Positions 1 to 64,000 of a stretch of 64,000 bases of DNA are shown in pieces; within the stretch, counting starts at the first letter, position 1; each line of letters opens with the position of its first letter. This DNA comes from Laetmonice hystrix (taxonomy: Eukaryota). Under the pieces are notes generated by a model. It did not search any database. It was not told the DNA's origin and saw only the letters and a program-made list of their open reading frames with translations. The DNA is taken from assembly GCA_965235115.1 (NCBI GenBank), contig OZ249452.1, positions 13,516,001 to 13,580,000 on the forward strand, in the 5' to 3' direction. Both the position numbers and the translations under genes were made by a program.

Positions 1-103
1 CTGCATGTGGCACGGCCTCCAGACAAAGATACCATCCGCCGATGATAGGGACTATGTGGCTCTAGTCATCCTGGTGGGAATATATCTTCTCTACAACTTG
101 CAG

Positions 104-590
104 TTCTTCCTCAGGATACTGTTGGTGGTAAGTGAGTTCTTCCTCAGGATACTGTTGGTGGTAAGTGAGTTCTTTCTCTGGATGCTGTTGGTGGTAATTG
201 AGTTCTTTCTCAAGATACTGTTGGTAGTAAGTCAGTTCTTTCCAGGATACTGTTGGTGGCGAGTCAGTTCTTTCTCTGGATACTGTTGGTGGTGAGTCAG
301 TTCTTTCTCAGGATACTGTTGGTGGTATAAGTGAATTCTTTCTCAGGATACTGTTGGTGGTAAGTGAGTTTTTTCCTCAGGATACTGTTGGTGGTAAGCG
401 AGCTCTTTCCCAGGATATTGTTAGTGGTAAGCGAGTTCTTTCTCAGGATACGGTGGCGAGACAGCTCCTTCTGAAGATACTGTTAGTGACGAGTCGGTTC
501 TTCCCCCGAATACTGTTAGTGGTAAATCAGCTCTTTCTCATTATATTGCTCGTGGTGAGTCAGTTCGTCCTCGGGATACTGACGGTGGTA
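104..590. repeat. 33-bp minisatellite (consensus GTTCTTTCTCAGGATACTGTTGGTGGTAAGTGA), degenerating toward the 3' end
   Basis: About 14 visible units. The ORFs 5-295 and 354-599 are translations of this repeat. Confidence 0.9.
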
Positions 591-3500
591 GGCAAGTAGT
601 GAAAGCATGAAGGGTACGACTGCAGGTTGTCTAAAAACAGTAATAAGACACAGAATTATTGTGATAGAAGGACTTTGAGCTGGTTGAGGATAGAGGAGGT
701 GTAAAGTTGATTTTTCATGAAGAACTTCCTGATAATGAAAACCTGAGCTTCATGACCTGGCGACACCGTCGCTGTCCTTGTAGTTAAAGACAACTGAGAG
801 ATCGTCATACTTCCATAACTGTTTCAGGAAACAAAATATTTTGAACGTAGTTATAGGGGCCTATAGTAGAAAATATTTTAATCAAGAATTAGCAAAAAAA
901 CCTTGCAGCTTAACCAATATTTTCCGTTTTCTTCGTATAAATTTCAGCCTTACAGAACACGTCGCCACTTGAAGAAATTGGAAGCGAAATACACGGTTAG
1001 TAAAAATACTTGCTCTTTCGAGGTCAGATCAGCATAGAATCATTATGTGCAAGCCAACTAATACATTTATCTTCCTTTAATTTGCTACCAACAATCAACA
1101 TAATCCAAACACGTATTTAAAGTCCTTTTTCGTATTTTAATAATACCACTTTTAGGTCTTCATAGAATGATTCAGATATTATTCCGAACCTTATTGTTAC
1201 TACTTAGGCATGTGTTATGAATTTCCGCTGTCAATGTGTTCAATGTTTACAGATTTGGTTTTCGCTTCATGTCTTATCAACAAATAATTATTTCTATTTT
1301 CTTTTTTAGAAAACAGTCGAGACACAGGCCTTAAAGAAGGCTAGCGCCCAAAGCTCTTGTGTTACACTTTACAATACCAAACAAGATCAACACGCATTAC
1401 TGATCTAGCATACATGTAGGGAACTCCTGCTTCTTGCCTCATGCGTACAGATTAGCTGTTTTGCTGGCACCTTGCCTCTCATATAGGTCTCTCATATACT
1501 GTACATACTGCCTTACTGCATATCCAGCCAGTGTTTTTGTGAACGGCACTGTATCAGCACAAAAAGGCAAAACTGCTAATCATGTACTTCTGTCTATATG
1601 CTTCTGCTTGCTATTGATACATAGTTCTTGAACCCCGGTTCAACTCAACAGGGAATGTCCACCGGGCGAGAACAGGGTACATACGAGCTCTCCTATTGGT
1701 TGCCTGCTTAGATGGCGTAAAGGTCAAACACCCATGACGTCATTATTCTTTGTGTACTTTGCGGCGTGGCCTATACAAAGCAAAGTAGTTCATGAGCATG
1801 CCTGTAGAAATCGTAGTAGCATTTAGTGAGTCATGTCTATCATTAGCCATTATTTACTACAAGGTCCCAACTCCACGTGGAGGTTGTATCCAATACATGA
1901 CCCTGCATAAGAAGAGAGAAAACGCTTAGAGAGTATTAAAGTCTGCGTCTTTCTTTAAGGCTCCTTATATGGCATGCATCTGTATTTGGCCGCGAATATT
2001 TCTAGAGATTACACGGTACTTTTAATGAACACACTTTAGACATTTCTTTCATTTAGTCGAGGTAAAAGGTTGGTCTTGAAACACTAAATCAACTTTCTGG
2101 TATATCATAAAGCCCCCCCCCCCCCCCAATCGAGTTACACAGCTTGGTTTAGAACTAATTGGCCAAGTCAGCGTGTCTTTTTGGTAATTATATATTAGAA
2201 ATCTTGTTCTTCATTCACGCACACATCTTCTATATTCATCTACATGATTTCTCTCAGATTGTGACAGACATGTTTTGTTTCCAGGAAATGGTTCAAACAC
2301 AAGCAGTGAAGAAAGCCAGCGTGAAGGACGTCAGACTCTCGGCTATTTATGACGATGTATGAAGAGGCGTCCTCTATCGGACAAACTCGGCATTTTGGAA
2401 TTCATATCAAAATCCTGTTTGAATTACTGTGAGCCTTGTGTTGTAAGGCCGATTACGCAGAGACGAGGAGCTTTGATTTAACAGAGTGGATTTTTTTGGT
2501 GACCTTGTGGTCGGCGTTTGAGAATATGACAGATGACTATTAGTCTAAATATCTTCAATGAATCCAACAAGAAAAGAACGTCTTATATTGCTGCTTTTGG
2601 TGCCCAATGTGCATGCGTTTGACATCATGCTATAAACCAGTTATCAGATTGTAATTGGCGTTTGCTCCTTGTATAATGTGCAGTTAGGCCTACTTCTAAT
2701 TCGAATATGACTCACATCGCATACGATTAAACAAACAGATAAAACACCCACACCCATGCACACACACCCATCAGCCAGGTTTGTTGGGGGGGGGGGGGTC
2801 TGCAGGGCCGTGCCCAGAGATTGGTGCAGGGGGGGGGGGTTAGCACCCCAAGCACCCCCCCCCCCGGTACGCTACTGAGGGAAGCGCCCAATCCCTCCGA
2901 CCCCCCCCCCCCCCCCCCGGCTTGTGCCCCCCCCCCTTTCTGTTTCATTCAGTCCAGTTTTATGATAATTTCTCATTGGAATCCAGCTGCGCCCCCTTCT
3001 GGCGCTAATTGAGACTGAGTGACTTCACTTTCTGAAACCATCGCGGGCTGTCCCAATATACAGCCGAATCGGAGTGGAAACGATCGAGGAGGACAGCGGA
3101 GTCGTATTTTCCCATGCTATTTTTTAAATGCTTTTACATCGCTTGAACCTGAAATTTTCACATGGTCCGTAAGATATCCTGCATTTGTGGACAGGCCTTT
3201 AGACGATACATGTGTAACCATGTGTAACCAGGGGGTTCGAGGGTTTCGAACGAACCCCCTTTTGTGGGGCACTACAAAATGACCCCATGTCCAACCCACT
3301 GTTCAAGCTGCTTTCTTAGGCAGACCCCCCCCCCCTTGGAAAAAGGGGGGGTGGCCCCCAAATAATCGTATGACTTATAAAAACTTATTATGGCTTACGA
3401 GATTGTACATTAACTAGTATCTATATACATGTATGCATGGGGTAATCAGGACCCTGATTTTTATGTGTTGGTTTTTATCCAAACGTATTTTCCTTTGGCC

Positions 3501-3873
3501 TGATGCTGTATAAATGACCTCTATCATCGAGAATAGGCCGTACAAAGATTATGCAGGTCGGCTCCTCAAACACTTTTATAATAAAATCATTATAATATAG
3601 GCAAAGATCTTTGATATAGGCCCCGATATGAATCAAAATGGGATAAGAAAAAACCGATGGCCCTCTCGCCCTGAGATTCTGACTGAGCCAGTCCCTGTCC
3701 TGTAATTGTTCGAGGCTATAGGTGGTTGCACGGGTGGTTTCTGTTCTAAATAGATCATATTTCTGTCGATCTAAAAATGGTTTTCCAAGAAGGGCCTTTT
3801 CGAAATCGAATACGCTCATTGGTCACTTTTGACATATCTCGCTCCCATATAGACTTATTATCCAATCTATAGG

Positions 3874-6054
3874 CACTGGGGGATCCAGGAGGGGCCCAAG
3901 GGGCCCGGGCCCCCCTTAAATTTTCCTTTCCCCAACCTTTTTTTAAAGAAGATGCATTATTCGGACCCTGAAACCAGGATTCCAACAAAATTCTTTTAAA
4001 AAAGCCTCCTTATTGTACGTGATAGTAACATCGGGCCCAAAATTAGGGCCTCCTTCCAGGAGCAACATAGGTGGGTCATTCCATGTCAAATCGACCAATT
4101 TTGGAAAATCTTCCCGGGGGACCATCTTCGATTTTTTTCAAATTTGGCATGCCGTTAGACCTGTGTATTTGCAGTACAATCCTAAAATTTTGATCTAAAA
4201 TACCCAACGGTCTCCGAGTTACACCCCGATAAGCGAGGGTGGGGGTACCCCTGAACAAAGGACGTTTAATTCTGAGCCGTTTTTAGAGGGCTACCATTCA
4301 GAAACTCTAATAGCTGGCAACTTGTATTTTTCCCCACTGAAACTTCAATATGTAGAGACCAGGAAAAAGCAATAACATTTTATTTCTTTGCTTATTCCTT
4401 GGAGCACCATGCCCCCCAAAATAGAAAAAAACACATCGAAGAAAAAAAAATTCAATATTCAAACATTTTTCATGCGAAGGTTATTTCTTGTAACTTCTTG
4501 ATCTTTGGGGATTTGATTTATGGCTATATAAGGTGCATGTAGACACCAAAATAATCTGCCAAAAATAGACACAGGTGGCGCCACTAGTGGCCAAAGTTGG
4601 CCGATCGCTAAATATGACCCATTTTGAGAGGCCATTTTACCTATGTTGCCAAGGTGGAAGAGCGTTGGGATATTTTTTCCTTAATAGTGCACATTTTTGC
4701 CATTAACAAAAACTAAGTCGCTTATCCCTTCCATACTTCCTTCTCTGTCAAATAATTTTTCAAATAATATCCTTTTGAGTAAAGTTCACGCTGTGACGGG
4801 ATATGAGGTACGTTATTTTTATATCATAAAATTTTTATTATTTGCCAAAGAATTCTTGAAAGTGGTAAATATCCTAAACTGTTGGTCTTTTGTAGATTTT
4901 TGTCTTTAAATTAATTAGTTAATTAATTAATTATAAATAAATTTATTTTAATTAATTAATTAAATTAATTAATTAAATTATTGATTTAATAACTTAAAAT
5001 CATAAAATATAATAATATAAAATAAAATATAAAAATAAATGATAAATTTATTCATAATTAATTAATTACTTAAATAATTAATTTAAATACAAAAATTTTC
5101 AAAAGACCAACAGTTTAAGTTATTTACCACTTTCAAGAATTCTGTGGCAAATAATAAAAATTTTATGATATAAAAACAATGTACCTCGTATCTCCTCACA
5201 GAGTGAAATTTACTAAAATGGATATTATTTGAAAAATTATTTGACAGGGAAGGAAGTATGGAAGGGATTAGGGACTTAGTTTTCTTTAATGTCCAAAATG
5301 TGCTTTATCAACGAAAAAATATCACAATGCTCTTCCACCTTGGCAACATAGGCAAAATGGCCTCTCAAAATGGGTCATATTTAGCGATTGGCCAACTTTG
5401 GCCACTAGTGGCGCCACCTGTGTCTATTTTTAGAAGATTATTTTGGTGTTTGCATGCACCTCATATACCCATAAATCAAATCCCCAAAGATCAAGAAGTT
5501 ACAAGAAGGAACTTTTGCATGAAAAATTTTTGAATATTGAATTATTTTTTCTCCGATGTGTTTTTTTCTATTTTGGGGGGAATGGTGCTCCAAGGAATAA
5601 GCAAAGAATTAAAATGTTATTACTTTTTCCTGGTCTCTACATATTAAAGTTTTAGTGGGCGAAAATACAAGCTACCAGCTCTTATAATTTCTGAATGGCA
5701 GCCCTCTAAAAACGGCTCAGAAAAAGAAGCGTTTTTTTCAGGGGTACCCCCACCCAAACTCATGGGGGTATAACATGGGAACCGTTGGGAATTTGGAAGA
5801 AAAATTTCAGAAATGTACTTCAGATATATAGATCTAACTATATGCCAAATAAGAAAAAAATTGGAGATGGTCACCCGGGAGCCACTGGTCGATTTGACAT
5901 GGAATGACCCAGGTGTAACTCTGGGCCATGCAGCATTTAAATAGCCCAAAAGGGGCCCAAAATGGCCATAATCACAATAAAATCATGCCGAGCGTAGCGA
6001 GGCTAAATTTTCTTTAGGTGGGCCCCCCTTATCAAAATCCTGGATCCCCCACTG
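3874..6054. mobile_element. Short non-autonomous TIR element (CA[C/G]TGGGGGATCCAGGA ends, 6-bp TSD TATAGG), interrupted by a 1.8-kb insertion
   Basis: Left end CACTGGGGGATCCAGGA at 3874; right end TCCTGGATCCCCCACTG ends at 6054. TATAGG directly flanks both ends (3868-3873, 6055-6060). About 340 bp once the insertion is removed. Confidence 0.75.
4073..5910. mobile_element. Fold-back non-autonomous DNA transposon, Sola2-like (GGG termini, 4-bp TSD AGGT)
   Basis: 25-bp perfect TIR GGGTCATTCCATGTCAAATCGACCA at both ends, with AGGT at 4069-4072 and 5911-5914. Diverged ~830-bp inverted arms flank an extremely AT-rich (TTAA)n-like core at ~4905-5095. No transposase ORF. Superfamily is inferred from termini and TSD only. 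Confidence 0.8.
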
Positions 6055-6374
6055 TATAGGCCTATGTTTATTATGTCGTCGCCGACGTCCCATAGAAGTT
6101 CAACAGCTGCGAAGAGTTTATGTTAATTAGCGTCCAGTTTATGCATCCTTTTCGACTCGAGGTTGACAACAAACGCTTCGAAAGGCTTCGAAAGGTGCAT
6201 GCCTGACGTCAGCAGTGCGTACTGGTGTGGAACGCTTCGAACACAGCGATGGCCTGCGGCGACCCCGGGTTCGCGCCTTTTTTAAGTGGGTCCTGGGCGT
6301 GCGTGTTGACAGCGCTGCACACCGACAGGCACATGTAGGCTACACCAAGGGGATGGGAATATGTTTTGTTTTAA

Positions 6375-6909
6375 AGGGGCATATTATGAGGAAACGTTAA
6401 AAATCAGTATTTCATAGAACTTTTGCTGTTTTCATAAAGAGATCCTTCATCAAAATTGCTTAGTAAACAAAGACAGACTTATCAGTTTCATTTTGCGTGA
6501 GAAATCGAAGTTTATTAAGCTCCCTTGCCCGCTTCTCTGCCGATTTCGTAAAATATTTTTTGGGTGGCATTCTTTATTCTGATGCCGGGCGATCGAGTGC
6601 CACTGCTGAATTGTTTACAACTAAGCAAAGCACGTGACTAAGCACATGCAGAGCGTGCACACACAGGATGTGACACAGTATGCAATTACACGGGTTGATG
6701 ATGGGTTGTCCGCCAAATTATGGCGGGAGATGTGCTATCGGGAGAAATCTATAGGTTTGGTCGTATAGAACCTACTTGTGCTGCATACGCAGCGAAAACA
6801 CGTCGGAGGACAAAATGCTGTGGTAGGAATATTTACTTGAATCCCTAGTACACGGTCATATTGGATAATTGCCGGAAATCCTCAAAAACGTGTTTCATAG
6901 CATGCCCCT
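6375..6909. mobile_element. Kolobok-like non-autonomous element, copy 1 (TTAA TSD)
   Basis: TTAA|AGGGGCATATTATGA...TCATAGCATGCCCCT|TTAA. Closely similar second copy at 21622-22159. Confidence 0.8.
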
Positions 6910-7235
6910 TTAAGGTTCATTCCAAGCAACGTCTCTATTCTGAGGGAAGCCATAGCTGTACTTCAACTTTCTCCCGAAGAAAATACAAAAGTAGGCTATA
7001 TGCATGCTTGTTATGAAACCAAAGTCTCTCGAAAACAAGTCCTGACATATGCTTACGGTTACAGAAACATGATTTTACTTACTCGGGCCGAAATATTATG
7101 ACGGCAACCCGGTCCCCGCTCGTTCCCCGCATGACACCCCCCCCCCCCCCCCCCCCAAGACGCATGCCGCGCACCTGTTGCGCTGCCAATTAAAACTAAT
7201 GGTAGTTTCCCACGAAATCGGCGTACGGCAGGGAT

Positions 7236-9271
7236 CACTGGCTACACACTGATCATCGTAACGCGCGTTACGCTGATCCAAGATGGAGGAAGGCAGGTCT
7301 CGCTTCAACTAAAACTAGGCGTATTTCAAGCAGTTCCGCGTCTCTGATTCATCTGTAAGACGTCAGAGTTGTTTATTGTAATAGTGGCATCATGTTTGGT
7401 GAACCTCGGCGCCTGAGATTGCCTAGAAATCTCAAAAATCGCTCCGAAAATTTTCGCTGTGATACCCGTAACGCGGACAAGCATGTTGACAAATGATACC
7501 CGTAACGCGAATTATTGATACCCGTAACGCGACTCATTGCTGGTTAGCCAGCCATTCACTCGTAAGCTGTACTGCCTTTATTCTTCGTCTTTCAAGTAGA
7601 AAAACCATTCTCACCAGTTTTCGTTTGAAGGTAATTTAATTGTTTGTGTTATTTGAAATCTTGTGCAGGTTGTGGCAGAGTTTTGACAGTTTAATTTCAT
7701 GTAGAACGGAGTACGTTAGCGGTAGCCACGCTCGCAAACGCGAATATTTCCAGCCTGTGGCGAGTTCGTGGTTCCACTGCCAAAATAAACCACCAAATTC
7801 GCCACGCCTGCAAATTCCAGCTGTCTCCAGTTTATAGCCCAGGTCCTCCCCCCCCCCCCCTCCCCCATGCACGCCTGATCCACCACTGACTGTGGTTGGA
7901 GCACGTGTGTCGGTGTGACATGTGGGTGGTCAGAGACCAGGGTGACCGACCCACCCGACCCGGTCTCTCCGCCAGGCCAGCCCGGCCGCCCGTAGGTAGA
8001 TCTATGCGTCTGTTCCCCCTAGTCTACTACGGACTACCCCAGGTCAGGCCGGCCCTCAGTACTGGCCCGTCTCCCCGGCCTGGGTCCAGTCCATCTGGGG
8101 TGAGTTTATGACAGATGCCAGTCAGCCTGTAGGAGTAATATAGGCCTAGTTTAATCTATACCGATTACCTGGCAGGCTGAGTGTACCAGGAGAGGACAGG
8201 CGACACATAGCATGGCTGAGGTCACATGGCATGAAGGTGGGGAGGCAGCTCGGCCGCTCAGTACGGGGGTCGGGGGTGTGAGGGGTGGGGGCTGTCAGGG
8301 GGGGGGGATCGCTGTGATGAGAGGGTATTATAGCCTAGGTACCCGTCAATTTGGGCCAGGCCTCCTCTGAGGTGTAGGTGTACTGTACTGGATCCCAATA
8401 TTCTTGCTGCTCAAGAGGGCCACTTGTGTAGAGTTATCCCCCCAAAACGTTCACTAGGCCTACACACAGCTGGCAAATGAAAGTACATGTACTTTATATT
8501 ATACAGAGAAATTAAGACTGTATAATACATGTATAATGAACTCTGGTTACCTAAATAAAAAACATTACAACAACTGTGGCTAAAACTTTTTCCCTGTGGC
8601 TAGTTCTTTTCCTCAGTTGTTAGCCACTGTGGCTAATACCCAAAATTCACTAGCGTACTCCCTGTCGGAGGAGTCAGGGTGCTCTACCCCGGGGTACTGG
8701 GGAAGGACAAAGCATCTCGATCTCTCATGGTGCCTGCCAGGCATGTCTTAGATTCGTGACCCCGCCCTGGGGTCCACACACACTCTGTATGGTAACACCT
8801 ATAGTATAGTATAGTATCACACACGCTGTTAATCCGGGCCCTATTATATAGGTACGTGTACCTCATGGTTTTACCTTCATACTGAAGTAGATAATGCTCA
8901 TTACAAAGTTGAGATTCATTATCAGATCACGAGCCGATGTTGAAAACCTTTAGGCTCAGTGAAAGGTTTAGGTGCCGCGTTACGCCTATCCTGTCACCAA
9001 ATTAAACTTGCGTTACGGGGATCAGCGCTGCGCGTTACGGGTATCATCGCCAAATCTTCTGCGTCCATTCTCTCTTAATCTACGCCCGTCTAGGACCCCA
9101 AACTGAGACAAACGGCAGGCACACATTGTTATCATGATATTCAGATGTTGTTTTATGTTGTTGATGCACCGTAGCCCTTGTAACTTGAACAAAAACACGC
9201 GAAGCGAGCATCGGGATCGTCCATCTTGGATCATCGTAACGCGCGTTACGATGATCAGTGTGTAGCCAGTG
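7236..9271. mobile_element. Unclassified non-autonomous TIR element with CACTGG ends and ~52-bp TIRs
   Basis: TIR CACTGGCTACACACTGATCATCGTAACGCGCGTTACG(C/A)TGATCCAAGATGGA (51/52 match). AGGGAT flanks both ends (7230-7235, 9272-9277). Subterminal GATACCCGTAACGCG repeats lie at ~7463-7531 and, inverted, at ~9010-9046. Confidence 0.8.
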
Positions 9272-12200
9272 AGGGATGGTGCTAAAGTTTTGGTGGAGGT
9301 CTGAGAACTGGGACTCGGGGTTAGCATTATAGATTTGGGGCTAGGCGTCACGAGGGGGGGGGGGCAAGGGGGCATATCCCCCCTGGAAAATATGAGAAAA
9401 AAATGTATTAACCTAACGTGTATTAAAATTAACGTGAAACGCCTATGTGATTGGCTCCACCCTCCGTATCAGGTCGTCTTCCGTTTAAATACCGATTAAC
9501 GCCAGTTATCTGATGGCATCTCAAAATGTACTCAGCACGTAACGGAGGGGTGCAGCCCCAGTAACCGAACCCCCGCTTAAACCCGCCAGTTAACGGAGTT
9601 GTAATTCTGTCAAAGATGTAGACCTCTATACTACTGCTACCCTCCCGGTCCAGTTATACATGCAAAAATAATCCCCGGCTTCCTATAATTTGTTTTTGGG
9701 GAAATACACAGTATTCATTAGTGCTAGACCCCTGACCCCTGGCCATCATAGGTTAAAGGATTCCCGGACTGAGCATCAAAATTAATTAACCTACCATTAC
9801 AAAAAAAAATCTTTAAATAGAGATAAATATTTAATTATCTCTGGCTAAATTTCAGTAAAATTAAGACTATCTGAGAGGCCATCTAGGCCTTTTTAGCCCA
9901 TTCTAGTCCAAAGTTGCCTTTGGGTTGCACGACTGCGTATCAAATTATCGAGCGGCCCTTTAAGAGAAAGCATGCGCCAGACATTGAATATATAGTTATG
10001 TCTGAAAAAACAGCCACCGGCACGCTTCGGAACCTGTCAATCATGTCAATGCGCCACTCAAAGCCCCGCCCCGCAGCATCCAGCATCCCCGCTGATTGGA
10101 TGATTCCCCGAAAGGCGCGCTTTTGGAGGTGCAGGTGTCCCGGGGCAGCCCGCATCCCTGGCGGTTTCTATAATTCGGCGGAGTGCGGGCAGCGGGCTTG
10201 GAACAGGTGTCAAACCGATCACCATCAGACACTACAGTCCGCCCGCACTCAACAAGACAATGTAAGATTATAACACATTATATGATAGCCCTAATTAAGA
10301 TGACCATGTTGGGGTCTTTTAGAGTTAAGTTGATCAACTTTTGATCTAGGTTTAAGGCGATCGGACGTGAGGAGCGACGAAATCCCGTTCACTGGATTGT
10401 TTAATTATCTTAGCCATCACTGGGCCTGAAGTGATTTGTTCAAAGAGTCCAAGCACTTGAAAGTGAAAGCAAGCATGGCCAGTATCTGCATTTTCGTCAG
10501 TTCAGTCAACAGATTATTGTACATAAAAGTTTATCCCACTGTGGCACTCTAGCCTGAACGAGAATAAATCGTTGAGGCGGCAGAGATGCGAGCGCTCGGT
10601 GCCGCTCATCCCCCACCCCCACCCCGCTCCCGCTCGCCCGGCCGTGCGGCGGGAGACGGGACAGTGGCCCGGCCAAACCATGCAACACTCACCGCTTAGG
10701 TGATGCTCGGCTACGGCCAGTGCTTTTGGCGCCCAGTTGAGGGTCAAAGGAATCTTGCAGATCAACTTAACGCTCGGTGCCGTCCACCCCGCCGACGCGG
10801 GACCGTGGCCCGGCCCAGTACTCTCCGCTCAGGTGATGGTCGGGCCACGGCCTGTCCATGGCGGGTCGGATGGCCTATGTGCAGGGATAGGGGCGTCTAT
10901 GTCAGTAGCGTACGGCACTGGGGGGGGGGGGGGGGCTGGTGTCCTGTTCTCTAATTTTAATTACAGTAAGTCAATTGAATGGGAATGGGAGGGGGGCGCT
11001 CAAGTCACGACAGCGCTTCCATAGATTTGAAGCGCCACTGTAAGTAGTATATCAAGTTTGGGGCTCAAACCCCAGATACTCTGGATTTTTTTCCCAGACA
11101 GTTTTACGATCACCCCCTGGGACTCGGGGTTACAAAAAATTCCCATCACTGAACCTTAAACATCAACCTTAAAACAATGGATTGCCACCTCATAGTGTTT
11201 CAAGATTATTAACACTTTTTGAAATAAAATCCACTTTTTATATTCTTTTTGGTGCTATACTTTGTCAAGTGTAGAAATAGATGGAGTAGCTGCTGTGTTA
11301 ACTTTGTGTTTTAAACTTTTGACTCAAGCTTTTAACAGACTAATGACATACCCCTATTGTTTTGTGGACAGGTGCCAAGATCTGGAGAAGTAGTGACGGA
11401 GTTTGGCGTTCTTGGTTCTTCAGCGTTGGAGTTTGGTTTCTTCATTAAGAAACACAAAGCTAAGTTTGTATAATTTATACCACACCCCTGTACTGGTCCT
11501 CTTCATTGAGCGACCATGCCCCCCATCAGTCTTAGATTAGTGTAGATATTTTAGATTTAAAGTGAGGGTACTTGCTGCCTGTAAATGTTGCAGCAAGCAA
11601 GGCATGGTTTTGCCATAGAGGCCTGTACAGGTGCTCTCTTCTATCTGGTATAGTATTATATTAGGGACATGGTTATGTATTAGAGTAGCAACGATAGGGT
11701 AGGGTTTTCATTTCTCAACAGGGGCCTGTACTGACCTCTTAATAGTCAGTCAGAGAGCAGGCCATGTATGCATAGGGGAATCGGGGGGGGGGGGGGTGTT
11801 CAGGGGATTCAACCCCCATGGCAACGATTTTTTCCCCATACCACTTTCTGAATTGACTATGTTGACCCGCCCCTCTTTGCACATTCTACCCCTGAATCCC
11901 CCCCCCCCCCCAGCAAAATCCTGGATCCGCCCCTGGTGTAGCAATTATATAATATACGATGGGCACAGATGTTGCACATCAAGGTTGTTGTGAGCAAGTT
12001 GAACTTGCAGCTTATCTAAAGCATTAGCTAATGTAATTTTAATCATTTTTGTTCTGGTTGGAGTAAAAACATTTGCACTAAGATACATGTGTATCCATTC
12101 TCCCAAGACCCATTGACCCTCAAGATCACTTGCAAATTTTTTATATAGGGTCCAGTACAGGGCCTCTGCTTTCATATAGATTATCAAAATAAGACCTTTG

Positions 12201-12304
12201 TCCCCATAGAGAGGCCAGTACAGGCCCTATTTGTAATTTAAAATTTGAAATGGAAATAGTGATCTGGGCCTACCCCAGAATCAGATGGTCAAAATGCTAA
12301 TGGA

Positions 12305-12790
12305 ACTACTTCACAGAGTGGGTATGATTCTTTTTTTTATTTTTTTTAAATTTAAAATTAGAGTGGGTATGGTTCCACAGAGCTGGAATGAATGCACGCT
12401 TCCACAGAGCTGGAATGAATGTTTGCTTCCACATAGTGGAAATGAGCACATAGTCCCACACACGGAGTGGGAATGCCCCCACGGAGTGGGAATGCCCCAC
12501 AGATTGGGAATGGCCCACGGAGTGGGAATGGAAACATATTCCTACTGAGTCAATACTTGCACAAAGTTGGCATACTTCCACACAGTGGGAAAGACAGCAT
12601 ACTCTCACACATTGAGGATAGCTGCCCACAGGGGGTATACTAGCCCCACATATTGGAAAAGAATACTCCTACGCAGTAGGGACACACCTCAAGAGTGGGA
12701 ATGAAGATATATTCCCACTTCCACACAGTGGGAATGAGCACTTGTGCCCACACAGTGGAAATACTCCCACATTTTCTCTCAGACAGTGGG
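12305..12790. repeat. Degenerate repeat cluster of CACA(G/C)AGTGGGAATG-like motifs
   Basis: Many imperfect copies of (C)CACACAGTGGGAA and GAGTGGGAATG. Confidence 0.6.
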
Positions 12791-13399
12791 ATGATGCCTT
12801 TTAAAGGTGCCTTTTAGCTTGCTTTTTTAAATGTATTCCCTCTTAGGGAGAATTTCTGGTAAATCCACATTCTCAAAAGCGGTGGTGCATTTTCAGATAT
12901 CCTTGTAAAATGTCCAGTGTTTCACTCACCTAGTTCTATGTGGACAGGACATGTAGCATCGTACTTTGCTTGCAGCCTCTATTCTTTTTTAAAAAAATCG
13001 GTTTCTCGGTTCCACCATCTGATGTTATCAGATGCCCTGAATACTCAGGGATTGTATGCTTACTCCTGTCTTTTCGTGAAAGGTCTCACACAGTCGTTGG
13101 TTCCTTTCAGGAAAGAACCCATGCTCCTATATCATCGGACAACTACAAATCTAATCTTGGAGCATATCAAAAATTGATTATTTTGGCTAATTTTAAATTA
13201 AAACGGAAGTGCTAATTCTAAAAAAAAATTCAGAATTACTAAATGTACACAAGAGGCATGTAACTGACCTCTTTTTGGCTTTCAGTTGATATATTGCTAG
13301 CTTGAAACACTCAGCCCCTGCTTCTGCATTGGATTGCAAACCCATCTGTGGCACCACACATGGGTTTGGGTCCTACCAAGACCATTTCGGTCATAGAGT

Positions 13400-15340
13400 C
13401 CAGCCAGCCATAGCATGGGGGTTGAAAGGGGGGGGTGGATGAGGGGTAAAAGTAATGTCTGAGGACCAATCGGCCATAGCATGGGGATTGGGAAGGGGGA
13501 GGGCATTGGCTGAGTGGTTAGGGGTAATGTCAGAGGACAAGCCAGCCATATCATAGGGGTTGGGAAGGGGGGAGGGCATTGGCTGAGTGGTTAGGGGTAA
13601 TGTCTGAGGACAAGCCAGCCATATCATAGGGGTTGGGAAGGGGGGAGGGCATTGGCTGAGTGGTTAGGGGTAATGTCAGAGGACAAGCCAGCCATATCAT
13701 AGGGATTGGGAAGGGGGGGGGGGGCATTGGCTGAGTGGTTAGGGGTAATGTCAGAGGACAAGCCAGCCATATCATGGGGGTTGGGAAGGGGGGAGGGCCT
13801 GAGTGGTTAGGGGTAATGTCTGAGGACGAGTCAGTCATATCATGGGGATTGGGAAGGAGGGTGGGGGAGGTGTTGGCTTGGTTGGAGGTAATGTCTGAAG
13901 GCCCAGCATCCCCCGTATGGAGCCCGGAGAAAAATAGGCACCATATATTATCACATAACAACTGAATACACCATTGAATAACCAGGGTGGCCACAGCACA
14001 GGGGAAAAAGAGGGGAAATGGCAACAACCAAAATCAGGGATCAAAGATCAAGTAAAAACTTAGACACATGCTCCAGGATGTCTAGTGGGGCAGTGCAAAC
14101 ACAGGGAATTTGAAAATGAATTTTGTGTGACCCTGACAACATTCACCATCACAGAATCATAGAGTCTCCCCCATTGGCTGTTCCTAGTCATTCCGTTTGG
14201 GGCCCGGAGAAAAATAGGCCCCATAAATAACCACAGCCACCATCAAAGCATCATTCACTCTCGTTCACTGGCAGTTCACACTCATCCCGTTTGGGGCCCG
14301 GAGAAAAATAGGCCCCATAATTGATCACAGTACCTACAACATGTAACAACTTTCACCCTCCAAAACATAATAAATATTCCAGCCAGCCATATAATAGGGA
14401 TTGGGAAGGGGGAGGGTGTTGGCTGAGTGGTTAGGGGTAATGTCTGAGGACAAGTCAGCCATATCATAGGGGTTGGGAAGGGGGCATTGGTTGAGTGGTT
14501 AGGGGTAATGTCTGAGGACAAGTCAGCCATATCATGGGGATTGGGAAGGGGGCATTGGCTGAGTGGTTAGGGGTAATGTCTGAGGACAAGTCAGCCATAT
14601 CATGGGGATTGGGAAGGGGGCATTGGGTTAGCAATAATGTCTGAGGACAAGTCAGCCATACCATGGGGATTGAGAATGGGAAGGGGGCATTGGCTGAGTG
14701 GTTAGGGGTAATGTCTGAGGACAAGTCAGCCATATCATGGGGATTGGGAATGGGAAGGGGGCATTGGCTGAGTGGTTAGGGGTAATGTCTGAGGACAAGT
14801 CAGCCATATCATGGGGATTGGGAAGGGGGGAAGGTGTTGGCCGAGTGGTTGGAGGTAATGTCTGAAGGCCCAGCATCCCCCGTATGGAGCCCGGGGAAAA
14901 ATAGGCACCATATATTATCACACAACACTAAATACATCATTGAATAACCAGGGTGGCCACAGCACAGGGGAAAAAGAGGGGAAATGGCAACAACCAAAAT
15001 CAGGGATCAAAGATCAAGAAAAAAGTTAGACACGTGCTCTAGGATGTCTAGTGGGGCAGTGCAAACACAGGGAATTTGAAAATGAAATTTGTGTGACCCT
15101 GACAACATTCACCATCAAAGAATCATACAGTCTCCCCCATTGGCTGTTCCTAGTCATTCCGTTTGGGGCCCGGAGAAAAATAGGCCCCATAATTGATCAC
15201 TGAGTGGTTAGAGGTAAGGTCTGAGGTCTAATCAGCCATATCATGGGGATTGGGAAGAGGGGAGGGTGTTGGCTGAGTGGTTAGAGGTAATGTCTGAGGT
15301 CCAGCCAGCCATATCATGGGGAGTGAGAAGAGGGGAGGGT
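13400..15340. repeat. Composite satellite: ~66-73-bp G-rich tandem units plus a ~370-bp duplicated segment
   Basis: Unit ATATCATGGGGATTGGGAAGGGG(n)CATTGGCTGAGTGGTTAGGGGTAATGTCTGAGGACAAG(C/T)CAGCC occurs in arrays at ~13470-13860 and ~14385-14830, with scattered copies to 15340. Segment ~13866-14228 is repeated at ~14831-15193. Confidence 0.9.
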
Positions 15341-15843
15341 TCGGATCATCTTCATCATCATTGTCATCATCATCATTCCAAGAAAGTTGATCCTGTCGTC
15401 TTCATCTTCATCATTATCATCCCACATCATAATTAAACTTTTGATCTTTGGCTGTCCCCAGTCATCCCGTCATGGGTCCGGGAAATAGTATACCCCATGA
15501 TTTAAACAACATTTAAACCATCATTTACCAACATTAACAAACATCATATGACATATTTGAAGGTAACTTTTCAGACTGCACTCTGATAGTATTTGTGCAG
15601 CAGATTAGAGGCAATTGTTTATTATTAGTTAGTTTATTATAAGTGAATTTCTTCATTTATCATAGTTATGCAAGGACACACCGTTTATTTTAGCAAAAGG
15701 TCACAGTAATTCGCCACTTGCTGAATTTGCAGTGAAAATATTTTTAGACTATCGTTTTAGATTTCTTGCTATTTTTGTGATAAAGCTTTAAATTGTAAAA
15801 TATATTGCCTTTTTAGCCTACTTGACATCTGAAATTGGATAGA

Positions 15844-16246
15844 CAGTGGTGGGAGAACCAATCCTTGACTATAAATTTTCATAAGATGTAAAAAGGGGGT
15901 CAGGGGTGTCCAGGGGGGTTGTATGACGTTCATAAGGTGATGTCAGCCGCCATCTGCCAGCCGCACCTCGTCGTCGCCGCTCGACCTGCAAACCGTTTGC
16001 TGTTCGCGTCTCGCCGTTTGCGATTCACCGTTCGCTGTTCGTGTTTGCGTCTCACCGTTTGCGATTCGCCGTTCGCCGTTTGCGACTTGCCGTTCGCCGC
16101 TCGACCCGCTTGGCAGGTGCTGACTGGGCAATGGCAAGTAAATGTCACTTTTTAAACGTCATGGAACCCCCCGGGCCACCTGTTTACTAATTATTTTCAC
16201 CAATTATGTTACAAAATTTGTGGGAGGGGATTGGTTCTCCACACTG
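15844..16246. mobile_element. MITE-like element (CAGTG...GGAGAACCAATCC ends) with internal (TTCGCCG/TTTGCGA)n repeats
   Basis: CAGTGGTGGGAGAACCAATCC at 15844; GGATTGGTTCTCCACACTG ends at 16246. No clean TSD. Confidence 0.55.
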
Positions 16247-16589
16247 ATACTAAAAAATGATACTAGTATAGGGACATAGGAAGCAGACAAAAAGTGGGAA
16301 GGGGGCAAAAGAAATCTTAAGAAAAATAAAAAAACACAAGCAAAAAAATAATAAGCAAAACAAAAACAGGGAAAAATCCAACAAAGATAAGGAAAAGATC
16401 AGTCTGATGAAAAACAATATGTCATTAGAAAGTATAAACTTTATTTAAGTCGTTTTCATCATGATCATGATCAATGGAACTTAATGGAAGCCATCAGTTT
16501 TCATCATACCATACAGGGATTTGGGAGTGTTGACTGCTGCGGTATGAGCCAATGCCTGGGGACCAGTCACCATTTGAATCGTCGTCATC

Positions 16590-18860
16590 ATCATTGTCAT
16601 CACCCGTAGGGCCCGGGTAACAATAGGCCCCATCATTTTCATCATCATTATCGTCATTATCATCACCCGTAGGGCCCGGGTAACAATAAGCCCCATCATT
16701 TTCATCATCAATATGTTCATTATCATCACCCGTGGGGCCCGGGTAACAATAGGCCTCATCATTTTCATCATCATTATCTTCGCCATCATCACCCGTAGGG
16801 CCCGGGTAACGAAAGGCCCCATCATTTTCATCATTCTATGGGGGGAGGCTGTAATCTCTTGTATCAGTATGTGGGTGGATCGGATGGCTATAAGGGGTGA
16901 TGAGGAGGCCATTTGATTAAACAGAATTGATGAAATATCGTGAATTGTCAGGGAATTTAAAACATCACCCGTGAGGCCCAGGTAACAATAGGCCCCATCA
17001 TTTTCATCATCATTATCTTCATTATCATCACCCGTGGGGCCCGGGTAACAATAGGCCCCATCATTTTCATCATTCTATGGGGGAGGCTGTAATCTCTTGT
17101 ATCAGTATGTGGGTGGATCGGATGGCTATAAGGGGTGATGAGGAGGCCATTTGATTAAACAGAATCAGGGAAATATGGTGAATTGTCAGGGAATTTAAAA
17201 CATCACCCGTGGGGCCCGGGTAACAATAGGCCCCATCATTTTCGCCATTGTATGGGGGAGGCTGTAATCTCTTGTATCAGTATGTGGGTGGATCGGATGG
17301 CTATAAGGGGTGATGAGGAGGCCATTTAGTTAAACAGAATCAGGGAAATATGGTGAATTGTCAGGGAATTTTAAACATCACCCGTAGGGCCCGGGTAACG
17401 ATAGGCCCCATCATTTTTATCATTCTATGGGGGAAGGCTGTAATCTCTTGTATCAGTATGTGGGTGGATCGGATGGCTATAAGGGGTGATGAGGAGGCCA
17501 TTTGATTAAACAGAATTAGGGAAATATGGTGAATTGTCAGGGAATTTAAAACATCACCCGTGGGGCCCGGGGAACAATAGGTCCCATCATTTTCATCATC
17601 GTTATCATTATCATCATCATCTAGGGGCTCAGGAAACGATAGGCCCCATCATTTTCATCATTCTATGGGGGGAGACTGTAGTCTCTTGTATCAGTATGTG
17701 GGTGGATCGGATGGCTATAAGGGGTGATGAGGAGGCCATTTGATTAAACAGAATCAGGGAAATATGGTGAATTGTCAGGGAATTTAAAACATCACCCGTG
17801 GGGCCCGGGTAACGATAGGCCCCATCATTTTCATCATCGTTATTATTATCATCATCATTTAATGGCCCAGGTAACGATAGGCCCCATCATTTTCATCATT
17901 ATCATTATTATCATCATTTAGGGGCCCAGGTAACGAAAGGCCCCATCATTTTCATCATTATCATTATGATCATCATCTAGGGGCCCAGGTAACGAAAGGC
18001 CCCATCATTTTCATCATTATCATTATGATCATCATCTAGGGGCCCAGGTAACGATAGGCCCCATCATTTTCATCGTTATTATTATTATCATCATCTAGGG
18101 GCCCAGGTAACGATAGGCCCATCATTTTCATCATCGACATCATTATCATCATCATCTAGGGGCCCAGGTAACGATAGGCCCATCATTTTCATCATCGCCA
18201 TCATTATCATCATCATTTAGGGGCCCGGGTAACGATAGACCCCATCATTTTCATCATTATCATTATTATCATCATTTAGGGGCCCAGGTAACGAAAGGCC
18301 CCATCATTTTCATCATTATCATTATGATCATCATCTAGGGGCCCAGGTAACGAAAGGCCCCATCATTTTCATCATTATCATTATGATCATCATCTAGGGG
18401 CCCAGGTAACGATAGGCCCCATTATTTTCATCATCGTTATCATTATCATCATCATCTAGGGGCTCAGGAAACGATAGGCCCCATCATTTTCATCGTTATC
18501 ATCATCATCATCATTTAGGGGCCCAGGTAACGATAGGCCCCATTATTTTCATCATCGTTATCATCGCCATCATCATTTAGGGGCCCAGGTAACGAAAGGC
18601 CCCATCATTTTCATCGTTATCATCATCATCATCATTTAGGGGCCCAGGTAACGATAGGTCCCATCATTGTCATCATCGTTATCATGATCATCATCATCTA
18701 GGGGCCCGGGTAACGATAGGCCCCATCATTTTCATCATCCTGTGGGGGGAGGTTGTAATCTCTTGTATATGTGGGTGGATCGGATGGCTATAAGGGGTGA
18801 TGAGGAGGCCATTTGATTAAACGGAATCAGGGAAATATGGTGAAATGTCGGGGAATTTAA
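16590..18860. repeat. Composite satellite: 59-63-bp hairpin units (GGGGCC-N12-GGCCCC plus an (ATC/ATT)n tract) interspersed with ~175-240-bp higher-order units
   Basis: About 4 hairpin units at 16600-16830 and ~15 at 17800-18735. Five larger units containing GTATCAGTATGTGGGTGGATCGG lie at 16830-17780, and a sixth variant at ~18740-18860. Confidence 0.9.
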
Positions 18861-19667
18861 AATGCAAAGCCTGTGAACACCCTGGGGTTGAGTAATAGGA
18901 GGGTGGCAAGACGGCAAGAAGAGGTGATGTTCTCTAGAGGTGAGGCGCGCTCATACAGATAACTTGGTCGATGGAACAAAAAGTTTTGTACGTTGTCACG
19001 TAAGTATGAGGGTTCAAAAGATTGACATGTCTAAATTAACCGATTGTTATTTTTTGTATCCTTGAATTCTATCTAAATACACAAAACTTTTATGATTGAT
19101 GGGTGATGGTTACATACATATTAAAACGTTTAATAGATATATAGTATGATCTTGGAGTGTGTTTTTAGTGAGACTTGCTCTAAGTCGGGCCAAGGTGACA
19201 AGTTCTGGAGTGGACGTGATCGAGGCAGTCATCTGGGAACGCGACCGGCACGAAAGAAGGATCAAGAAATTTATGAGCCTTTTGGCCAGGAGCAAAATTA
19301 GTCTTACGCCAAAAGTGTTTGGCTAGTTGTTTTTTTTTTTTGTTGTTGTTGTTTTTGTGTGGGGGGGGGGGGGGCATGTACTAGGACCCCTGCTCTAGTT
19401 CTAGTAGACTATATTAGTCCCGTAAAAATCAATTCTAGGTCTGAAGTCAATGTCAGTAATCATATTGGTGACAATGTGGTTGTGGCAAGAATATTAGGAT
19501 GGGACATATCCCAATATTCTTGCTTGAAGGTTCAGGTTTGATTGGTCGTAGGCCGTGTTTTCAATGTGTAGGGATCAGCTCAGCTCACAGCGAAGGTCAG
19601 GTTTGAACGTGGACATTGTGTAGGATTTAGTTAATGTCGTAGAAATAGATTTTTTCAGAATCGTGTT

Positions 19668-19949
19668 CAGGGCCGGATCCAAGGGGGGCGTGGGGGGCGT
19701 ACGCCCCTCCTATTTTTGGCAGAGTAATGATTTTCTGAGACTGGAATTTTACCAGTACTTTGCCCCCTGAAAAAAAGGAGCAGTTCTTTTCTCAGATGCC
19801 AGGAAAATGCATCTGACAAACATGAATTTTCAAATTTTTCTGGGGGAGGTCCACCAGACCCCCCCTGGGGCTTTGCGCCGTCGGCGCTCGCAATCTTCTC
19901 CAGGGGCTGCGCCCCCCCCCCCTTTCTAAGAATCCTGGATCCGGCCCTG
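19668..19949. mobile_element. hAT-like MITE with CAGGGCCGGATCC ends and 5-bp TSD GTGTT
   Basis: GTGTT|CAGGGCCGGATCC...GGATCCGGCCCTG|GTGTT (19663-19667, 19950-19954). Confidence 0.75.
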
Positions 19950-21621
19950 GTGTTGCAGGTTGTGAAAGGAATTTAGTGTTAGAGTAAGGGCAGCAAGAGG
20001 TCAGGTGGGGAGTTCGGTGCTTAGTTTCAAATTTAGAGGGCTCTGAGTTATGTTTTAGTCGATTAGGGTATTGGTGGCTTAATTAGTGTCATCTTCATGA
20101 CTATTGACATTGACAGAATCATTTGAAAACGCAACATTCTAGCAATCAGATTTTAATAAAAATTAAGGCTTTCTTCTAGGATAATCTTTACAGATTTAAA
20201 AACCAGGAGGACCGCTTTTGCTAGATGCCCCCCCCCCTTGCTAGATGACCCCCTTGCTAGATGACCCCCCCCCCTCTTGATAGATGAGCCCTTTTGCTAG
20301 ATGACCCCTTTTGACGCCATCTCCAAAATCATGTAGGCCTATCAGTACTTGTACGAAACTGAACATAATTATGTACGCCCATATAATACGTTTACATGTA
20401 CATAGAACACAATATGGACAATAAATCGATACAATAACTGTGTTAAAGTCTGATATCTAGATAGATTTAATAAAAACATGTTTACAAAATTATGATGCAG
20501 TGGTATAATTATGAAAAACTAAAACTGCTTTTAATTATCGAATAAAGTTCTGTAACATCTTAAAAGTTTATTCACATTACCTAGTCATTCAAAACTTTTT
20601 TCAGGGGTAGGCCTAGTATTGTCTTAATCGAGAGATATTTATCATTCCGTCATTTCAGAGGAAAATCCTACGTCTCGAAGAGCTCTGTGTGTCGGTCTTG
20701 CGTACATAATTATATTTAGAAACGGTCAAAGGAAAGATTAATAATTGGTAGAGGTGTAACCAAATTAAAACGTGGCTCCAAATGTACAACATTCAGCTGG
20801 CCGTCCACCTGGCGGGAACAAATTGAAGCTTTATCCTATGAGATCTCTCCAGTTAACCCGGTGGGCGACAGGTGGCGCCCCAGGTAGGCCTGCGTGACGA
20901 GTTAATGTAATGGGGCTTACAGCACGTAGTACCTACGCATATATATTTTTTTAGATCTATTGAGGGAGGGCCATACACAATATTTCAAAGGAATGAAGGC
21001 CATTATTATGTTGTGTTTCCGACATTAAATAAAGGCCTATATTAAGTCAGTTCTCTTTAAAATGATGTCAGAGAGCGTGCATGCGTGTAGCCGTGTGTGG
21101 CTTTGTGATATAGCCTCAACGTTATAGACTGAAGTTGGAGAGAAACTGTGATGGTACCCCAGCTATAGACGTCCCTAACCTTGCACAGCACATTATAGAC
21201 GCCCGGAGGACCAGCTATATAAGCTAGACCTGGTAATAACATCGCTAAAACGGAAAGTCATCCAGTGTACATTTTACAGACAAATAAATCTATTTTATAC
21301 CGTATTTAATTCTTCATATCGTTTATCCTATGCCTAAAACTTTCCATTTCTGAAGGCTATACTCATTCGCCAATGCGAAAAAGGGGTGAAAAGGACAAAA
21401 TTATGATAGGCCATATAAATTTAATGAAAAAAAGGGGCCTCATAGGCCTATAGATAACCTTTTTCTTCTATTACTTTTTTCCCTTGCAATTTTTATAACG
21501 ATTTGCTCCAGTAGGCCTACAATCTATAGGCCTACTAGGCCTACCTTTCGCCCACACTTGCCTATAGGCCTAAGATATCGACCTATAGTAGGCCTATGCA
21601 TCCCTCATGTCATAAGTTTAA

Positions 21622-22159
21622 AGGGGCATATTATGAGGAAACGTGGAAAATCGGTATTTCAAAGAACTTTTGCTGTTTTCATCAAGAGGTCCTTCATTAA
21701 TATTGCTTGGTAAACAAAGACATCAGTTATCAGTTTCATTTTGCGTGAGAAATCGAAGTTTATGAAGCTCCCTTGCCCGCTTTTCTGCCGATTTCGTAAA
21801 ATATTTTTTGGGTGGCATTCTGATGCCGGACGATCGAGTGCAACTGCTGAATTGTTTACAACTAATCGAAGCACGTGACTAATCACATGCAGAGAGTGCA
21901 CACGCAGGATGTGACACAGTATGCAATTACACGGGTTGATGCGAGGTTGTCTATAGCAAATTATGGCGGGAGATGTGCTATCGGGAGAAATCTATAGGTT
22001 TAGTCGTAGGGCCTATAGAATCTACTTGTGCTGCATACGCAGCGAAAACACGTCGGAGGACAAAATGCTGTGGTAGGATTATTTACTTGGATCCCTAGTA
22101 CACGATCATGTTGGATAATTGCCGGAAATCTAAAAAAACGTGTTTCATAGCATGCCCCT
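21622..22159. mobile_element. Kolobok-like non-autonomous element, copy 2 (TTAA TSD)
   Basis: TTAA|AGGGGCATATTATGA...TCATAGCATGCCCCT|TTAA. Same orientation and internal sequence as 6375-6909. Confidence 0.8.
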
Positions 22160-22849
22160 TTAAATTAATAATTTCATTTGGAAAGTTCTTCTTCAAAGTG
22201 TTGGGGGCACAAATAGCCATAGATCTATTCAGACACAGCCAGAAGTGTAGGCCTAAGAAACCTAGACCAAAGATCAGGAGGCTTTGCCTAGACTTTTTTT
22301 TCTACCTGTCAACTCTGGAAAATGTCAGAAAGGGAGATTTTTTTTCGGAGGAACGAAACATGAATGTGCAACCCACTCTCGAGAGCGCGGTGCAGTTTCT
22401 TTTTCTTTAGTTCTTATTAATTAAATAATTACGTAATTAACTAATTAATTGATTTATTGCACAGTATGTAAAACAGTAAAAAAATCCAGCCAGAGTTTCA
22501 TCGAAGTTCATTATTTATTTGATCCTGTGGACCTGGTTATAGGCCTAGAAGTAAGTGGCACTCTTTGCAGTTTTGAGTTCATCTTTTGTAGGTTTGAAGT
22601 CACTGGCCTTACAATCTGAGTTGAGTTTGCAGCCAGTTCTCAGCGCCCAGGCACTCGTGAACTTTGATATTGGGATATTTTAAGTATGAATCGGGAGGTC
22701 GGGAAATAACTTTCCAAATTGGGAGACTCCCGACGATATCGGGAGAGTTGGCAGGTATCTATTCTAAGGCCCGCCCCCTCTATCCTCACAAGAATCTCAT
22801 TCATAGGTCTTTGATCCCATGCAGCTGAGTTTGGGCGCGACACAGAAAT

Positions 22850-23240
22850 AGTCCTGGGCGGGTATTAATCTCCTCTCCATTGTTGGCTGAGGTAAACAGT
22901 ACTTCCGGCGACGTTGTCAAGGTGACACAGATCATGACGGACTCTACGTCATGGTTTAATTCATTCTCTAACGTCTAATACGGGATTCAGAAGACATTCC
23001 TTTAATATTTCTTCTCTAAAAAAACAATCTTTGCTTCCAACAGGACTACACGAATCTTTTTTGATGTGCAGTTGGAAGAACTACATAAAACTGTGGCGTA
23101 ACATTATGACGTTGCTTAGCGTAACGCGTCATTCTCGCTGGAGACATTCAGCCGTAAACATCGATCGAGCAATCGTCCGTGTTTATATTCGAGAAAATCT
23201 TGTGAATTCACCGGAATGGCAAGTTTTCCTGTGGTAAGTA
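22850..23240. promoter_or_regulatory. CpG-rich putative promoter and probable non-coding first exon ending at donor 23233/23234
   Basis: CpG-enriched patch with ACTTCCGG (ETS-like), X-box-like GTTGCTTAGCGTAAC and a consensus donor CTGTG|GTAAGT, ~1.9 kb upstream of the first coding exon of the repeat-protein gene. Confidence 0.35.
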
Positions 23241-25119
23241 TTGTCCATGAATATTCCGTTATCCTATATATTTATATGAATATTGTTTATTTCGAGATTA
23301 ATTGTAATTATTCGCAATTTCACAATCCAACCCAACCCAGCGCGCAACCCCGGCCCAACCCCCCGACTTTCTTGCAGTGGATAAGGCCTAGACTCTAGAC
23401 TCTACTGAGACTTTACAGCGTCAGATTTTAGTTTTATTTCAAAACTTCAATCAACAAATGAAAGAATAGCCCAAAGTTCAAAGCATAGCAGTCGACATTT
23501 TCATCACAATCTGAATCATTTCGGGAACTTTGGAACAGTTGGAACTTTGCCAAGCCCAAGTCTTGGGGCGAGTTGGGCTTGGGTGGATCGGGCCCATTCG
23601 GCTAACCTCGGGAGTGTTCGGGAAATTCCGAGTAGCGAAGCGGAAACGGAAGTCGAGGTGTCTGCTCCAATCGGAACTTCCGAGGCCATTTCCGGTTTAG
23701 AAATTAAACCCGAGTCCGAGATGTTGGCTAGCCCTCTCGTCTCGGCTAGGCATGGGCCTCTCATCGGCTGGTTGATTACAGCAGCGATCAGAGGTTCTTC
23801 TATTAAGCCTAAGCAAAGCTTATGTAGAACTTTATGACTTAAAATCTGATGGAAATGGAGATAGTGAAAAAAAGAAGAATTAGAATAGAATTAAGTTTGG
23901 CCTGGGCTGGGGGCCCAACAAAAAAATGTTTGCTCCTGAACTGAAGAAAAAACCAATCTCTCTCAGGGAATGAGAAAAAACATACATAGCCCCCCCCCCC
24001 CTTCCCATGAAGGGGGACCCCCATCCCACCCACCCCCACCACCATCGAATGCCTAGAAAGGCCAAAGGTACCAGGAAATTAGGCCTTCCTCGGTCCCCCG
24101 GGCCCCCACCTAGCTTGAAATAGCCAGACGCCCCGATTCTCTCCCAGGGTTCACCGCGCCGGGGGGGGGGGGGGGGGGCGCTGATTTCAAGCGCGATTGA
24201 GCGGCCTCCTGAACAAAAAGAAAAAGATGGGGGAAAATTAAATATAGAACCCCCCCCCCCCCAAAAAAAAAAATAAATAAATAAAATTATTAAAAAAAAA
24301 AAAAAAAAAAGCTCTAGACCAACCTGCGACTGGGCAAGTTAAATAAGAGTACGCTAATATACAATATACTAAGATACCACTATTAATATCAGTCTTCAGT
24401 CATTATTCTGCTATTCAGGGGTGTGTCCCTCATCTATCGTTATCATGTCGTGCGTTAAAATCCCCACTGAAAATACATTGGAGTTAACGATACGACAAGC
24501 TAACGACATGATGAGGAACACCCCCCCTGCGGAGTCTGCGTCAGATCGAAGGATGGGGGGGGGGGGGGTGCTACACTAAAGCGAGTGATAAACGTCGGTT
24601 GATTTCCCTCTACTCTTAGACTTATCTCTGGAGATTAGACTTTAGTTACTTCATCGTCTTAGCACTGAAGCAGGTTGAGGCGCTGAACATTTGTTAAGCC
24701 TACTTATACCACCTACTATAAGCCTATCAATGATCAAATTCAATGTGTCTAGATAACTTTACTAATTCTCTTCAACAAATTCAAGCCTTGAAAAAAAGTC
24801 TGGATTATATTGCCCTCACGCAGTTTATAATCAAATCCAAACACCATTTTTTTCAGCTCAGACTAGTTGAAGATTCCTTGTACATCATCATGTCAATTTG
24901 ATCTTGATTTTGAAACAAATGAATCTGTCCAATTTAGTTCTTTGTGTGCATCCTTTCTCCCGTTCAGGTTTGTGGTCGAATTTTAACATTTCCAGGTACA
25001 AGTACTCTGGTAGAATATAGTTTTTCAAATCATTTTAAAGAGAATTTTTGATATTTAAAGACTTTTTTTTTCAGACTACAAAGTCGTTTCCGAACTCTGG
25101 AGTGAGCGTCAAAGACACC

Positions 25120-28100
25120 ATGAGGTCTGCAGGAGACATCTGGGATTTGATGCGGAGAACGGACCGCCGACATGCAGGGGTGAAAAGGTCCCCAAGCAGT
25201 AAAAGTGCGGTGAGAGAATGGGCTCCTACCAAAGCTACAAAACCTCACAGACGGAGGGAGCTTTATGAGGAGAAGATTAGAAAGGCACAGCTTCATAAGC
25301 AGCGCGGGTTGGACCAAAGGAGGAAGGCTGAGCTTTGCCAGAGGCGCAAGGAAACGAGGAAGATGGAAGCAGTGCTAAAAAAACTCCGCAAGAAAGCAAA
25401 GAAAAGTGAAGGAAAGAAGTCGAGTGTCTTTTGTAAGTACTTAAATTTATTTATTTTGTTGGTTGCCATGATCTCAGTCACTAATGTTTATTTTACAGAC
25501 CATACTTTTAAACTTTACACCAAAGAAAGAAAAAGGAAATATTTTTTAGTATGTATTGTTATTGTATAAAAAAGCTTAGCAACATTGTAATGTTCCTTTG
25601 CTTTCATTTATGCTCGTAGGCGAAGGCCCACTAGATGTCAGAGAGTCTTTAAAATCTAGTAAGATAAACAGTTAAAATAATGTTGGCATTTTTAGGTTTC
25701 TGCAAACCCTTCTGTTCTAAGTCAAAGAGAGATCAAATTGCATCTATTTGTGTCTGCATGCACTGATTGGTCCTATCAGTCTGAGAGTGTGTGTGGTGAA
25801 TGCATATACATGTTTGTATTCTATTTACCCGGTACATATCTATGAGTGTGTGGTGATATAGTTGATGATGTGTAAGGAACTGTCAATCTCTGTTTCATCT
25901 GGCTGTGTGTAGATGAGGAGGCTGACTTCTCACTAAGTACAAAGTGGTGTTTAGTTGCATGCAAGCCTCAGAAAATGGTGCATTTCATGACGTGTGTGAG
26001 ACATATTATAGTTGTTTTTATTTGACGAAGTTCACAGTCTTTTAATAATCTGCTACAGTTGATAAATTGTTCTTCCACACAGAAACAAAAATCGTTTTCA
26101 GGGGTGACCGTATAAAGAAATGATGTCGTCTAAAATAATGAAGATCCTGCAACAGAGGTGACTCTTTCTGATGGTAGTATTGAGGTTGTTTATGATCTTG
26201 GTTGATGTTTGTTAACAGAAATAACAGAAACTTTCTCTAATCTGTCATTCTTCTCCCCTTAGCATTACTTCATTTTGGTGTTGTTATTTTGTGTGTCATA
26301 AGAGGGTGAATTACTGCATGATTTGTTTAAGTTGTTGAATTAACCAAAGTACTTACAACAGCTGTTTCTACTTTTACTTTTAAATTTACAGTTTAAACTA
26401 ATTAAGGAAATCTTATGAAAATAGTAAACCTGTGCTTTAATGCAGTATACTAACTCAATTATTTGTAAGGTGTCGGGTAGAAATCCAATTGATTAAATCA
26501 ATCGATACCATACACGATTCAATGTAGACTAGTAGAGAATGTAAATTATTACTCATTTTCTTAAATATATTTCTGTGAGCCCAACACGGGGTGCGCACCC
26601 CAGTACTCCCCCCCCCCCCCCCGATAGCTATGTTTCTGTTCGTCGTTATCGATGTTTGAAATGGCAACTGAATAGGATGCTGCCATGTATCATTTAAACT
26701 CTGAACTAGAATTGACGTGATTTAGTTCTAAGTCAAAATGATAGATGGCAGCACCATTTACCGTCCCATCTAGCGGGAATTATGGAACTAATGATGGATC
26801 ACCGGCAGCGCCGTAAAACTTTGTTTCGGGTTGGGGCTTCAAACGTTCATAGCGACGAAAGAAATAATGATTATCGCGTGTCAAGAGGGAGCTAAGAAGT
26901 CAAAGGTTGAAATGATAATTGGATTTCATGCAGATTCTAAGTCAATTGTCAAAAGAATCGCGTTGAAGGTATGTTGTTGATGTAAAATAATTTTAGCTTC
27001 AAGGTTTCATAAAAGTGCCGCCAGTAGGCGCTGGTGTGTAGTGACCGTTCCGAGAATTGATGACACGTTGGTGCTGTGGGCGGCGTAGGGGGCATACATC
27101 GCCCATGATAACTTAAAACCAACGAAATTTGGTCGAAAGTAAAGATCCATAGCCCTGACCTTATCCCTAACCCTGGTCCCTACACTTCCCAGAAACATAT
27201 CCCTAAGGCTATCCTATCCCTATTAGCATTTCTACAGGCATGTGACTTCAGGTAATTGGTCAGAAATGAAAAAAAAAAACAAAAAAAAAAACAGCCTGCT
27301 TGGCATTTTTGCTGGGAAAATACATGTATCTAAATTGCACTTTACTCTAAGAAAAAGAACATTTTGGGTGATTGTCCTGCTTGTAGAAGGAGCTTGGATT
27401 GTCAACTACAAGTCACGGGTCCTATTTTAGCAATGTTAGAGGCCCGTGACTTCAGATAATTGTACAGAAATATAAAAAATACCAGCCTGCTATGTGCTAG
27501 CCATTTGTGTGTAAAATATGTCTAATATGTCAGTATTTGGGTCATCATTGACTTTTACAACTTCAAGTCTCGATCCTGATTTTAGAAATTAGTAGACCGA
27601 AAGTAAAATAGGAAATTTCAGTCAAATCATGCAAAGTCTGGCATTGCATCGTTTCAGCCCTACTTCCTGGAGACCACAAACAATACTATGGAACCTCAAT
27701 TTACAGAACGTTTTAAGTCTTGGCTAATGGCGTTTTATTCCAGAAAGAGCCTCGACTGACACTTCTTGCCTCTAAATTGTATTTACTTGTATTACTTGTC
27801 CCCAATCTACACAAGTTTCGCAAAAGTACCTTGGTATATAAACTGATAATAACCTCTCCCAAGGTAGCTTACGGTTGCTCTCCCTTTATTACAGGTTTCA
27901 ACTGTATCTATTTCGGATCACGATCCAGAAGCCCAGCTTCTGAGTACCGAGCTATGGTCAAGCGGTATCTCATGTCAGAGCCAAGTTCTCTGGATACTGC
28001 CACCATGTCCGATTTCTCCTCATTTGGAGATACAGACGTTATGTCAGAGATCTCCACAACCGGAGGAGAAACACTCTCAAGTTCCTTCAGAAGCATTGAG

Positions 28101-31100
28101 GTAAAGGCAGTAACTACCTTTATATTTTATTCTCCTATCAATGTGGCATAGTCCTGTTGACAAGTATTGGGCCAGTGTGACGTTTACATCTCACCTTGAG
28201 TCTCCTAGGCTAATGGCAACTTAATTATAGCGTTGGATTATCTTGTACATGATGAATAAATATTCATCCTCAAAGCACTCAGAAAATTTACACGATTCCT
28301 TTACTTGTCAGGATGAGGTAGACATAAAGCCGGAAAACTGGTGCAGGCAAACTACCTACCCTTGGCCTCAAATCCGATCTAAAGAGGTAAGTCTGGAGTG
28401 CTAGTCATTCTTCTTAGTAATCTTTTTTTTCTCTTTCTTTATGCCAGTGCTTATCATTCTGTTTCTAGTGTTTCACTCTCTCTATAGGATTCAAAGGAGC
28501 TCTAATACCAATAGGAAAACGCCAAAATTAACCCACCAAGACTTGAATATCAATGAAATATCCTTTAAAAATATTCATGGAAATTTAAGCTAATATTATT
28601 TTTCACTTTGTGTGATACTTTATTAAAGGGTCATTACGAGGCACACCAAGTCATCCCGAGGCCCACTTCACACAGAGCAACACCTACTGAACTGGGCAGT
28701 AGCGAGGTTAATATTTTTGTTTATCTTCATGATTATATCATTCATTGTTTCCAATGGAAACCAATCACTGTTTAGGGGATTTTGAAGGCAGACTTAATGG
28801 AAAACGTCAAAGGTTCTGAAATAAAAGGTTCCTTATTGAAATATCGTTCGATCATTGCCACACTATGTCAAATTAATCCTCTAAGCTAATGTCAACTTAA
28901 TGATAGGGTGGAATTAGGTTGTACATGATGAATAAATATTCATCCTCAAAGCACTCAGAAAATTTACACGTTTCCTTTACTTGTCAGGATGAGGTAGACA
29001 TAAAGCCGGAAAGGCCACATAGCGGTCGCAGGCAAACTACCTACCGTCGGTTGAAAACCCCATCCAAAGAGGTAAGTCAGGAGTGCTAGTCATTCTTAGT
29101 AATCTTTTTTTTTCTCTTTCTTCATGCCAGTGCTTACCATTCTGTTTCTAGTGGCAGGGTTGTTTCATTCTATTTATAGGATTCAAAAGAGGTCTAATAG
29201 GAAAACGCCAAAATCAACCAGCTAAGACTTGAATATCAATGAAACATCCTTTTTAAAAATATTCATGGACATTTAACCTAATATTATTTTTCGCTATGCG
29301 TGATACTTTATTAAAGGATCGTTACGAGGCACACCAAGCCATCCCAAGGCCTACTTCACACAGGGCAACACCTACTGAACTGGGCAGCAGCGAGGTTAAT
29401 ATTTTTGTTTATCTTCATGATTATATCATTCATTGTTTCCAATGGAAACCAATACTGTTTGCGGGATTTTGAAGGGCAGACTTAATGGAAAATGTCAAAG
29501 GTTCTGAAATGAAAGGTTCCTTATAAGTTATTGAAATATCGTTCGATCATCGCCACATTGTTTCAAATTAATCAATAAAAGTTTTTTTTATTTCTTACCT
29601 TGTACAATATCTTTACTTAAAGGATGACTCCGAGGCAGAACAGATGCCCCAAACCATCCCAAGGAAGATACCATGCAAAGAGAAAGCAACTGATGTTGGC
29701 AAGCAGCATGAGTACAAGGTTGCCATCTCTGCAAGTAGTCCTACCCACAAGACAGAGGTTGCCCATCCACGTGCAAAGAGGGCAGATAAATCTCCAAATG
29801 ATCGTCGCAAGAAACAATCATGCCAGAGTACACAATCTGTACTGATGAAAGAGCGGTCAACTCCAAAAGATGGTGAGCAGAAACCACGTGCGTTACCGCC
29901 TGATATGCAAAAGAAAATGAAAGAATTGAGATATGACTTGGAAATTGAGTCAGATTTATGTATTGCAAGGGTTAATGCCATAAGCCAGCTTGCCATGGAG
30001 CGAGCAGAAAAGAGGTTGAATGGCTGTGAGCTTCCCGAATTTAGGTACCCTTTCTTCAAAGGGTACCCTTTCCATCAGAAGGCAAAGTCCGAGAGAATGG
30101 TGAGGCTTTCGATAGAGTCAGACTTGAAAGAACAGGTCATTGCAGATCAAATCAGAAATCACCAAGACATGCCATATAGCTGTAGACATGAAAGAGAAAA
30201 CGAGAGAAAGTGTGATTTGTTTGATGATGAAAGGATTTGCCCAGGCTGTAGACAACGAAGAGAGAATATCTCGAATTGTAGAGTACCAAAAAAGTCACAG
30301 AGAAAAGTTGCCAAAAAATCTTGCATCGAGTTGAACAATAGCTGTGACACAAATATGGATGCATCAGGTACCAGTACTGTAGAAATGTCAAATGAGGACC
30401 AGGTAAAAATAATGTTGACAGAGAAGTCTAACAATGTTAAAAAAGAGTCAATTACTCATTATGCAGAGGTATGTGAAGTCACGATGAACAATGAATCCGT
30501 TCTGAAAATGAACGATGTGTTAGAGATGAGGATTGAGGAGACAACAGTTATGGGGCCTAACTTAGAGGTTGCGGTTAAAGCAGAATGCCAGATGATAAAT
30601 CAATCTGAGATCATAGAAGTTAAAGAAAAGGTAGAAGACGATCTACCAGAGAAGGAAAGTGAAAGCATTCCAGAATGTTCTGATATAAAGGTTGCAGAGG
30701 AGTGTGACTTGAAAGTAAATGACAAGCCAGAGCCAGATGCAAAGGTTCCAAAAGAGAACAAGGTTCCAGAGTGGTTCCTGGAATTTGCACCAGAGAAATC
30801 AAAAGCTATGCCAGAGGATGATGATAAGAGCGTCCAGGGGAAGTCAGAAAAAGACGTCATTAGTAAGTCAGATGAAACTGTCTTACAAGATGCAACAGCT
30901 TCAGAGAAGGATATGTGTCCAAAATGGTTTGTTGACTTTATTCCGATAAAACCAGCAGTAGCCGCTTCGGAGAAGGTTGAACAAAAGTCAGTAAGCGGGT
31001 TAGATATAAGCCTGATAGAGTATCTTGACCCGAGCACGAAGAAAAGAAATAGAGTAAGCAGAGATACTCTAGAACGTTCAGAGGTTTCACTTGTTGAAGA

Positions 31101-34100
31101 AAAAGAAATAACCTGTCCACATAGAGGTTCGTGTATGTTTGACTTATTCGCTGATGTTCAAAAGAAGGTGGAGCAGAGGGCCTCAAGGAGGGCTGGTATG
31201 AGTATAAAAGATTATCTTGATGAACAAATGCCAGAAAAAACAGAAGAGAAAGTGTCAGAGAAAGTTGAGCGTAGACCTCCAAGGAGGGCTGGTATGAGTA
31301 TAAAAGATTATCTTGATGAACAAATGCCAGAAAAAACAGAAGAGAAAGTGTCAGAGAAAGTTGAGCGTAGACCTCCAAGGAGGGCTGGTATGAGTATAAA
31401 AGATTATCTTGATGAACAGATGCCAGAAAAAACAGAAGAGAAAGTGTCAGAGAAAGTTGAACGTAGACCTCCAAGGAGGGCTGGTATGAGTATAAAAGAT
31501 TATCTTGATGAACAGATGCCAGAAAAAACAGAAGAGAAAGTGTCAGAGAAAGTTGAACGTAGACCTCCAAGGAGGGCTGGTATGAGTATAAAAGATTATA
31601 TTGATGAACAGATGCCAGAAAAAACAGAAGAGAAAGTGTCAGAGAAAGTTGAACGTAGACCCCCAAGGAGGGCTGGTATGAGTATAAAAGATTATCTTGA
31701 TGAACAGATGCCAGAAAAAACAGAAGAGAAAGTGTCAGAGAAAGTTGAACGTAGAGCTCCAAGGAGGGCTGGTATGAGTATAAAAGATTATCTTGATGAA
31801 CAGATGCCAGAAAAAACAGAAGAGAAAGTGTCAGAGAAAGTTGAACGTAGACCTCCAAGGAGGGCTGGTATGAGTATAAAAGATTATCTTGATGAACAGA
31901 TGCCAGAAAAAACAGAAGAGAAAGTGTCAGAGAAAGTTGAACGTAGAGCTCCAAGGAGGGCTGGTATGAGTATAAAAGATTATCTTGATGAACAGACGCC
32001 AGAAAAAACAGAAGAGAAAGTGTCAGAGAAAGTTGAACGTAGAGCCCCAAGGAGGGCTGGTATGAGTATAAAAGATTATCTTGATGAACAGACGCCAGAA
32101 AAAACAGAAGAGAAAGTGTCAGAGAAAGTTGAACGTAGAGCCCCAAGGAGGGCTGGTATGAGTATAAAAGATTATCTTGATGAACAGACGCCAGAAAAAA
32201 CAGAAGAGAAAGTGTCAGAGAAAGTTGAACGTAGAGCCCCAAGGAGGGCTGGTATGAGTATAAAAGATTATCTTGATGAACAGATGCCAGAAGAAACAGA
32301 AGAGAAAGTGTCAGAGAAAGTTGAACGTAGAGCCCCAAGGAGGGCTGGTATGAGTATAAAAGATTATCTTGATGAACAGATGCCAGAAGAAACAGAAGAG
32401 AAAGTGTCAGAGAAAGTTGAACGTAGAGCCCCAAGGAGGGCTGGTATGAGTATAAAAGATTATCTTGATGAACAGATGCCAGAAGAAACAGAAGAGAAAG
32501 TGTCAGAGAAAGTTGAACGTAGACCTCCAAGGAGGGCTGGTATGAGTATAAAAGATTACATTGATGAGCCAGTGCTAGAAAAACCAGTTTCAGGGAAGGT
32601 TGAGTGCAGAGCCCCAAGGAGGACAGGATTGCGTGCAATAAATTGCATTGATGAACCGGTGCAAGAAACCCCGGTTTTGGAGAAAGTTGAGGGCAGAGCC
32701 CCAAGACGGACAGGTTTGCGTGCACAAGACAACATTGATGAACCGGCGCCAGAGAAACCAGTTCCAGGGAAAGTCGAGGGCAGAGCCCCAAGAAGGACGG
32801 GATTGCGTGCAAAAGACTTCATTTATGAACCAGTCCTTGAAAAACCAGTTTCGGAGAAAGTTGAGGGCAGAGCCCCAAGAAGGACAGGTTTGCGTGCGCA
32901 AGACAACATTGATGAACCGGCGCCAGAGAAACCAGCTTCAGGGAAAGTCGAGGGCAGAGCCCCAAGAAGGACGGGATTGCGTGCAAAAGACTACATTGAA
33001 AAACCAGTCTTAGAAAAACCAGTTTCAGAGAAAGTTGAGGGCAGAGCCCCAAGAAGGACGGGATTGCGTGCAAAAGACTACATTGAAGAACCAGTCTTAG
33101 AAAAACCAGTTTCAGAGGAAGTTGAGGGCAGAGCCCCAAGAAGGACAGGTTTGCGTGCAAAAGACTACATTGATGAGCCAGCACTAGAAACCCCAGTTTC
33201 AGAGGAAGTTGAGGGCAGAGCCCCAAGAAGGACAGGTTTGCGTGCAAAAGACTACATTGATGAGCCAGCACTAGAAACCCCAGTTTCAGAGGAAGTTGAG
33301 GGCAGAGCCCCAAGAAGGACGGGAATGCGTGCAAAAGACTACATTGATGAGCCAGCACTAGAAAACCCAGTTTCAGAGAAAGTTGAGGGCAGAGCCCCAA
33401 GATGGACGGGATTGCGTGCAAAAGACTACATTGATGAGCCAGCACTAGAAACCCCAGTTTCAGAGGAAGTTGAGGGCAGAGCCCCAAGAAGGACGGGAAT
33501 GCGTGCAAAAGACTACATTGATGAGCCAGCACTAGAAAACCCAGTTTCAGAGAAAGTTGAGGGCAGAGCCCCTAGAAGGACGGGAATGCGTGCAAAAGAC
33601 TACATTGATGAGCCAGCACTAGAAAACCCAGTTTCAGAGAAAGTTGAGGGCAGAGCCCCTAGAAGGACGGGAATGCGTGCAAAAGACTACATTGATGAGC
33701 CAGCACTAGAAACCCCAGTTTCAGAGGAAGTTGAGGGCAGAGCCCCAAGAAGGACGGGAATGCATGCAAAAGACCAAATTGATGAGCCAGCACTAGAAAA
33801 CCCAGTTTCAGAGAAAGTTGAGGGCAGAGCCCCTAGAAGGACGGGAATGCGTGCAAAAGACTACATTGATGAGCCAGCACTAGAAAACCCAGTTTCAGAG
33901 AAAGTTGAGGGCAGAGCCCCAAGAAGAACGGGAATGCGTGCAAAAGACAACATTGATGAACCGGTGCTAGAAAAAGCATCTGTAACTCTCTCAGGAAACA
34001 TTGACCATAAACTGCCAAGGAGTGAAAATGTGGGTACACCTGGTTTCGTTGAAGAACAGGTTGTAAAGGTGCTGAATAATCCAAACATGAATGAAAAGAT

Positions 34101-36849
34101 ATCTGAAAAACCAACTGTAACTGTATCAGAACAAAACAGACAACCTAATTGGTTCACAGAATTGAGGTCAGAGCAACCGCTGGTCACATCTTCAGAGAAA
34201 GAGACATGTCCTAACAGGTATACAGAGATGGGGCCAAAACTGATACAGGTGAAAGCTGCAGAAATCTCATACACAAATGTGGTGAAGCCAGGTGAAGAGG
34301 CTTCTAAGGAGAATCAACATCCAACTTGGTTTGCAGGAAAGCAAGGTTCAAATGATGGTGAAAGGTCAGAAACAAGGGCTATGGAAACGTGCAGTATGAA
34401 GGCGGAAAAAGATCCAGGTGCAAAGTTCTCTGAGAAAGACTGCCGTTCTGTCCAGTGTTCAGGTTTGGTAACAGATCAGCCAGATGTAACAGTCTCTGAG
34501 AGAAATACACGTCCTGGTTGGTTTACAGATTTCGTACCCGACAAGCCAAATGTGGAGGAAAAATTGGATGTAAGTGTTGCAGCAAAGACAGCTGTGGTAA
34601 AGAACTCAGATGTGAACGTTTCTGCAAATGATCTGGTGCCAGAAAATAGTGGTGCGGCACCACGTCCTACCTGGTTTACATTGTTTGCATCTAAGAAGCC
34701 AAATGTTGAAGAAAGGTTGGATGAGAGTGTTGCGACAAAGACAAATGTGACAAAGAACTCAGATGTGAACGTTTCTGCAAATGATCTGGTGCCAGGAAAT
34801 AGTGGTGCGGCACCACGTCCTACCTGGTTTACATTGTTTGCATCTAAGAAGCCAAATGTTGAAGAGAAGTTGGATGTGAGTGTTGCAGCAAAGACAGAGG
34901 TGGTAAAGAACTCAGATGTAAAGGTTTCTGCAAATGATCTGGTGCCACAAAACAGTGATGATGCAGTTACAAAGAAAAAATCACGTCCTAGCTGGTTTAC
35001 AAAATTCTTACCTGAGAAGCAAAATGTTGAAGAGAAGTTGGATTTGAGTGTTACAGCAAAGATAGATGTGAATGTTTCTGCAAATGATCTGGTGCCAGAA
35101 AATAGTGGTGTGGCAGGTACAAAGAAAAAATCACGTCCTAGCTGGTTTACACAATTCTTACCTGAGAAGCAAAATGTTGAAGAACAATTGGATGTGAGTG
35201 TTACAGCGAAGACAGAGGTGGTAAAGAACTCAGATGTAAAGGTTTCTGCAAATGATCTGGTGCCAGAAAATAGTGGTGTGGTGGTTACAAAGAAATTCAG
35301 GCCCCGTCCTAGCTGGTTTGTAGCGTTAACACCTGAGAAGCCAAATGTGGAAAAAAGGTTGGATGAGAGTGTTGCGACAAAGACAGAGGTGGTTAAGAAC
35401 TCAGATGGGAAGGTTTCTGCCAATGATCTGGTGCCACAAAACAGTGATGTGGTGGTTACAAAGAAAAAATCACGTCCTAGCTGGTTTAAAGCGTTTGTAC
35501 CCGAGAAGCAAAATGTTGAAGAAAGGTTGGATGAGAGTGTTGCGACAAAGACAGATGTAACGAACAACTCAGATGTAAAGGTTTCTGCAAATGATCTGGT
35601 GCCACAAAACAGTGATGTGGTGGTTACAAAGAAAAAATCACGTCCTAGCTGGTTTAAAGCATTTGCACCCGAGAAGCAAAATGATGAAGAACGGTTGGAT
35701 GAGAGTGTTGCGACAAAGACAGATGTAACGAAGAACCCAGATGTAAAGGTTTCTGCAAATGATCTGGTGCCACAAAACAGTGATGTGGTGGTTACAAAGA
35801 AAAAATCACGCCCTAGCTGGTTTAAAGCATTTGCACCCGAGAAGCAAAATGTCGAAGAACATTCGGATGAAAGTGTTGCGACAAAGACAGATGTAACAAA
35901 GAACTCAGATGTAAAGGTTTCTGCAAATGATCTGGTGCTACAAAACAGTGATGTGGTGGTTACAAAGAAAAAATCACGTCCTAGCTGGTTTAAAGCATTT
36001 GCACCCGAGAAGCAAAATGTTGAAGAACGGTTGGATGAGAGTGTTGCGACAAAGACAGGTGTAACGAAGAACTCAGATGTAAAGGTTTCTACAAATGATC
36101 TGGTGCCACAAAACAGTGATGTGACGGTTACAAAGAAAAAATCACGTCCTAGCTGGTTTAAAGCATTTGCACCCGAGAAGCAAAATGTTGAAGAACGGTT
36201 GGATGAGAGTGTTGCGACAAAGACAGGTGTAACGAAGAACTCAGATGTAAAGGTTTCTACAAATGATCTGGTGCCACAAAACAGTGATGTGACGGTTACA
36301 AAGAAAAAATCACGTCCTAGCTGGTTTAAAGCATTTGCACCCGAGAAGCAAAATGTTGAAGAATGGTTGGATGAGAGTGTTGCGACAAAGACTGATGTAA
36401 CAAAGAACTCAGATGTAAAGGTTTCTGCAAATGATCTGGTGCTACAAAACAGTGAGGTGGTGGTTACAAAGAAAAAATCACGTCCTAGCTGGTTTAAAGA
36501 ATTTGCACCTGAGAAGCCAACTGTTGAAGAAAAATTGGATGCGAGTGTTGAAACTAAGACAGAGGTGATAGAATGTTCAGATGTTACAATTTGTGTGAAC
36601 GATCTGGTGCTAGAAAATGTTGATGCGGTGGTTACAAAGAAAAGCGCACATCCTAGCTGGTTCACAGCTTTTGCACCTGAGAAGCCAAATGTTGAAGAAA
36701 GGTTAGATGTCAGTGTTGCGACAAAGAACTCAGATGTGAATGTCTCTGCAAATGATCTGGTGCCACATAACAGTGGTGTGGCGGTTACAAAGAAAAAATC
36801 ACGTCCTAGCTGGTTTAAAGCGTTTGCACATGAGAAGCAAAATGTTTAA
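25120..36849 (+). CDS. Uncharacterised ~2,630-aa Lys/Glu/Arg-rich tandem-repeat protein (5 coding exons)
   Basis: Exons 25120-25432 (ATG; acceptor at 25075), 27895-28100, 28312-28386, 28988-29071 and 29623-36849. All are GT-AG and phase-consistent (1,0,0,0). The last exon contains the 2401-aa ORF. AATAAA at 37166-37171. No recognisable catalytic domain. Confidence 0.8.
28200..29575 (+). repeat. ~680-bp tandem duplication containing paralogous exons 3 and 4
   Basis: Blocks ~28200-28880 and ~28880-29575 align in intron and exon sequence (DEVDIKPE...RQTTY...SKE in both). Confidence 0.85.
29623..36849 (+). CDS. 7.2-kb terminal coding exon of the repeat-protein gene
   Basis: Uninterrupted frame from acceptor TTAAAG|GATGAC to TAA. 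Repeat unit lengths of 96, 87 and 168 bp all preserve frame. Confidence 0.92.
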   Translation, partial: DDSEAEQMPQTIPRKIPCKEKATDVGKQHEYKVAISASSPTHKTEVAHPRAKRADKSPNDRRKKQSCQSTQSVLMKERSTPKDGEQKPRALPPDMQKKMKELRYDLEIESDLCIARVNAISQLAMERAEKRLNGCELPEFRYPFFKGYPFHQKAKSERMVRLSIESDLKEQVIADQIRNHQDMPYSCRHERENERKCDLFDDERICPGCRQRRENISNCRVPKKSQRKVAKKSCIELNNSCDTNMDASGTSTVEMSNEDQVKIMLTEKSNNVKKESITHYAEVCEVTMNNESVLKMNDVLEMRIEETTVMGPNLEVAVKAECQMINQSEIIEVKEKVEDDLPEKESESIPECSDIKVAEECDLKVNDKPEPDAKVPKENKVPEWFLEFAPEKSKAMPEDDDKSVQGKSEKDVISKSDETVLQDATASEKDMCPKWFVDFIPIKPAVAASEKVEQKSVSGLDISLIEYLDPSTKKRNRVSRDTLERSEVSLVEEKEITCPHRGSCMFDLFADVQKKVEQRASRRAGMSIKDYLDEQMPEKTEEKVSEKVERRPPRRAGMSIKDYLDEQMPEKTEEKVSEKVERRPPRRAGMSIKDYLDEQMPEKTEEKVSEKVERRPPRRAGMSIKDYLDEQMPEKTEEKVSEKVERRPPRRAGMSIKDYIDEQMPEKTEEKVSEKVERRPPRRAGMSIKDYLDEQMPEKTEEKVSEKVERRAPRRAGMSIKDYLDEQMPEKTEEKVSEKVERRPPRRAGMSIKDYLDEQMPEKTEEKVSEKVERRAPRRAGMSIKDYLDEQTPEKTEEKVSEKVERRAPRRAGMSIKDYLDEQTPEKTEEKVSEKVERRAPRRAGMSIKDYLDEQTPEKTEEKVSEKVERRAPRRAGMSIKDYLDEQMPEETEEKVSEKVERRAPRRAGMSIKDYLDEQMPEETEEKVSEKVERRAPRRAGMSIKDYLDEQMPEETEEKVSEKVERRPPRRAGMSIKDYIDEPVLEKPVSGKVECRAPRRTGLRAINCIDEPVQETPVLEKVEGRAPRRTGLRAQDNIDEPAPEKPVPGKVEGRAPRRTGLRAKDFIYEPVLEKPVSEKVEGRAPRRTGLRAQDNIDEPAPEKPASGKVEGRAPRRTGLRAKDYIEKPVLEKPVSEKVEGRAPRRTGLRAKDYIEEPVLEKPVSEEVEGRAPRRTGLRAKDYIDEPALETPVSEEVEGRAPRRTGLRAKDYIDEPALETPVSEEVEGRAPRRTGMRAKDYIDEPALENPVSEKVEGRAPRWTGLRAKDYIDEPALETPVSEEVEGRAPRRTGMRAKDYIDEPALENPVSEKVEGRAPRRTGMRAKDYIDEPALENPVSEKVEGRAPRRTGMRAKDYIDEPALETPVSEEVEGRAPRRTGMHAKDQIDEPALENPVSEKVEGRAPRRTGMRAKDYIDEPALENPVSEKVEGRAPRRTGMRAKDNIDEPVLEKASVTLSGNIDHKLPRSENVGTPGFVEEQVVKVLNNPNMNEKISEKPTVTVSEQNRQPNWFTELRSEQPLVTSSEKETCPNRYTEMGPKLIQVKAAEISYTNVVKPGEEASKENQHPTWFAGKQGSNDGERSETRAMETCSMKAEKDPGAKFSEKDCRSVQCSGLVTDQPDVTVSERNTRPGWFTDFVPDKPNVEEKLDVSVAAKTAVVKNSDVNVSANDLVPENSGAAPRPTWFTLFASKKPNVEERLDESVATKTNVTKNSDVNVSANDLVPGNSGAAPRPTWFTLFASKKPNVEEKLDVSVAAKTEVVKNSDVKVSANDLVPQNSDDAVTKKKSRPSWFTKFLPEKQNVEEKLDLSVTAKIDVNVSANDLVPENSGVAGTKKKSRPSWFTQFLPEKQNVEEQLDVSVTAKTEVVKNSDVKVSANDLVPENSGVVVTKKFRPRPSWFVALTPEKPNVEKRLDESVATKTEVVKNSDGKVSANDLVPQNSDVVVTKKKSRPSWFKAFVPEKQNVEERLDESVATKTDVTNNSDVKVSANDLVPQNSDVVVTKKKSRPSWFKAFAPEKQNDEERLDESVATKTDVTKNPDVKVSANDLVPQNSDVVVTKKKSRPSWFKAFAPEKQNVEEHSDESVATKTDVTKNSDVKVSANDLVLQNSDVVVTKKKSRPSWFKAFAPEKQNVEERLDESVATKTGVTKNSDVKVSTNDLVPQNSDVTVTKKKSRPSWFKAFAPEKQNVEERLDESVATKTGVTKNSDVKVSTNDLVPQNSDVTVTKKKSRPSWFKAFAPEKQNVEEWLDESVATKTDVTKNSDVKVSANDLVLQNSEVVVTKKKSRPSWFKEFAPEKPTVEEKLDASVETKTEVIECSDVTICVNDLVLENVDAVVTKKSAHPSWFTAFAPEKPNVEERLDVSVATKNSDVNVSANDLVPHNSGVAVTKKKSRPSWFKAFAHEKQNV
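31186..32560 (+). repeat. Coding 96-bp (32-aa) tandem repeat, RRAGMSIKDYLDEQMPEKTEEKVSEKVERR(P/A)P
   Basis: 15 near-identical RRAGMSIKDY starts at a 96-bp period. Confidence 0.95.
32561..33960 (+). repeat. Coding 87-bp (29-aa) tandem repeat, RRTG(L/M)RAKDYIDEPALE(T/N)PVSE(E/K)VEGRAP
   Basis: 16 R(R/W)TG starts at an 87-bp period. Confidence 0.95.
34510..36846 (+). repeat. Coding ~168-bp (56-aa) tandem repeat, RPSWFKAFAPEKQNVEERLDESVATKTDVTKNSDVKVSANDLVPQNSDVVVTKKKS
   Basis: 15 P-x-W-F motifs; the core copies are spaced exactly 168 bp apart. Confidence 0.95.
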
Positions 36850-37579
36850 CTGCCCAGATGTTGCTGGGGGCTATCCAAGGATAGCAAGATGTCGAACTGA
36901 TGACAGTTCGTATTATTGTATTGCATTATATAATCTATTGTTATATTATATATGTATATTATATTGTGTTATATATTGTTATGTTATATGTACATTATAT
37001 CGTGTTATAGTTCATTCAATATCATGCAAACTTCCATGGATAACTTTCATTAACAAAATACCGAATCGAGTATCCGTAATTCGGGGTACCGTACGATCAT
37101 GAGCAATTGTATCAGACGCCGCAAAGGAATGAGCAATTGTATCAGACGCCGCAAAGGAATCATGAAATAAACCAATGATATCAAAATTACACAATACTGT
37201 ATTGGCGTTTATTTATTTTATATAATTCCTCCACCCCCACCCCCACCCCCGAATCAATCCAGTACCCTTATGGCCTCATAGAGAACGTTTCAAGCACCGT
37301 AACAGCATCTTCATATCCTATAACAACAACAGCAACATACTGCAGATTTTTTTGGAGTTTTAATCATTTTCCTGGCCTCGGAACCTGAAATAGAAGTCAG
37401 GTGACCTCCACTATATAATAGACTACCTATGCCATAAAATCGGCAGAAATTCCCTAGAAATGACTTTAAAAGGCAAGCCTGTCTTTTTCCCACGCCCTCC
37501 TCCAATCAGTTTGCGTGAGAACGATACTCTAATCCACTTTAGGCCCCACAAAGTATACATCCCATAATTCTCAATCACT

Positions 37580-37850
37580 TCAGTGACGTCACAAAATGAC
37601 TTATTCTGACGACATAATGCTAATGTAGATGATTATGACATCACCCTGCGCAACTAGGCTACTGCGAAACTGATACTATGACGTCACAATACTCGTCACC
37701 GCCTCAGTAACGTTGTTGACAGAATTGGTTGAGGGGAATGATGAAGAGGAGTAAGTAAGCCAAATTTAGTACTCGCACAATCTGGGCCCTCCTGCCCTGG
37801 CCTATCTGCTGCTTACTCCGGCATTGCAATTGCGGAACATCAGGTAAGAA
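37580..37850 (+). promoter_or_regulatory. Putative promoter and 5' UTR exon of the WD40 gene, with a CRE cluster
   Basis: TGACGTCA at 37584-37591 and 37679-37686, TGACATCA at 37636-37643, and donor CAG|GTAAGA at ~37843. Confidence 0.45.
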
Positions 37851-38500
37851 ATGTAGCAACTTGATTTTGGAAAAATCGTGTTGTTATACCGTATCAAAGG
37901 GCCTAGACAGTCGAACTCGAACTGTCGAAGTAAGTTAGAGGAAAGCGAAGAGAGTTTTTGCTTACGAAAATTAAACTTTTTGGAGTAAGTTGAATAGATT
38001 ATAGACTGAGTGTCGTCCTATCACAGAGGCAAAATAAATTAGACTTAGGCAGTTCCTACAGTTACACTTTAATACTAATACTAAGTTACAAACTTTCACT
38101 GGTACACATGACGAGGTCTATAATATAATTTAGCATGCCATGAATCATGATCGACGTCGTACCGTACTGTAACCGTTACCGTTGCGTTGGTAAGTAGGCC
38201 TACCGGGTAACAAAAGTTAAAACCACTTCCACTTGCCTGGGCTTGCGTTGGACATTATCAGTGACGTATCCAGGTTTCTTTTGCCTCCCCCTCCGCAATA
38301 ACATGATGATAACAATGAAAATTTGTCCATTTGCCCCCCCCCCCCAACTAATCTTTTGAACCCTCCTCCCCCAACCCCCCCAACCCCGACTAATCCTGTA
38401 TACGCCACAGATACGCCACCCAAAAAACTCTGCCGCTGGTTACCGGGATATTGGTTTAATTGGGGAAATATCACCAATTATTCCATAAGGTGTTGGAGTG

Positions 38501-38901
38501 ATGGTAGTGGAAGCAGCGAGCATGTCATCTAAGTACGACCGGTTACCGACCTGGAGGATCACACAGGAACACTTACTGGAGACACTCCGGGCGACGGACC
38601 GTGAGAACACGGAGGAGGTCACTCTTCCCCATGGCCTCCAGGTGAGTACAGTGCCATGCTAAACTACATTTTTGAATTTTCTAAAATTATTTTCTAAGTT
38701 ATGGATGCAGGTTTAGGCTATTTTGGAATCTTTCAAAAAATAATTTATACAGGAACGGCCAAAATTCCGTTCCCTAGATTGCTTCTGGTAAAATCTCCGC
38801 CACCTTTGACTTGAAAATGAGAACTGATAATCCTTCAGTACCCCCAACAACCCCCAACAAAACCCTAACCCCCTGGCCCCAGTTAAGACCCCCCCCCCCC
38901 C

Positions 38902-38934
<33 letters not shown>

Positions 38935-41900
38935 AAACATTAATTCCTATATATCCTTAACCATTACCAATTTCATGGAAATATTATCAGCGGGAATAAC
39001 CAGTTGAAGGCATTGAAGGTTTTTATTGATTTTAAATTTTACTCATTCAATTTAAAATTTTTGTTTTATCTATTGAAATCTGATAAGTAAATGTCTCCCA
39101 TCCTAGTGGTTAGGATTCCTGCCTTTCACGCAGGCGGCCCGGGTTCGATTCCCGGTGTGGGAAAATTTTAATTTTGTTATGGCAAAAACCGTAAAGTAGA
39201 TCTATGCTATTTCACAATCTGTGACAAGAAAAAAAGTAAAAACCACACACCAAAATATCACCCCCCTCCCCGGCTCCCAGTCTCATTCCTAGGATCATGT
39301 GTCATAAATTTGTTACTGGTTGACAGCTTACAGCGACTCTCCCCCATCCCAGTCCCCTCCGCTGCGTTCTCTACCTGAAGGGTGCGTCAGGTGATGTCTT
39401 CATCACACAGTGCAGCGTCGGATCCGATAACCAGGTCCAGGTATGGACCATTAAACACGGCAGCCGAGAGGTCCGCTCCGTCAAGTAAGTCCGACTTTTA
39501 TTTAAACTTTAACTAGTTTAATGCTGGTCAAATATCACAAGATAACCAAATTCCAATAAATCGACTACCGTATACTAGTACATAGCGTACAAATTTATCA
39601 ATTCCGCGGATTATGGTCGATGGTCGCTTATGGTCGATCGACAGCGCCCCCTTCGGGAGTATCTATGAAACTAAGCAACGACAGCGCCCCTATGAGGTAT
39701 CCGCGGAACTAACCAACACGAGGTCGCTGATATATTAACTCTTTCACATCAGTACAGTAAAAGGTTTAGTAAAAAAGAAATCAACATTCACGATTCACAA
39801 AATCACGATGCCAATTTACATTGTACATAGGCCTATAAAATTAACTTAGATGGGCCTTTGATGACGATCAAAATCCTAAGACAGAGCGCTATAGGCCCTA
39901 TAAGTATAAGACGGAAGACCGTCTTATTCTCTGCAAAATACGGTACACATACTATATTTTTGCAGGTTCGTGGTTGCTGTTAGTATATCGAAACTCATCT
40001 TCATACCCAAACATCGAGTAAGTTGCCCGCTAAGCCGCATCTTTGGCACACTATACAAGAGTCAATAGTTCAATTAGGCTATAGGCCTCAAGCACCTTTT
40101 AAAATATTCATCATAATGTTAGATTGAATTTTTTTATTTTAATATTTCTGCGACTCGAATTTGTAACTATTTTCAACTGCTGACTATTCTCCTATGAAGG
40201 TGTTCATCGGCTACTGCTCCGATCTAACTTTGCGTGTGTTTGCTGACGTCGTACACAAGTTTGCAGAGATTTCCATAACACCATCGCCAAGCACCATACT
40301 TTGGTAGGGCAACAGTCATTATTTGATCCTTTCTAGGCTAAGTATCTTGTTAAGTAATTTGTTTTATTAATTTTGTGTTGTTGACTTTATTTGTTATATA
40401 TTTATTTTGTGTTGGTGACAGTTTGGCGTACAATAAAGAGAAGGACGAACTGCTGACTGGGGGAGTCGGTCGTCTGCTCTGCTGGTCGCTGTCGGCGGTA
40501 AGTACCAGTTCGGTGGCGCCACCTGGTGAGTACCTTTCGTATTACAGAACGGCTAATGTCGGCAAGCTGGGCAAAATCTGCCGTTATCGATCTTGTTATC
40601 AGGATCACGGGTGGCGGAGCCGGGCATGCAAGAAGAGGGGGTGAATGATCTTTAGCTATTTTTGCCTCATCCACTCTCTCTCAGACTCTGTATGGAGCTA
40701 CAGTACTTGCTAAGCCTTATCACTTGTTCGGAGTTGGTGGCGGAATTCATAGATAGCTTTAAATAGCGGGGGAATTTTCTCCACCCACCCACCCACCCCC
40801 ACAGACGTTCTTTTCGCGAGGTTCTTTTTTTAATTGCTTTTTAATTAGACAAACTTTCCTTAGGTGTGTGTGGGGGGGGGGGGTGTCAAAAGCTGCACAA
40901 CTTAACATTTCTTTTTCTTTGTCACACTTTTCGTTCACAGTATCGTGAGCAGTTGATTGAAAAGGAACCTTACAACTTTGAGATCGCCCCTGACGAGGTA
41001 CATAGCTATTTTCTCTTGTCTAATATTCATCCAATTAGAGTAATTATCTGGCATTCATTCGAGTAATTATCTGGCATTGATTAGAGTAATTATCTGGCAT
41101 TGATTAGAGTAATTATCTGGCATTGATTAGAGTAATTATCTGGCATTGATTAGAGTAATTAGAAGCATTCGGTAACATAGTAATTAAAAATTATATTTTT
41201 TTTCAATCAATAAAGTATTAACTGCGGACAATATCAATACATTTTATAACTAAGTAGAGAACTTGAACTTCCTTAATATTCCACACATTCTCCCCTCCTG
41301 ACATTCTGTGAAGATTGTACGACCATTTATGTCTCCAGTGGGTTCAGGAAATCACAGTCAACCTGCAGTGTCACCAACTCCTCATCCAGTGTGACAACAG
41401 CCTCATCGTCATCGATTACTTCGTGAGTAACCACATCGGGTGTATATATCATCTGAGAGTGAAGATGTTAACTTGGCGGAACTAAGGCAGGCTTATACGG
41501 CTACCTCAGCTATCGTTGGTATTATGTATGTACACCACAACACTGCTAATGGCCCAAAACAGAAAGCCAAAACAGGAAAAAACATTTGTAAAAAATCGCG
41601 AAAGCACAGGGAAAACGCATGGGGAAAATTGGCAGCCAGGAAAAACATTAAACAGATGCTCTGGGACCTGTATTTTCTTAGGCAGACACAGACGGTTCAT
41701 TTAGCAATATTTCTATATGTGACAACGACAAAGGCAGTGGCAGATTTTCAGGGGAAGGAGTGCGCCCCCCCCCCCTTCTTGAAATCCTCCCTAATCAACC
41801 ATTGCTCAATGACAATAATGCTCTATAGTCTAAAGATATGAGTAAAACAATAGTTAATAGGCCTTAAATCGAAATCCCCTTGCCAGACTCACGGCCTTGG

Positions 41901-44900
41901 GGTACAGTGGTGTGACAGACTGCCCCCTAGGGGGCGTTGTCTACCCCTCCCCACCCTTATACAATTAAATGTTCTATGGCTATGGGCATGGGGCTACAAG
42001 TTCGTACATCAGTCATGCCACGGCTACCTCTGGCCGTCAATTATAAAAATAACAAAGTACAAATGTAATGATCAAATAAACCTCCTGATGTTCTGTCACC
42101 AATTACATTTCAGAGCGGAAATCAAACCCACTACCTTGAAAACCGACATAGCTTGTCGTTATCGAGGTAAGGAACCTACCTTACGAGTTACGTAACTCAC
42201 ATTTCAGAGCTTAGAGTTAGGCCCCAACCACTCACATTGTAATAGTAGTAGGCTTAATGTTTTAAAAAAATATATCCAACAGTAAATTTCTGTCGGGAAA
42301 ATAAAGATGCATATATATTATTATTATCAGTTGTTATTTTATACTCTATAATCCTCATAGTTTTGGCAGTCAGCTATATAATAAAATAGGCAGAGACAGA
42401 TGAGGGAATGATGTACCTACCATGGAATAACTGACCTCTGTTGTTGAGTGTTGCGCAATCCTTGCAGAACGACTTTGTACCCGGCTCGAGACTACATCAT
42501 TACAGCTGCGAAAGATGGCTCAATCAAAGTGTGGAACACGATAGTTTTCGCTCAGATGTACGAGTTCATCGGTCACTTTGACGTTATTACAGGTGAGCAT
42601 GGTTTCCATGACGCCGATGCCGGCGTAGATTTATAAACGCCATCATCAAAGTTGACGCCTTCGCTGCGTGCACTGCCCCGGTCAACGCTATAAATAGCGA
42701 GAGCGCCCTCTGCCGATATTCTCCAGCACTAGGCCCGATCTTCTTCCAGACGATGAAGATTACATTGTATTCGAATAAACGCGTATATTCAAGAAGCTTT
42801 TATACTCCTTCCAATAAATACACGATTAGAAGGGCAAATGCGGTGCATATTTTTCAAACGTTATATAGCCATTATGATAAGAGCCGTGCCTAGCTTTTTT
42901 CTACGTACGAACAAGTCAAAATTGAAACTGGGTCAAGCCAGGAAGGCCTGCGTCTTGAGTTGAGGCGCTCCCCCGTTCTCCGAGACTGGAGAAGGTGATT
43001 CAGAAACATATCCTTACTGTAAATAGATTATTTGGCGTGTATGTTTTTGTAAAGGAGGCATTATGTACTCTCGGACGTTCTTGCGTACGGCTAGTCACGG
43101 CCCTAGTCACTTTATGCTTATCTCTCTTCACACAGGACTCGTCATGCATACGTCAGAACCCTTGTTGATATCTTCCTCACTAGATGGCACTGTACGCATC
43201 TGGCGTCTTGACACATTTGAACTGGTAAGATTCGCGAAAAGTGATACTATATTACTACTATTTTCTTTTTGAAGATACGACTTGCTCGGGTAGATTCTTC
43301 AGATAATGTGGTATATTTATTCGATTCTGTAGGAAGAGAGATTGGATACGGGCGAGCCTATCCTTGGTTTAAAACTCATAAACTCCCAGGAACTGGCATA
43401 CTGGACGGAGACAGAGATAAAGATATGGCGCCTGAATATGGTAAGCTTACTCCGGTGTATTATTTACGATAATACTAAATCTATCCTTGTATATTGTTTA
43501 AATGCCTAAGTGTGAATAAAGGCATGATGTATGTGTACAATTGGGAAGGGCAGGCGGGCTGGTTCTGTAGTCCCTTTTGGTATTGTACCGGCAATAAAAG
43601 TAAGGATCCAGGGCCGGGGCTACATCCCCCCATAAGATCCTGATGAAGTTGCTGGAAGAAAATCCCGTTTTCGACGTTAGCTCCCTCTTACTTAGCCCCA
43701 ACCATAAAAACATTGATAAGGGATTTCCCCCCCCCCCCCTTTACCAAATTTGGACTGGTTCCCCCTAATGATTTTTTAACTACGCCATTGCATGTTTCAA
43801 CTCCTCATCTGCTACTGGTTCTTCACTTTCATAATTTTAATTCCATGAACCAAAGATGTTAATTGTTTTTTTTCACTGTCAAGGTCTGCCTAATAACAAT
43901 ATTTTTCTACTGCAAATTTGCTAGTATTTCAACAGTTTTTTGGTTGTATTTTCAATTCAGGGGTAATATTTTCCCTTTTTATTTTCCTCTTTTCCCCAGT
44001 ACCACTCCATGTTCTCAAATATACAGTCAGGGGTGGAGAGACTGCACCGAGTAAGCGTTGGATCATTCCCCTCCAGGATCCTTTGTAGCAGCCAGGTACA
44101 GGATAATCTTGTGCTAATCCCACTTACTGGTAGTGATCATCTTTCACTGTAACTATTCAACATGTACCTCCTTCCTCTGTCAGTATATACATTAAGATAT
44201 GCCCACATGGCCTGTGTAGCTTCTTGTAGCTTGTCTCATATTTGCTGCAGGTGGTTTAGTGCTTTGATCTCTCAAGGCTAAGGTACCTTTTGCAGAATTT
44301 TCTTTTGGATAACTTTTTAATATTCGTGTAGCTTATACTTTGTATAACGTGTGATCTGAAGATATTGAATCTTCATTAGGGAGTTTGGGGGGGAGGGGGG
44401 GGGGGCACAGAGCACAGAGGACCAGGAAGGTAGAAAGCTTGGACCATAACTGTTTTTTTTTATGAAATAGCCCTTCCCTTTTCCCACAAACGTTTGCAGA
44501 TATCAATATGATCCATTGCAGGATGGTAGCGTGCGCCTTCTTTCCCCAGTCACGGGCTCCACAGTATCCATCATATACCCCATAGCATCGCACAAGGTAT
44601 ACTATTGAGACCTCCTTGAAATTCCCCTAATTTGAAAATAAAATCTATTCAAAGCCTTGAATTTGTTGTGACCAAACCCCCAGAGACCCTGAACTTCCTA
44701 CATCTTTAAAACATACTCATAATTACCGGTGAGTATCAATTACTGGCCAAGGAGAAGGTTTATTTATTATTTTAAAAGATTTAGATTTTTAATTTAGGGG
44801 CACTGTTAATGAAGTTTCTAATATTTAGGTTGTGGCAGATATTGTATACGATATACTGGCTGAACATATCTACATACGACTTGCTGGCGAGGATGAAGGT

Positions 44901-47900
44901 CAGTTGCTATGGTTACCTTTTAATATCTTTTACTTCCCGACTAAATAAGATTTAGCCATTTTATTATTATTTTTATTTATTTTGAAAATGACTACAGAGA
45001 CTTGGCCTTTTTCTTTTTGCAGTTCTAATTATTTTCCTAATCTTTTATTAAAGAGAGAACATTTCTATGTAAAGTATATCATGTGTATCTTCTTTATTTA
45101 CTTCGTTTTTTTTTTAGCTTTGTGAGATTAGTCCTTTGAACCCCCCTTCTTGATGAAATCCTCACGAAAAATGATTGGAAACATAAAAGTTATCGCTCTT
45201 CTAGGACCCAAGCTAACTCTTACTCCCAACCCTGATCACAAGTCCACCCAGGAAACCCGCCCCTGCCTCTTCCCCTGTCCCTGCCCCTGTCCCTGTCCCT
45301 ACCCCTGCCCCTGTCCCTGTCCCTGCCCCTACCCCTGTCCCTGTCCCTGGCCCTGATCCGAAATTCCTTGAGGATTCATAGTTAAAATCTACCTTTTCGT
45401 CTGCAGTATTGATCCCAGAGACTTAGCCTGTGTTATCTTTGATTGCAGTCTTGGTTTTCTCCTCGAATTCAACCCCGTCTCAGCTGGAGCAGAGATTGGT
45501 ACCCCGGAATCACCACCCAGATAAAGATATCTTCTGCCTGGGTGTCATATCCATGGTCAGCATTGCAGAAAATATTTTATCTCCAATCTATACAAACTAA
45601 GGCATGGTATGAAACTAATGGACCGTGCTATGTCACTAAACAACATGGAGGAATTGTCTTAAATTCCCATGGATAATTTTAAGTTTCACTGTTTAAATTA
45701 AATAGATAATAAAAGTTAATGCGTTTTGAATGAAATTGAAACTCGAATCTGGTGGTAAATCACCTTTGTCGTGACTACAGGAGGATCAAACTGGCATGGT
45801 GAAGACGGTAGAAAGCCTCATCTTTGCCGGGCATAGCGATGGGACAGTAAGTAGGGTTGACTTGACATTCTCTAGGATCAGGGTTCATGAAGGTCAAGGT
45901 TTATAAAGGTCAGGGAACACATGGGTCAAAGTTTCGAGGATCCTAGCAAATATTGGAGGACTGATACAACTTCTTTGCCCGTTTTCAAATCTGTAAGCAC
46001 ACAGGAGAAAAAAGAAGAAACAGAATGAAATATTAATTCTTTTTATAAGTTTTCAGTCGTCCCCCCCCCCCCCCGAGCCTGGAGAACACTGGTCAGACGA
46101 TCATAATAGTATACTTTGATATACAATGATATATATTTTGGATTGGGCAGGTATCCCTTCTGCAGGCCACCAGCAGGTCAATGCGAACCCCAGTCCAAGC
46201 CCACTGTGGGAAAATAACGCTCCTCACTACGTCACACGGTATCTGTTCCCATGGTGATCCCGTCATAGGCCGGGCCGACAGACTGGTGTCGTCAGGAGAT
46301 GATGCGAAAATAAAAATCTGGGCAGTTCAAGATTTGTCCGCAGGGGGCGCTGTTAGTCTTGTCAACCTGAAAACGGTAGGTGGCGCTCTTGTCTGACAAG
46401 TCTAGTGATTCTTCTTTTAACGGTATTGTGAGGGATTTATGAGATAAATGTAAGAGAAATAGGGCCTACCTTTTTTGATCCTGTCTTAAAACCCTAGGCT
46501 ACAGTGAATCCAGTTAGACTATCGAAAGCCCCCATGTCATTTATAAAACTCTGGTGGCGTTCCACATAATTCCATTTGGATCATATTCTCTCCCTCATAC
46601 CTCAGGTTTGCGTTGCGGGGGTCCCTACCAATGTTGCCATGATGGCCAACGTGCTGGCCTTCTCCCTAGAAACTGAAGGGTGGGTCAACCCTTTTTGTTT
46701 ATATGATTCTTAACAAGTTTGTTCGAGTCAAACTGAAACGACACCACTAATAAAGTCAGCGGCAAATAAAGAAAAGAAAATCACAAAATTGTAAATGACA
46801 GTTGTTGGTGATGATTGTTTCAGCGAGTTGTACATGTATTCCTTGGAGGACGGCACGGACTATGGCAGAAACTATGGAATGGTGGAAATACGACATGAAC
46901 CTGAAGATGACCACACAGGCCGGGTGAGACATTTTATTTCTATCCGGAATCCAGGGAGATTTAAACCATAATCTCTCGCGGAGACATGTAAAGGGGTGCA
47001 TACAGGATGGCAGGTTCTTAGTTAAACCGACAGGCGTCGCCACCAGTCTTACTGTGGGATTCACTGATTTAAAGCATGTGCGAAAAATCAAAAATTTGAA
47101 ATATTGCACGAAATTTCTTGTAAAATTTCTTGAGATATTACGAACTGTATCAGTTTGAAGTATGAGGTTTCAAGGGATTATTTTAATCTATCTTTTTCAA
47201 GACAGGTGTAATTGTTAAAGTGGTCATCAAAGGGCAAACCAGCAACCTTACCGCAGTACAACTAATTAAGACCATCTTTCAGTGTAGGTTCCCCAACATA
47301 TTGGTGTTTATATAATTTTATATACCGGTATTTTATTTTATTATTTTTTTCCAGCTAACCGGTCTCGACTGCTGCCCTCAGCTCAGATTATTCGCCTCAT
47401 CAGGGGAGGATGGAATGCTCAAGGTAAGTTTACTCCACCGTAACCTTAGTCACGGACACTTTGGTCATTGCCCCTTCCGTTCACCTTATGCCCATCTACC
47501 CGTTATCCGCTGACGTGAAGTTCTAAAAATCCTGGACACACATCCCCCATCATTTTAAATAAAAAAAAATTACTTGTATAATTATTAAAATACATTTTTT
47601 TTTGCATGGTTGTATTTTGCGATGATTCCTTACTGACCCCTAGGTGTGGGACTGCGAGGGGTTCCTACTTCGGGAAGTGTCCTTCAGTGAAGGTTTGCAG
47701 TCACTCTGCTTCGCTAACCCCACAGGGGACATCTTATTTGGCTACAAACGTCACATCTTGTAAGTTAACTTTCTCTTGTAATGCCAAGTAGATCATAAAT
47801 CCCACTTAAATTTAGATTTGACTGTGTCCTAAACTGTGCTTATATTATATATGGTTAATGATATTAATTTGGAAGATCAGATAGGATCAGAGGAACCCTT

Positions 47901-50900
47901 AAGTGGCCTCTCATTGGTGGACAGTTCACCTGATGATTTACGTCATGCGCACTGCGTTCACGATTGAGATACACGGAAATATGCAGAAAATTCATGACAC
48001 AAGCGTTCCTATATATCAAACAGGCTAATTCGAATTTATATTTAGAAGTAACACGGGTCATAGCGATGAGTAGACCTAAACCACACAGCTGGACTTGGAG
48101 AACTACCAGAAAGACCGGGCATGTTTCGGATTTAGTCCCAGATGTGAACGGAAAGTTATAGTCAAGGAAACGTGGATAAAATAACCAAATTGCCATGGGA
48201 GGAGACAACCCGCAACCCCATATAGAAACCGAACAAGGCTTGCCATTGGTTTTGGGTTTGATGTGTGTATTTGGGTGTGGGTAGGCGTGGATGTAAACCG
48301 CCAGGCAAACACGCCGACGTGCCGCTCTCTAGTCATCTCTAAATCTCAAGTACTCTTGAGGTGGTCTTGAACTTTGGCCTTATAAAGCTGATCTCTAGGG
48401 CCGACTGATTAACTCGCTTTACTCGTAATCCTGGTGCTGTTTATATGACACTGAATTTGACCAGTTGCCTGGCATGGACACCTTCTTCATGGTCAGAATC
48501 ACCTGACCAGGGATCAGGGACACACGGGTGACATACACAGTAAGATGTAAAATGTGGATGTACTGGGTAACGGATTACGTCAAACTTTAGGACGGTAAGG
48601 TATCCTAAAATAATACTTCTGTAACGTCTTGTTTGTTCAGATTTGAATTGGTATCAGTATATTTTCTTTATTTTTTTCTCCAAAGTTCACTTCGGATTTC
48701 CACATATTTGCCGGCGGAGTTTCTCGAAGGACTTCTGCAAAGGGAGTTTGAGGTAAGTTCATTGAAACTACACTAGAGTGAATCCACTAATTAACTATAT
48801 CTTTAGTGAGCTGTTTTCTGGCCTTGTCTTCACTTTTACCGTTTACTTTTTTTCTTTACTTTTTTCCCTATTTCTCTTCACATTTGTCTCAGACTTCTTT
48901 CAACCTTATACTCCATATTGTGTTTACATCTTGGACTGTACTTTCTCTTGGTCCATTTTTATTGATCCCCTGATAAGTTCACTGGCACATTTTTAAATGT
49001 ACATGTCTCGTTTATCATTTATGTTTCCTGTTCATGTCCTATAAGAGTTCATATTCCCGGTCCACTGAGTAACACGTGCCCTGTGTTAACTCTCGAGTAC
49101 GGGAGTAGTACTAGTGGACCAGATTAACGGCTTTGATTGCCAATCATTCCTGCTATGATTAGCTCTCCGTAATCCGCTGTGAGGCCGACTGATTAGTTTA
49201 TAACTCAATTAGTATGGCTTAATATCCTTCTTGGAATCCTTCTAACAATTACTATAATATTAGTACTCTGTATTCCCAATATCAGAGAGCAACATGGAAG
49301 GGGATTTCTGTTACTCATGAACACAGGAAAGGTTCTGTTCTGCACCTAAAAAAGAGCTTGAAATTATGAAGTTTAGCTCACACAAGAGCTTTTTTTTTGT
49401 TTCCGTGAAACATATGGATTGTACGTTTGACGGTATGGACCAGATCATCTGTATTGTAGACAGGTATAATATACTGGGTATAGTCATCTGCCTTGTATAA
49501 TTTAGATACATTAATCCCCCACTTACCTGTCCTATATTCCCTAGCGCATAATATTTCAAATTTCGAACAGCTCAGCATGTCCTATTCAAAATGTGACAGA
49601 TACATGACCTGGTGTTGATAGGGCTGTTCTGTTATCGGTTGTTACCCCCGACCAATGGACTACCTTTTCGGACTTAGACAATTTTCGTCCACTTCGGGAA
49701 TAGGACAGGTAAGTGGGGGATTAAGGAGTCACAGGGTCTGTGATTATTTTGATATTGTGACAGGTACCCTTGTCAAAAGTCGGGAATGGCAGTTTAATGA
49801 CCCTCTAAAGACCGACAAGATCAAAGAGTTCTCAATGCTACCTCTGATAACAACCCTCTTATAAATTTTAATTGGCTTAGATTATACACTTAAGTAGGTT
49901 ATTGGCTGACAAAATAATTGGAGTGTGCAACCTTATAGATTTATTTTATAATCGTAAATAATTAGTTTACTTTCATTATCATTATCATCGTAATATTTAA
50001 GACATAGAATATTTTAAGGATTTATAAATATTATTTATATTAATCTTCCTGGATATCCTCTTTGTAATGTCATTGAACTACGGATGTGTGGTCAGTGCGG
50101 TGTTTATTACCAAGGGTACCGTAATATAAGAGCCATGTGTTACTGAATATACATGATTGTTGCAGTGTGTTCTGTTCTGGGTATGTCATGAAATTGCCCC
50201 ATTCGCCATTTAAACTCGATTCGCTGTCGGATAATGTTCCGGACAGCGGCCACGGGGACGGTTGATTCCTTGTGAATTTTGCTATGTTTTCAGGAATAGA
50301 GTTCTTTTTAGTTTCGCCTTTTAGCCGGTTTATGCCTGCCATTTGATTAAATCCCATTTGTCCCTGGAGGATACACTTTTCCAATCACAGTAAATTACCA
50401 GTAGGTATCCTTCATACCTGCTTTAAATAAAAGTAGAGATTTCAAAGTCCACACGGCGTCAGGGCTGTAGGTACTGCGCAGAGGGCGAACTATGAGATTA
50501 ACTGACCTTTGGCCGGAATGGGCAGTCTCTGTGTGTGAATATTCATGAGGGAGGCAGGCTGACGGATCGGACCGAGGTACAGAGAACCGCCGGGACAGGT
50601 GGGGAGTTTACCTGGGAGGTTGTTGTACCTGAGAACTGGAATCAGTGTTGGTGTGGCTTAGGTAGGGATCTTCTTTGATGTGGCATAGAGAGGGATGTCG
50701 TGTTGATGTGGCACAGAGAGCTGTTGATGTCCTGTTGATGTGGCATTGGAGGCGGTGACGTGAGATGTCTTTTTGACAATTTCTGATGTACTCATGAGTT
50801 CCGTGTTCTGATGGCGTGGCTCAGGTAGGGAGATTTGCTATTATGACATCAGTAGGCCTACTTGCTGGGATTATTTGTGATTGAGTTTCGAACTCAGTCA

Positions 50901-53900
50901 TCATCAGCGAATATTCGCAGAAGAGCCCCCCCCCCCCCCCCTATTAACCTTTGACCTGCCTGATAACTTAGGTCGCAGCATAGTCTACGAAATCATCAGA
51001 TCCTTTTCTCTCCGGATCAGAGCCAAAGTCCTTTACTATTGAGATTCTGTCCGGTTCGTTTTGAGACATCGTGTATTGGTTATTATTAAATGGCTGGATT
51101 CCTTACTTCGTGTTATAAAACGGTCAACTAGATCCAGGCAATGTGTAGAGGGCGTCTCCGCCTCGAGATGGTCGGCATGGTGATATGTATACAGAGATCT
51201 GAGGCTCGAATTACGGCAGCAGGGTGATTACATAGTCACACAGCAGCATGATCGGCTAGTTTGTGAAAGCCATAGTATTTTGACTACAAAAGTCTGTGTC
51301 CTCCAGTTTGCATACTAAGGACAGAGAAAAAGGCGCATGCTTGCATCGGATACAGATCTATGCATCTTCATAATAAGTTGATAATAAGTTTACTTTGCTA
51401 AAAAATACTTTAATTCTAATTTTATCTCTCATCACCCATTTTCTCTATTTTTTTTGAGACCTGTTAATTTTTTTTATTTTGTACAGGATGAGGTGAGAGA
51501 AATACCGAAGGAATTCGATCACACAATTCAGCTCAGGTACCAAAAAACTATTCATCTCTAAGTTCGCGACTACTTTGGTGATAATTCGTTTAACTTCTTT
51601 CCAAATGCGTTTAGAAAAATCTACACCGCATGTAAAAAGGTTAATTCCCTCCTTTTGTCAAAACATCGTCTGATCTTATGACGTCATCGTTGTTCAGGTT
51701 TGACTATGCTGACGTGAAGGTGTACCCCCTTGACCTTGGAGAGCGGAGACTCGTGCAGGCTCATGAGGCGGCCAAGGTTACGACCCAGGCTGTCACTGAG
51801 ACAGCTGAGGACCAGTGGCGCCCTCTTGAGGCTGTGGACAGTCCACCTCACAGACGGCGTTGGAGTCGTTTGGAAACGTTCAACTTTCATTATCAGTGCC
51901 TTAAGAGTAAGCCCTCATTTATATACTAATTAATTTATTAATTAATTATTTATTGATTTGTATATAAGGGGATGCAGAGAATATAATACCCCAGTTAGTA
52001 GATTAATATTTGACGTTCCCACCCTGCTCTAGTGACCTTGATATAACGGTGGGGTATAACATACTGGTTCTGCCAATAGTACAAACTAGAAGCTAGGCGT
52101 TTAATGATTTGCACTGTCCACTGCTAGCTCTCGTAAACAGACTTCCAAAAGCAGTCCCCAGTCTTCAGGAATCTGACCTCGAGGGGTCACTTACAGAAAC
52201 ACAAGGTCAGGGTCATATTTACATATTATGGGGATCTAAGGGTATATTGAAGTGCTAGTCCATATAAAAAAAATCGGGATGACCTTAATTTCTTATTTTC
52301 TCCTTTGTATTGAATTATGTATCCTGTCTAGGACGCGATTTTTGGCGACGTCTTCATTAAGATAATGCCAATAATGAAGCAGTATCTGAGTAAAGTTTGT
52401 ATTATATAAACAGAAGTAGCTGAACCAGGACAGGAGATGCCCCTTCTTGCAGAGATTATGCCACTAGGTGGCGCCCTTGAGGATAGGAAGACAGAGGCAG
52501 GAAAACGCAAACGATTCTATCCCATTGCTCCCGATGGTAAGTCAGTCAGTTTCATTGGAAACCTCTACTGCCTTCCCATTTCTAAGATTATTACAATAAG
52601 ACCCGTCTTTTTTTGCAAATGATGGGAAAAAAGTATTTTGATATATCCCCGATGATTTCGACCCCAAGGGTATATTCCGAACTCGGTGGTGAGGAAAGCC
52701 CTGAACTTCAAACCGCCGCCAGATGTCAGGACACTCGACACTTGGAAACTGAAACCGGTATGACGTCATAAAACATTACCTTAAGGAAATGTGAAATGTG
52801 AGAGAGAGAAAAAAAATGTACAGTATTTCTGTATGAAATGCTACTGATACATGTAGCAGAAGAAGACTCTAACTATCACTTTAATTTCTGCCTGGTATAT
52901 GTGTTGTCACATAACGTCATCAACCTTGCTTTTCGATATATCTGTCTCTTCTATGTGCCACAGATACCTAAGCAACGGAAAACTGGCATTAAAAAGAAGG
53001 AAGAAAAGGAAGACGTGGAGGGAGAAGAGGAGAAGGAGGAGGAAGAACAGGATGATTTCTGGGAACCAAGGCCAAGGTCAACTCGTTCATCTGCAACAAC
53101 CAAACAGGTCCTCACATTATACTGTAGTATTGTGTCTTTTCTGTCTTGGCGCTCACACTTAGAATAAAACAGGACACCGCAGCTTGTGAACAACCTCTAC
53201 CTACAGTAACTCCAAAATTTACGCTTTCTTCATTTGAACAGTCACTTCGTATTATAACGACTGTGAGAATTTGTCACATCTATGTCACAGACATTTTACA
53301 TTTTGTTACTTTCAGTCCCGTGTATCATCAGGTAGGCCTAAAGTAGAGGAATTGACACAACCACCAGAAGTTATAAGTCAACCGAGTCATGTGGACAGAG
53401 CAACCACGAAACCAAAACCAGGTAAGTTGTCGGTTAGTTATATTCTTATTTATTCTCCATGAAAATCCACTCTTCTTCATCGGATATTTAAATGCAAACT
53501 GCGGAAGTAAAATCATTTGGATGACATATATCTCTGTATTTAAATGGCGCTAAAATGTATATTTCCCATACATACGGTTATATTAATTCCTGAAAAATTG
53601 GAGTATCTTATACCGCTACTCTTCAATAAAGGTTGTGAGTATCGATTCATCTAAATATATCGTAATATAAGTAACAGGTTCAGTCCTATGAATGTATCAT
53701 AAATAATCTTTAAATAACTGGAAGCAGATGAAGTTCTTACACCACCGGAAAGTCCTATTCCATCATCTCCGGCGGAAAGACAAGTTCCTAGTGTACCGTC
53801 GCCAGGTAACCGGCGTGGTAACCATAACAACTGTGATGTGATTGGCTAACTTTCTCACCTGTTTTGTTTAGTCCCCAAGTAAAGCTGATGGTTTCATTTA

Positions 53901-56900
53901 AAATCTTTATATATAAGATTATGTGGAAGGACTCTTTGTTTTCTGAACTTCGTTTTGGTTGACATCTTCTCTTTCACTAACAGTGCCCTTTCAGTTTTCC
54001 TTTTCCTCGTGTGCACTTTTTAAACCAAAATCCACTTTTAATAATCATTTTGCCATGGGTAGGCTATTCTTTTGAATTCATTATAATTAGCTGATTTTCT
54101 CAGAAAAGTTGCTGCTTCCGTGAAAATGGTTTAATCTACTTTACAAATCGAACCCTAATTTGTATGCGTTTAAGGTATTTTGTCGAAAAAGAAGAAACAT
54201 TTCATCATGTATAGGTTGGAAATGAATGTATAATTGTATTCGCCTTATAGCATAGTTCCTTACCGTACTCTGTAGGAACTTGAACCATCATGGTATTCTA
54301 TCCAATGTATTTATAAAATACTTGATAAAGTTAAAAAAATGGGTCAATTTTTTCTCTCTTAAAGTTAAATTAGGTCCCGCTGAGAAAGGTATATTTGAGA
54401 AACCACGCGGGCCTGAGGTGGGCCGTGGTGGCTTCAAGTCAGGTCAGCGGTCATTCGGGCCTCCAACCAGGGGTAAGAAGGCTCCCATGAAAGGTGATTT
54501 CTCTATCGAAGAGGTGAGTGTTTTAAGTGATCGAAAATTTTGTGGAAATTACCCGGTAGCTTCTTTACGAGGTGGACTCATAACGGGCGTCAATTGTAAT
54601 GTATTTTGGTACAATATGTACAATTAGAAAATCCAGCAAACATTCCATCACGCCCCCCGCCCGCCCCCACCAGTGAACCTTTCAGGCTGATTTTCTTACT
54701 GTTGACATTTTGATGTAAGTTTATAAATCCAGTTTCATTTCATCACCAGGATGAGGAAGACGATACTCACTGGTTGATTAAAAAGATCACAGCCGAGCCA
54801 TGGTTCCCGAAGAAAGTTCCCCGACAAGTTGGAAGTATCGTTAGTTCCTTCCTGGTCTTCCTGAGTAACGTCGACAATAAAATCCATACCCAGATCTGTG
54901 ACTACATCATCCAGATTCACAAGTACGGGCCATCTTGGAGTTTTTTAATTTTTAAGTGGTTTCTATATTTGAAGTGTAAACGTTGTGTGCACAATGTGAT
55001 AACGGTTCTTTTTAACATAAACGTAATATAAACGTAGCATTTAAAGTTTATGGTATTGATGTGCCTTGTATAGGTCTCGAATATCATTGCTGTACCGTTT
55101 CATGCCAGTAGCCCCACGACATGCGTGCCCCCTGGAGATTTTTCGCCCCCCCCTGGGTTGGGTCTAATTTTTGGCCTGCTGTGTTACAGGGAAAGTATTT
55201 TATGTGTGAGGAAACGTATTGTCTGAAGTGAGCAGTATAATGTTCAGAATGAGTCATCCTGGACTCGATAAATGTTTGATTTTGGATCATGAGGAATGGT
55301 CCAAAATCAAACATTTATCGAGGCTGATTAATAGTCTGCTAGTTGCTATCCCCATACGAGTAAGGTTTGTACAATATTACTTTCTGTCTCCGTGTCAGTG
55401 ACCCCGAACTAGGCTACACCTCTGCTCAGCTAAACAAGCTCATAACCAAGCTGACGGAGCAGCTCAAGCACAGTAACGCCATCTACCGGCAGAATGCCGT
55501 CCGGACGCTGGGAGAACTGGGAGCCTCAGATCTGAACACCGTCATCGAGATCGTCCCTCTTCTTCTGGACGATAATGTAAGTTAGTGGCAGTATTATAGG
55601 GACATGTTGTGCAAGTGTTTCACGATACAAGTCATATTGTAAAAAAAAAACCAAAAAAAACATACAAGTGATATCATCAAGGGTGGTTTCACCCTTTTTA
55701 TGATGCTGGGTGACTGGCTTATAGAAAGAATAAAGTATTTCGTTTTTTTTTGTTGTTTTTTAAAGAATATAATTTAATGCGTCAGCATTCAGATTAGGCT
55801 TAATGCTTAACATTTAAGCATTATTCAGTGAATTCCTTTGCAGGTAAAAACTGTAATATCAAGAAAAAAGTAATTTGTTTTCTCCATATTTCCAATGTCA
55901 TAAATACAGCAATAGTTCAAGTAGTGATTAGAATTGCACTGTAATAGGATGTCCCGTCCTTGATCAAATAAAAAAAATGCGATAATGATAGCAATCATGT
56001 ATGACCATGCGATCAATCAGGACCAGCACGAGGTGGAGAAAGTTCACCTGACGCCCACAGAGTCGCCACTGGTACAGCGACAAGTGGCTGTTATAAATAT
56101 GGGAGCCGACATGTTGGACCAGGTTAGATCAGGAGTGACTAACCTGTGTGACTTTGTAATCAGACATTACTAGAATTATACAGTCTTATAAACTATAGAT
56201 TTCTTAAATTGGGAAATGGGCCTATGTCTCGGTATAAACAATCACATCCCAAAAATAGTATAGGCCCATAGACACAATGCAATATTATATTGAAGAAATA
56301 ATGTCGCCTAATATAGTTAATCGTACTGACATTATGTACATAACATATTTCTAAATAGTAGACTCTGCACATACCAGATTTGGGTCTAGTAAATCTAAAA
56401 TGCAAAGCTGTGATCAGAATATCAATTTTCTCCCCAATTAAACCAATTAACACCCAGAACTCTGGGACGGGCGACGGTCCATACGACGTCAAACGTAACG
56501 TCATGAAATCCTCACGTCGCGCGAGGCCCGCAGCAAAACCGTCGAGCCAATCAAATACGAGCTTACAATCCAACCAATCAGCGACCAGGAGGCGGTCAGT
56601 GATCTCGGCCGCCAAACCTGACCTTATGAACGCTGACCTCCTGACCCCTGACCCCGTGATGAATGTAGAGGACAGCCATAGGCTCGCGTCTGGCTGTGAT
56701 GTTGAAATAGAGGAGAGAATTAGACCGCAGACCAGACCACCCACACGGGGGTCTGATGGCTCTCCTAGCCACCAGGGGGTGAGTCCGTGTGGTCTTGACG
56801 GGTTTCCCCATTCTAACACACGGGCGTGGTCGTTAACATCTAACATTCGCACGAAGGTGGTTGCATATGAACTTGAAGTCATACCAGAATTTATACATTT

Positions 56901-59900
56901 GAAAGATGTTTCACAGACACCACTAAAACTCTTCGCATTGTGTTTGGTTTGACTAGCGCTGCTTCGTACACATTACTTGATAACTTCCATGACTGTTGAC
57001 TTATTGTGTTATAACACTTGTTGGATATTATTTGTTGACTCTTTCCTGTAAGTCTCATGTAAATATCTTAGAAAGTATGTAATTCTTTAGCTCCAGTGAG
57101 ATTCGCATCGAAATCTATGGATTTTCAGGATTGTGGTGTTGTGCAACACGGTGGAGTATTATGGGACTTATGATATTTAAAATATTTAGGTTTTGGGTTT
57201 TGGGAAATATCCTAGAATATAGATTGTCATTTTCTAAGTTTACTCAGATTTTTTCAGCCCATTATCCGTCTAGACCTACTACATCAATGACGTGTTTATT
57301 ATGTACCCTGAGCCTCATCGATTAGTATCAATGTGTCATTGATACGTTTGTCATTGATACGTTTGTCATTGATACGTTGTCATTGATACGTTTGTCATTG
57401 ATACGTTTGTCATTGATACGTTTGTCATTGATACGTTTGTCATTGATACGTTTGTCATTGATAAGTTTGTCATTGATACGTTTGTCATTGATACGTTTGT
57501 CATTGATACGAACTGCCATTACCAGTTATGATAAACCCTGTTGTGACCTCCACCAATGTTACAGGAAGGCGTCAGGAAGGAGGCGGTGGCCGCGCTGCAG
57601 AAACTGGCTGGAATCGACGATAAGGACAAGTTGAGGGCAGTCTTCGTGGACATGGGAATTCTTGACTCCTACTCCAGTAAGGAAGATGAGGTAACCATAG
57701 CTTCAGAAACAAGAAACTCAGTCAACCGGAATATACTTGCATGTTGATAAAAGAAATTAATAGAGAGGAACAAAAAGGTTGTGTTAACTTCTCTGTGACT
57801 CCGAAAGACGGCAGGCGAGACTACCCCGGAATCTGGGCCTACCGAGAGCCCAACCAGCAACCCCCCTTTTTTATATTTATTTATTTATATGTGTTTAGTC
57901 TGATGTGAATTTAAAGGGTACCCAGCCCATTCTCGCCCTTTCCGGTGTTGCACTACCCTAACTTTCCACTCTAGAGTGATATCATCCTCGGATCAGAACA
58001 CTCTTAAAGTGCTCTAGTCCTAGGTTCAGAACACTCTAGAGTGATATCATCCTATGATCAGAACACTAGAGTGATTTCATCCTAGGATCAGAACACTCTA
58101 GAGTGATTTTGTCCTAGATTCAGAACACTCTAGAGTGATTTCATCCTAGTTCAGAACACTCTAGAGTGATTTTGTCCTAGGTTCAGAACACTCTAGAGTG
58201 ATTTCATCCTAGATTCAGAACACTCTAGAGTGATTTCATCCTAGGTTCAGAACACTCTAGAGTGATTTCATCCTGGGATCAGAACACTCTAGAGTGATTT
58301 CATCCTGGGATCAGAACACTCTAGAGTGATTTCATCCTGGGATCAGAACACTCTAGAGTGATTTCATCCTGGGATCAGAACACTCTAGAGTGATTTCGTC
58401 CTAGATTCAGAACACTCTAGAGTGATTTCATCCTAGGTTCAGAACACTCTAGAGTGATTTCATCCTAGGATCAGAACACTCTCGAGTGATTTCATCCTGG
58501 GATCAGAACACTCTAGAGTGATTTCGTCCTAGATTCAGAACACTCTAGAGTGATTTCATCCTAGGTTTAGAGCACTCTAGAGTGATTTTGTCCTTGGTTC
58601 AGAGCACTCTCAAGTGATTTTGTCCTAAGTTTAGAACATTCTCGAATGATTTTATACGGGGTAGTGATTTGATACTCGTATACCGGTCCTGTTACTGATG
58701 CTGTGGTATGGTCTGGTCACGTCCCAGGATGATGTCTTGGCGGCGTTAGCTGAGAGAAGAGCTGCTGGAGATGACGGGACACTAGTGGAGGATGAGGAGG
58801 GGGAGAAACCGGACTCGCTCCAGTCGTGGATGGACTCGGCGGAATGGGCAGTACCTGGTGACCCCCAAAACACGGAGGTAAATTACCTCAGCCTCAGGGT
58901 CATAAAATAAGAAATATAAACTCAATCCATTGCGATAAAGATTATTAATCATGCATCTATATTTTGTAAATAGTTAACAATTAATGAGAAAATAAACTTG
59001 AACAGCGTAGCTTCAGGTTATTTTACAGAAAAAACGAGAGAAAGAAAAAAGTGATATCTCCAGAAGGAGGAAGCGAACAAAAGTGGAAGGTAAGCAAAGA
59101 ATTATAATGAGTTTCAGAGAATAGTAACAATGTCAGAGGGCAGAATAAAGAATAAATGTATTTCTGATAAAGAAAATCCACTGTTTGTAACAACCTTTTA
59201 GTTTTAGACATTCTTGGCATTCTAAAATTGTATTTTATATTACAGATGGCAGGAGGCGGTATGACGTCACAGATGTCCGGTCAGTACCGGTTGCAGCCTT
59301 TTTATGATTCCATTTATTTATTTATTTTATTTTATTTTCTCTGGCTCAACCTCTTGATTGTTATAAACAGCGAGAAATGAAAAGTATCTTTTTAAAAAAC
59401 GTAAATATTAACAAAGTTTTTTTCTGATGACATTTCATCATCTGAGTCCAGTGATAACCTTGATTTGACCTTGTTCAGATTGCCGGGAAAAACTCGGACG
59501 ATGCAGTACCGGACTAATACCAGTAGAGTCACGACCCCTGGTAGTGATAACTCGACCCGACTCCGGTAAGTGTTGCCAAGGCAATGTGAATTCAAACATT
59601 TAGCTTTAATTTAAGATCTTAAGCTTTTTCATGAGAAACATGTACTTAGATGTGTATTCTTTTAGAAAAAGTTTGGCTTAGAAATGTAAGATCCTTTCAA
59701 AGTTACATTTAGCAAGGACGTCCTTAAAATTGGTTAGGGACTGAGAATCATCTGGGTTAGAACTTTACATTGGTTTGCGTTGTCAGTATTACTATGTTTA
59801 AATCTTATAACTCATTTATCATTTAAAATCCGAGATAGGACTACCCATCGTTGTTCTGCTGTTTCTTAAGTTACCTTTTTGTTGGTCAACCTCTCCTGTT

Positions 59901-62900
59901 AATTTAAGGTCGGCCGTATCACCCATAGCTTCCTCACGGCCAAGGGCACTCACTGTAAGGTCAAGCCTTAGTGTAGTGTCAAACACAGGAGATTGTGACT
60001 CTGAGTCTGAGTCTGAGTCTGAGTCTGATCATGAGCCTGGGCCTGAGTCTGAGCCTAAGTCTGATAATGGCTCTATGACCCCTCAGTCTTGCTCACCTGT
60101 GTATGTCGGATCAGAGCTGTAAGTTAATGGCTTCAGGCTGCTGTGCACTTTGTAGATGTGGGTTTTTTCTATGCCTTCTGACAGGCGTGGCGTTTAATGA
60201 CTACATTTAACCCTGATAATATGTAATCGATCATGTCTAACAAAAGTTTTGCTGGTGTACACAATATAATAAACATAGCTCCTGTATATGACAGACATCA
60301 GTCAAACATCACCTGGAGATATCATTTTATGTACAAAACCTGTGGTCCACGAGTGTTGAACTTCAGGAATTAACTAACATGTATTGTATATCTTTATCTG
60401 TAATATTAATATTGTAAAACTAACTTCAAGGGGGCGATGGGGCTATTTAACCCCCCCCCCCCCCCGATCCCGTGGAGTTTGAGAAAGGAGGGGCACGAGG
60501 GTAACTTAACTTACCCTAGCCACAATTTGCCAGCGTAGTCCTAAACAACCCTTTCGTTGTTCCACACAGTGATGTTTTGTGACTACCCCATTGATCTGAT
60601 CAGATTTGAATGTTTGCGGTTACATTATACAAACCTGTATAAATAAGACCAGAACTTGAATTTGTAGAGGATGCTTTAGCCGTAAATTGTGAGGCACCTG
60701 TGTTAGATATCGAAGCATTTAACTGCATCTGTAGAGAGGCTATTCCGTAGCATTACGTTCCCTCAGTTTCAAATGGTAATCACAGATGAGAAGTATTAAT
60801 TTTAAGACATGTTGTTAATTAATAATGACCATGTACTCATAATCATGATCTCATGATCTTGATGTGATTTCAGTGTTTAATGAGAATATTGCAAAATTAA
60901 TATTGTGTTTGACTGAACTTTCCCCACTCTGCGTCCATTCCATTCTAGCGGTCGCAAAAAGAAGTTGTTGCCAACGCGACCCGAGTTGTACAAAGTATAC
61001 GATGACCAGGCTTCGATCCTGTCCGAATCTGATCCTGTCAGTGACCATGGTGACAAGACGGAGTCCCTAGCAACAGAATCAGAGAAAAATGGCGCGCAGC
61101 GACTACCAGGTGGGTGACTTGGTCTTCCTGGGAATGAAATAAAATCCAATGGCTGGGCCTGGAATTGTTGAAAACACTTTCTGGGTCGTAAACAGTCCAA
61201 AAAATTCGTACGATTTCAGCCTTGCTTGGATACTCATTGAGTGGGGGAGAAATTAAAAAAAATTGTTTAAAAGAATTTCGAAATAGTAATGCTTTTAGAT
61301 TCCGCCAGGTGGCAAACGACCGATCAGCTGACAACGTAACAAGTCCAGTATGATACCAGTTTTGAAACTCCCAATAAACAGAGGAGCATTCCTCCCAGCC
61401 GGAGCTTGATTTCACTGAATGCCCCCTGGTGTCTTTTTTCATGCCAATCAGCCCTCATCGACAAGCGCCATCTAGTGAGCGAAGACAGAGATGACCAGGA
61501 CACGGGTATCGGTACTGACCCCGACTCGGACATCATCTCATCGTTCGAACCCGGGAGCTGGGAAGGTTTACTACCGGTCAGTCTACAAACACCTCCTATT
61601 GAAATAATTCTCACATGTGTGAGGACTCAGTGTTAAAAATCCTCTCTCTTTCCTCAAAGTCGGGATTTTATTTTTGGTAAACAGATGAATGCGGAATAGA
61701 AAATGCTGACGCAGTTTACTCAGTTATACAAGAAAATCCACTGTTTGTAATACAAGTTTTGTGTCATGGCTCGAAGGCAGAGGAGAGATCCGTAAATATT
61801 ATTATTTTCAAGAAAACAAAAACATGGATCATAAGGTATACAAGTCGTGCTGGTCTATGCTGTTTTTATAAACTTGCATTTATGAAGCTACATTTGATCA
61901 GTTGGTCCAAGACTTTTATACCCGACCGCGAGCTCACAATTTAGTTCAGTGTGTCTGTAAGTAAAATGTAAAGGCAGGTTCGTAAATGGAAGCACACAGA
62001 CTTATAGAGAAAGACGTGTGCACCAACATATGGTAGACTTGATTGTACCCGACACATGTTGGTTGAGGGTCGTTCTTGTCGTTTACATACAGTACCTGGC
62101 TCGGAATGACGAGGCCGACTCGGGGATCCAGTCCGACGACCAAGGCAGCACCAGGGCAGGTGAGAATGGCAGGGACTCACACATACCAACATTGCGATTT
62201 AGATTGCGATTTTACCTATCCGTATAACAGTCAAGGTCACATACGGCGCGAAGGGAACTCTAACCAAAGCTTTAGACCATGCACTGACCCACCACGGCCC
62301 CTATAAATAGTGGGAGATATGTCTGAGGGAGCATTGATTGGTGAACACATGAGTTGTTTCACTGACTTGTTTCTATTACAGAACACTCCCTGATACGTCG
62401 GGGCATGCCGCAATTAACACCAATCAAATCAAGCTCTCACATCGAGGCTCCTGGTATCCCAGGTAACGTGGATGTCTCCGTTTGGTTTGTTTAAGCTGGT
62501 TCAATGGATGGTCAAACAAATGTTCTTCCAACAAATTAAACACAAACTAAGATGCAAAGAGGATGGATCTTGCTTGGTTTTGGAAATGAGGGAATTAGTT
62601 TGCAGAGAAAGAAAAAAAACATAAAAATCCTTTTATATCAAAATGACAAATGGTCCACTATTTATAGTCTTTATCCCACTAACTGCCAGTTTACCCGGAG
62701 AACTGGCGGGAATTTTTTGACCGGCCCAGCGCTCAGCAGAGACGGTTACTGGAGGAACGGAGGCTGGCTGCCCAGGAGGAGTACAGGAGGAGGGGTCGCA
62801 TGTCGCTACCTCCCATACACTACCTGGAGGAAGACAGGAGTCTGGTGCCTGGAGAGGTCGGGGTTCGGTTACTACATACTGTCGGGGTCAAGGAACGTGG

Positions 62901-63638
62901 CAAGGTTAGCCAGGCCTCATCACTCTAGTAATTGTTTATTGTATTGTTTTAACCAGAGAAGGAACCCTGACATATGTTGTTGTCGGAAAGCACTTTTATT
63001 TCTGACTGAAAAATTAAGCTAGAATCATCAGTTCCGTGTCCTCAGAGACCTGACTCCTATAAATACAATCATTTTTCAGGTTTTATTCAGCAGTGGTAGG
63101 GGTTTGTATACCAGACACTAGTATTTCTGTTTAACCTGTATTATAATTGCCCGCCAGCTCGACCAGGGAGGAGGTACGATAGAAGGCCCGGCGGTATCAT
63201 CTCGACGGCTCCGAGTTCATGACGTCCCCAGTAAACTGTCCGTCCACACAACCACACAGTAAGTATCCACTGGTGACAAAGTGAACACCTTTTGTCATGT
63301 TAACCAGGAGGTTGCATAGATTCTAAGTGCCAGGTCCGAGTACTGCAAGACAAACCAAGTAGTAAAGCCATGGCGATTTCAATATTCTTCTCTCTTTCCC
63401 CTTTTTAAAAGCCAAATTTTATGTCACAGAAATTACTGGTAATTCAGACTTTGATTGTGTGATCTCCAGAACGGAAGGGTTATCCCGATTTGGTATCCTC
63501 GACCTGAAGTGGAAAGCCAGCGTTCCAGGGGTTGTCATGGGAACATCATTTGACGGTCCGCGCCAGACGGCTCAAGGGTACGACCCTACTGGCACCCAAC
63601 CCCTACCACTGCTGATTGGGAACGAAACAGACAAGTAA
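38501..63638 (+). CDS. WDR87-like: WD repeat-containing protein of the WDR87/WDR97 family (WD40 propellers + HEAT repeat + disordered tail), 44 coding exons, ~1,590 aa
   Basis: Phase-consistent GT-AG exons: 38501-38641, 39327-39484, 39966-40017, 40200-40303, 40422-40497, 40941-40997, 41339-41422, 42114-42166, 42468-42592, 43136-43224, 43333-43440, 44000-44095, 44522-44596, 44829-44898, 45449-45555, 45781-45846, 46151-46375, 46606-46679, 46824-46923, 47355-47423, 47644-47759, 48686-48752, 51487-51536, 51698-51906, 52414-52536, 52669-52757, 52964-53107, 53316-53421, 53728-53805, 54374-54513, 54750-54922, 55399-55576, 57565-57690, 58728-58877, 59029-59089, 59246-59279, 59479-59565, 60949-61109, 61452-61576, 62093-62159, 62382-62462, 62690-62904, 63158-63258, 63470-63638 (4,779 nt, ends TAA). 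WD motifs: ITAAKDGSIKVWN, GHFDVITG, SSSLDGTVRIWR, SSGDDAKIKIWA, SSGEDGMLKVWD. Motifs matching my recollection of WDR87/WDR97: DGSVRLLSPVTG, LCFANPTGDIL, APDGYIPNSVVR. HEAT: LLDDN/EGVRKEAVAALQKL. The start could be ATG 38501 or 38522, and tail exon boundaries are less certain. Confidence 0.85.
39096..39163 (+). tRNA. tRNA-Glu(TTC)-derived sequence, probably a pseudogene (damaged 5' acceptor strand)
   Basis: Anticodon arm CCTGC-CT TTC AC-GCAGG, T-arm CCGGG-TTCGATT-CCCGG and 3' strand TGTGGGA(A) are intact. The 5' end TCCCCATCCTAGTGGTAGG is shorter than the canonical TCCCACATGGTCTAG(T/C)GGTTAGG. Lies in an intron of the WD40 gene. Confidence 0.7.
41034..41160. repeat. 23-bp minisatellite TTAGAGTAATTATCTGGCATTGA
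   Basis: About 5 tandem copies, intronic. Confidence 0.9.
45258..45355. repeat. (CCCTG[T/C]/CCCTAC)n hexamer microsatellite
   Basis: Source of the CPCPCP ORF at 45150-45356. Confidence 0.9.
49515..49720. mobile_element. TTAA-flanked MITE with 21-bp perfect TIR TCCCCCACTTACCTGTCCTAT
   Basis: TTAA at 49511-49514 and 49721-49724. The inverted copy ATAGGACAGGTAAGTGGGGGA lies at 49700-49720. Confidence 0.75.
56021..56122 (+). CDS. Candidate alternative cassette exon (34 aa) of the WD40 gene
   Basis: ATCAG|GAC...CAG|GTTAGA, phase 0/0, open frame DQHEVEKVHLTPTESPLVQRQVAVINMGADMLDQ. Confidence 0.45.
56458..56778 (+). CDS. Candidate alternative cassette exon (107 aa, Ser/Arg/Pro-rich) of the WD40 gene
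   Basis: ACCCAG|AAC...GGG|GTGAGT, phase 0/0. GC-rich open frame (part of ORF 56380-56952) inside an AT-rich intron. Confidence 0.55.
57334..57510. repeat. 15-bp minisatellite TGTCATTGATACGTT
   Basis: About 11 tandem copies. Explains the KRIND and LSLIR ORFs. Confidence 0.92.
57965..58650. repeat. ~32-bp minisatellite TCAGAACACTCTAGAGTGATTTCATCCT(A/G)G(G/A)(A/T)
   Basis: About 20 tandem copies, most containing the palindrome CACTCTAGAGTG; intronic. Confidence 0.92.
59998..60062. repeat. (TCTGAG)n hexamer microsatellite
   Basis: Tandem TCTGAG and CCTGAG units. Confidence 0.8.
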
Positions 63639-64000
63639 CATGCTCATTTTGTGGCCATAAATAAGCATGATCAATTAAGTAAACCTACTACAAAACAGAC
63701 AACGTCAGGCACCGCGCTGATGTCCATGGTCCAGCTTGATTGAGCCATTACTACTTATTCTATAAAGAAAAAAAAAACAAAAAACGTGTCCGCCCACAAT
63801 CTCTCATTTTAAATCTTACGAAGTGTATGACCTAAGGCTAGCCATTGCCCCCCCCCCCCCCTAATTTTCTCCTTCCTCCCTGACTTTTTATAAGTTTGCG
63901 TCACTCTTCACAGGGCAAGTTTGGTTTCTCAGTCTGTACCGTTGGACAGCTGCTCTGTTCACCGCCTTCCCAACATACACGGCACCGGATTCAGGATGGA

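What the first reader, a model, noticed from the sequence alone, without database searches (positions are those of the whole stretch)
25120..36849. Unrecognised ~2,630-aa modular repeat protein with a 7.2-kb terminal exon
Seen: a basic, coiled-coil-like N-terminus, a Cys-containing segment (ICPGCRQRRENISNC), then 15x32-aa, 16x29-aa and ~14x56-aa tandem arrays. About 5.2 kb of repeat is kept in frame without a stop, unlike the frameshifted satellites nearby, which argues for selection on the protein. I recognise no domain. Inference: a lineage-specific, largely disordered multivalent scaffold. Its position next to a WDR87/97-family gene (sperm-associated in mammals) makes a sperm or flagellar role a testable guess.
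Basis: partly seen in the sequence, partly recalled or inferred. Interest (0 to 1): 0.8.

Follow-up and report, generated by a model that had tools for sequence, protein, structure and literature searches.

The report
Orphan giant repeat-protein gene, five paralogs
This is a real, spliced and transcribed animal gene for a roughly 2,690-residue, apparently unfolded protein made mostly of three in-frame tandem repeat arrays; it has no detectable relative outside this genome but four intact sister copies on other chromosomes, and its function is still unknown.

Summary
A 7,206-nt open frame (29644-36849, +) carries three in-frame tandem arrays with units of 96, 87 and 168 nt. RNA-type contigs from one public run join it by GT..AG splices to upstream exons starting at 25120. 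This gives a 7-exon, 2,686-aa model, or 2,632 aa if one exon pair is skipped.

New here: the gene is one of five paralogs on four chromosomes. Each sits in a duplicated unit of about 16.5 kb that holds only this gene. All five keep every splice site and an open frame of about 2,150-2,690 aa.

Selection on the reading frame is clear. All 36 gaps found in four pairwise alignments of the last exon between paralogs are multiples of 3, whereas 85% of intron gaps are not. Within the arrays pN/pS is 0.4-0.6 in frame and 0.7-1.2 out of frame. Amino-acid constraint is weak (dN/dS 0.55-1.35).

No Pfam domain, PDB relative or homolog among 1.84 billion representative proteins was found. AlphaFold2 gives pLDDT 35-46.

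The best reading is a young, fast-evolving, disordered polyampholyte that presents repeated short motifs such as KKKSRPSWF. The sperm or flagellar idea has no support: the WD40 neighbour lies outside the duplicated unit, and the 60-kb flanks fetched for two paralogs hold no trace of it.

The parts
21014..37490 (+). Extent of the segment shared with the four paralogous loci (gene plus about 4 kb upstream and about 0.6 kb downstream)
   Evidence: blastn of the window against paralog regions. The upstream edge is nearly the same in three copies.
25120..25432 (+). First coding exon found (basic, helix-prone, about 104 aa); the exon probably begins near 25077
   Evidence: ATG in a good context and a GT donor at 25433. 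X4 joint 25432>27895. Five genomic copies at 93-94%. Upstream acceptor-like site.
27895..28100 (+). Exon 2 (Ser/Thr/Asp-rich)
   Evidence: X4 joint and contig 27895-28076. AG/GT sites are kept in all paralogs.
28312..28386 (+). Exon a1 of the a/b exon-pair module
   Evidence: X4 joints 28386>28629 and 28386>29317; splice sites.
28629..28706 (+). Exon b1
   Evidence: X4 joint into 28629. The 'goes back' joint 29394>28988 is best read as b1>a2 placed on the near-identical duplicate.
28988..29071 (+). Exon a2
29317..29394 (+). Exon b2
   Evidence: X4 joints 28386>29317 and 29394>29623
28203..29573 (+). Two genomic tandem copies of a ~680-bp unit, each holding one a exon, one b exon and their intron; 2-4 copies in the paralogs
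   Evidence: blastn self-offsets; exon mapping in paralogs.
29623..36849 (+). Last exon, coding part (2,408 codons plus stop)
   Evidence: AG acceptor at 29621-29622 with an X4 joint; ORF.
29644..30492 (+). Non-repeat region shared by all five paralogs (283 aa; two predicted helices; cluster of invariant Cys)
   Evidence: alignments; AF2 pLDDT 34.9; dN/dS 0.55-1.35.
30493..31183 (+). Acidic segment specific to this copy, holding two degenerate PxWF motifs
   Evidence: Single copy in the genome. An exact X4 RNA contig covers 30454-30999.
31184..32587 (+). 96-nt (32-aa) array, about 14.6 units, 98% alike, found only in this copy
32499..33974 (+). 87-nt (29-aa) array, about 16-17 units (PRRTGLRAKDYIDEP...)
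   Evidence: shared with all paralogs.
33975..34507 (+). Inter-array segment with degenerate PxWF units; part of it (34137-34589) occurs twice in each paralog
34508..36846 (+). 168-nt (56-aa) array, about 13 units, conserved cores RPSWF and SANDLV
36850..37190 (+). Probable 3' UTR with AATAAA at 37166
   Evidence: homology with paralogs ends near 37490.

Best explanation
A genuine, transcribed, multi-exon protein-coding gene. It is the most divergent of five recently duplicated paralogs and encodes a ~305-kDa intracellular protein of very low predicted structure.

Shown: the exon structure and splicing; five intact copies; selection that keeps the frame and the motif cores while amino-acid sequence and repeat number drift quickly; no known domain and no homolog outside this genome in the libraries searched.

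Inferred: the protein has a basic, helix-prone N-terminus followed by net-neutral polyampholyte repeat units. Each unit has a basic head, in the 56-aa units a basic-aromatic head (KKKSRPSWFKAF), and an acidic or neutral tail. It would act as a long flexible multivalent scaffold that presents 14-30 copies of short linear motifs to one or a few partners. The most likely partner is an acidic surface (membrane phospholipid, tubulin tails or nucleic acid) or a motif-binding domain. Valency would be tuned by array expansion and contraction. The specific partner is a guess.
For: ORF and arrays.

Splicing: GT..AG joints appear only in run X4, whose contigs lie on exons and not introns. One exact contig covers the copy-specific segment 30454-30999. 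The joined model stays in frame.

Five copies with 93-94% nucleotide identity, both in the first coding exon and at the start of the last exon. All AG/GT sites and frames are kept, and the models have no internal stop.

Frame selection: introns carry 14-28 gaps per kb, 85% of them not multiples of 3. The 850-nt non-repeat coding part has 0 gaps, or 2 that compensate each other. All 36 gaps in four pairwise alignments of whole last exons are multiples of 3. Within arrays pN/pS is 0.38-0.62 in frame against 0.73-1.17 in the other two frames.

The repeat families occur only inside the five gene copies.

No family match: Pfam, PDB (54), 1.84e9 representative proteins (26), word-indexed searches of both array regions (39, 59), Atlas (40).

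Disorder: GRAVY -1.0, fraction of charged residues 0.33-0.50, net-neutral units. AF2 mean pLDDT is 34.9 for the non-repeat part (48). It is 46.1 for three 56-aa units with a 28-row alignment, and confidence rises only over the KKKSRPSWFKAF motifs (60). RPxWF and SANDLV are the invariant columns across 28 three-unit segments.
Against: dN/dS between paralogs is near 1 (0.55-1.35), so amino-acid constraint is weak.

RNA support comes from one small run of one sample, its record does not say RNA, and it is held only as contigs. Some joints may come from paralogs (95-99% identity class). There is no protein-level evidence.

The libraries searched may hold few close relatives of this animal, so 'no homolog' does not prove the gene is lineage-restricted.

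Low pLDDT with shallow alignments is weak evidence of disorder.

The 5' end is open, so an upstream coding exon cannot be excluded.

Nothing tested here identifies a binding partner.
Confidence: 0.7

Rival explanations
1. The gene family is transcribed but nearly neutral. In a genome that readily makes tandem arrays, coding minisatellites expanded inside a young gene. The arrays would be tolerated passengers with no motif-based function, and only the short non-repeat part, or nothing, would matter.
For: dN/dS is about 1 in the non-repeat part. The four younger copies differ by only dS 0.02-0.03. The 96-nt array is 98% homogeneous and present in one copy only. Repeat number and architecture differ freely between copies. 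Earlier notes from this scan describe tandem arrays all over this genome.
Against: Stops or frameshifts in a last exon would not trigger nonsense-mediated decay. Neutral arrays should therefore break, yet every one of 36 gaps is in frame against 15% in introns. This includes length changes in slippage-prone poly-Lys (A-rich) runs. In-frame pN/pS is below the out-of-frame controls. Motif cores are invariant across 28 segments.
Confidence: 0.18
2. It is a sperm, flagellar or other germline-specific protein. Its fast evolution would be driven by reproductive selection.
For: There is only indirect support: rapid evolution, recent gene-family expansion, and a WD40-repeat gene downstream of this copy.
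Against: The neighbour lies outside the duplicated unit, and the 60-kb flanks of the two paralogs examined hold no trace of its exons. No tissue-resolved RNA is available. The neighbour's identity as WDR87/97 was not established.
Confidence: 0.08
3. It is a secreted or structural material protein (adhesive, matrix or mucin-like) whose signal-peptide exon lies upstream and was missed.
For: An acceptor-like site 43 nt upstream of the ATG, with an open frame behind it, is conserved in three copies. The large VNTR-type exon resembles mucin gene architecture.
Against: The first coding exon found is strongly basic and helix-prone (pI 10.4). The repeats are Lys/Glu/Arg/Asp-rich, not Pro/Thr/Ser-rich. 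No Cys-rich or extracellular domains were found.
Confidence: 0.04

Closest known systems
AHNAK / periaxin-type giant-exon repeat proteins (comparison from general knowledge, not tested by alignment)
   Same: Most of a very large protein is encoded by one giant exon. It consists of tens of tandem units rich in Lys, Asp and Val with short conserved basic-hydrophobic cores. There is no signal peptide, and a flexible scaffold role is proposed.
   Different: No PDZ domain is found by Pfam. Unit lengths are 29, 32 and 56 aa, not ~128. No sequence similarity could be shown, because AHNAK-sized proteins fell outside the length range of the word-indexed searches.
Ki-67 (MKI67)
   Same: A single ~7-kb exon carries a tandem array. 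The protein is highly charged and disordered with basic regions, and it acts through bulk physical properties rather than a fold.
   Different: Pfam finds no FHA domain and no Ki-67 repeat. There are three unrelated arrays instead of one. The gene is present as five young paralogs.
Titin PEVK / PPAK 28-residue modules
   Same: The 29-32-aa units are rich in Pro, Glu, Val and Lys, and a disordered spring-like chain is plausible.
   Different: There is no match to the PPAK model or any titin domain, and no Ig/Fn3 context. The resemblance is compositional only.
MARCKS-type basic-aromatic effector segments (analogy for mechanism only, from general knowledge)
   Same: Short clusters of Lys/Arg are interspersed with Trp/Phe and Ser (KKKSRPSWFKAF; up to about 10-12 Lys in the paralogs). 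This is the composition that binds acidic lipid surfaces electrostatically.
   Different: There is no homology and no myristoylation signal. The motif is repeated about 14-19 times per protein. Binding was not tested.
Cornifin / SPRR (Pfam PF02389)
   Same: A 480-aa stretch of the 32-aa array scores 54.9 bits against a cut-off of 34.8. Both are Pro/Glu/Lys/Val-rich repeats.
   Different: The score is a sum of eight weak matches on near-identical units. Two units alone give no Cornifin hit, and the copy-specific segment gives 19.5 bits, below the cut-off. Thirteen unrelated families 'match' the same stretch in the same way.

Membership tests
Cornifin/SPRR (PF02389) | A match to the family model that does not depend on summing repeats | tested here: not met
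   54.9 bits over 8 stretches on 15 near-identical units. There is no hit on two isolated units, and 19.5 bits (cut-off 34.8) on the copy-specific segment.
Ki-67 | N-terminal FHA domain and Ki-67 (K167R) repeats | tested here: not met
   Pfam scans of all exons and arrays list neither.
AHNAK/periaxin | N-terminal PDZ domain | tested here: not met
   No PDZ in Pfam scans of exons 1 and 2, a1, b1 and the last exon. An undetected upstream exon remains possible.
AHNAK/periaxin | Sequence similarity of the central repeat units | not testable with these tools
   No AHNAK sequence was available by reference. The word-indexed searches only admit proteins of 1,320-4,200 aa.
Titin PEVK | PPAK-motif match and flanking Ig/Fn3 domains | tested here: not met
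   Neither appears in the Pfam scans.
Mucins / secreted VNTR proteins | Signal peptide and Pro/Thr/Ser-rich repeats | tested here: not met
   The N-terminus found is basic and hydrophilic. The most frequent residues in the repeat units include Glu, Arg, Lys, Pro and Val. The signal peptide was judged by eye only, and the 5' end is not settled.
   This protein has no WD40. The WD40 exons lie at 42.4-47.5 kb, outside the duplicated unit, and are absent from the flanks of two paralogs.
Transposable-element or viral ORF | Transposase, integrase, reverse-transcriptase or capsid domains; high copy number; terminal repeats shared by all copies | tested here: not met
   No such Pfam domains. There are exactly five copies. 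MITE-like flanks occur at the C30 copy only.

The most novel reading that the evidence does not exclude
This would be a very young gene family caught in the act of being built from coding minisatellites. A short non-repeat core acquired arrays of a basic-aromatic motif, then spread as a gene-sized ~16.5-kb unit to four chromosomes. It is now diversifying by array gain, loss and replacement: a new 32-aa array and a unique 230-aa segment in this copy, 2-4 copies of an exon-pair module, and higher-order repeats in the others. Selection would act only on frame and motif cores. The product would be a new class of multivalent electrostatic tether for membranes, microtubules or nucleic acids.
Probability: 0.15. 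Interest if true: 0.6.

Novelty: new member of a known kind. Interest (0 to 1): 0.4.

Why it matters
Large disordered repeat proteins without homologs are common in animal genomes but are rarely backed by evidence that they are real genes. This case has that evidence: spliced RNA, five intact paralogs, and a clean contrast between all-in-frame indels in the exon and mostly out-of-frame indels in the introns. It therefore offers a tractable natural series. The five copies have different numbers and kinds of the same motif arrays, which can be used to study how repeat valency evolves and what such motifs bind. It also shows that in this satellite-rich genome some tandem arrays are under protein-level selection. 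It does not yet bear on any long-standing question, because the function is unknown.

Tried and rejected
1. Pfam hits on whole arrays (VitD-bind_III, NTP_transf_4, Cornifin, LRRCT and others) are rejected as repeat-summation artefacts after per-unit scans.

2. The two marginal hits of the exhaustive protein search (P0001, P0002; E about 1e-4) are themselves repeat or out-of-frame-looking sequences that match low-complexity stretches. P0003 (E 6e-6, 23% identity) carries bacterial surface-repeat domains and looks compositional.

3. The protein-language-model search (Atlas) gave no usable hit.

4. The AlphaFold2 models were too poor (pLDDT 35 and 46) to justify fold searches, so none were run.

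5. A transposon-based explanation for the dispersal was considered. The C30 copy is flanked by two direct copies of a ~440-bp MITE-like element. That element has at least 18 copies elsewhere and none at the other four loci, so it is not a general mechanism. The C29b copy is flanked on both sides by one satellite.

Their first coding exon is known only from a match in the genome search.

7. Motif strings searched in the literature gave only chance hits, and a general search gave nothing specific.

8. The scan's earlier notes hold nothing for this place or for WDR87.

9. The second sequencing-run search found only the same four runs of one sample, so other individuals or species could not be examined.

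Full report
OBSERVATION. The window holds an uninterrupted + strand open frame from 29644 to 36849 (2,401 codons from the first ATG). Tandem Repeats Finder reports three arrays inside it. They are 31184-32587 (96-nt unit, 14.6 copies, 98% matches), 32499-33974 (87 nt, 17 copies, 89%) and 34508-36846 (168 nt, about 11-13 copies, 84-87%). All unit lengths are multiples of three, and the three arrays and the unique stretches between them share one frame. The strand is purine-rich (GC skew +0.2 to +0.3, AT skew +0.2 to +0.4). Long antisense frames of up to 729 aa also stay open, so openness alone is not proof of coding. Further tests were therefore made.

GENE MODEL AND RNA. Four public runs of one sample hold the sequence. 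Contigs of X1-X3 cover introns and exons alike and show no joints, as DNA would. Run X4 is ten times smaller. Its contigs lie on the proposed exons and hardly on the introns, and it alone shows GT..AG joints: 25432>27895, 28386>28629, 28386>29317 and 29394>29623. It also shows one 'goes back' joint, 29394>28988. The window carries two tandem copies of a ~680-bp unit (28203-29573), and each holds an 'a' exon and a 'b' exon. The backward joint is therefore best read as b1>a2 placed on the near-identical b2. I read the exact splice sites from the sequence. Joining 25120-25432, 27895-28100, 28312-28386, 28629-28706, 28988-29071, 29317-29394 and 29623-36849 gives 8,061 nt with no internal stop, or 2,686 aa. 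An X4 contig matches 30454-30999 exactly. That segment is single-copy in the genome, so this copy itself is transcribed. An AATAAA lies at 37166. The 5' end is open. A polypyrimidine tract followed by AG lies 43 nt upstream of the ATG and is conserved in three copies, with no stop between it and the ATG. X4 has no contig there.

A FIVE-COPY FAMILY. A search of the whole assembly (627 Mb, 35 contigs) finds exactly five copies, both of the start of the last exon and of the first coding exon. They are this one (C29:13.54 Mb) and others at C29:7.00 Mb, C30:4.92 Mb, C2:32.90 Mb and C19:15.92 Mb, at 93-94% nucleotide identity. The homology covers window ~21014-37490 only. The 60 kb fetched around each of the C29b and C30 copies shares nothing else with the window. 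In all four other copies every AG/GT site is kept. Exons 1 and 2 together stay in frame (519 nt here, 510 nt in the two copies for which exon 1 was fetched). The a/b exon pair (84 + 78 nt) is present 2, 3, 3 or 4 times. The assembled models have no internal stop: 2,244 aa and 2,156 aa, plus two lacking only the unfetched exon 1. The four other copies are close to each other (dS 0.02-0.03), and this copy is the outlier (dS about 0.075). It alone has a 230-aa acidic segment and the 32-aa array, neither found elsewhere in the genome. It also has a C-terminus about 70 aa longer. The others pass directly from the shared 283-aa region into the 29-aa array. They also carry a higher-order repeat that includes the 34137-34589 segment twice.

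IS THE PROTEIN UNDER SELECTION? Amino-acid constraint is weak: dN/dS is 0.55-1.35 in the 283 shared codons. Frame constraint is strong. Between paralogs the introns carry 83 gaps in 5.8 kb (C29b vs C30) and 144 gaps in 5.1 kb (C29b vs this copy), and 85% of them are not multiples of three. The 850-nt non-repeat coding part has none, or two that compensate each other. In four pairwise alignments of whole last exons, all 36 gaps are multiples of three. These include length changes in A-rich poly-Lys runs. Because these are last exons, nonsense-mediated decay cannot explain why they stay open. Within the arrays of this copy, pN/pS between units is 0.55, 0.38 and 0.62 in the annotated frame. In the two other frames it is 0.73-0.89, 0.92-1.17 and 0.91-1.14. 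Across 28 three-unit segments from all five copies the invariant columns are the cores RPxWF and NDLV with a few flanking residues. The repeat units occur nowhere in the genome except in these five genes, so they are not copies of a general satellite.

WHAT IT IS NOT. Pfam gives nothing above cut-off for any exon or single unit. The many 'hits' on whole arrays, including Cornifin above its cut-off, are sums of weak matches over near-identical units. An exhaustive HMMER search used the first 520 residues of the last exon against 1.84 billion representative proteins. It gave two junk repeat hits at E about 1e-4. Word-indexed searches with both array regions gave none, or one compositional hit. 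PDB sequences gave none, and the Atlas feature search gave none. The query's own protein is absent from these libraries, so close relatives of this animal may be missing too. 'Lineage-restricted' is therefore likely but not proven.

WHAT IT LOOKS LIKE. The product would be about 305 kDa with GRAVY -1.0 and pI 7.1, and no hydrophobic segment is evident. The first exon is basic (pI 10.4 for exons 1-2) and rich in Arg/Lys/Glu heptad-like stretches. AlphaFold2 on the 283-aa shared region, with five sequences, gives mean pLDDT 34.9 with two long helices (86-126, 148-174) and no fold. On three 56-aa units with 28 aligned segments it gives 46.1 and no secondary structure, and confidence rises to 52-67 only over the KKKSRPSWFKAF motifs. 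Each repeat unit is net-neutral, with a basic head and an acidic or neutral tail. The fraction of charged residues is 0.33-0.50. The PxWF motif occurs 19 times, including degenerate copies in the copy-specific and inter-array segments.

MECHANISM. Shown: the gene is real and spliced, it has five intact copies, and selection preserves frame and motif cores while the rest drifts. Inferred: it is a long disordered polyampholyte that displays many copies of short motifs, in other words a multivalent scaffold or tether. From composition alone, the basic-aromatic heads suggest binding to an acidic surface (membrane lipids, tubulin tails or nucleic acid), and the Ser residues inside them could act as phospho-switches. 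I give the general reading about 0.7 and any specific partner no more than 0.2. The main rival is a transcribed but functionally near-neutral family of coding minisatellites (about 0.18). It fits the weak dN/dS and the free turnover of arrays, but not the complete absence of frame-breaking indels.

Downstream on the + strand there are WD40-type exons (42448-42633, 43027-43269; below threshold because the exons are short) and a HEAT-like exon (55364-55582). I could not confirm WDR87/97 specifically. These exons lie outside the duplicated unit and leave no tblastn trace near the C29b and C30 paralogs. Adjacency is therefore incidental to this one copy, and no tissue data exist. The guess remains untested, not refuted.

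COMPARISON AND NOVELTY. In architecture the gene resembles giant-exon repeat proteins such as AHNAK and Ki-67, and in composition the PEVK-type modules of titin. It fails every testable membership criterion for them (see the membership table). It is a new family within a familiar class, the fast-evolving tandem-repeat disordered proteins. Earlier notes of this scan describe tandem arrays throughout this genome, which fits the origin of these arrays but was not tested here. Interest is moderate. The evolutionary evidence is unusually clean, and the five-copy series is a useful natural experiment, but nothing yet points to a function.

Noticed in passing
window 39094-39163 (+), with an A-run at 38903-38937: A tRNA-Glu(TTC)-like sequence (Rfam tRNA 38.8 bits; also found by ARAGORN) lies in the intergenic space after the gene. 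It could be a true tRNA gene or a tRNA-derived SINE head.
   Followed up: no
window 26600-27200 (intron 1 of the gene): A very high-copy element. Summed contig depth in the DNA runs reaches 70,000-120,000, against about 100-300 around it, and many loose ends begin or end at 26998, 27095 and 27173.
   Followed up: no
L019:5389-5836 and L017:4943-5387 (C30 paralog flanks): Two direct copies (95% alike) of a ~440-bp MITE-like element bracket the C30 paralog about 20 kb apart. The element has ~50-bp inverted termini and at least 18 other genomic copies at 94-97% identity. It is absent from the other four loci.
   Followed up: partly
C29:7.0 Mb paralog flanks (L010-L015): The C29b copy lies between two blocks of one tandem satellite (offsets suggest a unit of about 52 bp), as if inserted into or bordered by that array. 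A 5.7-kb insertion also splits its downstream homology with the C30 copy.
   Followed up: partly
window 1992-2722: This stretch matches, at 92-93%, the sequence that lies immediately upstream of the duplicated unit at the C29b paralog. In the window it lies 18 kb upstream of the unit's edge. It could be a dispersed element, or a remnant of a longer ancestral unit split by later insertions.
   Followed up: no
window 40354-58907 (+): A downstream multi-exon gene with WD40-type exons (42448-42633, 43027-43269, 46130-46393, 47316-47510) and a HEAT-like exon (55364-55582). Its family was not determined.
   Followed up: partly
There is also an (MMKMMGPIVTRALRV)n-like periodic ORF at 16481-16912 (-).
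   Followed up: no
window 37099-37160: An exact 30-nt x2 tandem duplication in the probable 3' UTR just before the AATAAA. The same sequence is present at the paralogs.
   Followed up: no
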